DNA from: Gnetum montanum
Taxonomy: Eukaryota; Plantae; Gnetophyta
Assembly (NCBI GenBank): GCA_015680685.1
Contig: MNCI01001941.1
Location: 259,206-323,205 of the forward strand
DNA: 64,000 nucleotides
Direction of reading: 5' to 3'
Below the pieces are notes generated by a model that saw nothing but the letters and a program-made list of their open reading frames with translations, was not told the origin of the DNA and searched no databases. The position numbers and the translations under genes are program-made. Each line of letters begins with the position of its first letter. Positions within the stretch are counted from its first letter, which is position 1. Shown here one piece after another: positions 1 to 64,000 of this stretch.

Positions 1-690
1 ACCCAATTACGAGACGATAAGATGTGGTAGTTTAACGTCATTTCGGACAGTGGCACGTGCGATGTCGGCCGCATTAATATCTAGATTTGCGGATTCCATT
101 TCAGGAAAGTTCTACTTAAATCTGATACCAAGTCGGTGATCCTCGCGTATAAGTAAGTGGTTCTTCGATGAAAACCGGTTGCTGTCTATCGTGAATTTGA
201 ATTCGCAACTGTCGTTGAGCAAAGGAAGAGCAGAGAGTTAGGGCTTTGAATCTTGCGAAGATTTGCAAGTGTTAGGCTGTGAAGAAATTCTGAAATCGTC
301 GCAATGGCGCTGAAGACAAAGAAGAAGAACGCAAAACTGGCCAAAATCGACGAAATGCAAGCAACTCTGGACCGTGTTTCGCAGGCGTTGATCGATGTTC
401 GAGAGCCCGCGTTGTTGAACCGGTTAGTCGTTCCTTACATACTTACTTTCGTTTCTATGGCTGCTTTTCGTGGTGTATTTGCGTTTGCGTGCATGTTGAT
501 TATGAGCTATGGACCTCGGGCTAATGTGAGGGTTTGAAATGGTTGCGTTTATTGTCGTTGTCAGGGACAAACCTTGCGTTGTCGCAAGGGTTTGGGCGAT
601 TTCGGCCTGGGTGCGTTTTATTAGTTTTTTCGTGTTAGTCATGTAAATGCAAATGTATATGTTGATGTACGCTTTAGCTTTTTTATACAG

Positions 691-1380
691 CATCACGCTA
701 AAACCTATCCTGATTGTGCTAGACCTCATTGGGGTTTTATGCTGGACGAATCCCATTGTCCCCAATGTTCCTCCCCCTCACACAAGGGTGCAGGGGAAGG
801 CCATCTGGTTTCAAAAGGGGGCACTGAAGTTTCTGCAGTTTTTGCTGCATAACTTCAGCATCATTATTTGGTCTAACGTGATCAGGGATGTTGCCGGTGC
901 CATTTTGGAGCACCTATTGGCGGGGTCGTCACAAGGGATTCTGGCTTACCTGACAGACGGAGCCATCGAGACGGGTTATCCCGAGGACCAAGTGCTCAGC
1001 GCCCACGGTCTGCGGAGCTTACACTGGATCTGGGGCATGGCCCGTTTCATTTGTTATCATGCATATAACACACTGTTCGTGGCTCGTCATGTGTCGACGT
1101 ACTTCTAGAACCCACAAGGCACGGTGTACTACGCAGGCGGGTAAGCAGATTTGGCTAACTGTATTGTCTCTATTTTTGTTATAATGTCTGTTATTGATGT
1201 GAAAGGGAAGAGGAGTCTATGTGTAAAGTGTAAGTTAAGCTTACGCTGTATGGTACAGGTTTTTTATACATGACAACCAGATAATTGGCGATGGTGATAC
1301 GCTGGCCTGGGCCGAAACGGCAATAATGGCGTTTACCGCAACCAACAACGTGCGTGCTGGTGTTATCGGGCAAATTGGCC
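691..1380 (+). other. FCP1/NIF (HAD superfamily, CTD-phosphatase-like) domain, exons 2-3 of the cargo gene
   Basis: KPILIVLDLIGVL..GKAIWFQKGALKFLQFLLHNFSIIIWSN..IETGY..LRSLHWIW..YHAYNTLFVARHVSTYF*NPQGT..GDGDTL..NNVR. By eye this matches, in order, the plant FCP1-homology pattern KLLVLDLNGLL..GKAVFKRP..FLKFCFERFEVGIWSS..TETGF..LKELRKLW..YNESNTLLLDDSPYKALLNPPHT. Confidence 0.75.
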
Positions 1381-1630
1381 ATGAGATGCGTGAGTACCAC
1401 ACCCGCTATGAGCGCCCTTTTAAGAATTGTTAGGAACTCGGGTGGCTACATGAGGACTGGACCTTGGATCCACCCCTCACCGTTGAGGACGTGCAGAGGG
1501 AACTCCCGCCATTTCCGTTGCCATTTGGCCCCGGTAAAGTCGCTGCGTATTCTAATGTTGTATGTGTAGTTATGAGTCATGGACGTTATACAATGGTGTT
1601 TCTTTTTGACTTGCGTTTTATGCCTTTCAG

Positions 1631-2200
1631 TTAGGGAATCCCGGGAGATTACCCTTACAATTTCNGTGACCCCTGATGTCCCCACCAGCGAAATGATAGG
1701 CCTGGTCAACTCTTTCAGCGAGAAGGCGGATCATTTCAGCACGCGCGTGCATAACGTGCGCGTAAATTTTGACATTGATGCTCAACTCTTCTCGGACTTG
1801 TTTGGCGTCCCCTTGAGCGGCCTTCCCGTGAAAGTGAAGACCACGAGGAGCGCCATAATGCAGGAGTTTCTGCAGGAGTGGGCGAGGCTCCCTAAGGAGA
1901 CCAAGGGGTTTCCTTGTGATAAATTCGAGAATGGGGCCGCCAAGACACTTTACCCCCTTTTTCGAGCCCAGACCTTTCCCAAAACCCTCTCGCAGGCAAA
2001 GTTCTTTTCAGTAGAACAGACCCGTATCATGCAAGAGTTCCTGGAGGAGGGAGCCCGGTTTGATTGGGCAAGCCATCTTGCCAAGGGGCTGCGCAGTGAA
2101 ATGGTCAAGCTTCGGGAGAAGCTTGAGTCCCGTTTCAATGTGCATTATGCCTTTTTCATAGCTTGCCTCTGGCGGTTTGCTGAGTTTTTGGTCATTCAGA
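1631..2200 (+). other. Plant-transposon accessory domain (putative plant transposon protein / PMD-like), exon 4 of the cargo gene
   Basis: FDIDAQLFSDLFGVPLSG ... RFDWASHLAKGLRSEM ... HYAFFIACLW resembles the (I/F)..(L/F)GLP..G / (F/I)(D/N)WA..L pattern of retrotransposon extra-ORF domains. Confidence 0.5.
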
Positions 2201-4431
2201 GGAATGGGGTCTGGGTACAGCAAGACCAAGACTAGTTATCCAAACCCTGGATTGCCCACATTCTTAGCACTACCCGTGGGCAGGACCCGCCGGAGGGGAT
2301 TGGGGAGTCGTTGTCTGTAACGACTAAAGGTTTGGAGACGCCCCGAGCGCGAGGTCTCGACAATGTAGGCAGGATAATGCCTACCTACACCGGCGACGCC
2401 TCGCGAGGAAAACGTCTGGCAGAGGAAATTGTGGAACCAGCTGCTCGGCAGAAGAGGCTCCGCCTAACTGAGGCCCCTAGGGGCGATGCAAACCATTCTG
2501 TGGAGATCAAGGTACAGCGGAATAAGCCTCTGTCGGGTAAGTGTGAAAGGCTTACATATACGCAAGGATTTACTTAGATGATCTGGAATTATATGCTAAC
2601 GTATGGTGATGTAAACAGCAAAAATGACAGGGCAATTGACCCTTGAGACGGGGGCAATGGTACTAAGCCATGGGGAGGGGGCCTCGATTTTGGAAGAAGA
2701 GGCCTCAGGTGTTAACACGAGCCGTGTGGAGGTTCCAGTGCGTGAGGCAATCCCAGCTGCTAGCGAGAGCTGCGTACAGACTGGGGTGCGTGAGGAGGCA
2801 CCAGCTACTGGAACTAGTGACGCACAGACTCCAGTGCATGAAAGGGAAGCAGATAGGGAAGATGACGAAATCGCCACTGTCGCCAGAAGAGGTAATGAGT
2901 GCGTTAGCGTGTTTAAAAAAATACGTTAATGGAGGGAATGTCTAACCAAGTTACGCTATAGGGGAAGAAGATGTCTGAACGTCTGCTGCTGTCAGCAAAA
3001 TGTGGAAAGACTTCCCCGATAAATTTGCCTTCATGGAAGGCGTCGTCAGCGACATGATCGAGCGTCTGGAACGCATTGAACCTGGCGCTGGTAAGCTAAC
3101 GAAGTTACGACATAATGTTTCGATAATGTGTCATCCGTATTGATGTTTGTTTTCTGTCAGGAGCACACCTCCGATGGGATCCCGCGGAGCCCCCACCTGA
3201 TGGGGCAGTCGTGCCACGCCACATTTATGAGGAAATGCGTAAATGTGCATTACGCTCGACACGCTCCGCATGGGAAAGTAGAAACGTGAATGAAAACCTA
3301 TAGAAGAAGCTGCAACGGTCGGAGGGGAAGATTGAATCTTTGACCAAGGAGGTCGAGGATTTGAGGGCGCGGTACGAGTTCCTAGAGGCGCGTATGACGG
3401 GGGATGAAGACTGGCGTACCGCTGTTATTGATCACTCTCGTTATTGAACAACGATCAAGAACAACGTACAGACCAGCCAGGCGTTAATAGAGCAGAGGAT
3501 GAAAATCGAGCTGCTAGCTCAGAAAAGTCGGGACTGGAGGGACTACTGCGCCAGCGTACAGGAATGGGGGCAGACGGAGAAAGACCACAAGCATGTATAT
3601 AAAAGGCAAAGCGCTGCTTATAGACGGCATTACCGTGAGTCTGCCATTAAAGCTCGATCCCTGGAGGTTTTTGTGGACACCATCAGAGCGTCCGAAGCAT
3701 TCAAGAAGTTCGAAGAGCAGGTGACCGTAACTGCGTCCCCAGAGAGAGCGATGGTTTTCCCTGGGAATCAGGCTTCGATCCCTACTTTCTTCCCAGATCC
3801 ACCCTCCTGGAGTAGCGTGGAGAAAGGGAAGGTGAAAGCTGGGGCGGCTTCAGGCGAAGATGTGTGGCCAGACCTGACAGAGGACGAGATCATGCGGCGT
3901 TTGTGGGCTGGTTTGGACAAGCTTCCCTTTGCTGCGGAAGCTGGGCCGTCGTGAGTAAGTTTACGCATGGCTTAGTTGGCAAATTTTCTTTGACTAGCAT
4001 CGTTTATTCTAATTTTGTGTTATTTGGTTTCAGGTACCAGAAGGAGGTAGAGAGAGTACACCAGCTGAAGGGCTGGGAGAGAAAGCAGTGGAAGCAGAGT
4101 TGGAATGAAACGATGGAGAGCGTCTTCCTGTGGAGCCCAGATCAGAGCGAGAGCCTCATGAAGAGGCAATCTTTCGTGAAGGGATAATTCCCAGAAACGA
4201 TGGCCCACTGGAGGATGACCTTTTAGGGTTGGATTCGGAGTTGAGAGATATGGGTGATAGTGGCAGTAAGGGGAATGTGTAATACGAAAAATTTTGTTAA
4301 TGTTGACTAGAAAGGCTTGTTATAAAACTTGACGGATGTATTGAATTCCAATTACATATATATATTTTTTTGTTTCATTGATGGAATACAAGTGCGACTG
4401 TTGAAAAGTTCGTTTAGGTAATAATGATTTA

Positions 4432-4682
4432 ATTCCTAGTTTAAGGCCATTGCGGGCCTGATGCGTAAAGTAAAATAAGCGTGAATGGTGATTGTAAATG
4501 ACTCCGGATGGCTAGTTTAAGGCCATTGCGGGCCAGCGTAGGAATTTGCGTAAATAAGCTACTAGTTTAAGGCCGTTGAGGCCAGCGTATGAATTTGCGT
4601 AAATAAGCTACTAGTTTAAGGCCATTGCGGGCCAAATGAGCTACTAGTTTAAGGCCATTGCGGGCCAGCATATGAATTTGTA
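4432..4682. repeat. Short tandem array with core CTAGTTTAAGGCCATTGCGGGCC (5 copies, variable spacing)
   Basis: Core visible at ~4436, 4512, 4562, 4611 and 4644, between the protease end and the 3' end of the cargo gene. Confidence 0.9.
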
Positions 4683-4864
4683 ATAAAAAAAATGTAACCC
4701 TGGATAAATGCGTAAGAGAATGAGAGCGTAGCTAACGCGAGTACGATAAAGCACGCAACAGGTGAAAAGCGTAAACCCAAAAGCAAATATAGCGTAAAAG
4801 CATATTGAAATAATAAAAAAAAAGCTACTAAATGAGGAGTGTGCTAACTTACATGAGAATAGTG

Positions 4865-5500
4865 TTACACGCAAAAGACCATTGTTCGACCATCAATACG
4901 CAATTGTTTCTTAATGGCCTTTACGTTAAGCGCTGCGTAAGGGCGAGGAGGCTTATGGTTTGACTCCTCTACGCTGTCATCCGGAAATGGCAGGTCAGCC
5001 CAGGCTAGACCGTCGGCATTGTTGTCGTTCTGTTTAGGGGCTTGGAGATAAGACTGATCGTCAATCGCTTCGATCTCTGAACCCCGTTCTTCTTCGATGT
5101 TGTTAACGGTCCTGGGGGTGACCTCGTCGCCGCGTATGATAACCTCCCCTCCGGCGTAGGGGAGGTGTATCTCTTGATGTATCGGTGATGAGACTGCCCT
5201 CAGCTGGGCTAACCACGACCTCCCTAAGATTAAGTTGAAGCCAGGCATCTCCTCGATGACTAAGAATGTGGCTTCTGTTGGGAATTGATCCCCCACCACA
5301 AACTCAATACGCACCGTCCCCTTGACTTGCACCCGTGCTCCGTTGAACGATTTCACGCAAGCTATCGTCGTGGGAGTGATCTGGTCGACCAGTCCCAACC
5401 TATCCACGATGGAATAGGGAACGACATTGGCAGCTGCACCATCATCCACGTGTACCCTCCGGATCTAGTACTGGCCGACCCGAATGGTAATGAACATGGG
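4865..5500 (-). pseudogene. Retrotransposon aspartic protease of element A
   Basis: IRRVHVDDGAAANVVP...FLVIEEMPGFNLILGRSWL...SSPIHQEI. It is in frame with the gag C-terminus across a TAG at 5465-5467. Confidence 0.9.
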
Positions 5501-8445
5501 CTCTGTCGTTACTTGACCTTTCTCCGGATCATCTCTGACAGACTCGTCCAGGAAGGTCAACGAGGTGGGCTTGGGTTGTTCAGCTTCAGAAGGAAACATG
5601 ATAGCGTGTATCGCTTCTTCTTCTGCCGGCAGGCTGGCATCCACTGATATGGACATCAACATGTGTACCATAGCCTCGTAGTGTTCTCGAGAAGTCATCA
5701 GTAGGTCGTACAGGCTCAGTGTTGTATTCTTTTGTTTGAGAGCTTGTTTGACCTGCGTGAATGCATCGAGGAGGTCCTTCTCCCGGCAGGGTTGTTTATC
5801 CCCCTTGTCCTCCTCCATTCGGCCCAAAAGACGGATCTCTCGAGGCAGAGCGGTGTCAGTGGGAGGGTTGTTCTTTTTTCTGCCAAGAGAAGGTGGCTGC
5901 GTTTCTGTCCCTTTAGCCTGCTTTTGGGGCATAGACATAGGGACAGAGGCTAGGGGCCTGGGCTTAGGGAAGCCGAGCATAGGGTGGTGTTTTGTTGCGT
6001 TAACTACGTTCTCCTCCTTTTTCTTGGGAGGCAATGGCTGGTGGTGCTGGCTAGAGGTCTGCCCTTGCATGAGAGGAGCAGCCTGTGGTTTTGGCACCCT
6101 AATAATGAAGGGCGCTCTCGGCATGGGCGCGAATGAAGCCGCGGCTTGGGTTGACTGAGGGCGCGCTTGGGAAGGTGCCCTTATGATGAACGGTGGCCGT
6201 GAGACCCCACTNNNNNNNNNNNNNNNNNNNNNNNNNNNNNNNNNNNNNNNNNNNNNNNNNNNNNNNNNNNNNNNNNNNNNNNNNNNNNNNNNNNNNNNNN
6301 NNNNNNNNNNNNNNNNNNNNNNNNNNNNNNNNNNNNNNNNNNNNNNNNNNNNNNNNNNNNNNNNNNNNNNNNNNNNNNNNNNNNNNNNNNNNNNNNNNNN
6401 NNNNNNNNNNNNNNNNNNNNNNNNNNNNNNNNNNNNNNNNNNNNNNNNNNNNNNNNNNNNNNNNNNNNNNNNNNNNNNNNNNNNNNNNNNNNNNNNNNNN
6501 NNNNNNNNNNNNNNNNNNNNNNNNNNNNNNNNNNNNNNNNNNNNNNNNNNNNNNNNNNNNNNNNNNNNNNNNNNNNNNNNNNNNNNNNNNNNNNNNNNNN
6601 NNNNNNNNNNNNNNNNNNNNNNNNNNNNNNNNNNNNNNNNNNNNNNNNNNNNNNNNNNNNTTGTCTTTGGCTTTGTTGTGTGTGTTTTTGTAGGCGACAT
6701 ATGCCGGGTCTTTGCTGGCCTCCGCAGCATCTTGGATGCTTCGGACCTGGGTGAAGGCATGATGTATATTGCCGAGGAAAAGGTAATACAGCTTAGACTT
6801 AATGAAGTCGTTGACTGCTCCCTTGAATATAGCCAGTAGATGGGAGTCTGCGATCGGGTCGCGGATCTCATTCAAGGTAGCATTCCAACGCTGTATGAAC
6901 TTTTGGACTGGCTCAAGCGGGTCTTGTTTCACCCCCATAAGCTGTTTCAACGTGACTTCCAGTTTCAGGTTGTATTTGAAACGGGTCACAAATTGAGTCA
7001 GCAGCTCTTCCAAGGTTGAAATGGAAGAGCATGGGAGGGCTCTATACCAGTCTAAAACCTTCCCCGTCAAAGACATCGCGAAGACTCGGATCAAAGTGTG
7101 CGGCCACTGTTGTAACAACAAAGATTCAGATCTGAAGGTGGCTAAATGGGTGTTGGGATCCCCCTCTCCATTATACTTGGTAAAGTGAGGGAGAGACATC
7201 CCTGGTGGCAACGACAGTACGGGGACTGCTGGATTGATCGGATCATCCTGATAGAACCCTACAGATCTGAATAGTATCAGATCCAACAGTCTTAAGGCGT
7301 CGAACCTCCTCGGTAAGCATCTGGATAAGCTGGAAAGCTTGATCCAGACCTGTTAACGGAGGTGTCTGTGCAGCAGGGACAGGAGGTTGGACTGGGAGGG
7401 CAACCCTAGGAAACTGAAATGCTGGGGGTGGTTGGCTAACCGCTGGTGGAGCAGGGATTCCTGCCAGCTGGGGGGCCTGCAAAGATCACCATCCACCAGC
7501 CTGAGACGAGAGGTTAACTCCTGCCTGCTGCACAAGATAATGATAAGTATATTGAGGAAACACCTGCGAAGATTGTGCTGGAGGTGCGACCGAAGGCTGT
7601 GCACCGTACACCGCAGACGGGTGGTGTTGCGTAGCCGGGTTGATCCATTGACTTGTTGCAGGATATTGCATAAAGGTCTGCTGTGGTATGGTTGTGGTAT
7701 TTTGCTGAGTTGGTGGGGGCGGGAATATTTGCGCTGAACGAGTTGTCGGTACAGTGTGAGCCTGCACCTAAGGGACGAAATGGGGCGCGGCAGTTGCTGG
7801 GACTACCGCCGGAATACTCATTACCTGTTGTGACGGACCTGCCCTCGCGTTATGGTGCGGTTGTTGCAACCCAGACGGCTGTACGTTGACCTGCGGAAGG
7901 ACAGGGATTTGCATCTGGGCCATCGTGGCTAAGTCCAGAGAGGTTGCCTCTCTGTTGAAAGGGAACAACGGATTTACGTACACGTGGGGAGTCAGAGTAT
8001 GGAACGAATGTTCCGACAGGGCCACGAATTCGTCCTCTGCCTCTTCCTCATGCTGGGGCTCTACCCCGAGTTGCGAAGTCTGGCCCCTGGCCATGACCAA
8101 CTGTGCGATAAGCTCGTGTTGGTGTTCGGTTAAGGGGATTATGTCGTAGGCCATCGGCTTAAAATCATAACCCCCTCGGTGGAGCACCTCAAAGTTTCGC
8201 TTCGCCTCCAGCTCGGCTCGGCTAAGAGCCAGCCTCTCCTGGATCTTGACGCATATGAAATTGTATTCTTTAGGGGTTATAACCATGAAGATAGGCTCTT
8301 TCCCCTGAAGCCTTAATGAACGGCGCAATGGTCCCTGAGGTCCCGTTGCACTAGGAGCTGGTCTTGTGACCACCGTAGGGTTCACAGGCGCAACACCCAT
8401 ATCAGTAGTGCCCATGGCGGTTGTGTTTGAGTAAAAAGAATCCAT
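5501..8445 (-). pseudogene. gag: gag of element A (P/Q-rich N-terminus, Retrotrans_gag core), interrupted by an N gap
   Basis: ORFs 8445-7768, 7767-7486 and 7482-7243 share one frame broken by stops. A frameshift near 7264 leads into FYQDDP..FTKYNGEGDPNTHL..FAMSLTGKVLDWY..QFVTRF..VKQDPLEPVQKFIQRW. Confidence 0.9.
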
Positions 8446-8672
8446 TTGACCGATGAAATCGAGCGTAACTGGTAACCGGATCTAAAAGAAAAAGGCTGGC
8501 AACAAAAAGCACAAAAAGGCTTTCTACCCTGTAGGATTTCAAGGAAACCGTCCTTGCGACCGATCTATACCACACGATTGACCGTAGACTTCCTTAGAGG
8601 TATTACGTCTATGGTTTCAGGGTATGGATCACTACCAGGGCTACCCGAAATATCCGGATCAGAGCCTGAAGG

Positions 8673-8689
8673 CCCTCCTTCTAGCGCTA
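8673..8689 (-). promoter_or_regulatory. Primer-binding site complementary to the 3' end of plant tRNA-Asn(GUU) (element A)
   Basis: Minus strand reads TAGCGCTAGAAGGAGGG (TGG mutated to TAG), 6 nt after an LTR-terminal ..TTACA. Confidence 0.85.
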
Positions 8690-8695
8690 GAAAAC

Positions 8696-10340
8696 TGTAA
8701 CGACGGAAAACGTTGGCAGCTAGAAATACCGACCGAAGTTTCGGCGTACACAGTTTTAGCCACGGATCCACGTGAGGGCTATGCTGGAGAAACGAATCCN
8801 NNNNNNNNNNNNNNNNNNNNNNNNGTAGCTTCAAGATCTGCGCTTTGACTTAAAAGTGTATATTTCGTATGAAAAATTGCACTGGGGAATCCCCGATTAC
8901 AAGATGTGAAACAAGCACAAAAGAACAAGCAAAACGGTCTAAACAGAAGTCCGATCTACCTCGTGGGCTAAGCTGAAATGCAAGGCGGGCCAAGCTTTGA
9001 CGTCTATCGACCAATTGTTTCTGATTGATAGAGTCTTTTCAGCAGAACGATTACTCCTGTCATCGGTGCTCAAGGCGAACTGTACTCTGCTTCAGCTGTA
9101 AGGTGATGATGTCAACGATTGCCAAAGCGCTGTTCTCTGTATCTCTGCTCCAAAGTGCTAAATGCTCTGGTGCTCAGAAAATATGCTTTTGCTTCTCTGA
9201 TTTGCCCCCCTTTGTATCTTTATCGACTGAGATATTTATAGGCTGTGACGCTTTGTGAAAAAGGTGCAACCCTGATGACATGGGTCCCGGCTATTGCGGG
9301 TCCTGTTGGCATGATCATTTTAAGTCAGATTGTGACTACGCACAACACGCTCGTTTGCGTGTTGTGCGCGTGAAGAGCAGGCATGCGCTGAGCAGCTTAA
9401 TTGCTTTTAAGCTGTATTACACTCATTCGCATTGTATTGCGTGTATGAGCGTAATCCGGTGTAGAAAAGCAATAGGCTCAAAATTGTTTTACACTCGCTA
9501 CGCAACTGCGCGTAACAAAGCGGAAACAAATGTGTAACTTACGCTCACTACACAGCTGCGAGTGATGAAGCGTAAACAATGTATGACTTACGCTCACTAC
9601 GCAGCTGTGCGTGATGAAGCGTAAACAATGCCTAGCTTACGCTCACTACGCAGCTGTGCGTGATGAAGCGTAAACAATGTATGACTTATGCTCACTACGC
9701 AGCTGTGCGTGATGAAGCGTAAACAATGCCTAGCTTACGCTCACTACGCAGCTATGCGTGATGAAGCGTAAACAATGTATGACTTACGCTCACTACGCAG
9801 CTGTGCGTGATGAAGCGTAAACAATGCCTAGCTTTAATGATGACATACGCAATGATACGCACCGCTGCGTAACAAGCGTAAAGGCAAGTTATCCATGCGC
9901 CGCGAGGAAAAGCATCAAACTATTATGCTTCTCTGGCCCTTTGACTATCTTGGAGCTTATTACGCTCATTACGCTGCCGTGCGTAATGGAGCGTAAACTT
10001 GTCCTTGAACGAAAAGACTTAGCAAGATACACAAGAAATCGCATATTACGCTGCTTAGGCTTCTCTCTGTGCTGGAGCAACTATCCTTCTGATGTCGGGC
10101 TACGTCGAAACACTTGTTGCGCTGAGCGTCATTGTGCTATGTCGCGTGACAGTGTGATCAGCAGAAGTATAGAAAGATTAGAGATTTGTACAGGAGGCCG
10201 TGGACTTGATGCTATGCACCTCCTGGTGTTGCTCTGTCTTCTCCCCCCCTGAAAGGCTGAGATGTGCCCTTGCTTGAATTGCGAATCTTTGCCTGAGGCC
10301 GACTCACAATTTTTAACGGTGTTTCAGGAGCCACCTATAC
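8696..10340 (-). repeat. 5' LTR of element A (outer boundary approximate)
   Basis: Terminal CA next to the PBS, TATA box CCTATAAATA on the minus strand at ~9233-9242, and an abrupt composition change at ~10340. Confidence 0.65.
9538..9831. repeat. 6 x 49-bp tandem repeat in LTR A, alternating two variants (98-bp higher-order unit)
   Basis: CTTACGCTCACTACGCAGCTGTGCGTGATGAAGCGTAAACAATG followed alternately by TATGA or CCTAG; units start at 9538, 9587, 9636, 9685, 9734 and 9783. Confidence 0.95.
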
Positions 10341-11224
10341 TCGATGTTGGTGGTGGTGGGTTTTCACTTTCCTAGTAATGCCCAGCATAGTTTCACAACT
10401 TTCAACATTGCTTCACAAAGCCAACATTGGTATGGTTGGGTGTTTGGCTTTTACACAACTCTAGCATTACTATCATAAGGCTAGCATTGATGGAAGAAGC
10501 CAGCATAGTTGGAAAAGTTCATTTACTATTTATGGTAACAACCATAGTTTTGGTGCCTTGGGGGTATTAAAACTTACCATAAATGGAAATAATGCTAGAG
10601 TCTAAAGCCTACCACACCAAAACATGATTTCAATTTATCAACAATCATGGTAGAAAATTTGCATCAAAAAATTGAACACCAACAATTTGAGAGGACTTTT
10701 TGGAAAACTAGTAATTGGCTAAGCATTGGAGAATCTTGGAGCAACTGCCCAACACTAAAAATTCAAACAATTACCTTACCCATTTTTGAACTAGTGTAGT
10801 GGATCCAACTTGAGAACTAGCAAAGAGTTTTGGGAGTGGAACTTTAAGGTGCCTGGATTGTGGAGCTGACTATAGGAAGCACTTTGCCTATTTTACCAAG
10901 ATTGTAACCACTTCTCACATAGCTCTTTTTGCATTTTAAACACAAAAAAACTTATACTTTTTGGACCTTTTTGTATCTACAACTATTATTATTTCAATAA
11001 AATTTGTAGTTCATTTGTTTTGTGGAAGTTTATTTTTGTTGTATCTACAATTTTTATTCAATTCTTTTACACTATTCTATAATTTCTAAGTCACTGCGTG
11101 ATCACCAAGACCGTATAAGATGGTTCAAATTCTATTTTTGGAGGTCCTTGGGATCTGAAGTTAAACTATTTCATCTAGAATTTTTTATTTTTTAGTGACC
11201 AAATTTTTTGGATGTTATAGTTTT

Positions 11225-11240
11225 TGGTGCTAGAAGGAGG
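11225..11240 (+). promoter_or_regulatory. tRNA-Asn PBS (element B)
   Basis: TGGTGCTAGAAGGAGG. Confidence 0.8.
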
Positions 11241-12609
11241 ACCTCCACCTGAATTCTCAACCTAAACATTGTCCAAATGTTTTCCAAAATTGAATCTTAC
11301 ACATTTTAAAATTCTAAAATGTACAAATATCTACCTTCAAATGTAACGTTGGTGTTCAATTTCCTACAACTAATACCCAGTGTAGTTTTTGTGGGTGATG
11401 TGGGTTTCTATAGTGTTTTCACAATAGTTGCTAGAGTCTTGGAAGCCACTGTATTGTACATTGAAACCTGTAACTTTTGATTTTTAGAACTTACATTTGG
11501 AATCTAAGGACCAGCATAGGTCCATACAATCACTCAAATCCATTTGCTATGAAATTTTGTGAAAAGCCAGTGTAGATACTTCCAGGACTCCATCGTAGTC
11601 CTTGGATAACCAAAAATTTTTACATTTAATTTTTAAAAATCGGTGCACCTTCTTTAGGGTAAAATATTTCTAGCTTGTTTTTACCAAGAAAAACCATCTC
11701 GCACCACCTACCCTAGTGTAGTTGGTTGGGAAATATAGTGATCTATTGCACATCCTCTAGCATAACTTTTGCTGGTGAAGCTAGCATAGTTGGTTTTTCC
11801 AACACAAAAAGCTATTACATTTTCCAAAGTGCAATGCACACCACTTCCATGGCATCCTGCATTATACCTATACTTGCAGTGTTAACTATTTTTCTAGTTA
11901 ACATCCCTTGACACCTTGGGAAATTCCACTTGCTGGAATTTTTTTGTTTAATTAATTAAAAAATCTTTAAATTTTTCCAAGAAAATCTATCAAGGAAAAC
12001 AATGTTGCCATCCATCCTTCTACAACTAACACCTAGTGTGGTTGTTGCAATTAGTTTGGGTGTTGCTATAAAATTCATAGTAGTTAGAATTTTGGAGGCT
12101 AATGTAGTTTCTTAGAACATCTACAATATTTGGTTGTTAAAACCTAGCCTTGGATTTTCCAAAGACCAACATATCTTTTCACCATCCATTTCTTGCTATG
12201 AAGTTTTTCCATCAACTTTTTTGGTAAAACCAATCCACCATTCTCCCTCGTTACCAAACTACCCAGTGTAGTTTTGGTAAACCAATTACATTTTACATTA
12301 TCACACAAACCCTAGCATTTTTTTAAGATACCTATTGTATCTTTTGAAACATAACATTTTTTCTTGGTTGCACAAAAAAACCTAGCATAGTTTTCATAAA
12401 GGAAAAATACATCGACACCCCTTAAAAAGGCAAAACAAAAACTTACTATTTTTATCACCAACATGTTTTTTCAAAAATATGAGCGTATCTTTCCAAAACC
12501 CCACATATTACAAATAAACATCTTTTTCATATTTAAATTTTCACAACAATTGCTAGACTTTTCANGTTTTCATATTTAAATTTTCACAACAATTGCTAGA
12601 CTTTTCAAA

Positions 12610-12705
12610 GCCCAGCTTAGTTTTATAAATCCCAGCTTAGTTTCTGTTGGCCCAACTTAGTTTTATAAAGCCCAGCTTAGCTTTTGTTATCCTAGCTTGA
12701 TTTTG
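12610..12705. repeat. ~20-bp tandem repeat CCCAGCTTAGTTTT... (about 5 copies) in the 5' UTR of B
   Basis: Directly visible. Confidence 0.8.
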
Positions 12706-14170
12706 TTGGTGTTGGTTCATGCATTTTTGCAAATCAACTATGCTACCACTAGACCTTGCATACATGGCCTCCAGCCAAGACATAGTTTATATCTATGACT
12801 TGAAAGACCTTGTAGTCATAGAACAAGGATACTCACTATGACAAAAGGATAAGAACCTAGACTTCACGGTCATTAATGAGGAGTTCTACAACTTCCTTTG
12901 CACTAAGATGCAAGTTGGTTTACTTATACCATAGTCTAAATTTGACACTAAGTTTCAATTCAAAATAATACACTGGGATGGGAAAGAGTACATCCCATCA
13001 CCATATGACAAAATTCCCCTCACCAATTTCTATGCACACATGCTCATACAACTAATAGATGTTGATGAGTTTAGTGATGAAATTAGAAATGAGGATTACC
13101 AAGAGGAACAAGATGAGTTCAAGGTAGATGTTACTAAAGAGTTGTAGAAGCTAAAAGCTAGTACAAATCAGATGGTCAAGGTTCTATACTTTTATCAAGA
13201 TGATCCTATAAGTCCTATAGTGTCTCAAATAACCTTACCCATAAGCATGCCCATACCAAACTTCACCAAATACAATATTGAAGGGGATGCTAATGCATAC
13301 TTGGTCACCTTCTAGTCTAAGTGTCTCTTTATGCAAGCTTGGCCACATACAATACTAAGGATTTTTCCCATGTTCCTTAAGGGAAAAGCTCTAGATTGGT
13401 ATTGAACCTTGCTTAGAGGTTCTATCTCTTCCCTTGAAGACCTAATAATCCAATTTGTCAATTGCTTTAGATATAACTTGAAGTTGAATGCTACATTGGT
13501 TCAACTAATGAAGGTGAAGTAGGGGCCACTTTAACGAATCAAAAGATTCATTCAAAGGTGGAACTCAATACATAACAAGATTCCAGAGCCTATTATTGAA
13601 ACTCATCTCTTGACCATCTACAAGGGAGTAGTAAAAGACTTTATCAAGTTAAAGCTCTACTACCTAGAGCCTTGGTCACTAAGCTAAGCCTTCTTGAAAA
13701 CTAAGAACATTGAGGAGGTAGCTGAGGCTAGTAATGATCTAGCCTATGTGGCATATAAAAACCAACACGCAAGGAGGAATAATAATAAAACTAGCAAAAA
13801 TCATACAACTTTGGCTACAGTAAAAAAAGAGTCAAAAAAAGGGGAAAGGCAGTGATCACCGCCACACAACACATCCCAAAACTCATTGTAATGATCCACT
13901 TCCTATGCCCCAAATCAACCAAGATCAAACTTTGGACAAAAGGATAGATCTAAGTACATTAGGTTTCCTATGAAGCCCTTTTAGCTTTTGGAACATTTGC
14001 TTAGAGATAATCATATACAACATAAGAAACTATCTAAGGAAGCTTATAAGAGGCATGATCAACTTTGTGACATAGCTAGAGACCCAACAATAGCTATCAA
14101 AGATGATCCAAAGCTACCAAAGTACTTCAGACTATATAGGCATTATCATTATCATCAAATGGCTGGTCAT

Positions 14171-16150
14171 TATTGTAATTAAAAAAGTTAATTGCTAGAA
14201 AATTGAAAGATCTAGCATAGCAGCCTCAACCCTGATTCCCCAGGGCCTCTAAGAAATGGGATTCAAGGTGCCCTGGATAGTATGACAGATCACCCAGGAA
14301 CTTAAGAAATGTAAGATGGGAATGGTTTTGAACATGAATGGAAACATAAATAGAAGTAACCTACTGAAAATGAAAATGTAACCAAAAGTGGCCTACTGAA
14401 AACAAAAATGGAAAATGAAATTTCATTTACATAAAATAAGTGTAAAAATGAAAATAGAAATAAAAAACATTGCACAACATGAACCAATAAATTTATAAAA
14501 TAATATAAATGAAGATTGAGTTCTTAGTGTCTAGGTTTGTGCCAAGGGCACAGGAAGCTACTTGTTGAAGCTTGAAGTTTTTTTAGAGAGTGAGAGATGC
14601 CTCCACAATTTGGTTGCTTCCCAGTTTTAGCTTATTGCAACTTTCTGTCAATTCCACTAGATTTGCTACATGGGAATGAGATTGGTATTGCACATTTGGA
14701 GCAATGGAAACCACGCAAGTGTCTCTATGCCTAGCGTAGTTCTAGTTTCTACCACCAAATGACACAACTAGGGGAAGGATGTAACGACTGCAATGGGTTT
14801 TAATGACTGCCAATGGAGATGGAAATGTGGTGGGAACTTACACTTTTAGCAGTAATGACATTTACATTGGGGGTGTGTAGACCTAGCATAGTGCTAGTTT
14901 CTACTATTGAAAATGTAGTTGAGTTACAAATGGATTTGATGGGTAATGTGAATGGCTATAAAAATGGGAAATGATATTATTGTAGAATGGTTTTGAAATG
15001 CCAAATTTCTTAGAGTTTGGAACTATTGTATGTGATGCCAATTGAGAAAATTTTAAACCTGGAAATGGTGTCAACATTGGGCTTTTATAGGTTAGGGTTT
15101 CCATTTTTGAAATTGCCATGAATTGCTGAAAAATTGGTGTTGATTATGGGTTGTAATAGCTACTATTGCTAGTGTAGTCATCCACTACTGCTAGTGTAGT
15201 TGATCAACTACTACTCAGTGTCATCAACCAACTACTGCCAATGTAGTCAACCAACTATTGCACTACTACTTAGCGTAGTTAGCCAACTACTGCCAATGTA
15301 GCTAGCCAACTATTGCTAAGGTAGTTAGCCAACTATTGCTAAGGTAGTTAGCCAACTACTGCTAGCATAGTTAGTTAACTACTACTAGCATATTCAAGCA
15401 ACTATTGTTGATGTAGTTGGTATTTGTGGTAAGTATAGAATGGAATACACCCACAAAACCCATATGTTTACTATAAATAGTAAACAGGATTTTATGACTA
15501 CATTGAAAGCTTTGAAAATGGGAAATGGAAAAGTAATGGGAAACAAAAAGATACATAGAAACTACAAAAATGGTGGAACTTGTTGGAAAGTGCCGTGCTT
15601 GTTAAAGACTACTATCTAGTCATTGTTGACTTGGGATGCATATGCTGGTTGTTGTTGGAGAATTGGCCATTCCAACAATGCCAATGTTGCTTCTTTGTCG
15701 AGTGCTAGTGATGACTATGCTGGCCATTGTAACTATTGTGGCTACTATGACTATTGTGGCCATTGAGCCTACTAAAGCTATTGAGCCTACTAACAATGGC
15801 TCCAGCATAGTTGGGGCTATATCCCTACAAAAACTCATGAAAATGCTAATTTTTAGCCATTCCAAAGGCATTTTTAGCCTTCCCAAGCCTAGATATGAAC
15901 ATGGGGTACCTATTTCTAGTTGTAAAATGAGGTAATAATAAATTTTAAAGAATTTTCAGCTCCAACATGTTGAAATTTCCAAGATTGTAGCTTATGTTCT
16001 ACATATCTTACATTTATAATGAAACTTTACCTTAAGCTGAGAAGTGGGATTTGCAACATGAATTTTGGTGGTGTTTTATTGGTCCTTCTTTATTGACGTT
16101 AGGTGGGTTGATTCGAGAGACATCGACAAAGAATATAAAACACAACTACA
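14171..16150 (-). repeat. 3' LTR of element D (~1.98 kb)
   Basis: Starts TGTAGTTGTG after a purine-rich tract ending GTGATGGACC; collinear with LTR E along its length. Confidence 0.8.
15160..15420. repeat. ~21-bp tandem array (AGCCAACTACTGCTAGCGTAGTT-like) in LTR D
   Basis: About 11 degenerate copies; counterpart at 39825-40000. Confidence 0.85.
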
Positions 16151-16429
16151 GGTCCATCACTAATGTCTTCTCTCTATGCTTGATTTAGTAGTATCAAATC
16201 ATGCTCAAGACTACTTGTGATGATGGAGTAAGACCATGATGATGAAATGGTAATGAGGTTATGAAGAAATGGTCATGAGGGCTAGCAAACCTTAGTCAAA
16301 TAGCTCAAGTTATGCACTTTTTGTTTAGAAGTGTGGTTTGCTCAATACATGTGTTTGAAGAATTGACACCTCACTCCAAGGTTTCTTTGATGACTTGGCA
16401 ATGTTCTCTTTGCCAAGCTTGACTTTGAT

Positions 16430-16730
16430 GTGATTTTTCCATTGGGTGAGGTGTGTTACACTCAAAAAAATTAGGGTTTTCCCATCAAAAAAGGTGTGTT
16501 ACACTTGATGGACTTGGCATTTTCCCAACAAATGAGATGTCTTTACATTCAAGTGTACTTGGGATTTTTCCATTGAATGAGGTGTGTTACACTCGATGGA
16601 CTTGGTGTTTAATGAGATGTGTTACATTCAAGTGGACTTGGGATTTTCTCATTGAACAAAGTGTGCTATGCTCGATGGACTTAGCATTTTCCCACTAAAT
16701 GAGATGCATTATATTCATGTGGACTTGGAG
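16430..16730. repeat. ~43-bp tandem array in the 3' UTR of D
   Basis: Repeats of GTGTGTTACACTCGATGGACTTGG..TTTTCCCA..AATGAG; counterpart at 38660-38880. Confidence 0.85.
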
Positions 16731-19339
16731 GTAAATCATAGATTAACATTGCTACTCAAGGTATAGGAAGGTTATATTTAGGCTATGGGGTTGGCTTCAT
16801 AGGAAACGATATGGAACAATCACTGTTGAACATATTCAAGAAGTCTTGCTCATTGAGTTTATGTGGTAACTTGTTTTTGTGATGAGTTATGCCCTTGTGA
16901 AGGCTTCCGTATTCATCCTGCAAACATAACTCCAAGAGAACTAGAAGACCAGAGAGAGAAATCATGTTGTTACAATGGGATACATAAGACCATGAAGGAT
17001 GGTTCAGGCAATTTGGCTAGCCAAGGTCACATGTTACTAGTTGAAGACCTTGGTAGGCTGCATTGTCAATTTAAGGCCTCAGCCAGCTATAGTGCTAATT
17101 TAGGGTCATAGTGAACCATAGAGATTAGGCTTATTTGTTGATGTTGTCAATAACATGGCTACTACGGTTTACATGTAATATGATTTCAGAGAGGAATGAT
17201 TGACTAGATTTGCCAGCTTGTTCCAATCCATGTCTACTATTCAGTAGGCCCTATTGTCATAGGTGTTTGTGACCAAGAAAGGTCCTTCTCAGTTGTCTGA
17301 GAATTTGTTCGCATGCTCACGAACAACCATAAGGACTAGGTCTTCTTCCTTGATTGTGTGATTGCCCAAGTTGTGATGGTGTTGCCCTTTCTACCTCTCT
17401 TAGTAATGCTCAATGTGAGTAAGTGTTTGCACCCACTACCCCTCCACTAAGTCTAGGTCCTTGGTTTGTATCTCCTTGTTTTTGTCATTATTGATGAAGT
17501 TTGATAAGGCCACTCAGAGTGATGGTACCTGCAATTCAAGAGGTAAAATAGCTTTAGAACCATAAACAAGGCTATAAGAGGTCATGCTTGTTGCGGTATG
17601 GTATGTCATTCTATAGGCCCATAGTGCATGGACATGTCATTCATGCCATTTGTGCCTACTGTTATTGAGCATCTTCTTGAGTAAGTTGATGATGGCCTTG
17701 TTGCTTACTTTGGCTTGTCCATTGGACTGAGGGTAATAAGGTGATGAGAAAGAGTGCTTAATGCCTAGGTTGTGATAAAAATTTTCTATTTCTTAGTTAT
17801 TAAACTATGGTTAATTATCTATGACTATGGTCATAGGTATATCAAAATGAGCTACTATGTTGTCCAAGATGAACCTAGAAACTTGTTGGAACACCACAAA
17901 ATTTTGTATGTTATAGCCAATTTCCATCATGTAGCTTTCACCCCATGAAACTTGAGGCAAAAATTGATTATAAATATGAATATTGCAACCCATGGAGGAC
18001 AATCTCACATATCCCATACTTTTAGGGCTCAAAAATTCCTCATAAGAGATCAAAGCTTTACTTCCCAAGTAAAAAAACGTCACCTAGTATCTATATTTGG
18101 GCTTGGGGGTGGGGGGGCTGGTTTTAAAATGCCTTTTAAAATGCCAAAAATGGAAATTTCATGGGCTTTAGGGGGTGTATATACTTTTCTCCATTGGAAA
18201 CATCTATGGGGGAGGTTTCTGCTTAGTTTGGAAACTTTTTCCCCCAACATAGAAACTACATGCCCCTAGCGTGGAAGCCATAAAAGCTAGATTTCAACAC
18301 TCCATGCACTCCAACATTGACCAACCACTCTAGCAAGGATGGAAAAAGGCTTAACGTGGAAGATTCATCTCCAACGTGGAAGGTGTGCCCTTGTTACTAT
18401 TTAGAGTAAACAGAATGATGATGGGGTGGAAGGCACTTACTATATATGGTAACCTCCCAAATTTGGGCATCCATCTTACCTGTATGAGGTAGAAATTTGT
18501 AGCAAAATTATAGCCAATTTGCAGCCATTATGTTGCCAAATTACAACCATTCACAACCCTATTCATGACCAAAAACCTATAAAAACCAACCACAAACACC
18601 ATTTATAGGTTCTAGACTTTTGATGTTCAACATTTTTTGTAGCTTAATAGTTTGGCAATTCCATAACCCTAACATTAGTTCTCATAATTTTTACAATTCC
18701 ACACTTGGGCATTTTCAAGCACTTAAGAGCTCTTACAATATCCCATGTTTGCATTCTCTTGAAACCCAACATGGAAGCATTATAGCCTTAATACTATTGA
18801 ACTTTTGGTGTCAATGCTACATTTCTAGGACTTCCAGCCTCTAGCGTGTAGCAATCTAGTACCAAATTTCTCACTTTTCTCATCCCCCAGTAGTGATCAA
18901 CGTTGCAAATCTGAGGTTGCAATAAAGGAGGTTCAATATCATTGGGAGTGGCAAGAAATTTGTATTATGGAGTTGAACACATAAGATTCAATGAACCTTG
19001 AATCCCTGCTTATGTGAATCCCCCTATTGCCCTCTCATGCACACTTTATACATAATCTCTTAACTCTCCTTTATTGTATTCTTTGTAAAATAAAATTTAT
19101 AGTTTTGATTTGTGTTGAAATTATGCTTGTCATTTATTCTTAGTGCATTTATATTACTTCAATATGAAATCATATTATTTATCTTGTTTTGCATTTCATA
19201 AGTCCTTGGGTGATCTATTGGACCATCTAGGGTACCTTGAATTTCATTTTTTGGAGGCCCTAGGCATTCAAGTCTGAGGTTGTTGCACTAGATTCATCGA
19301 TCTTCCAGTAATCAAATTTTCTAGTCACAATAGTTTTCT

Positions 19340-19356
19340 TGGTGCTAGAATGAGCG
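19340..19356 (+). promoter_or_regulatory. tRNA-Asn PBS (element C, degenerate)
   Basis: TGGTGCTAGAATGAGCG directly after the LTR end. Confidence 0.7.
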
Positions 19357-20179
19357 CCTTCATCCAATTTCTACATCTAAATTAGTTTGTCCTATTGCCA
19401 ACATTGCCTTTCATTTCAAAAATCTACCATTTTTGAGATTAAAACTTTTTAAAATCTTCAAAATCCAACATTGCAACCCATCCCCCCTACGATCAAAGCC
19501 CAGCTTGAAAGTTGTAGGTGTTTGGATTTCAAGATTTTCATAGAAGTTGCTATGAATTTCAAGGCCAATGTTGGCATCCCACAAAAACCTTCAAAAGTCA
19601 ATGTTGTCCCTTCCCCCCTGTGATCAAAACTACAGCATGGATATTGTAGGTGGTTTGGGTGTTGAGTTTTCATAATAACTGTTGTAAATTTTCCTATCCA
19701 AAGCTTGCATTGATGCCTTTCCCCCCTTTTTATTTTTGCTATCAATTTTTATATTTTTCAAAGTGGGTGATGCAACCCTTCTAGAAATCATCAAACTTCT
19801 AGAAGTTAGCTTTCCCCCATCTTTCCAAGCTAAGAAAATTGGTAGCTTGCTAAAACTACTCTTTCCAATTTGTTTTTTAGCCTTTCCCCTTTCATCAATG
19901 TTGGATTAGAAGGTGTGAGATTCCCATCATCTCATTTCCTTGTTTCCCTCCCTATTATATCCAACATAGAGGTAGTTAGGGGACCAACATGAGTGAGGCT
20001 TAGCATCAACATTCCCAACTTTTTATTTTTGTTAAAGGGGTAAATCACCCTTACCCCTCATTTAATAATTATAGTAAGCACTTCATCCATTTTTGCTTCC
20101 TTTTAAACTTTTTTGAATTCCATTCATTGGAAAATTTCCTCTATTTTATCATTAATAGTCTATTTCAAGCCATTTTTGA

Positions 20180-23000
20180 CAAAATAGACATGTCTTTCCA
20201 ATAGTCCACCAAGTTACCCTTTACCCTTACTAATAAAGGTCCTTGCCAATAAGCCATGAGTGTCTATGATCCCAAAGAACCTACCATCATCAAGTGTAGG
20301 CAATATTTAAGGATCATAGGGGGAAGTTCTAACTTTTTGGTCATAAATGAAGACTGTTATTATTACATTTTCATCAAAATGTAGGTTGGCCTTATGATTT
20401 CACATGTGGAGGTAGAGGCAAAAAGGAAGTTTGAACTCATGCATCGAGATGGAAAAGAGTATGTCCCTTCCTCGTATGAACAAATATCCCTCAATGATAT
20501 CTATGCTAGCATCCTAGCCTAATTGATTGCAATGGAGAAGAAGGATGACAAGCATAGCTTGAAGAAATAATAAGAAGAGGAGGATGAATTTAGGGTAGAA
20601 TTTGAGCCTGAAAACATTCTGGGAGGATTGTTCCAACAAACGTCCCTTAAGGTTGCAATGCCTTCCTCTAATACTTTTGTTTTCTCCATGGGCATGGTGT
20701 CACCATCTTCCACTCCTACCATGGTTGGTTCCATAGCAATCATAGCTGCTCATCAAGCTTAAAAAATGCCACAATTGATTGTCTATAACTCATCAATGTC
20801 ATTCACTACACAGATTCGATCTATACAACCATCGTTGGTGGCTTTCACTACCACAAACCCACTAATTACCTATGTGGGACCTACCATGGGATCCTGAGCA
20901 ACTCAAAAATTACACATCCATTTATCTTATTTGTGCCTTAGGTACTAGCACAAACATTCTTTTCCTTGTTTGGCCTACAAGCTATGACCATAACAAAACC
21001 TCTTTCTTCCATCCTACAACCCATAACGAGGCCACATGAATCACAATAGACGTCACAACCATATGTGCAAATTGCATAGCCAACAAGGCCATTACAGGGC
21101 CTAGATCAAGCCTTGTAGATGATCCATGACTTGATGGAGGAGTTGAAGAGGATAAAAATCTCAACTTTAGAAGCTATTAAGATTATGGACTTCGACTAGG
21201 ATAATCACATCAATCATGTAGTCCCATCCTTGACACTTCCTTTTGGTGTTCTTATTCCTTAGTTTAGCAAATATAATGGAGAAGGTGATCCCAATGCTCA
21301 TCTTATTACCTTTAGATCTAAATGCTTACTCTTATAGCCATGGCCTCATACGATCATGAAGATTTTCCCCATGTTGTTGACTAGGAAAGCACTTGATAGT
21401 ACCATGCATTACCTAGGGAATCCATATTCTCTCTAGAGTACTTAATTGCCCAGTTTGTCAACCACTTCAAGTGTAACTTGAGCCTGATACCATGCTTGAC
21501 CAACTCATGAAGGTCAAGCAAGGATCCTTAGAACCCATGCAGAAATTCATTCAATAGTGGAATGGATTGTTGAATGCAATACTAGAGCCTATAGCTAAAG
21601 CCCATATTTTAGCCATATTCAAAGGTATAGTAAATGACTTTATCAAGTCTAAGCTCTATTATCTTGATCCATAGTCCCTCAACTAGGCATTTTCTCAAAC
21701 CAAGAATATAGAGGATGCTGTGGAGGCTAGTCATGATCTAGCCTACATAGCATATAAAAATTAGCATACATGGAGATACAAAGAGAAGAACAAACAAAGA
21801 AATATGTTCGTAGCAACTATGACCAAAGAGGCAAAGACCACAAACAAGGAGCCAAGGGCCAACCCACCCATAGCCCCCACTAATGACCATAGTAACCAGC
21901 CATCAACCTCTAGAGCCAGTGCATTAACAACAACTAGATCTAATGTCAAAAGAAAGGATAGGTCCAAATACACTACATGGCCATTAAAAGCATCAAATTT
22001 GTTAGAACAACTTTTGAAAAGTGGGTGTATTCAATACAAATATATGTTGGAAGCTTTCCAAAAGAAGCGTGATAGGCTATGTGAAATAGCCAAAGACCCC
22101 ACTAGAGGAATGAAATATGATCCACAACTACCTAGGTACTTCATGCTAGATTGCTTTTGCCACTATCTCCAACTACTTGGTCATGACATAGACTTTTGCC
22201 TTACATTGAAGGATGACCTGTAGAGGATGATTGATAGGGGAGAGCTATTCTTAGATTTTTTCAACCTAGTCTAGCCATAAAATCAGTCTATGCAGGTCTA
22301 CAAGGACCCATTGAATGCTAATGACAACCCTTACAACCCTTACAAGGACCCATTAAAAGTAACTAGGGCTCCTATGTTCATAACCATATGGGTAGGATAG
22401 TTTAAAGTGCATTGGGTGCATGTTGATGTTGGAGCTACAACTAACATCATCCCATGCACTATTGTGTAATGCTTGGGCCTAATTGAGCAAATACAGCCTA
22501 CATCAACAACTGTCCTCAAGTATTTTAATAGATTAAGGGTTGTTTTCAAGGGGTCTATCTCCTTAGATTTTGTGGTAGGAGAGTAGTTTCCCATAACCAT
22601 TAATTTCTAGGTGGTGGAGGAAACACTAGGGCTCAACATTATCTTAGGAAGACCTTAGTTGGCTTAATGATGAGCTGTATCCTCACCCATCCATCAAGAA
22701 ATTCATTTTCCTTACAAGGGAGGTGAAATCATCATTCATGGTGATAGCATGATTCCCCTAGCTGTTAACAACGTGAACATAGAGAAAGGGTCTAAAGTGG
22801 AGCTTTAGGAGGAAACTCCAAGTCATGTAGTCTATCAACCAAGAGAGATTAACAACCCAATGATGAAAAAAATATGCAATAGGATGCATTATGGGATGAA
22901 CTCCCTTTTAACATCATTAGTTAAGGTGATGGTGAATACAAATTTGTGCAAAGTAGAACTTACTCATTCCCTAATCTTTCAAAGATTAGCAAGAATATGC
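20180..23000 (+). pseudogene. gag: gag-protease of element C, decayed
   Basis: FSKYNGEGDPNAHL; QKFIQ*WN; FCHYLQLLGHDIDFC knuckle; VHVDVGATTNIIP; NIILGRP; SSPIHQEIH. Confidence 0.9.
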
Positions 23001-23239
23001 ACAAGTGAATTGCACATTAACCTTCCCATGCCCTTATAACTAGATGCATTGATAGCCATGTAGCCTAATTTGTTATATCTTTTTATATACTTTGTTTTAC
23101 TCTTTATGCATGTAGCCTAAGTTTCTACTTTCATTTGCATTTTTACTTATTTTCTTTTACTCATGTTATGAACAAGCTGAAAGCCTTAAGAAAATTTTAA
23201 AACATAAAATTGCAAAAAATATAAATTTCTTTTTCATCA

Positions 23240-23760
23240 TGGCCTACCATGGCCTTAAAATGGCAAAGGTAATCACACAACATGGCCCACTATGGCCTTA
23301 ACTAGCAAAATTATAGTCTGCTAAGACTTTAAACTGGTGTCATAGTTCGCTAAGACTTTAAACTAGAAACATGGCATACTATGGCCTTAAACTGGAAAAA
23401 TTATAGCATGGTAAGACTCTAAATTGGTGTTGTAGTCTGCTAAGACTTTAAACTGGCAACATGGCCTACTATGACCTTAAATTGGCATTAAGGCTTGCTA
23501 TGGCCTTAAATTGGCAAAATTATAGTTTGCTAAGACTCTAAACTGGAGATGAAATCTACTAAGGCTCTAAACTGGTGATGCAGTCCATTAGGACTCTAAA
23601 CTGACATCATAGTTTGCTAAGACTCTAAACTAGTGATGTAGTCTACTAGGACTCTAAACTAGGATCGTAGTCCACTAAGACTCTAAACTGGTGATGTAGG
23701 TTGCTAAGATTTTAAATTGGTGACATGGCTGGCCATGGCCTTAAATTGGCAACACAATAT
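23240..23760 (+). repeat. ~29-bp tandem array (GCTAAGACTCTAAACTGG / ATGGCCTTAAACTGG), about 17 copies
   Basis: Directly visible; same motif as the reverse complement of 4432-4682. Confidence 0.9.
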
Positions 23761-24119
23761 AATCTGTGCTTGCCATGGACTAAAACTAGAGAACATAATT
23801 TTTATTATTATACTTCTTTTTTTTAGCCTATTATCACATTGATTAGCCATTTAATGTTATAACCAAAACATCAACCTAGCCATTCACAATGTTCACAACA
23901 TTTATAGCGTTTCCTATAACTATAGATATATATAGCCAAAAATAAAACCAAAATTTTAAATTTAAATTTAAAGTATTCATAACATACATAGCCATGGCCA
24001 CACTGTGTGGCAAAAATATATAAAAAAAGAATAATATCCATTTATAACATAGTCTTGGCTAACATTATCCATCAACATGAAAATAAAAGGAATATAGCCA
24101 ACAAGCTAAAAATGAGTAG

Positions 24120-24440
24120 ATGGAGGATGCTAAGGGGCATTCAGAGGAGGAAGTGGTGGATCATCTCCACCCTCACTGCTAGGGTTTCCAGTGTCTCTTG
24201 ATGCCTAAAATACAATAACACATAGCTAGTTAGTGATCAATAGCCAAAATCATAACTTAAAACAAAAACTAAAACATAAAATGCATCTAACTTGTGGGGA
24301 TTCTAGCTCCATGACTTCTGCGGGTAGATATGGAAGGCCATTCTCTAAACGATGGAGGATTTGGTCCTCCATCATATTGACCCAATCAATATCCCCTAGA
24401 TACCATAGTGAGACCTTCCCCAAGGGCATGTCAGGAAGTT
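24120..24440 (-). pseudogene. Last two exons of the cargo-gene homologue in element C
   Basis: GKVSLWYLGDIDWVNMMEDQILHRLENGLPYLP aligns with A's GKVKAGAASGEDVWPDLTEDEIMRRLWAGLDKLP. A phase-0 GT..AG intron at 24291-24205 is followed by ASRDTGNPSSEGGDDPP. Confidence 0.75.
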
Positions 24441-26084
24441 GAGTATTGGCCTTGGAATGGCTAATATAGCATAAAATGCTCACCAACTCCACAATAATGA
24501 GGATGATCTTCAAGTGGATCTTGCATGAAGCAAAGCAAAAGCATTATGACCAATTAGAATTTATTAATAAATTTGGAAGAAACATCTAGTTTGAGGTTAA
24601 ATTAACCTCTGTAAAAAGCTCTAAGGTGTTTATCTAAGTTGGCTTAAGAAATTCTAGAAAAAGCATAATTACAACTTTTCATAGCCTTTAACTTCATAGC
24701 CAAAATATTATAGCCAAAGATTTATAGGCAGAAGTAAGCCTTAGATTAAACCATGCATAAGATTATAAAAAGTATTAAAACTTATATAGCCATGAAAAAG
24801 CCTGCTAAGAATAGCAGAAGCCTTTACTTTTCTTAGAAAAAAAATTTAAACATAAGTTTTACATATTTAGCAATCATGAAAGTTGACAAGAGTAATCTCT
24901 ACATCCATCCCCAAAGGGGTAAAGTACTATGACCATGATACAACCATAACCAAAAATTTATGAAAAATTCATCTAAGCTTCAATTTTAGTGATTCCACCA
25001 TGGAAAGAATCTTGAAATCATGAACCTTCTAGCTAAAGCCATTGCAACCAAGAAAACATAACCGTTTTTATGTAAGACAGACAAAACTAGCAAAAATCGT
25101 AGCCGTCATCATTAACCCCTTTTTTCACATGGTTGATAAAAAATTCACCAAAATTTCGTTTGAGCTTCAAAAAGAGTGATTCCACCACTGTTTAAAAGCT
25201 TGAATTGAGTCCTATACACCCACACTTAAAAAAATTAAAAAATCATTACTGTTTATGCAAAAAAAAAATTCATCAATTTAGATAAAAATCTGAAAATGGG
25301 ACAAACCCCCTTTGGACATAGGTCTAATGAAAAATTCATTAAAAATTTGTTTCAAGTCCAATTTACCCCTATTGGAAAGTTGAAGCCAAGACCTACCTAG
25401 CCATAGCAGCAAAAAAAAAAAAAAAAAACAAAGAAGGAATAGCCAAGACCCTTGCCATTTTCTTAGAGAAAATTCATGAATTTACATGAAAATCTAAAAA
25501 TGGCATAAAAAATCTAATTGCATGACCTTAGAAAAACATCAATAACTTAATGGCTTCAAAGCCAAATTGAACAAGACAATAGCCATTGGAAAGCTTAAAC
25601 ATAGGGCTACAAATCCATAACATTGTATTTGAATAATATGTTACCATTTTCTTAAGGAAAAATACATAATGTTGTTTCCTTTTTTCATGTAAAAAGCTAA
25701 AAAGCTAAAACCCAACTTAACATAGTCATAAAAACGTAGCAAAAATAGCCAAAATGAGCAATACCCATGGGAGAAAATAGCAAGATAAGGGGGGTAAGAT
25801 TTTGTTACAATTAAATTTTGATGAAAATTGAAGCCTAGATTTGAGAAAAATGACCCTACCCCCAAATTTTGGGAAAAAATCATGAAATTTGCAAGCTGAA
25901 TTTCAAAAATTGAATCTACTAAGGCAAAAACAATGAAATGACTAGAGATCCATGTAGAAATGACAAAAATAAGAGGTGGTATTTCCTCAAAATTTTGTTT
26001 TACCCACTTTATCAGTGTAGATTTAAGAAAAATGACCCATAAAACACAAGAAATATATGAAAAATAGCTAGAAACAAAAGTAAA

Positions 26085-26217
26085 AACGGTTAGAACTACT
26101 AGCGACGAATGAGCCCTAGATGGAAATAAGCCTAGGAAATCCTTACAGGTCCCTAGCATGCTCTTCTATCTTTTGAATCTTTGGTTTTTTGCTCTTCCCT
26201 CCATGTTGTTGTGGCAT
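26085..26217 (-). pseudogene. Probable exon 1 of the cargo-gene homologue in element C
   Basis: MPQQHGGKSKKPKIQKIEEHARDL..SSNR compared with A's exon 1 MALKTKKKNAKLAKIDEMQATL..LLNR; followed by T-rich intron-like sequence. Confidence 0.45.
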
Positions 26218-26649
26218 AATGGCAAGGTCAACGCTCAGAATAGTTAAAAATTGAGAAGAATGGGAATTTAACATTGATTGCAAGGAAGATGGAAGGCTTC
26301 CATGATGAAGATTGATGCTCTCTACAACAAAAATCTCTACCAAAGCTCTCCCCCAATGTGTTGTTGCTTTAGAATGATAATTGTGATTGAAAACTTGTGA
26401 AATTTAGCATTAAAAACTTAAACAAAACCTGAATGTCCACCTCTAAATCCCAGTTGCTTATTTAGTGGACCATAATTCCAAGTGCACTGAAGTCCAAAGG
26501 GGGGAAAGTCTTTTCCACACTAAAATTGGTGGAAGTTAAGCTCAAAATTCAAAATTTTAAATTTTTTGATTTTGGGCTCCAACCATATGCCTTCTCTCTT
26601 ATCCAAAAATGGCATCAACTCTAAGTTTTGGCCACTTTTGATAATTAAA

Positions 26650-29600
26650 GTAAATATTTCAATCTTAAATCCCATACATCCATACTAGGGATGTCATGCC
26701 CAGTGTGGACACATGCCTTCCACTACCTAAAACCATCAAAACCTAAGCATTTTACCATTTTTTGTAATCAAAACCTATCTTTTTCAACCTTGGGCTCCCA
26801 AAAGGGATTAGACATGAACAAAACTAAATAACATAGTTTTCATTTCTGGTGAAATAGTGCCAAGCATGGAAGAAGTAGGGCATAACATCTATTCTTACTT
26901 CCCAATATCCATCTAACCCAAGTTTACATGACCTAGAATCCTTCAAACACCCCTGGCAGCCCTGGAACCTCACCAAATGTAGTCGAAACTGGTTGAAACC
27001 TTAGGATTTGGTAGTTTCATGCTAGGGAAAGCCTCATCCATGTTGAGCATCTCATCCCTAGTTTGGATGGAGAGGGAAAATACTAAAATCTCTTGAATTG
27101 ACCACCTAGTAGCCATTTCTCAAAGCTTAGTAACCCCTAGATCCTACCAGAATTCTTTGGAGTGTTTGAATGTTCCAAAGTAGTTAAATATGGAACAAAA
27201 CTATCATCCCCCTCTCATCCACACTAGGGCCATCATGTCAACATGGAAGAAATTGTGGAGACTACATGAGGCCCTTAGGAGCCTTTAAAGTACTAAATCT
27301 TGGCATCTAGTATTGATTGTCGACACCGAAAGCCTTAGAGGCTGACATGTGTGGTCGATTGGGTGTCGAACTAGCCTAGATATAACTTTCATTGTTCTTT
27401 CACATTGGGGGAGATCTCTTCCACATTTCCCAACATGGAAACTAAGAAGAGTGACTAGGAAAGTTAGTGGGGAATCTTAGAAATGAAAAAACAACCTCAA
27501 ATCACCTTGTACTTAACACTAGAACCTTCATAGCCTCTCTGGAAGCTAACAGAATGTGAAAAATCAATAAAAATTAGCCTCCTATGGTTTTTTCACACTA
27601 AGGAGGACCTCCTCCATGCTAAGAATTCTAGTATTAGTGTGGATGAAAGGGGGAAAGCCAAAATTATTGAATTTTGCATGCAGTTTGACTTCCAGAAGCA
27701 ACTCAACCCTACCGGAAGCCTCCAGACTCATGAAAGTCATCTAAAATGACCTAAAATTGTTCCCTTTAGATTCTCCATGCTATGGAGGGTTCCATCCATG
27801 TTGAGCATCATATCCCCAATGTGGATGAATGAGGGAAAGCCTCAAACCCTTCTCATAGCCCTCAAAATAACTAGATTTCTATCCTAGGGTTCAATAGTCA
27901 ACACTAGTAACCTTGTGGACACGTATGCATAGTTAAAATTGAAAAAAATTAGCAAAAAGTAGAGTCCATTTATTTCTCCACACTAGGAGCCACCTCTTTC
28001 ACAATGGCCATCATGGAAGAAAAGAGGAAAACTTTGGGGGAACTCTAGAATAGCCTTCAACAACCTTAAATGAATGCTAGAAAGCCCTATGTGTGTTTAG
28101 GAACCCTATTTGCACATCCTAAGATCCTTAGAGTTGCTGATATTAATCACAGATAGTCACAAAACCTTTTCCCCCAATATTTCATGTTGAGCATGGAAAA
28201 TAGGGTGAAACATCAAAAATCACTTAATAGCCCTCAAAAAAACCAAAATTTGACATTGGGAATCAGTAGTTGACACTAGCAACCTTAGAGACCCACATGC
28301 ATGGCCAGAAACATTAGACAATGATAAAAAGTAGTGTTCCTCAGTTCCACCACATTGAGAAATCCCTCTTCCATGCTACCCAGCATGGAAGAAAAAGGGA
28401 AACTTTGGGAAAACTCAAAAATGACCTTTAAAGACATCAAGAAAATAACTTATAGCTATACATGAGGCTTGAGACTAGTTTCACATCTTCTAGAGTCCTC
28501 AAACCTTGCAAAAGTGATTATAGAAAGCTAGAAGATACTCCCCCTTGCCTTCCATATTGAGCATACTATCCCTAGCATGGAAAATATGGGGGAAGCTTAA
28601 AAACCATCTAGGAAACCTCAAAACTAACCAATTTTGACCCTAAACCCTAGTCCTCTACCTCGACAACCCTAGAGGCATACATGCATGATTGATTGAGGCC
28701 AAAACTAGCTTAGATATGAGATTTATGGTTCTTCCATACTAGAGATCCCTTCCTCCATCCTGCCTAGCATGAAAACTAAGGGAGGAACTCATTTGAAGCT
28801 CCTAAAAACCTCACAATTACATCAAATAACCTTGCATGCACTTTAGAACCTTGTTAGCATCCTCTACAGTCTTCAAACCTCAGAAAATTGATTTCAAATG
28901 GTCAAAAATTGGTTCCCCTTAGTCTTCCACTCTAAGAATCCTAGTCCTAGCATGGGAAAAAATGGGAAGCCCAAAAAACAATTGGGAGTACTCAATGATA
29001 CTAAATTTTGACATGAAACTCTAGCCTTTGGTCCTAGCAACTTTGAAAGCTAACATGCATAGTCAATTATGATCCAAATTGGCCTAGATATGGGATTCTT
29101 ATTCCATCCATGCTAGAGAAGGTTCATTCCATGTTGGGTATCATGGAAATATGGGAAAAGCTACTTTTACACTTTTGGTGGCAAGATAACACTTCCAGAA
29201 GCCAAAGATCTATGCTGGAGAAGCCTAAGACCTTGTAGCCTTGAGATTGTGCTTGTTTGATCTCATTTTGACCTCCAAAACTCATTCCTACAAATATTCT
29301 AGGTTGGAGTAACTCTCCTAGCATGGAAATAGGGGAGAAGAACTTATATGCCATTACATGACCTCCAAACATGTCCAAAATCAACAAAAAACTTGCAGAA
29401 TCATGATTGACAGCCCTAGGGGCCTAGGAACCTAGTTAATGTGCTTCCAAATCATCTTAAATTCACAAAAAATGTTCCCTCATTCTTCCACACTGGGAAT
29501 ACTATGATTAGCATTGAAGAATAGGGGAAGCACTTTCAACATGTTTTGACATTACAAACTGACTCAAATGGCCTGAAAGCAAAGCTAGAGAATGCACAAC

Positions 29601-30000
29601 TACCAGATCTAGGTTCTAGATGACTGTTTGATCATGTTTGATTCTATTTTTGCCTAGATTTTGGTTTTCCATATTGATCCCCCTCTCTTCCATGCTAGCT
29701 AACATTGAGGTAGGGAGTTTAGCTCTAGAACCTGCTTTTTAACCTTTATTGATCTCTAGAGTGACCAATTTTGATGGATTTGGCCTTGCATTGCCTTGAG
29801 AAGTTTCTGAAACCTTAATTTTGGACCTCTAGATGTCCCAAAAATTACTTTTCCTATTTTCCACACTAAGTGTGCCTTCTTCCATGCTAGATAGCATGGA
29901 AACAAGGGGGCCTAGCGTGGAAGCTTCAAAACTCTCAATTTTCATGTCCAAATAGCTCAAAAATAGCCTTGATTTATGCCCAAACTTACTTAATAGCCTT
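26650..30000. repeat. Degenerate tandem array, ~185-bp sub-units with ~375-bp higher-order period
   Basis: Recurrent TCCACACT(A/G)GG..TCCATGCT..AGCATGGAA..GGGAA blocks; a CTAGCAACCTTAGAG..CACATGCATG block recurs at ~27905, 28275, 28660 and 29035. Confidence 0.65.
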
Positions 30001-30304
30001 TTAGCCTCAAACATGGCCTATCAAGGCCTAAAAATGGCAAGACTTTAATCCTGTTTAACATATATTAGTTAATTTCCAGCATATGTAGCGTATTTTGATT
30101 GATTTAGCCTTATTGCATCATGTTTCAACTTGTCTTTGGTCTTGTGTTGCATTGACAACCTTGATAACCTTCTTACAACTCTTATATATCCTTATGTTTT
30201 TTTTTTATTTTTGACTTAGTATAGTCTTATTTACCTTTAGCCTTTGATTGGTATCAAATAGTGGGGTTTGGCCTTCCCTGACCACCATTTGACACCATGT
30301 GACC

Positions 30305-30420
30305 ATGGATTGCTAAGACATTAAACTAGGATCACGACTTGCTAAGGTGTTAAACTGGGATCATGGCTTGCTAAGGTCTTAAATTGGCATCATGGCCTAC
30401 CAAAGCCTAAAACTAGAAAA
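30305..30420 (+). repeat. 4 x 29-bp repeat (GCTAAG...TTAAACT(A/G)G) upstream of pol 1
   Basis: Same motif as 23240-23760. Confidence 0.85.
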
Positions 30421-30624
30421 ATCATTGTCTTTTTTCATCGTTAGTAGCCTTATTTCTCACACTTCATCTTACTTGATCTTTATTTGGCCTTTGTTTTGTC
30501 TCTATTATACTTTGTCAAATTGTCCTTATCTCATTGATAGCCTTGGATGACCTTGTTTGCATTAGATTTGCATGTGTTTACATGATTTTATAGCATTTTA
30601 GCATTATTTATTTAGTTTTATCAG

Positions 30625-33600
30625 GTGCCACTTAATATGCTTTTGGTTGACATGTAGGATCAAAGTATGAGTACTTGGAAGCAAATCAATTTGCCTTTGT
30701 ATCTACATGGACTTCACAGTGATGTTAAACAATGTATCAACCCTGATTGCCTTGATCTTAGGCTTGAGAGTCTTGTTGATCATATAGCCTCAATAGAGAA
30801 AAATCTAGAAGGGCTTGAAGACCTAGTCAAAACCCTTGACTTAGAAGTAGAAGGCATAATTTAAGACTCTTTAGTTGAGATTCCTATCACAACACACAAT
30901 GGTAAGGAGAAAACCCTTCAACTATGTTCCTCATTGGAACCTCAATATGCTCAAGACATCACCAAGGTCCTACAAACCAACATTAAGGCCTTTGCTTGGT
31001 CATATGAAGATATGTTGACCTAAACCCACATTTAGTCTAGCACAACATCATACTAGATGCTAGCATTAGGCCAGTTAAGTAGAAAGTGTACAAAATTAGA
31101 CTTGATTTAAGTTTGATAGTTTTCGATGAGATCTTAAAGCTCTACCAAGTTGATTTCATTAGGGTTGTCAACTACATGGAATGGGTGTCCAACATCGTCG
31201 TAGCCCCTAAGAAAAATGGGAGTATCCATATTTGCATTGATTTCGAGACCTAAATAAAGTGACTATCAAGGATGACTTCCCTTTGCCTAGTATGGATCAA
31301 CTTATCAATGCTATGGCTAGGCATGCCTAGTTTTCCTTTATGGATGGACTCTTAGGATATAATCAAATTAGGATCAACCTAGAGCACCAACTTAGCATAA
31401 CCTTTATAACCCCATGGGGTACCTTTTGCTATACTATGATGCCCTCCGGCCTTAAGAATACTAGAGCAACCATTCAATGAGCCATGACCTATCTATTTAA
31501 TGATTACATGTTAGGTTTGCTTAATGATCACGTAGATGATATAGCCATTAAGTACAAAGTGGCCAATGATCATGCTAATGACCTAGACCTTGTGCTTAAA
31601 TGATGGCTCAAATACAAGCTTAGGCTCAATCCCAAGAAATGTATCTTCAGTGTTAAGACTAGCAAGATACTTGGCTTTATAGTCTCTAAAGCAAGGATAT
31701 GTGTCGATCCTGATAAGGTTAAGGCCATATCAAAATTAGTAGCAGCTACCAACCTTAAGGAGATTTGAGGATTACAAGGTAGATTATATTTTATTTGTAG
31801 GTGTATCACTAGGCTTATGGATAAGTTACGGTCCATGCAACACTTGCTTATGAAAAAAGTTCACTAAAAGTGGATGGCTCAATGCTAAGAAGCCTTTGAT
31901 GACCTAAAGTAAGATTTGGCACAACTACAGATAGTTTATCCTCCACAAGAGGGTAAAATGTTCTACATTTATGTTGCCATCTCTAACACATCCATTGCCT
32001 CTCTACTTTATCAAAAATGTGATGATGAAGTAGAAATGCCTATATAATATGTTAGCCATGCATTAGTTGCTCACAAGTCCCAATATACTGAAGTGGATAA
32101 GTATTGTCTAGAACTATTCTTCTCCTTAAATAAGTGAAGATACTGCCTCTGCAGAAGCCAAGTCAACATCATTTGCAAAGATAATATGCTTAGAGCGATA
32201 ATGACTAACATTTATGAAAGTAGCTGTATAGCCTAATGAAAAGCCATAACCATAGAGTTTGACCTTCATTACATCTTTCAATCCTCAACAAAAGGTCAAG
32301 CTATAATTGTACAACTCACAATATCACCTATTAATGACCAAGCAACCATAGATCCTAAGTTCCTTGATGATCATATTAATGTAGTTAGCCAAGTACTTGA
32401 GGATTATGAGGCGATCATGCACTTTGATGGAGCTTCAACTACCCATGGGGCCAGTGCTACTGCCATCATAACATTCTCATATAGTGAGATCTGATCCTTC
32501 ACTTACTGTTTTGAGTTCCCATGTACCAATAACATAGTAGAGTATGAGGGCTTGATTAGAGGAATGATGGTAGCCCGTGACCTAGAAATTAGATGCTTAA
32601 TGATCAAAGGTAATTCAAAAATTATGGTTAACTAAGTAATTGAGGTGTACATGTGTAAAACCAAATACTTACAACCATCCTATGACCTAGGGAAGCAATT
32701 TTTATAGTAATTTACAAACATTGATATCCAACACATACCCTAAAATGAGAATTCCATAGCTGATGCCACTGCAACCCTAGCCTGTAGTGTGACATTAGAG
32801 GTGTTAAGTAAGTTATCCACTTTAACTATGAATTATGCTACTCCTATTACATAGAACACTGAGGATACCTTTGTGGGCATCATTCATATTGCTCCTCCCA
32901 AAGAATGATACGACGATATCAAATTTTACCTTACGCATGATGAATCCTCAGAAGGCTTGACTACTACTCAAAAGGATGTTGTACACAAGCAATCGAAGCA
33001 ATATTTCATCATAGGTGATAATGTTGATGATCCTATGATGGCATACTCCTAAAATGCTTAGGTAAAATTGAAGCTAGAACAATCCTAGAGAAAGTTCACA
33101 AGGGTGTTTATGGAGGACATATAGGACTAAGAGCTATGGTTGCTAAGATTAGATGGTTAGGCTACTATTGGCCCCATATGAAAAATGACTACCTATAGAA
33201 GGTTAAACGATGTGACACATGCCAATGATATAGAAACCTTATACATGTACCACCAATTGAGTTGCATACCACTCAAATTACATGGCCATTTCAATGATGG
33301 GGGTTGGATATCATTGGATCCATAACACCTAAGTCTTCTATGGGGCATAGCTTCATCATAATCGTGACTGAATACTTTACAAAGTGGGTTGAGGCTATTC
33401 ACCTAAGGAAGACTACATCTGAGAAAGTCGACAAATTCATCCTATATAACATTGTAGCTTGTTTTGGCATACACATGGTCATAGTTACATATAATGGATC
33501 ATAATAGAAAATAAAATATTTCTATCATGACTTAGGCATTAATCATTCTTTCTCATCGTCTTATTACCCTCAAGATAATGGACAAGTAGAAGTAAGCAAT

Positions 33601-34130
33601 AAGGCCATCATCAACTTACTCAAAAAGATGCTCAACAATGGTATCACAAATGGCATGAGAGGCTTGTCCATGCGTTGTGGACATACAGAACAACGTATTA
33701 CACAGTAACTAGTGTAACACCTTATAGCTTGATTTATGGTTCTAAAGCTATTTTATCTCTTGAATTGTAGGTGCCTTCACTCTAAGTAGCCTTGATTAAC
33801 TTCATCAATACTGAGCAAAACAAGGATTTGCAGATAGTAGCCCTAGACTCGATAGAGAAGCAATTTATGCAAGCGCTTGCTCACATTTAACACTATTAAG
33901 ATAGGAAAAAGTGGTAGCATCACCATAACTTAATCATGCATAAGATCAAGGAGGATGACTTAGTTCTCAAAGCCATCTGCAAGCATGTGGATAAATTCTC
34001 GGTGAATTGGGAATGATCCTTTCTTATTACTAGAGCCTACCAAAATGGTGCATTCAAGATAGCTGACATGAATAAGAATAAGCTAGCCAATCTATTCAAT
34101 CATTCCTATCTAAAATCATACTACACATAG
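30625..34130 (+). pseudogene. pol: pol copy 1: RT - RNase H - archaeal-type RNase H - integrase, decayed
   Basis: EWVSNIVVAPKKNGSIHICIDF; KDDFPLP; FMDGLLGYNQI; DHVDDI; MHFDGAS..TNNIVEYEGLIRG (aRH, ~32420-32790); VHKGVYGGH..GYYWP..CDTCQ; GLDIIG..EYFTKWVEA. Confidence 0.95.
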
Positions 34131-34680
34131 TTAACAATCATCAACAAGTGAGCCTACTTTCAATAGTCCACTATGACCTATGCTAGAGGTAGGCAAGACT
34201 GTGCTAGCCCAATGTAGGCATAGAAAAAGGTGCCAATTTTGCATCAAAAAGAAGAACCCCCTTCACATGTCCAAGCTCTCCCAATAGCCTTATAGCCCCA
34301 TATCATGGCTTGCTAAGGCCTAAAACTAGTAAAATCTAACCTTGTTTGACTAGTATAAGATAATTTCTACCATATGTAGTCCATTCTCATAGATAAGATG
34401 TTATTTTCTAGCCTTGTTTTTCATTATTGACCTTCTTTCTCATCAATGAACTTTATACAACCTCTATATAATTTCATGCTTTTTCATGTTCATCTTATTT
34501 TCTCTTTCATGTCCATTGATTAACTTTATAGCCTTTGTTTAATCCCATTAAGCAATATCTATCTCTTATAGCCTTAGTTGACCTTTTTTGCACTTTAGTT
34601 TTTCATTGAAATAACATATGTTTACATGTTTACCAAAATTTTTTATATCATTTTAGCATGGATTACCCATCTTTACCTAG

Positions 34681-37600
34681 GTGCCCCTTAATGTGCTTAT
34701 GGCTGATGTGTAGGATTGAAGTATAGATACTTAGAAGCAAATTGGCTTACCTTTGAGCTTGAGTGGGCCTCATGGTGATGTTGAACAATGCATTCATCTT
34801 GGTTGTATAGACCTTGAACATGAGAGCCTTGCCAACTACATGACCTTAATTGAAAACCTCTAAAGTGGCTTGAAAACCTAGTTAAAACCCTTGATCTAGA
34901 GGATGGTGACAAAACTGAAGATTCATATCACAACACATAGTGATGAGGAGAAAACCCTCAAACTAAGTTCCTCACTGGAGCCTCAATAGGCTTAAGACAT
35001 CACCAAGGTCCTACAAGACAACATTAAAGCCTTTATTTGGTCATATGAAGATATGCTAGGCTTAGATCCACATCTAGTCCAACACAACATCATACTTGAT
35101 CCTATCATTAAACTAATTAAGTATAAAGTGTGTAAGATTAGACCTGATTTGGCCTTGGTACTTCTTAATGAAATTACCAAACTCTACCAAGCTAGTTTCA
35201 TTAGAGTTATTGAGTTTGCAAATTGGGTGTCTAACATTGTGGTAGTCCCTAAGAAAAATGGAAGTATCTATATTTACATCAATTTTTGAGATCTAAATAA
35301 GGTAACAATCAAGGATGATTTTCCTTTGCTAGTATTGATCAACCCATTGATACTATAACTAGACATTCCTTGTTATCCTTTATGGATGGGTTCTCAAGAT
35401 ACAACCAGATTAGGATCAACCCAAATCATCAGCTACGTACAATCTTCATGATCCCTTGGGTACCTTTTGTTATACCATGATGCCTTCAACCTTAAGAATG
35501 TAGGAACAACCTATGAAAAGGCTATGATGTACATCAAGTCCATGGTGGCCAATCAACCTTACATGTTAGGTTTTCTCAATGATTATGTAGATGATATAGC
35601 TATCAATTCAAAGGTGGCCAATGACCATGCTAATGACCTAGACCTTGTGCTTAAATGGTGCCTCAAGTACAACCTTAGGATGACCTCCAAGAAGTGTGTC
35701 TTCAGTGTCAAGATTGGTAAGATGCCTAGCTTTGTAGTATCTAAAGCTGGGATTCATGTCGATCTTGATAAGGTTAAGGTCATATCCAATTAGTAGCACC
35801 TACCAACCTTAAGGAACTTCAAGGACTACAAGGTAGATTGCCATTCATTTGTAGGTTTATCGCTAGGCTCATAGATAAGTTACAACCCATGCAACACTTA
35901 TTAATAAAGGGGTTCATTATGAGTGGACGGCTCAATGCTAAGAGGCCTTTGAAAACCTTAAGAGAGAATTGGCACAACTACCAAAAATCTATTCTGCACA
36001 ATAGGTTACACCATTTTACATTAACCTTTCCATCTCTAACACATCCATCGCTTCTCTACTTTCTCAAAAACATGATGATGAAGTAAAGATACTAGTATAT
36101 TACCTTAGCCATGCATTAGTTGCCCATAAGAAAAAATATTCTAAAGTAGATAAGTACTATTTAGCGCTAGTCTTCTCACTAAAGAAGTGAAGAGATTACC
36201 TCTTTAGAATCCAAGTCAATGTCTTTTGAAAGGACAACATACTTAGAGCCATAATGACCAAAATCTATGAAAGTGGCTAAATAGCCTAGTGGAAAGCGAT
36301 AACCACAGAGTTCAACCTTCATTATGTCTCTCAATCTTCAATGAAAGGTCAAGCTATATTGTACAAATCACTATTTCACCTATTAAGAACCAAGGAATGA
36401 TAGATCCTAATTTTATAGATGAAAATGTCAACACTGTTAGCCAAGTATCCAATGGTTATCAAGAAGTCATGTACTTTGATAGAGTTTCAACTACCCATGG
36501 GGCTAGTGCCATTGTTATCATAACATTTCCATATGGTGAAATCCAACCATTCACCTATCATTTTGAGTTTTCATGCACTAATAACATAGCAGAGTATGAG
36601 GATTTGATAAGGGAAATGATGGTAGTTTGTGACCTAGGAATTAAACATTTGATAGTCAGATGTGATTCACAACTTGTGGTTAACCAAGTAACCAAGGTTT
36701 ACATGTGCAAAGCCAAATATTTACAAAATTATTGTGACTTAGAAAAGTAACTCTTACAACATTTTACAAATGTAGATATTCAAAAAATACCTCAAAACAA
36801 AAATGCTATAGCTGACACCATCATAATGCTAGCCCTCAATGTTATACTTGATGTGTTTAGTAAGTTTTCGATCTTAACTGTGGACTCTGCTATCCCCATC
36901 ATGCAAAGAAATGAGGATAACCTTGTGGCAATAGTTCATATTGCTCCTATAAGAGAGTGGTATAATAATATAAACTATTATCTTATGCATTGTGAGTCTT
37001 CAAGAGCCCTAATTGCTACTTAAAAGGATGTTGTATACAAATGATTGAAGTAGTATGTCATCATAAGTGACAACACATTATGTCGACAATCCTATGATGG
37101 CATACTCCTAAAGTTCCTAGGTAAAAATGAAGCCAGAATAGTCCTAGAGGAGATTCACAAAGGTGATTGTAAGGAACTTATAGGACCTAGAGCTATGATT
37201 GGTAAGATTAGACGATTAGGCTACTATTGGTCCCATATGGAAAATAACTGCATGTAGAAGGTTAAACGTTGTGACACATGCCAACAACATAACAACCTTA
37301 TACATGTACCACCAAATAAGTTACATACCACTCAAATGACTTGGCCATTTCAATGATGGGGGTTGGATATCATTAGGCCTATAACACCTAAATCTTCAGC
37401 TAGGCATAACTTCATCATCATCACAACTGAATACTTTACTAAATGGGTTGAAGTTATTTCCTTGAGAAAGACGACATCTAAACAAGTCTGTAAATTTACC
37501 CTAGATAACATTGTAGCCTATTTTGGCATACCCATGACCATAGTTATAGAAAATGGACCACAATTTAGTAGCTAAGAAACCAAATATTTCTTCGGCATTA

Positions 37601-38190
37601 AGCATTCTTTATCCTTGCCTTATTACCCTCAAGCCAGTGAACAAGCTAGCTAAGTAACAAGGTCATCATTAACTTGCTTTAAAAGATGCTCAATAATAGC
37701 AAGTGCAAATGGCATGAATGGTTGGTTCATGCACTTTGGGCTTACAAAACAACATACCATACCACAATGAACATGGTCCCTTATATCCTTGTTTATGGTT
37801 CTAAAGTTGTTTTACCTTTTGAATTGCAGGTATCATCACTCTAAGTACCCTTAACTAACTTCATCGATGATGAGAAAAACAAAAAGCTATTGATAGAAAT
37901 CCTAGACTCAGTGGAGGAGCAACGTATGCAAGCACTTGCTCACATCGAACACTATCAAGAGAAGTAGAGGAGGAAATACCACCATAACTTGATGATGTGT
38001 AAGATCAAGGAAGGTGACCTAGTCCTCAAGGCTATCCATGAGCACATAGATAAATTCTTAGCCAACTAGGAAGGGCCTTTCTTGGTTACTAAAGCCTATG
38101 GTAATAATGCATTTAGAATAGTAGACATATATGGAAATGAGTTGGTCAATCTAGTTAATCATTCCTATCTCAAACCATACTACATGTAGC
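34681..38190 (+). pseudogene. pol: pol copy 2 (element E): RT - RNase H - aRH - integrase, decayed
   Basis: ORFs 35053, 35467 (DYVDDIA), 36289 (MYFDRVS..CTNNIAEYEDLI..DSQLVVNQV) and 37363 (EYFTKWVEV); C-terminal KIKEGDLVL..EGPFLV. Confidence 0.95.
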
Positions 38191-38659
38191 CTGTAGCAGC
38201 TACAAATCATCATCAAGTGAGCTTGATCCCCATGGTCCTCTATGATGTTAAACTAGCACCATAGCCTAATGAGTCCTCAAATCAACAATGCAACCTACTA
38301 GGGCCTTCAACTAGTAGCATGTGACCTTGGGTAGCTAGATTTTTTAAACCATCCTTCATGGCCTAATGTATCCTATTGTAACAACATGATTTATCTCTCT
38401 GGTTTTCTGGTCCTCTTGGATTTATGTTTGTAGGATGAATCTTAGAGCCATCACAATGGTACAACTCATCATACCAACAAGTCATCACATGACCTTCATG
38501 CACAAGAATCAATGAGTTTGTACTAAGAGTGCTTATTCCACATCATTTCCCTTTAAGCCCAACCCCATAGCCTAGGTACAACCTTTCATACCTTAAGCAA
38601 CAATGTTGACCTATGCTAATACTTATAAATCATGGCCATGCCACATCCCTTCATTATGC

Positions 38660-38880
38660 TACACCACAAGTCCACTTGAATGTAACACATCTCATTTGGT
38701 GGGAAAACATTAAGTCCATCAAGCATGACACACCTCATTTCATGGGGAAGCCTCAAGTCCACTTAAATATAACACATCTCATTTAATGGGACAACACTAA
38801 GTCCATTAAGCTTAACACTCATTCAATGGGAAAACTCCACGATTGTTTTGTGTAACACACCTCACTCAATAGGAAAACCA
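38660..38880. repeat. ~43-bp tandem array in the 3' UTR of E
   Basis: AAGTCCA...AACACA(T/C)CTCATT...GGGAAAA repeats. Confidence 0.8.
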
Positions 38881-39085
38881 CATCAAAATTAGTCTAAGAA
38901 AAGTGTTGATTTCTCAAATGCATTTGCTAGGTGAGCCACACCATTTGATCGATATTTATTATTCCTCATGACCATGTCTTCATGACCTCATTACCATGTC
39001 ATCATAGCCTCACTCCATCATCATGAGCACTCTTGAGGATAGTTCAATACTATTGAATCAAGTGAAAAGAAATTGGTGATGGACC

Positions 39086-41006
39086 TGTAGTGGTGTTTTG
39101 TATTCTCTGTTGATGTCTCTCATGTCAATCCTCTAAACATCAACAAAAAGGAACCAATGAAGCACCACCAAAATTCATGTTGGAAATCCTACTTTTCAGC
39201 TTGAGAAAAAGTTTCATTGTAAATGTAAGATATGGAGTACATAAGCTACAATCTTGCATATTTCAACATTTTGGGTTTGAAAAATGCTTCAAAAATTATT
39301 ATTGTCTCATTTCCCAACTAAACATAGGTACCCCATGTCCATATCTAGGCTTGGGAAGGCCAAAAATGCCTGTAAAACTACTAAAAAATGGCATTTTCAT
39401 GAGTTTTTGTAGTAGTATAGCCCCAAGTACACTAGAGCCAGCTTTAGTAGGCTCAGTAACTAAAGTAGTCATAGTAGCTACAGTAGCCACAGTAGCTATA
39501 GTAGCCATAGTAGTCAGTGTAGTCACCATCACTAGGACTAGGTAGAGATGAAACATTGACATTGTTGGGATGGCCAGTTTTCTGATAATAGCTAGCATAT
39601 GCATCCCTAGACAACAATGACTAGACATCAGTCTTCACTAGGCATGGGATTTCTAGCAGGTTTCACCATTTCCACAGTTTCCATCTATCTTTCTATTTCC
39701 CAATACTTCTCCATTCCTATTTCTGAAAGTCTTTAGTGTAGCCATAAAATCCTATTTACTATTTATAGTAAATGGATGGGTTTTGTGAGTATAGTCGATT
39801 CCAAACTTATGAAAAATAGCAAGTACGCTAGTAGTAGTTGGTTGACTATGCTAGTAGTAGTTGGACTAACTACGTTGGTCATAGTTGGATGACTATGTTG
39901 GTAGCACTTGGACTAACTACGCTGGTAGTAGTTGGATGACTATGCTTGTAGTAGTTGGTTGACTACATTGGCAATAGTTGGTTAACTATGTTGATAGTAG
40001 TAATTGTTATGAATCCACAATCAATGCCAGTTTGTCAACAATTAATGGTAGTCCTAAAAATAACAATCGTAACCTATAAAAAGCCAACATTAACATAATT
40101 TCTAGGTTCTAAATTTTTGACATGGGCATGACATAGAGGTTCTAGATTTTGAAATTTTGAGATCATACACAATAATCCAAAACACTTGGTATTCACAAGA
40201 CTTGGCATTTTCAACACCACTTTGATGGTAACACTATTTTCCATTTTCAAAACCATTTCCATTTTCCATCAAGCCCACTAGCAACCTGGTTACATTTCTA
40301 GTAGCAAAAACTAGTACTATGCTAGACGTGCACACCTCCATGTAACTACCATTGCTACTAAAATTGTAAGCCCTTCCTCATTTCCATCTCCATTGGCATC
40401 CACCAAAGCCCATTGCAATTGTTACATTTTTGCTTATTAGTGCTGTTTGGTGGTAGAAATTGGGATTACGCTAGGCATAGAGACTCCCATGTAGTTTCCA
40501 TTGCCCTAAACATGCAACACTAATTCCATTTGCATGTAGCACATTTGGTAGAAACTAACAGGAAGCTATAGCAAGCTAAAACTAAGAAGTGACTAGATCA
40601 TGGAGGTATCCTTCATCTCTCTCCAATGGACTCCAAGCTTCGACCAGTAGCTTCTTATGTCTTTTGGCACAAACTTGTACACTGTGAAATCACATTCTTT
40701 TATAAATTTTTTGTTTCATGTTGTGCAAGTGTAGTTTCCATTTCAATTTCTACATTCATATTTTATAACTATGATTCTATTTTCCCTTTCCATGTTCAGT
40801 ATTCTATCCATTTATGTTTTTGATTGCATTCAAAGCCATCTTTCAACACGAAACCTGTTTTGTATTCCATGAGTTCCTAGGTGATCTATTGAACCATCCA
40901 AGGCATCCTAGATCTCATTTTTTGCAGAGGCCCTTGGGATCCATGGGTTGAGGCTACTACACTGAATCTCTCAACTTTCTAGCAATTGATTTTTTCATTT
41001 GCAACA
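39086..41006 (+). repeat. 3' LTR of element E (~1.92 kb)
   Basis: TGTAGTGG...GCAACA termini; preceded by a purine-rich tract ending GTGATGGACC; collinear with LTR D, including the 9-bp and 21-bp internal arrays. Confidence 0.85.
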
Positions 41007-41179
41007 GTTGCAATATTCAAGACTATACTTGTAGGAGAGCTATTTAATTTCTTGATTTATGGTAAGAGATAGCTGAAAGAAATAGATGATTAATTCTATT
41101 AAAAAATAGTAAATTCCTTAAATTAATTTCTTATCTCTTAAATAGGTTTTCAAAGTTATATACAATTAGGTACATAAGC

Positions 41180-42104
41180 TCATTTACCAGGAAAGGCTAC
41201 TTGGGAGCATCTGTGTCTTGGTGGTACCAAAGAACAACAACCACCTAAAATAAGTTTAATCAAAAAGTTGTCCTATGGTAGAGTCATCCACAATTCTACC
41301 ACAATAGCTTTAGCTGATGCTAGAAGGAAGGATAACCTTGCTAGTATAACCTTTCCCTTTTTGCACTAGAAGTAGGCAACATCACTATGTTGGTATGAAA
41401 TTTGCTAATCAAGATGGCACTTTCTCTGGTATCGTAGGCAGAAATTCTATTCAATATTTTTATTGAGAATAGATGATATGTCCTAATTTTGAAGTAAATC
41501 TCTTTGGCTATAGATAATCCACTATATTTTTTTCATCTATTTCATAGGTCCTTTGTAACCATAATTTTCTTGACTTTGTGTTGGACCTAGTAGATATTTG
41601 AGCAATGTTGTATCTGATGTTAGTGCCCTAGCTATTGCTTCAGTTGAAGTATGACATTGTGATCCCCTCTACTTTTATCGTAGCATCATCAAGTTGGTTC
41701 TTCTAGAATTAGTAGACTTCTACCAAGTATCGTTCACTATTACTTGAGATAGTAGGCCATAGAAGAAAGGCTTGTAGCTACTCGTAAGTCTCATTAGGAG
41801 CATACTCCATGAATGGTCCAAAATTCAATTCCACTATATAGTGAACATAATGAACTTTTCTTGGATAGCTTGAAGACACTGTTTGGAGAGTGTAAGGCAT
41901 TGTTCTTGCCTAGGAACAAGGGGGGCATTAGCCTTTGCCTACACAGATTTCCCTATTGTAGGTGTGAGTTTATGGATGTTGTAGTTCTAGGTCTCATGCT
42001 TCGTAGGAGGAGTTTTTTCTCCTATTGGTCCTTTACCTCTTCCCTTGGGCTGATTCTCCCTTGGTTATGATGGTCCCTCCACTTCAAGTCTCTTGGGAGG
42101 CATC
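41180..42104 (-). pseudogene. Decayed extra ORF downstream of pol in element F (MPPKR... start)
   Basis: Minus strand ..TTGTAG|ATGCCTCCCAAGAGA gives MPPKRLEVEGPS*PRENQPKGRGKG; a second copy starts at ~51918 (MSSKRIPKVEEPS*PQEKRSKGIGRG). Confidence 0.45.
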
Positions 42105-45100
42105 TACAATCATGAATAATTTTAATTTTACCCAACAAACTGAGAAAAATTCTTTAATGATTCATAATCCTTAAATTCTTGGGTTTGATCAAAATCATTC
42201 CTTGGTATTAACTTCATTTCTAATTGGGATTACAGAGTTACAAAAAATTTGTAACTTGGATAAATCCTTCTACAAGAAAAAATCTTAATTGAAGAATCTT
42301 TTGATATTTACAAAGAAATTTATCCTCTATGACCTATCACAATCATTAATTTTGTGTTTAAAGTATGTTTGAATTATTATTTAGAAAGAATCATTAAGTT
42401 TATAAGCCTCTTTAAGGTTAAAATATGGTCTTTTCTTATTGTTCTTATCCTTACTTTACTCTTCTAAGCATTAGAAGAATTGGATGCAACTCACACAAAC
42501 TACATGTAGTACTTTTTTCCACTACTAAGTCAATTACTTTGTGAGCAAAAAGAAATGATAATGGCTCAAATTAGAGTTGCAACAAGGAAGATATGGCTCT
42601 TGGAAGTTTGAGGGTCAGAGAAACAACATGAACTTCCTACGTGTGAAATGACAAAATGAAAACTTTTCTAACACCTCATGCACATATATAGGTTTTATAA
42701 GTGATACATCGTAGATACAACATCATGAATGCAATATTGTAGGGGTTAATACATTGCATTTACAATATCACCCTTGAATTTTTCAAGATTTTGTGTAATT
42801 TTTAATGGAAAAATTAGATAAATTGGTTATTTTGGAAGGTATAGAAAAAGTAGGGTTCTTAATCATAGTTTATGGCTAGAATATAATATTTTTTTATTAA
42901 AATTATGTGAAAGGAGGAGTTTAGGCAAGGTAGGTTAATTAAGCTTTTGAGGAGATGTTTGGTGAAAATTGCTAAGTTTATGAATGAAGATGAGTATGTA
43001 AGAAAATAACAATGGTCATGTAAGTGTTCTAGACACACAAGATGATGTGGGATTGATCATCAAGTATGAAGCATAAGTGTTATAAAAGTGGATCCTCCCA
43101 CACATAGGCTCTAGCCTTTAGTGCCTTTGTAAAACCACACCTATAAGTGTTTGTAGGAACTCAAGTAGTTGAATGTAAAACATACCTATCTTCAAAAAAT
43201 ACACATGTTAGTATTTTCTTAGTAAGAAAATAATACTATAATATAAAAAATCATTAAATTATTATTATATATAGTAGTGAGATGGAATGGTAGTAGTAGG
43301 GATTGTAGAAAATGTGGCATAAGGTGCCTTACCATTGGGATAATGAGTTCTATGTGTAATGTGTGGTTAGAATGATCATTAACCCTTCCGTCCAAGATTC
43401 AAACCAAGTCCATACCACTTACCAGTGACATTGTATTGTATCATCTTAAAAATAACAACTATAAGACTATCACCATTGTAAGGAATATTAACACTTGATA
43501 ATGAAGTACAAGGAAGCAATTTATTAACAACATAGTTTATTTTTAAGGGAGCCTTGGCCATTGGATAGAGGAGTGCATTTAGGCATGGGTAACATATATT
43601 TATAGCCATGTAATCAATGTGAGTCCAAGAAAACTTGAGATTTCTAAGAAATCACCTACCTTCAAGCATGGGTAAAATGTCTTTCCAATGGAACCCATAG
43701 AAATTTTATTATGTGTATTTATTATATCATTACTGTGTTAACCTTACCAGAGTACTTATCTTAGAACATACTTTCATTTTTCCTTAGAAATCAACTAAAT
43801 AATACAACTTGATAGTAGGATAAGACTTATAGTAATAGTCTTAGAGAATCCACAAATCCCTTGATGTCACACTCTATTCATTCCCACTTGGTCCTTTACT
43901 CTTCCATACAAGCATAATGATCATTGGTTTATTTTAGTTTTATTATGAAATGAATGTCATTATGTTCATGGTAAGAACCTCTTATTATTGGAAATGAGTG
44001 GATGGATGATGTGGTCTCACTATACATATAATTAGTTTTTCAATGATTTGATAACAAAGGGTGAAATTCTCATTGTTTTGACTACTTCTTGTTTTATTCC
44101 TTTACACTTGAGTAAAAAAATCAATAAAAATATGTAAATGAAAAATAGTAAAAATTAATAAAGAACCAAAAATAGGTAAAAAAGGAAAAATGTATAAAGA
44201 ATTTCAAAGATATTAAAGAATGAAAAATGTTTAAGAAATGGAAAAAGTATAAAATACTGGGAAAGATATTAAAGAATGTAAATATTGGTAAGAAATGTGA
44301 AAAGTTTGAAAAATATATAAAAATAAGTTTTGGTGCCTAAGTGTCAAGCTTGATACCCCCATAGCTACCATCAAGAGTAGAGACTTAGATGATTAAATGG
44401 ACGATGAACAGTTTAGCATGCAAGGTAGATTCTTTAGAGGAGTAGGGAAAGTCATAGAATGGATTCACACGTTGAATATTGATAAGAAGAAGTTTCTTTT
44501 GGTTCATCAAGTGATATATTTTCATTACATTTGATTAGTATGTAGAGTTAATTACATAAGATCTTTCCCATAAGACTTGAAACTTAGTCTTTTGTGAAAT
44601 ATGATTAGGATTATAATAAAGGATTTTATCACTAGGCTTGATGGATACTTGTTTAATCTTGCATCATGTCTACATTTGAAATAATTTTTTATGAGTTTCA
44701 TTACTCATTTTAGCTATTAGTCAATTTTCATCAAAGAGATTAATATTCATTAATCGTTCTTTTTGAGCTAAGTTTAGGTCTAGGTCAAGGATACTCTACC
44801 TATAGCTATAAATCAATCCTATAGGTATAGGTAGAGTATTAGGTATAGGTTTAGGTAAATTAACTCATATGGTAAATATACTATAGGATTGATTTATATC
44901 CCCATAGAGAATTATTAAGTTTAGTGCTCTAGTTATTTCTATATCAACTAACAATTCTAGTTAATATTCTTATGATTTCTCCATTAGTGACTTTAGCTTG
45001 ATCATTCGCTTGGGGGTGATAAGGTGTAGTTTAATTTTTTGTTGACCCCAAGTTGTTGCATTAGATTCTTAAATGTAGATCTAGTGAAATGAGTCCTGTT

Positions 45101-45189
45101 TTCTGATATTAGCATGTGTGATACTCCAAATCAATTCCCCACATGTTGTTGAAAGAATTTTTTAGCTATTATAGCCATGCAATGCTTAA

Positions 45190-47950
45190 CTAAAGCTACT
45201 TATACCCACTTGGTGTAGTAATCAACAGTCACTATAATGTAAAAATTTTCATTCAACATCAATGTAATGGGTCCCATAAAATCAATTCCTCAAACATCAA
45301 AAGGTTTTAATGGTTGTATCTACTATTGTGATCCTTCGTTTTTGGAAGTCAGTCCCTTCAAATCTTTGACATCTTTCATAATGAATTGATGTGTGTCCCT
45401 AAATATTATAGGCTAGAAGTAGCATGCCATCATTAGTTTTAGTGTTGTACACCATCCCACATAGTAACCATCACATGGTCCTTTATGCACATCTTGCAGG
45501 ACTCTTGGTGATTTTCTTTCAAAATACATCATCTTATCAATTCATCAAAACATATCTTGTAAAGGTTTTCATTAATTTTCATATACCTTTTTACCCTATG
45601 GAGAAACTATTCTTTATTCTTCTTATCTCATTCAATAAGAAGTTCTTATGTGGTAATATATTTCATGTAATTAGTGATCCATGACTTCACTATTAAGTCT
45701 ACAACCATTGTTATCTTTGTGAATAAATCTTTGTTGGGAAATTAGTCTGACAATGGTTGTTCATTTTTTAAGATTTCTATCTTAATCTTAATAGATGATT
45801 AATCACAAAATTTTCAATTCATTTCTTATCAATCATCATGATGTTAAATTCTTGTAATATGATGAGCCATCTTATTACTCTTGGATCTACCATTGGTTTA
45901 TTTATTAGAAACTTGATGGCACTATGATTGGTATGGACATAGATGGAGTACCTAAGCACCTAATGCATTAATTTTTAAAGTAGGTATACCACAACCATAA
46001 GTTCCTTTTCTATAGTTGTATAATTAAGTTATGCCTTGGTGATGCCTCAATTCATGCAGTGTATGTAATAAGGTTATTTCTGATTGTTAAGTTTAGTCAA
46101 CACTACTTCTAATGTGTAGTTAGAAGCATTTTTCATAATGTGGAAAGGCTTGGACCAATTTAGAGCTCAGAGAATTAGTATCTTGATTAGTTTCTATTTT
46201 AAAGTCTTGAATGCTTTCTCATATTGTTTTAGCCATTGAAATGGTGCATCCTTCCTTGTTAGTTCAACTAGCAATTTTGCATATTTTGAGAAATTTTTAA
46301 TGAATCTCGTATAGTGTCTTGTATGGCTAGGAAATGATCTAACATCTTTAATTATTTGTGGATTTTAAATTATGTTTTGAATAAGTTTGATATTTTCTAA
46401 ATCTACCTTAATTCCTTTATGAAATACCTTATGTCCTAGAATTATATCATCTTGAATCATTAAGTGGCTCTTTTTCCAATTGAGCTTTAAATTAGTTTCA
46501 ACACATATTTTCAAGACTTACTCTAAAAGATTCATGGCTTGTTTGAAGTCAAGCCAATATGTGGAAAATTTATCTATAAGTACTTCAACTCCATTACCAA
46601 TCTTCTTTTGAAAGATGCTAAGTGCAAGTCATTGAAAAGTGGCAGTAGCATTACATAGGCCAAAGGACATTTTATTATATGCAAATGTTCCCCATGGACT
46701 AGTGAACGTTGCCTTCTCCTAATCTTCCAGTGTGATATAGATTTGATTATATCCATTATTTCCATCTAGGAAGCTATAGTACAATGTCCCACAATGGTGT
46801 CTAGGACTTCATCAATAAATGACAAAGGGAAATGATCTTTAAATATCACCATGTTTAATAATAAAAAATTAATAAAGACTCTCCACTTGCCATCTTTCTT
46901 TGTAACAATAACTAATGGGCTTACCTATTAACTATCTACAATTGAATAGATGAATCTTTCCTTTAATAGTTTTTCCAACTCTTGTATGATAGCTTTTTTA
47001 ACTTTGGGGTTCAATCTTCTTTGAGGTTAGTGGTGTGCTTTAATGGCTAGGTTTGTGTAGATTAGATGTTGATAGATGTGTAAATCAATGCTCATGATCT
47101 CATCATAGGACCATGTAAATGAAATTGGCCATTAGCTCACCACTTCTAATAATTTTCTCTTTTGTTTTTTATCAAGATTGACATTTATGATTACCAGTTT
47201 TTTATTGTTTCCAAAAGCATATTCTAGTGCATTAGGTAGGACCTTTAGTTCTAGTATTTCTCATTCATATATTTTGAGTATCTCTAACTTTCCCCATTCA
47301 ATATCTTCTTCTTCTTGTGTTTTCATGTAAGGAGGTTGTTTTCATAATTATTCTAACTTATATATTTCTATAACATAGGCACTCGTGACCTTGTTCATGG
47401 GTTCCATGCATATATTAGACTCTAATTATCTTTTAGTGACTTCTTGTCTAGTGGTTGTTACATATAGTACACACATGTCTTCAACACATCTATTACATGT
47501 TGTGATGACATCATGTTTTGCTGCCCAAGTCTGTTGCATACAATTGCACCTGTTATTGTTGTATGCAATACATGGAACTCTATATCTATGAATAATTCCA
47601 ACTTCAACATCCTTCAAAATTTCCAAGGACAACTCTCTGATTCCAAGCTTAGCATCTACAATGCTAAGTAGTGATATTTCCATAATTATATGGAATTCCC
47701 CTTTATTCTTTTTCACATGTATGACCTAAAAATCAGCAAAATAGGACTAGCCACTTATTTTATTGATTACATATTTCACTTGCCCAAGTGGAATAAAAAT
47801 TGACTGATCAACTAGTTCTAATGAGATTTTACTATTCTTTAGCGAAGAAAAATCTCACTCCTTATATATATTTTTCAAGATAAGATGCACTTCTAACCCA
47901 AAATCTAATATATCTTTGCATGGTTTGTATCCTATTGTTTAGAGGTAGAC
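45190..47950 (-). pseudogene. pol: pol of element F (PR-RT-RH-INT N-part), heavily decayed
   Basis: Motifs listed for element F, plus KPFHI..NYTTIEKELMVVV and PRVIRWLIILQEFN. Confidence 0.85.
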
Positions 47951-50900
47951 TAGGGGACTTCTTAGATTTGTTTTCTTCTTGGGAAGTGCTCCTATTTTGA
48001 TCTAGTATGTTACTATTTATGTGAGCAAGAAAATTGTTAAATTCATTTCTATAGATGTTGGAAGATAGTATTTCCTAGAGGATTATATGTGGACAGAATA
48101 GAGTTAGATGAAGTCTCCATCCTTCAAACCTTTTATGGGATTTCCCTAAATAAGGGGTATTTTCTAGATCTTAGTTTGCTCGCCACAACATCCTCTTGTG
48201 TGGTGATTGCCCTAGTAGCACTCTTTTACTATCACTGTAGTGGTAGTTCTCTTTGCATGGCTAGTAGTTGTACCAGTGGTAATGTATTGGGAGCTTGGAA
48301 TGATGACCCAACTTCTAGTTATGGTATGTAAGAATTTGGATCCATGCATGATGTAGTGGATCTATGGTATTTTTGTGGATAGTAGGGAGAGGAAGTATAG
48401 ATAGAGGTGTTCCCAGGAGAGATTAGGTGTTGGATGTAGTATCCATAGAGATTAAGCTACCTGTATGGATGTTGTTGCCTTGATGATGACATTTCCCATA
48501 CTTATGGGTGTTGCCACTGCTACTAGTATTACTTTTGCAGTTAAGGATAAGCCCCACTTAGTATGTTTTCTAGTAAGGCTATTCGAAGCTATGTTGTGGA
48601 TAAGATAATCATCTAGGCATTTGTTTCTTGACAAACTTTGGATTTAGTACATATGCGTTGAACTCTAATAAGTGGGCCATAATAGGGCAAAATCCCTTAG
48701 GATATTCATATTAGCATATCTTACACCCTTCTTCATCTTCTGAATTAGAGTCTGTTACTTCCTCCACTGCAACAACCTTTTCTTTGTGCTTGTAGCTTTA
48801 ATATCCATTATCTTTTTTTCTTCTTATTTTTATTTCTATTTAAGGCTTGTTTAGTCCTTTCCTCTACTATCTTCAGTGTTGTGGCAAACTTCTCATCTAC
48901 ATAATTTCATTTTTTATCTACCTTGTTTACAATATCATTGATTGATTTCTAGATCAATAGAGTCTTTTAGTAGATCATATCTTCTAAAGTTTCCTCTTCT
49001 TGTAACTCACATATTCTCATATTCCTTTTTCTTATTGTTGGATCTCTATTATATTCTTCTACTAATTCCCTTTAGCTCTTCTTCCTCTTTCCCAACGTGG
49101 TCTATGAGTCTTTGCATTTGATGAGCTATCATTTCAGATAATCTACCTTTGGAATATACCCCAAGGATTTCTTTTGTTTTTTGTTCCTTATCCCATTGAT
49201 GATATGTTATAGTTTTTCCCTTTGAAAAAATTAATGACTTGGGCATCTATGTAATAAAGAATAATACCTAATCATTGCTACATCAATGGATTCATGTGTC
49301 CCTTATTTCCATCCTTAAATTTATTTTTTCACATTTAACACTGTGGAGTAAATTTGATATTTTTCATTGAATATTTTTAACATAATATTCCATCTTCGAA
49401 TTGATTCTAGTTTTAAGGATATATACTAGATTTTCGTTTCCTTTATGAGTGTTCTACAAAACAACTTCCACTTCTACCAATCATTTTTTATATTTTGTAG
49501 GGCACAAGCATCATGGAAGCCTTGGGAATCTACATTGTATCCACCTTCAAATTTTGGAATATTATTCATGTATAGTCACTTGATGTAACTATCCCTTATG
49601 TGCCTAGTAGGAATGTACATAGCTTCCCTAATGTTGATCATATTTTGAGTGACCAACAAGGATTCTTCATAGTCTTCAAGTTCCTAAGATCTCTTGTAGT
49701 GATGATCCCTCTAATGCTTATGATGCTATCTTTCCTCATGTCTAATTATTTCTCCTCTTTCATCATGGTTATCTTTCTCTTCATCAGGATGCCTTCTTCT
49801 ATGCATATGTCTCTCATGGTCTTTCCTTCTCCATCATGATTCCTCAATCTTTGTTCTGTCTTGTTAGAGTTTGTAGATGAATGTGAGGAAGAAGATGAAG
49901 CAATTGGAGAATGGTGGTAGCTCGTTCTCCTTCTATGACTCCTTGATTTGGCTCTTTTGAATTCATTGGAGGTTTTAGACCTTGAATTCCTCCTAAGTCT
50001 AGAGTCCTCCTTATTTCTTCTAAATGGTTCTGCAAGAGTTGAATATGGTTTTATTTTAATTGGATCTTCAATATGGATGATTAATATTTGGGAATGAGAT
50101 CCATGATTTTGATAAAATTATTCAATTTGGAATATAACATCTTATCTTTCTTCTAGGATAACTATTTCAAATGTCTTCTTTCCTCTGTTATGTTCATACC
50201 TTACCTCCATGATGGTATCCCTTCTTGCCTAATCTTTCATTGGCTAGTATGGCCCAATCATGTTTTTGGTAACTTGATAGCCATCCTGCACATGATCAAT
50301 GTTTGACCTCAAAATTATTGGTTGAAGCATTGATGGTGCTAAACATTCATGTGGCAAGACAATGCTATCCTGTAGATCTCTCCATCTGAGTTGTTCATCC
50401 TGGTGAAAAAGAAATGTAAAATCATGATAATAAGAATTAGTATAAGCATAAGAGATCTTTGGTTACATTAGTGTACTTCAATTTTCTTTATTGGAATCAT
50501 TGTTATGAATTTCATGAAATCCTATAGCAAGTGGAAATTTTTCTTTAGTTATAGATGATATGTTAAGTGTTTGACACTTAAGTGTATACGTTTGAAAATT
50601 TATTCTAAGAGTGAGAAATATACTTTGTGGTGCTTGACACAACAAGCTTTGTAAAATCAACTAACTACCAAACATTGACACATCCCAAGTAACGATACCA
50701 ATGATAAGTGGGTAGGTATTGCAACACTCAACCATATAAGTTACAAGTATTCATACATGACCAAATCATAATCCATAGATGGACAATATAGGTATACTAA
50801 TAGTTGATATTAAGTTTGTGATCATTGTCTTCCCACCTATAGTTAGCGATGTGCAAATCATATGGTTTAATTGTTACTAAGGCATATAATGTATTGATGT

Positions 50901-51719
50901 TGTTTGTTTTTGAATGTGCTAAGTGCCAACATCATAAAGATGATTATAAGTTCTAAGTCTAAGTGTAATGAAGATATAAAGCTATTCTATCTTGTTGGTG
51001 ATAAGTATCTATTCCTAGTTTTCCATACATGTCTTGGACTAATGCAACTGTTACTAGGATTATCAAGTAACTTCATCATTGAGTGAATCAAGCAAAGTTT
51101 CTACTAGGTTACCAAAAATTTATACTTTATTCCACGTTACTAATACACATTTTAATGTAAAATAACTTAGAAAATGTAATTGACTAAAGGAGAGTAAACA
51201 TTATGAAAAAGTAGAAATTATGCTAAGTGAATTGTTGCAATAATGAAAAATAATCTTGATCTTTATTTTCATTCATGAATTAGGTACAAGAAAAATCCAC
51301 TTGAATAAATTTTCCATACAACTATTATTCATCATACTATGGGCATTCACTCTAACTCTAAGTCTAAGTCATGGAAACAAATTGCAATAATTTCATTAAG
51401 TGTTGATAAAAAGTTATTGTTTTGATGCAACAATGGATTGATATTTATAAGCATGACCATGGCCCACTACATTGCATCTACAATGATGTATGCAAAGCTC
51501 TGTTATCATAGCTATGATATCATAGATACAATATCATAGCCTACACATTATATGATTTTATCAATAGGCTAGAAGTATGATGTTTACATTGTTTGTGTAT
51601 ATTTGCATAATCAAAATCCATAAATGGATCAAAGTTTAATTCCATTATGAGAGTGGACATGATGTACTATTCTTGGATGGCCTATGAGAACTCATTCAAA
51701 AGTGTAAGATGTTGTCCTT

Positions 51720-53790
51720 GTTCTAGAATAGGTAGTGCTTTATCCTCTACTTATGCTAATTTCCTTGTCACTGATGTGGGTCGTTGAATAAAGTATGATT
51801 ATGCTTTCTATTTCTTTATAGGAGTCTAATCTCTACCTTGTCCTCTACCTATCCCTTTGGATCTCTTCTCTTGGGGTTATGATGGTTCTTCCACTTTGGG
51901 TATCCTTTTCGATGACATTTACAATCATAAGAAATCTCAAGATTACCGAAAAATTTCAAAAACATTTCTAACAAATCATAACCTTTCATTAGATTTTGGA
52001 TTTTGTTTAGAAACATCATACATAATTGATCTTATTTTTAATTTGGATTCCAAATTTTTAAATTCATCAATTTAGAATAAGCCCTAATTTAAAATAAATC
52101 CTTAATTCAATAATTTTCCAAGTGGTTGGAAACAAATTTTAAGTTAAACAACCTATCACTATCCCTAATTTATTATTAAAAAATGTTACAATAGTTGATT
52201 GAAGAGAAATTTAATTTTATTTGGTTAGATCATATGAAAATTAAATTATCATGCATAATACTTATCCTTAATTAATATTTTGGGTGTTAGAAAAAATTCA
52301 CATAATTCACAAGATTATGTGCAAATTTTCTCCTCCACAATTAAGATGCTTGCTCTAGAAGCAAAATAATTCAGAAACATGTTAAATATAATGTGTGGTG
52401 AGGAAGATATGGGGCTTGAAAGGTTTTCTAACAAAAGAAAAATAGTATCAACTATTCTTGTATGAAGTGGTAGAAATGAAATTTTTTCTAATGATTACAC
52501 ATATATATAGTTTTTATATGTGTGATATTGTACTTGTGACATCATTGATATGATATTGTATCTACAAAATTTTTTAAATTAGGCTCCTACCCTTAATGCC
52601 CTTGTATAACTACACATATCAATGTTTTTTGGTGCTTAAGGAGTTGAATGTAAATCATACTTGTCTTCTAAAACACACATGTCAGTATTACCCTAATAAG
52701 AAAATAACACTATGGTACATAAGATAATCAAATTATAATTATATATAATAAGAAGGCGAAATGGTCGTAGTAGAGATTGTAGAAAATGGAACATGATGTA
52801 TTTTACCATAAACATAATAAATTCTTTATGTAGTTCGTAGTTAAAGTAATCATTATCCTATCCATCTAAGATCCAAAGAAAGTCCATACCACTTACCAAC
52901 GAAATCACATAGTATCATTCTAAAACTTACATCTATAAGATAATCACAATTACAAGAAACATCATGACTTGACAATGAAAAAAAATAAAGAAATTTATTA
53001 AATAAGTAGTTGATTTTGATGGAGACTTTACCATTGGACAAATGACCACCTTTAAGCATGGGTAACATGTCATTTTAGTCACATGACAAGGCAGAAATTA
53101 TTTTGGAACATGCTTCCATTTTGCATTGCAATACAAGTAAATGATACAACTTGATAGTGTAATAAGACTTAACTAAGTAACTTTGGAGAATCCATAAATC
53201 CCCTTGATGCTATACCCTTTTCATTCCTGCTTGGCTCTTTTCCTTTTCATTAATGCATAATGATCACAAGTTTATTTTAGTTTTATTATGATGAGAATAT
53301 CATTATGTCCATGGTAAGAACATATTATTACTAAAAAGGAATGGGTGAGTGATGTGATCTCACTATATATAAAATTAGTCCTTCAATGATTTGATAACAT
53401 AGAGTGAAATTCTTACTATTTCAATCACATCTTACTTATTACTTGATACTTTATTAGAAAAATCAACAAAATTATGCATAAGAATAGGAAAACATATGAA
53501 AATCTTGAATAGGAAAATTTTTATAAAAATCAAAGATGCAAAAGAATAAGAAAATGTAGGAAAATATTGATGAAAATTTGTATAAAATCAAGAATGAAAA
53601 AATTTGTATAAAAAATCAAAGATGCACTAGGAAAATGTATAAAAATCTTGAATTATATTAAAGATTGGAAAATTCATAAGAAATTGTGAAAACAACAAAT
53701 GATGATGAAGATATTAAATAATTAAAAGAACACCAAGAATTTAGACAAATAGTAAGAAATTAGAGAAAATTAAGAAAGAATGTAAAAAGA
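51720..53790 (-). mobile_element. Fragment G: second copy of the element-F 3' region (diverged direct repeat of ~41950-44330)
   Basis: Shared blocks, for example AGTCCATACCACTTACCA (43408/52882), GAGAATCCA(C/T)AAATCCC, CATGGTAAGAAC and CAATGATTTGATAACA. Confidence 0.8.
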
Positions 53791-53799
53791 TTATACACT

Positions 53800-54305
53800 A
53801 CTAATGAGTTGCATTCAGTTGGTTGTATCGACGAGGCCCCATCAATGTAGTGTCAATTTTTGGCTATAAATACATGTCTACCAAGTGCATTTATGGCATT
53901 AGAGATTGTAGTTGTAGTGAAGCTCTTGTAATTTTTCCATTTGAAAGTTAGAATTTTTCTCCTAAGTGCCTACAGTAGGAGTCATCGAGTGTACAGATCT
54001 TTATTTGGGCATTATTGTACCTGAACACGACAATGTGTGCAGCAATAAAGACAAGCTTTCTAATAAACCTTGCAGTAGTTTGGATAGATTAAGTATTTCA
54101 TTTATGCATTTAGTGTTTTTAGTTATTTATTAAATGTTTTCCAAAAATTAAGTTAATGAAGAAATTAAGCAAGATAGGTTACACATAAGTACGATCATTT
54201 CGAACATAACACGTATTCCCTTAGTAATACCAGTAGTGTTATTGCTTGAAATGCCCAGTAGTATAGTGCTTGGTTTCCCAACAGTGAATACATGGGTTCA
54301 AGATG
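53800..54305 (+). repeat. LTR-like fragment of an unrelated family
   Basis: GGCTATAAATA at ~53862 followed by TTGTAA and AATAAA, a typical LTR R region; termini not resolved. Confidence 0.35.
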
Positions 54306-55900
54306 GGTATAGAAAGTGAGATCTGAAACACCACTAATTTCGACCTAGCACTTTGAAATGAGAACGACTCAAGCCCTTTCAAAGTTTCGGGAGGCAAAAT
54401 TTGGCTAAGGGATGGAGCTCACACCCAGCTTGCCCAAGGCAGCTTGCTCACCCTTAGCATGAGCAACTCCACATAGCATCAAAACTAAGTTTAAAATGAT
54501 CTGATTTTTAAGTTGTTTTTAGAAGATTTTTGGGGTCACGTTGCAAGTCACGTTGTAGCGTGAGTCTAGCGTGACCAACTCCAAGAGCCTCCAAACTGAA
54601 TCAAAATGATCTGACTTCCAAGGTGCAGATCATCCTCAGAGTTCATGGTCGACAACCTCTAGTCCCAGCTTCAGAATTCCAAAATTCAGAATGTTAGATT
54701 TCAGCTCAAAATTGCAAGTTTTCAGAAGTTTCTTCAAGTCATGCTGTAGTATGAGTCCAATGTAAGCTGCCATGAATAGCTCAAAATAGGTTATTTTCAA
54801 CCTCAATTTCTAACTCTCAAGATCAACCATAGCTAGACAATTGTTGCACTCAGGAATCAGGCTTCAAAGTTTGAAATTTGGTGAAATATTTGCAAGTCTT
54901 TGCTCACTCACATTGAGGTCACACTGCAACGTGAGTGCAGCGTGAGTGCAGTGTGCACATGCTCAAGTCATGCTAAGACAAAATCAACTCAAGCTGGAAG
55001 TCCTACAGAACCACTCGAATTGACACCCAACCGTAGTCAAGTCACAAATCTAGAAGTTTCGATGGAGACAGAACCAATTTCTCTTGTTGTACATTATCAT
55101 TGTAAATTTTCATTTGTGGGCTTGTCAAGCCCTCACGGTCCAAATTGTATATGCTTCCATGGGCTTGAGTTAGCCACATGTTGTAAGATACGATGAACTT
55201 GGTCAAGAACGTAGCTTGCCCACACATGTCCAACTCACGCACAATTGCCCATCGGACACGTGTTACTTGATTTCCTTTCCTCTCATCTCCCAGCCATTGA
55301 TTCCATTCATGAATTCTGCACCCGAGCCTGGCCAAAACCTATAAATACCATGTCAATTCACATAAATAGGGTTGGAAATTTTGAAGGTTGATGGCTTAGG
55401 AAACTCAGACCAACAATCCTTGGGCACTCCGGCACACTTGACTCCTAGCACTCAAGCATTTCTAAAACACATCACATCACCTCAGGGCTTGGCACTTGAC
55501 TTGCCATCCACACATGCAGCTATGCTTTGACTAGTGCACATATTTTTCTAAGAAATACAATATAGTTCATTTTTCCAGCCATTATATTATTTACTCTATT
55601 TTACATTCAGCTTACATTTTGTTTGTGGCACTATTTCTGTATATGCTTTGTTTGCATTTTGTTCATTATTGTTTACATTTCGCACATCATTAGTTACGAT
55701 AACCCCAGTGTAAGCCATAGTTTACGCTCAGGGAAGTCCTTGGTTGATTTGCATGCAGACCATCCAATGCACTCTACCTTCGTTTCCTTTTCCAGCTTTC
55801 CCTTAGGCGAAGGCAAGGTTAGTTGTGTTTGTTCGATGATGTTTTGGTGTTCATTTTCCCTTCCAACCTTACACCGATGATTTAGGTCAGTACAGTAAAT

Positions 55901-55918
55901 TGGCGCTAGAAGGAGGGC
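55901..55918 (+). promoter_or_regulatory. tRNA-Asn(GUU) PBS, best-preserved copy (element H)
   Basis: TGGCGCTAGAAGGAGGGC is complementary to the ..CCCUCCUUCUAGCGCCA 3' end of plant cytosolic tRNA-Asn as I recall it. Confidence 0.9.
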
Positions 55919-55999
55919 CTAACTTGCTTGTTGTTTGTTAAAACGTTGATCACGCTACCTATCAAAACTTATTCATCTTGTCCCTATGAGTCTCCCTGT

Positions 56000-56220
56000 C
56001 ATATTTGTCATGCTGCAGTTGTCACACTGTTGTAGTTGTCATGCTGTAGTTGTCACACTGTAGTTGTCATGCTGCTGTAGTTGCTCACACTGCAGTTGTC
56101 ATGTTGTAGTTGTCACACTGTAGTTGTCATGCTACTATAGTTGCTCACACTGCAGTTGTCACATTGTAGTTGTCACAGTGTCTGTGTCACGTTGCACTGT
56201 AGTGGTCATGCTGCATTTGC
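56000..56220. repeat. ~13-18-bp minisatellite TGTAGTTGTCA(CAC/TGC) in the 5' UTR of H
   Basis: About 14 copies directly visible. Confidence 0.9.
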
Positions 56221-56260
56221 TTGCATTCAACCCGTCTAGCTTAGTTTACTCACATTCATT

Positions 56261-59200
56261 ATGGAATCTTTCCAAATTAACCCAGTGACACTGTCGACCT
56301 CTGACTTTGGGACTGAAACCTCAAACCTTGTGACTACTACCGAATCCATAACTGTCATCGAACAGATAAACTCCCAAGGCCCTACATGCCATTCACTTAG
56401 GATACAGGGTAGAGACCCTACCTATGCAACTCTTACACCCAAACAATATAACTTCATCTGTGTCAAGATCCAAGCCAACTTACCCATCGATCATGTAGAG
56501 AGAGAAGCAAAGCGAGACTATGAACTTATCCACAAAGGAGGTCATGAATTCATTCTCTCAACATTTGACATAATCCCGCTCTCTGAACACCACCATAAAC
56601 TCATATCCCAGCTTCTCATGGCAAGAAGCCAAGCCTTATAGAAACCTCCGATAGAGCCTCAGGGTGGGGATGAGGAAGACGACTTCATAGCCCAATCTGA
56701 ACATGGGGATTCATACCATACCATCAGTCCCCATGCCCATACAAACCCATTATTTCAACCTTTCCTGGAAGAGACTAGGTTTCCACCACTAGCTTCTCTA
56801 CAGGAGATAGCCACTCACATTCCTATATTCTCCAAGTCCAACGTTCAATCCAATGTGTCCACTTCCATAATACCTTTGCAAATACAATCCCAACAGCCTC
56901 CTCCCCAAACTAATGTAGGATCAATCTTCTGACCTCAAGTGATTGGGATGCCATCAATCATACTAGCTTCCACGTCTACCTATTACATACCTCAGGTGCA
57001 AGTCTAGCAAGCACATTGACTACTTCACAACCTGTGACTGGGCAGTGGGTCCCACCAACTATTCAGCAAAACCTGTCTACCCATTATAGCATACCACACC
57101 CCATAGTCTCAGCCTCGAACGTCGTCGCATCACAACAAACAATAGTCCAACAATCTCTCTTTCCACAAACGATGCAACAATCAAATCATTATCAATTACC
57201 ATCAACCCAATTCGCCGGTTTGCCTACCACCCAAGAGTGGACAGATACGAAGAAAATGATGCATTCATTAGAAAAAGAATTAAAATGTCTTAAAACTATG
57301 AACACTAAGGAAGTCAAGGTACTAGACTTCTATCAAGATGATCCAATTGACCCCTCAGTCCCATCGCTAACCTTGCCAAAGGGAATTTCGTTACCTCAGC
57401 TAACTAAGTACAATGGAGAGGGAGACCCAAACGCTCACCTAGTAACATTCTAAATAGAATGTCTATTGCTTTAGGCATGTTCTCATGTAATTCTATGTGT
57501 GTTTGCAATGTCCTTAACTGGGAAAGCCCTAGACTGGTATTGATCTTTACCTCATAGTTCCATATCTTCTCTAGAAGACTTGTTGCATCAGTTTGTCACC
57601 CACTTCAAATACAATATGAAACCTGAAGCCATGCTAGATAGCCTGATTCAAATTAAACAAGCGCCATTAGAGCCAGCACAAAAATTTATCCAAAGGTGGA
57701 GTGCAGCCTTGAATGAAATTCACGAGTCTATTCCTGAAACATATCTACTTACCATCCTTAAGGTGGCTACGAATGACTTTATTAAATCACAACTTTACTA
57801 TTTAAAACCTCATATCTTGAGCCAAGCATTTGTGTAAATTAAAGACATAGAAGAGGCTACACAAACAAGCAATGACCCAACCTACTCGACCTTTAGGAGC
57901 CAACATACAAGAAAAGATAAATCCAAGATGACGATAGCAGTAGTGGCTAAGACAACCTGACCTAGCCATCCAGGACAAAAAGGAAAACAACCTGCTGTCC
58001 CAAATGGCTATGAAAGAAATACACCTATGCCTACACCTAAAACTTCCTCAAATAGGAACATGAACATGGGTCATGCCCATACATTTGAAAGAAAAGACCC
58101 TGCTCAATACACACCCTTGCCCATGAAAGCTTCACAATTTCTCGATCAGCTTCTAAAGCTCGAGCTAATTAAACATAAACAAATGTCTCCTGCAGCATCT
58201 CAAAGACATGATAGATTTTGTGAATTGGCCAAAAACCCAGCCTTAGCAATAGCTAATTAACCACCCATTCCAAGAGGTTTTAGGTTGGATAGGTTTTGTG
58301 AGTATCACCAATGACCCGGTCATGGAATTGATTACTGTTTCACCTTGAAACAGGATATACAACACATGATAGATAGGAGTGAAGTAGTATTCGATGAGGC
58401 AAGTCCAATAAGACCTCAGAACCAACCCATGGGGATCTACAAGGATCCTCTCAATGCTAGTGAAGCACCATATGTGATTAATACTATCCATGTGGAGAAT
58501 AGACAAGGCATCCCATGAAAACCTTTTGTGATTCATAGACCTTCAGAAAACACACCTACCCCAACATCTCCTCAAACCCCTTTTATCATACGCGCATCTC
58601 ACAAATCACAAAAACCATTCGTTATCCGCATACCTCCTTCCATCGCCACGACAACCATACCGTTCAAAAATCGACCCATTCCCCTTGTGATTCGAGTGCT
58701 AAAACACCTTGGCACACCACCCACCTCTACCCCCTCCTAACCTCTACGAGAACGTCTTGCTGATAGGTTAATGAGAGAGCGTTTGGAAAGAGAAAACAGT
58801 CAGCACAAATTAGGACCACCAAAGCCTACACTGCTAAGCGTTGTTCCTATGGGTCCATCTGTTAATGAGCCTAGTATGAGTCATCAAAACAAGGATAATG
58901 TCATGGGTTGTGTTCCAAACCTAGCATCCTTAGTAACTAATGCAAAATTTCCTCCACGAGAAATATGAATGCTGGATCAAATGGACCAAGTCTCCATTGA
59001 TAAAGGTGTTCCAAACAATAAAGACCTAGCAAGCGCATTGACCCAGGTCACACAAGCCTTAGAAACAAAGAATACTTCTTTAAGTCTGTATGATCTACTG
59101 ATGACTTCATCAGTACATCAAGAAGCTCTTGTACGGATGCTGACCTTGATCCTTGTTAGTTAGGACCTTCCTGTAGATGAACCATCCATTTATGCAGTAT

Positions 59201-59950
59201 TGACCCCACAACTTTAGGAATCAAAGACCACATCCTTAGAATTTCACGTTGAGGACATTAAGCTGGATGAAAAAATAGGAGAAGTCACCACAGCCCCTAT
59301 GTTCATAACGATACAGGCTAATCATTTCAAGATACGTAGAGTGCATGTTGATGACAGTGCAGCAACAAATGTAATACCTTTTCCCATCATCAAAAAATTG
59401 GGGCTTACTAAACAAATATAGCCCATGACAACTGCTTTTTTGAAATCCTTTAGTGGTTCCCGTGTTGGGGTGAAAGGTATGATCACCTTAGATTTCATAG
59501 CTAGAAACCAATTCCCCACATCAGCTAAATTCATAGTGGTTGATGAAATGCTAGGGTTTAATTTGATCCTAGGATGTCCCTAGCTAGCTCAACTTAAAGC
59601 CGTATCTTCACTAATCCATCAAGAGATCCACCTACCTTACGAGGGTGGTGAAATCATCATACATGGGGATACAATGGTATTGATCACTTAGTCACACTCT
59701 GAGGTAAGTCAGGAGTCAGAACTCAAGTTCATTGAACCTAAGCAAGAAACTGTGAACATACGTCAAGACACAAACCCAACGTTAATTCATAATCCTACTA
59801 GCACTGAAGAAACATAGGAAGATGCAAACATAGGAGCCATTCCTACCAATGTCTCCTGGTCAGAACTACCCTTTGACATCACCGATGAAGGAGAAGGTGA
59901 GTATAAAATCATACCCACATGCCCAACCCCACATGTTAATGTTGGCACAT
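56261..59950 (+). pseudogene. gag: gag-protease of element H
   Basis: SLRIQGRDP..YNFICVKIQ; FYQDDP..KYNGEGDPNAHL; FCEYHQ*PGHGIDYC; LSLYDLLMTS; IRRVHVDDSAATNV; FNLILG. Confidence 0.95.
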
Positions 59951-60129
59951 TTTGGCCATTTCATGGAACAGAGATATGAGATGATTGAAACCTTCAAATT
60001 ATTTCATTAGAACTATTGAAATGGCAAGATGTAGGTTGAAAAGGTATTGATTCCTGTCACTCGCTAAAAAAATATTGGATGAGATGGGCTGCATCTATTC
60101 TCCCTAATATTAATTCTTCAAATGGTCAG

Positions 60130-60300
60130 TTTTATGCAAAGCTTCATTTCTGGTTCAATTACTAAGGAGTTGAGCAAGTGTAAGAGTATGGTGTTTCTTG
60201 ATTTGAGTTCAAATGAGCTTACTGGAAACATTCCTACACATCTCCCAATTCCTTGCATAATGAATGTACCTTAATGTTAGTGGTAATTCTTTGGCAGAAA
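60130..60300 (+). pseudogene. Fragment of a plant extracellular-type LRR (RLK/RLP-like)
   Basis: ELSKCKSMVFLDLSSNELTGNIPTHLP matches LxxLDLSxNxLTGxIP. Confidence 0.7.
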
Positions 60301-60479
60301 ACAGGGGCTCACTTTGTATTTAAATTAATTTGGGATGGGAGATTTTCCATCAAACCTGTTAATTTCTACATTCAAAGATAACATGAGGCATAAGATGAGA
60401 GAACAAATCGTCCATAGGCAACCATATTATGTAAATGAATACAAACTAATCTAAAACAGAGTTACTGCAAAATCATTGT

Positions 60480-60870
60480 AGTTATATCTTCTAAGAAATT
60501 CTTGGTTGAGTGACAAACATATTCCATTAAGCCTAAGCGACTGAACAGCCACAATGCTATCTAGAAACATAAGCTGGTTGCAGCCTTGGATCATCTCTAT
60601 TTCCAAAGACTTGAGACACCCTTCAATCCTAGCAACATTTCTGAGGTGGTCAAAACCAACTACACTGAGCTCTGAAAGTTTGAAGACTAACTGCGTGTGG
60701 ATAGATTCAACCATCGTACATGTATTCACAGTGAGCCATCTCATGTTTGAAAGATTTGCCAATGTGGATAGCAATCCTTTCAATGGAGGGCAATCTACAA
60801 TCTCCTGAAGTACCAAACTTTTTGAAGTTGTAGACAGTTGAAGGCAGTTGCTGTAAATTCTAGCAATCAC
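60480..60870 (-). pseudogene. Fragment of an NLR-type (disease-resistance-like) LRR region
   Basis: LQEIVDCPPLKGL..LANLSNMRWLTVNTC..LSELSVVGFDHLRNV..LKSLEIEMIQGCNQLMFL follows LxxLxIxxCxxL. Confidence 0.65.
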
Positions 60871-61533
60871 ATATAAGTAGGTATCCTAGTTGCTGAAGGT
60901 TCCCTAGATATTCGAGAAGCTATTACAGAAAGCCAACACAAGTCCTACCACTTTGCTACAGCCCGGCAACGTGCTCAATAGCAATGTCAACCCAAAAATT
61001 AGCAAAAATTCATGGCCTGCATCAAGCCCTAGCGATACCACCGTTACTGACGAATTTGAAAGAACTTAACTGTGAACCATCACTGAGGATTTACAGGAAG
61101 ATGTGGCAGCTACCAACGAACCGTGTGCAGAAGTAGTTTCAACTGCTACGGTATTTTTGGGAGGTGCAACTTGCATGACGAGTTCAGTGGAGGCATGGCT
61201 GCGCGTTGTAGAAGCTCGTTGAGAAAAATTGGCAGCTGGCCAAACTACAAAGCATCTCCTCCACAAATATTTTTAAGGTTCTCACTTTTGATAAGGCATA
61301 TTTTCATGTTTTAAAAAAATAAACTCATCGGTTGTTCCTCCAATCCATTTTCATTCTGCTACATCCATTTGTAAAGTAATTTCTTCACTAGACATGGAGG
61401 TCTCTTCTTGTAAAAATGAAACATTTCTACGGCTTTGTGACTTAACTAGAGGTAAACATTGGATGAAAATATTGTATACCCCTATGAATTCTTAAGGAAA
61501 AAGTATTATAAGAAAAAAGAAAAAATAAGAACT

Positions 61534-62370
61534 TGTTGAATATTTGTCTAATATCCTACACTTGTTAGTTGTAGCTTATCGGTGGTTACAACCATCCAAA
61601 AGTTTTGTAAATTACCTAACTTGTTGGGCAAGTAATCTCCTAACTTGTTGGGCAAGTTACTTGGGAGAGAAGTTAGTAAAGATATTTTGAATGTAACTAC
61701 CTTTTGAACCCTATAAAAAGGCTTCAGGGGTAATAAGAAATATCATCACAAGGGGAATACAACACACTTTGGAAGACTTGGGATCACACTTGGGCTCTCA
61801 CTTGGAGACACACTTGGGGTCTTGAGAAGAGCATTGTAAAGAAGAAATTGTGAAAGATTGCTTGTAAGATGACTAGCTAAATAAAATATTTCAGCTTCTT
61901 TGTCATAGTCCTATGAGTTATGTTTTATTTTTATTTTGTTTAAATTGTCTAGCTAGTGGTTTAGATAGTATCATCCTTGGCGAGTAATTTTGGGATTTTT
62001 AGATTACTCTTATTGTTCTTGTTGCCTGATAAAAATTTCTATTAAAATTTTTCCATAGAAGCGCTTGTGTTTGAAAGCCTTAAGAGCATTTTAATAGTGA
62101 ATTTGGTTATTGTGCAATGTATACGAATTTCTATTGAGATCGTTGTAAGAGAGCCTCTGCTTGTAGTTATGCTGTTGAACGATTCAATATTCAAGAGGGT
62201 TCAGAAAATCTTTGGTATTTTGATGGGACCAGAATAGCTTCTTTTTATCTTTAAAGTGAATCTTCGTGGTATTTCAATCAGAAATTTTCAAGTCTTTTGA
62301 AGGTTCTGTTGAATGCAATTGTTGACGTCCATTATCTAGCCAAAATGGAGTCTCCTACGTGGTAGTTTAC
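61534..62370 (+). repeat. LTR-like sequence of another family, running into a gap
   Basis: Purine tract then TGTTGAATA; 19-bp direct repeat CCTAACTTGTTGGGCAAGT x2; CTATAAAAAGG; TTGTAA. Confidence 0.5.
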
Positions 62371-62689
62371 NNNNNNNNNNNNNNNNNNNNNNNNNNNNNN
62401 NNNNNNNNNNNNNNNNNNNNNNNNNNNNNNNNNNNNNNNNNNNNNNNNNNNNNNNNNNNNNNNNNNNNNNNNNNNNNNNNNNNNNNNNCACAACCACACG
62501 GTGCAACAGCACACACACATACTCACATTAACTACTAAGTCTATTTGGAGGTATTTGGGCCTTGGTGTTGCCAGAGACCAGATAGGACCTAAATCTTGTT
62601 CGAGGACACTCGTTGGCGATCGCGTCCCAAACGGTCGCAAATAGTTAACCTACAAAAGATCAAGAGGCAACTCAACAACTAGAACAAAA

Positions 62690-62895
62690 TTACCACATGT
62701 TCGAAATGATGTTAAACTACCACATGTCCGAAATGAAATTAAACTACCACATGTCTGAAATNCGGACATGTGGTAGTTTAACGTCATTGCGGACATGTGG
62801 TAGTTTAATGTCATTTCGAACATGTGGTAGTTTNACAATGACGTTAAACTAGCATATGTCTAAAATGACGTTAAACTAGCCACGTTCAAAAATGA
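62690..62895. repeat. 27-bp tandem repeat ACATGTGGTAGTTTAACGTCATTTCGG, orientation flipping at Ns
   Basis: About 7 copies; one near-identical unit at positions 22-49 of the window. Confidence 0.85.
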
Positions 62896-63589
62896 CCATT
62901 TCCTTTTAAAATTTTTCGAAAACTATTATTTCTTTTGGCCCACTATGACATAAAACTAGTAACCTTTCTTTCCTTAGCAATAGACACAAATAGTCCACTA
63001 TGACTTTAAATTGATTTGAACAGCCTGAAATGGCTTTAAACTAGGATTCAATACATCGTAAAGCTTACAAACATTCACCACATTATGTCAAATTTTAGTT
63101 TAAATGATACAAGTTTCAGTCTCGATTTATGCCTTATCGTTGCTTTCTTCTTTTGCAAGAATTGATTTTATGTTTTGTTTCCACCATCTTACATTTAGTT
63201 ACACGTATATGTTCACGATAATATTGGAAAAAAGCAAATAAAAAAGAGAAAACACAAAATAAAAAAATGATATGACAACATGGTGGTAAAATTTCAACAT
63301 ATTAGGTCCACATTATTACACTTGTTAACTGCAACTTCCATCAAACATTCAAAAATCAAAAAACATTTAATAGCCAAAGTCTAATTAATAGTAAGCTCAT
63401 GGAGGGGGNGTTAACAAGTGTAATAATGTGGACCTAATATGTTGAAATTTTACCACCATGTTGTCATATCATTTTTTTATTTTGTGTTTTCTCTTTTTTA
63501 TNTTATAACAGAAAACAGAAAAAAAAACAAACAAGGTAAGAGTAGTAAAGAAAATCATAAACACAAAAATTAGGAAAATAGTAACACTC

Positions 63590-64000
63590 ACAAGTGAGGA
63601 AGGCCCTAAGTTAGTCTTCAAACACCGTAGAATCTCCACCTTGGGCACATTTGCCCAATCCTCCTCCAAGCCAAGATCAATGCCAGCTAAGGTTTTACCC
63701 TTGTCCACTGAGGTCCAGGTAGGACGCTCAAGAGAAAACATGCCTATAGAAGCCTCCCTGGAGGTAGTGGTAATTGTTCTCTCAGGAGATCCCTCCACCT
63801 CGGTGCACTAGGTGAACTTGTCATAAGTGGGCCGCAAGCCTAACCCATCAATGAACATCTCCATTCAGCGATGTTCAACTGACTCCTCCTTGAACCATTT
63901 CTTATACTGATGCTTGTGGTCATTTTGGTCTTGGCCCCACTTTCGTACCTTAGCCACAAAGGACTTCCAATCGTGACATTTCTATTCAGCAAATCCATCT
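63590..64000 (-). pseudogene. Penultimate exon of a third cargo-gene homologue (element I), continuing beyond the right edge
   Basis: KCHDWKSFVAKVRKWGQDQNDHKHQYKK..MEMFIDG..GSPER..ASIGMF..PTWTSVDKGK..EDWANVPKVEILRCL..GPSSL|GTGAGT aligns with A's KSRDWRDYCASVQEWGQTEKDHKHVYKR..LEVFVDT..ASPER..ASIPTF..PSWSSVEKGK..DVWPDLTEDEIMRRL..GPS. Confidence 0.9.

Follow-up and report, generated by a model that had tools for sequence, protein, structure and literature searches.

The window analysed here, a 64,000-nucleotide stretch of the Gnetum montanum genome, carries near its start an interrupted gene on the forward strand (positions 304-4282), which we call the accessory gene. Parts of a retrotransposon (element A) face it from the reverse strand: a protease open reading frame at 4865..5449, with an Asp_protease_2 match at 5213-5446 that stays below the cut-off (E=0.0044); gag at 6672..7352, with a Retrotrans_gag match above the Pfam cut-off (E=2.5e-6), adjoining a gap of 449 Ns at 6212-6660; and, upstream of gag, an ORF1 at 7768..8445 that belongs to no known family and is kept in four element copies. 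The stretch that separates the 3' end of the accessory gene from that of the protease holds an array of the motif CTAGTTTAAGGCCAT at positions 4436..4658 (+). The gag and the weak protease match bear out the convergent layout that a first-pass annotation of this DNA had described. Beneath the accessory gene, the reverse strand offers only short open reading frames (≤113 aa), and an Rfam search of positions 1-10000 gave no match.

Gene model and decay of the window copy

We rebuilt the gene model from the sequence. Eight exons, all on the forward strand, join into one frame of 3195 nt (1064 codons plus stop) with zero frameshifts, as the first-pass annotation had stated, and this frame carries eight internal stops. 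Exon 1 (304..422) contributes the start codon and a basic N-terminus with a K-rich patch, and ends in ccg before its donor. Exon 2 (691..1140, stop at 1106-1108) resembles the first half of a NIF/FCP1 domain, and exon 3 (1259..1533, stop at 1431-1433) is the candidate second half of this HAD domain. Exon 4 (1631..2536) holds a central domain at 1633-2232, a stop at 2233-2235 and then the basic patch RQKRLR. It is followed by a low-complexity, acidic linker in exon 5 (2619..2891) and by the short exon 6 (2962..3090, stop at 2976-2978). Exon 7 (3161..3954) contains a coiled-coil-like stretch at 3304-3444 and a conserved C-terminal block at 3724-3951, with stops at 3301, 3445 and 3952. The model ends with an acidic tail in exon 8 (4034..4282, stop at 4106-4108).

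All seven introns are bounded by GT-AG. The acceptors are without exception CAG or TAG, and the donors of introns 1-7 read GTTAGT, GTAAGC, GTAAAG, GTAAGT, GTAATG, GTAAGC and GTAAGT; four of the six GTAAG occurrences on the forward strand of the region are model donors. GC content is 53% in the exons and 33-42% in the introns. Since every intron length is 1 mod 3, the removal of each is needed to keep the frame. If the alternative donor GTGAGT at 3951 were used, the final exon would be shorter and stop-free, ending at 4187; the phase-0 donor at 3955 fits the further copies described below better. A single N lies at 1665 within exon 4. We considered a large assembly gap at this position and rejected it, as paralog RNA reads there differ by 6 nt in length only.

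The internal stops are TAG or TGA only. The remaining two frames of the spliced model hold 45 and 61 stops, and 5000 shuffles gave 48.6 +/- 6.6, with a minimum of 28. Because of its eight internal stops, the window copy is a pseudogene and yields no protein.

RNA reads were searched in four runs with the same species label, covering 2-26% of each run; 33-213 reads matched at 88% likeness. Among these, none was at least 99% like the window copy and no junction-spanning reads were reported, a result that counts neither for nor against splicing. The matching reads instead represent paralogs that are 88-95% alike to the window copy. They lack the stop at 3301-3303, and two indels, one of 6 and one of 24 nt, set them apart from the window copy, each divisible by three. 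Most differences are A>G and T>C, so that the window copy has lost G and C, as in methylation-driven decay. The best explanation is that the window copy is fairly young yet dead.

The spliced model could in principle be artefactual, with GT and AG sites picked so that they link unrelated open stretches: the selection was made by eye, the frame is interrupted eight times and no junction reads were reported from the portions of the runs searched. However, stops are depleted about sixfold in a single frame across 3.2 kb, the donors are of consensus quality, AT-rich introns alternate with GC-rich exons, and the paralog indels stay in frame. Diverged copies moreover conserve the protein in the same frame together with one intron. 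We regard an artefact as extremely improbable.

Linkage to a retrotransposon family

Two further copies of the arrangement occur in the window. In copy B, the end of exon 7 (63592..63984, -) is cut by the window end and is convergent with gag-protease at 57232-59775 (+). In copy C, a remnant of the exon 7 C-terminal block (24292..24513, -) lies after the protease (22356-22802, +) and before the first of two tandem pol copies (30614-34180, +). Gag-protease faces the accessory gene in all three copies, although gag and protease share only ~52% amino acid identity among A, B and C. Exon 7 is 36% identical to its counterpart in copy B (E=1.8e-21), and its C-terminal block is 43% identical in copy B and 33% in copy C. 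Directly after this block, the donor of intron 7 is found in phase 0 in all three copies, and copy C continues with a short open final exon in the same phase as exon 8 of the model. Conservation of splice sites among the copies thus extends to the position and phase of one intron.

The age of the two parts was compared through CpG decay. Observed/expected CpG for the accessory gene and gag-protease, respectively, was 0.85 and 0.71 in copy A, 0.28 and 0.36 in copy B, and 0.10 and 0.12 in copy C, which indicates that both parts are equally old within each copy. The motif CTAGTTTAAGGCCAT has 28 matches in the window compared to 2.8 expected, and its arrays, oriented like the accessory gene, recur at a corresponding position in copies A, B and C.

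These observations bear on two other origins of the gene. The first is a NIF-family host gene or pseudogene beside truncated retrotransposon fragments, with the adjacency repeated by segmental duplication and not by retrotransposition. Seven introns would be ordinary for a plant gene, and among the broken elements nested in the window, element A has neither an LTR pair nor an RT tied to it. Direct repeat pairs of at least 120 nt flanking the copies were not found in the window, where elements are either truncated by its ends or rearranged; the region of copy C, with its tandem pol copies, belongs to the latter and yielded no LTR pair. Yet the arrangement persists in three copies with different flanks and 50-65% protein divergence, with matched CpG decay in each copy and the motif array conserved between gene and gag-protease in all three. 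A conserved host gene would also be expected to have orthologues, whereas exons 2, 4 and 7 have no relatives in the searches made. Among 1.84 billion representative proteins (HMMER), the sole match to exon 4 was a spurious tandem-repeat protein. None came up for exon 2, gag or the terminal part of exon 7 in a word-indexed protein search, nor for exons 2 and 4 in scans of metagenome contigs. A host gene is therefore very unlikely.

The second is a gene of another mobile element, for example a DNA transposon with a PMD/DUF1985-type gene, that repeatedly inserted into this retrotransposon family or was hit by it. Intron-bearing genes are usual in DNA transposons, and the closest proteins to exon 4 in the ESM Atlas are hypothetical ones from plants, some of them carrying DUF1985 or PMD, and both families are also found in DNA transposons. 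PMD has indeed been mentioned in MULEs (PMC9289625). Such an origin is nevertheless difficult to reconcile with an equal distance and orientation to the protease in three copies, with the same motif array in between and with the matched ages of gene and gag-protease. In addition, neither a transposase nor terminal inverted repeats were seen around positions 1-4700. We give this origin a slim chance.

The recurrence of the arrangement in three diverged copies and the matched CpG decay support that the accessory gene belongs to the retrotransposon family and is not a neighbouring host gene, in line with the earlier proposal of an element-encoded gene.

The sequence features of the family also agree with the Tat clade, whose elements the first-pass annotation had named as able to carry antisense extra ORFs. 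The second pol copy encodes RVT_1, RVT_3 and rve in this order, corresponding to RT, an additional RNase H of the RVT_3 (archaeal) type and integrase. This supports a Tat-like assignment based on the family members in the window, the pol side of element A lying beyond it; the RT adjoining elements A or B falls outside the visible stretch, as the window ends there. Consistent with Tat antisense extra ORFs, the accessory gene lies within the element and runs opposite to gag-pol (in A, B and C, with matched ages). However, it does not lie between pol and the 3' LTR. It directly follows the protease in all three copies, and the remnant in copy C is upstream of the pol copies, so that at least there the gene sits within a long protease-RT gap. 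A GTAAGT is present 12 nt past the protease stop in element A, and conserved AG sites precede both pol copies; the post-protease DNA of A, B and C is too diverged for an alignment-based look at the proposed donor of a protease-RT intron.

Altogether, we consider it probable that positions 304-4282 (+) represent a defunct copy of an accessory gene, which forms an integral part of a Tat/Ogre-like Ty3/gypsy family of Gnetum montanum.

Predicted protein domains

For domain assignment, exons were searched separately and with stops left unreplaced. The first-pass annotation had proposed an FCP1/CTD-phosphatase-like domain at the N-terminus. The Pfam family NIF (PF03031) matches positions 710..916 (+) with E=0.0068 and 16.5 bits, below the cut-off of 21.8, and is confined to the profile's first half (positions 2-74 of 160). 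In the language-model search of the ESM Atlas, NIF was found in 29 of the 30 named clusters nearest to exon 2. The best NIF cluster scored 0.94, where shuffled proteins reach 0.9 in 4-10 of 100 trials, and shared 199 of 256 features, a level that by the tool is reached by chance matches or distant relatives in 1 to 2 cases in 10.

Motif I of HAD/NIF enzymes is D-x-D-x-(T/V), in which the two Asp residues act as nucleophile and general acid. The corresponding position in exon 2 (722..736, +) reads D-L-I-G-V, which retains the first Asp and the Val and has Ile in place of the second Asp. This exchange may be ancestral or may be confined to the window copy. Exon 2 opens with this D-x-x-x-V strand motif, at which the NIF match begins, and a Ser ends a hydrophobic strand within the matched stretch; we take these to be the expected places of HAD motifs I and II. 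Motifs II to IV of the family consist of Ser/Thr, Lys and an acidic DD/DN pair. In exon 3, which would encode the second half of the domain, ..HDN.. was spotted by eye only and no Pfam profile matched. Exon 2 gave no match in NCBIfam and only noise against solved structures (phmmer), and its single-sequence AlphaFold2 model (pLDDT 47) was unfit for a fold search.

The gene may be real and element-borne while its NIF/FCP1 likeness is due to chance, the N-terminal domain having an unrelated fold. The sub-threshold score over a partial profile would allow this, as would the missing matches in NCBIfam and among solved structures, the unusable model and the scores reached by shuffled proteins. Nevertheless, Pfam and the ESM Atlas converge on one family out of about 24,700, the shared features reach a level seen in few chance or distant cases, and the match starts at the place of motif I and spans the strand leading to the Ser of motif II. 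We therefore regard a chance likeness as rather unlikely and describe the N-terminal domain as NIF/FCP1-like, supported at sub-threshold level. Of the earlier claim, the likeness stands at that level, whereas an active CTD phosphatase is unlikely because the second Asp of motif I is missing. The NIF/FCP1/SCP family has non-catalytic members, such as TIM50. The domain would resemble these inactive members in the lost catalytic Asp and in the sub-threshold similarity from motif I to motif II; from the NIF family proper it differs by a match below the cut-off and an unrecognised second half.

A transposon-type, PMD-like domain had been suggested for exon 4, and this did not gain support. Exon 4 had no match to any Pfam family at E up to 10, PMD (PF10536), Transposase_28 (PF04195) and DUF1985 (PF09331) included, and none in NCBIfam. 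The ESM Atlas returned only leads below 0.9, with DUF1985 making up 13% of one cluster and PMD appearing at rank 20 (score 0.86). The single-sequence AlphaFold2 model (pLDDT 37) was again unfit for a fold search. A PMD-like identity of exon 4 is thus not demonstrated. Exon 7 has weak matches to coiled-coil families in Pfam (E about 0.01), which point to a putative coiled coil.

Proposed role and comparison with known systems

As an integral part of the family, the accessory gene would be driven by a promoter of its own, from the strand opposite to the genomic RNA of the element. Because it would be transcribed from that strand, its seven introns would never be excised from the genomic RNA and would be copied along at each retrotransposition. 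The spliced mRNA would give rise to a nuclear protein of about 1030-1060 aa. After a basic N-terminus, this protein would contain a module of HAD fold, either a pseudophosphatase or one that binds phosphoproteins, then a helical central domain and an acidic linker, and finally a coiled coil and the C-terminal block. The central domain may be likened to the PMD found in Tat extra ORFs described before, and the coiled coil may serve self-association. Similar to PMD-coiled-coil extra ORFs, the protein might serve the element via the host transcription or silencing machinery. As to an anti-silencing or transcription-modulating role and the presence of nuclear localisation signals, both suggested in the first-pass annotation, we only infer them.

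Antisense PMD or PMD-coiled-coil extra ORFs are known in Tat lineages (PMC4408406, PMC6317226, PMC11963269). They are antisense in lineages III and V, encode a helical domain with a coiled coil behind it, and are lineage-specific and fast-evolving, without known function (PMC4408406, PMC6317226). The accessory gene resembles these (see also Steinbauerova et al. 2011, as cited there) as an extra gene in a Tat-type element. However, the known ORFs are located 3', with pol on one side and the LTR on the other, or in sense at the 5' end (Ogre), and are described as single ORFs with a Pfam-detectable PMD, whereas the accessory gene directly follows the protease, is split by seven introns, encodes a NIF/FCP1-like domain at its start and gave no PMD match.

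The TRP28 (Transposase_28) ORFs of Retand and the Grande gene are likewise antisense accessory genes (Vicient 2025, PMC11963269). Such a gene has a promoter of its own and lies within a long non-coding internal region that also contains tandem-repeat arrays, and nuclear localisation was shown for the Grande accessory protein (PMC11963269). In contrast to the accessory gene, the Retand/Grande genes lie between pol and the 3' LTR and carry TRP28, and neither introns nor a phosphatase-like domain were reported (PMC11963269). Ogre elements (Macas & Neumann 2007 as well as Steinbauerova et al. 2008, as cited in PMC4408406) share with the window family a protease fused to gag and apart from RT, and an ORF upstream of gag. 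The Ogre protease-RT gap is described as a spliced intron, with no gene reported within, while the window family has a gap of several kb with an antisense gene.

A captured, host-derived origin of the NIF/FCP1-like domain, as proposed in the first-pass annotation, would have precedents. Gypsy elements of orchids captured a 2-ODD/AlkB domain that is an active enzyme (Alvarado-Marchena et al. 2022, PMC9289625), and the accessory gene would be comparable as a fixed, non-canonical, host-like domain in a giant Tat/Ogre-related family. That study screened 121 angiosperm genomes and reported 15 extra domains; NIF is absent among the nine named in the text, i.e., PMD, G-patch, AIR1, DUF1409, YgdH, L26, B3, ArgoL2 and 2-ODD (PMC9289625).

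Genic PMD-phosphatase modules exist as the MAIN/MAIL1-PP7L complex and the PMD-PP7 fusions MAIL3 and VvMAIL2.2 (Nicolau et al. 2020, PMC7156037), and in Arabidopsis this pairing acts on gene expression and TE silencing (PMC7156037). If exon 4 is PMD-like, the accessory gene would similarly join a mobile-element-type domain to a phosphatase-like one. The folds are unrelated, PP7 being a PPP-family metallophosphatase and NIF a HAD family, and MAIN/MAIL1-PP7L are host genes, whereas the accessory gene is element-borne with unproven PMD homology. We also considered a bolder reading, which we judge unlikely, in which the spliced-out protease-RT gap would encode a factor combining a pseudophosphatase, a PMD-like DNA-binding domain and a coiled coil. 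As a counterpart of MAIN/MAIL1-PP7L, it would bind the CTAGTTTAAGGCCAT arrays and either shield the element from silencing or tune RNA polymerase II.

Significance

The window copy adds anatomy and linkage evidence and does not settle the domain assignments. A phosphatase-like domain in LTR retrotransposons was not found in the searchable literature; compared to known Tat extra ORFs, the phosphatase-like domain, the seven introns and the site after the protease would be new. If the pseudophosphatase-PMD-coiled-coil reading is true, an LTR retrotransposon would here have fixed a HAD/FCP1-type domain for the first time, and no intron-rich antisense gene would have been shown before to ride through retrotransposition. 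Seven introns kept through RNA-mediated copying, in a gene within the protease-RT gap, would provide a natural test case for the carriage and expression of antisense genes within retroelements. Extra genes of plant retrotransposons are common and of unknown function, and the only functional lead is that host PMD proteins work with a phosphatase-like partner in TE silencing. A different phosphatase-like fold in an extra gene would hint for a second time, and independently, that phosphatase-like modules are part of the biology of these genes.

Gene structure and decay

Across 304-4282 (+), the reading frame that stays open changes from one stretch to the next, with short AT-rich gaps in between. 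The first-pass annotation had interpreted it as eight GT-AG-bounded exons forming a single frame of ~1064 aa with zero frameshifts, and rebuilding the model from the sequence with the exons spliced in this way reproduced that frame. Exons 1 (304-422), 2 (691-1140), 3 (1259-1533), 4 (1631-2536), 5 (2619-2891), 6 (2962-3090), 7 (3161-3954), and 8 (4034-4282), all on the + strand, join to 3195 nt, that is, 1064 codons and a stop, with 0 frameshifts. All seven introns of this accessory gene are GT-AG, with consensus-like donors and CAG or TAG acceptors; they measure 70-268 nt and have a GC content of 33-42%, compared to 53% in the exons. Four of the six GTAAG sites on the + strand of the region are donors of the model. 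As the length of each intron is 1 mod 3, the frame is kept only when every intron is removed.

The joined frame contains 8 internal stops, all TAG or TGA, compared to 45 and 61 in the other two frames. Shuffles of the same letters (n = 5000) gave an expectation of 48.6 ± 6.6 stops, and 0 of 5000 fell under 28. This depletion shows that the joined frame was once coding. The copy at 304-4282 is a former coding sequence and now a pseudogene; the proposed gene thus has a coding past, but its copy in the window is dead.

Reads from four RNA runs of the same species label show that paralogs 88-95% alike are transcribed at a low level along the region, with both mates' strands represented. In the sampled 2-26% of each run, no read was ≥99% alike to the accessory-gene copy and no splice joints were listed over the region, leaving the seven junctions as predictions. 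Most differences of the paralog reads from the accessory-gene copy are A>G and T>C, indicating that this copy has lost G and C in the manner of methylated repeats; the reads also lack the stop at 3301-3303. They break off after 1664 and around 3187-3192, where the lengths differ by 6 nt and by 24 nt, each divisible by three. Given the 6-nt difference beside it, we rejected the possibility that the N at 1665 conceals a large gap. Within intron 1, a ~60-nt stretch (541-606) collects many reads from each of the four runs; these continue into several unrelated sequences on both sides, marking a short repeat that other transcripts also contain.

Linkage to a retrotransposon family

In element A, the protease ORF (4865-5449; aspartic protease, weak Pfam match), gag (6672-7352; Retrotrans_gag, above cut-off), and ORF1, a conserved ORF upstream of gag without known family (7768-8445), all lie on the - strand and face the accessory gene. 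The convergence with gag-protease described earlier recurs in the two other copies of this Tat-like Ty3/gypsy family in the 64-kb window, so that three diverged copies show the linkage. Element B carries ORF1 (56261-56641, or from 56375, +), gag (57232-58335, +), and protease (58954-59775, +), followed by an accessory-gene remnant at 63592-63984 (-). Element C has the same layout, with ORF1 (20298-20612, +), gag (21128-22184, +), protease (22356-22802, +), and a remnant at 24292-24513 (-). Elements B and C thus each carry an exon 7 relative downstream of gag-protease on the opposite strand; the end of exon 7 is the part of the accessory protein best conserved among copies. Exon 7 shares 36% identity with copy B (E = 1.8e-21); the match to copy C is weak, yet the place is homologous. 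Gag and protease are ~52% identical between copies, so the antisense arrangement has outlived long divergence. ORF1 is kept in four element copies at 30-56% aa identity, the fourth at 12830-13141 (+), and has no Pfam match. This fourth element comprises ORF1 and a truncated gag at 12830-14200.

One intron position is likewise conserved: a GT donor in phase 0 ends the C-terminal block of exon 7 in A, B, and C, and copy C retains an AG in the same phase, followed by a short open last exon. At the expected place of copy B's last intron and exon there is a perfect 92-nt inverted repeat (63238-63329 and 63410-63501, 80-nt loop). Single Ns at 63409 and 63502 flank one arm exactly, which speaks for an assembly artefact and against a MITE. 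Between the protease and the accessory gene of copy B, an ORF at 60454-60870 (-) with a weak RPS2-like leucine-rich repeat match (E = 0.01, below cut-off) is possibly a piece of a sequence resembling a resistance gene.

The copies also share a 15-nt motif, CTAGTTTAAGGCCAT, which together with close variants occurs 28 times in the window compared to 2.8 expected. It forms arrays between the accessory-gene and protease 3' ends in A (4436-4658, +), B (62773-63044, mostly -), and C (23249-23789, -), in accessory-gene orientation. Looser copies lie before the two pol copies of the element C region (30315-30416 and 34315-34329, -), after the integrase of the second (38242-38314, -), and just left of the accessory-gene start in A (27-41, +). 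The motif copies may serve in regulation or protein binding, or may be a satellite seed. A separate tandem repeat of 49/98 nt (9489-9834; 6.9 copies, 87-92% matches) upstream of element A ORF1 presumably belongs to the LTR or leader region.

CpG observed/expected ratios of the accessory gene and gag-protease were matched within each copy (0.85/0.71 in A, 0.28/0.36 in B, 0.10/0.12 in C), indicating that both parts are equally old in each, which fits joint insertion. Together, the recurrence in A, B, and C, the shared donor, the matched CpG decay, and the motif array make it unlikely that the accessory gene is a host gene or a chance neighbour of element A. While the window is mostly AT-rich and plant-like (GC 31-39%), its left 10 kb reach 47-52%. 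Element A (1-10000) is nearly undepleted in CpG (observed/expected 0.71-0.85, GC ~50%), compared to 0.10-0.36 and GC 31-42% in the older copies and background. The window thus contains a steep decay series of a single element family across 64 kb.

Position within the element

In element C, the accessory remnant follows the protease and precedes a tandem pair of pol copies (30527-34176, +, and 34560-38245, +). Their DNA is 75% identical, a similar pre-RT segment stands before each, and they represent either a nested or recombined element pair or an old tandem duplication. Pol copy 2 has the order RT, RVT_3-type extra RNase H, integrase, which is the layout of angiosperm Tat lineages (PMC6317226, PMC4408406). 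Judged from this rearranged element, with pol of A and B falling outside the window, the accessory gene appears to occupy the gap between protease and RT. A GTAAGT lies 12 nt past the protease stop of element A, and there are conserved AG sites ahead of the two pol copies; these are candidate ends of an Ogre-like intron spanning the gap. Among direct repeat pairs of ≥120 nt, none flanked an element copy in the window as LTRs would. An inverted 3.7-kb copy (14173-17887, +, versus 37481-41004, -; 70-73% identity) comprises the integrase end and post-integrase region and adjoins the truncated gag of the fourth element.

Predicted domains of the accessory protein

Exons were searched separately rather than as a joined translation, and no residues were put at stops. 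Exon 2 matched positions 2-74 of the 160-position Pfam profile of NIF (PF03031), the FCP1/SCP-type HAD phosphatase family, with E = 0.0068 and 16.5 bits, below the Pfam cut-off of 21.8 bits. In an ESM Atlas language-model search, 29 of the 30 nearest named clusters were NIF; the best scored 0.94 with 199 of 256 features shared, a level that, per the search tool, chance hits rarely reach. As both methods name one family, exon 2 is very likely NIF-like. At the motif I position (D-L-I-G-V), the nucleophile Asp is present and the general-acid Asp is replaced by Ile, which makes an active phosphatase unlikely and favours a role in binding or as a pseudo-enzyme. The FCP1/CTD-phosphatase-like domain proposed initially is supported as a family resemblance, with a score below cut-off and the second Asp absent.

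Exon 3, the putative second half of the domain, had no profile match. The transposon-type domain named by the first-pass annotation would fall in exon 4. The exon 4 segment at 1633-2232 matched nothing in Pfam or NCBIfam, and exon 4 had no relatives among 1.84 billion representative proteins; in the ESM Atlas, all neighbours scored below 0.9 and were hypothetical proteins of plants, a few of them annotated with DUF1985 or the plant mobile domain (PMD). The transposon-type domain is therefore a lead and not a finding. Exon 5 is acidic and of low complexity. For the proposed coiled coil, 3304-3444 in exon 7 weakly matched several coiled-coil families. Basic patches of exons 1 and 4 could be nuclear localisation signals. 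No relatives of exon 2, exon 4, the end of exon 7, or gag were found in the protein collections searched, nor any of exons 2 and 4 in metagenome contigs, and single-sequence structure models of exons 2 and 4 were of a quality below use for fold search.

Comparison with known Tat elements

Extra ORFs in antisense orientation are an established trait of Tat elements. An antisense PMD ORF occurs in gymnosperm Tat lineage III, and PMD with a coiled coil occurs in lineage V (antisense, 3' end) and Ogre (sense, 5' end) (PMC4408406). PMD was reported in 57% of Ogre and Transposase_28 (TRP28) in 23% of Retand elements (PMC6317226), and nearly all recent Retand clusters carry antisense TRP28 ORFs with tandem-repeat arrays (PMC11963269). 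However, the Retand antisense gene lies between pol and the 3' LTR, whereas the Gnetum gene apparently lies in the protease-RT gap, and the ORF upstream of gag bears PMD in Ogre but not in the Gnetum elements. NIF is not among the extra LTR-element domains named in the text of a screen of 121 angiosperm genomes (PMC9289625). Consistent with the earlier remark that no such cargo was known, the full text of the open-access literature yielded nothing relevant on NIF, FCP1, or CTD phosphatase in retrotransposons.

The accessory gene is thus real, element-borne, intron-rich, and antisense, with a dead copy in the window. It probably begins with a NIF/FCP1-like domain whose catalytic residues are incomplete. 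Its novelty lies in domain, introns, and position within the Tat extra-ORF theme; the system is not categorically new. Host PMD proteins have a phosphatase-like partner, PP7L, and on two occasions PMD became fused to PP7 (PMC7156037). Although the phosphatase-like folds differ, a phosphatase-like module on the extra gene of an element would offer a suggestive parallel to this partnership.
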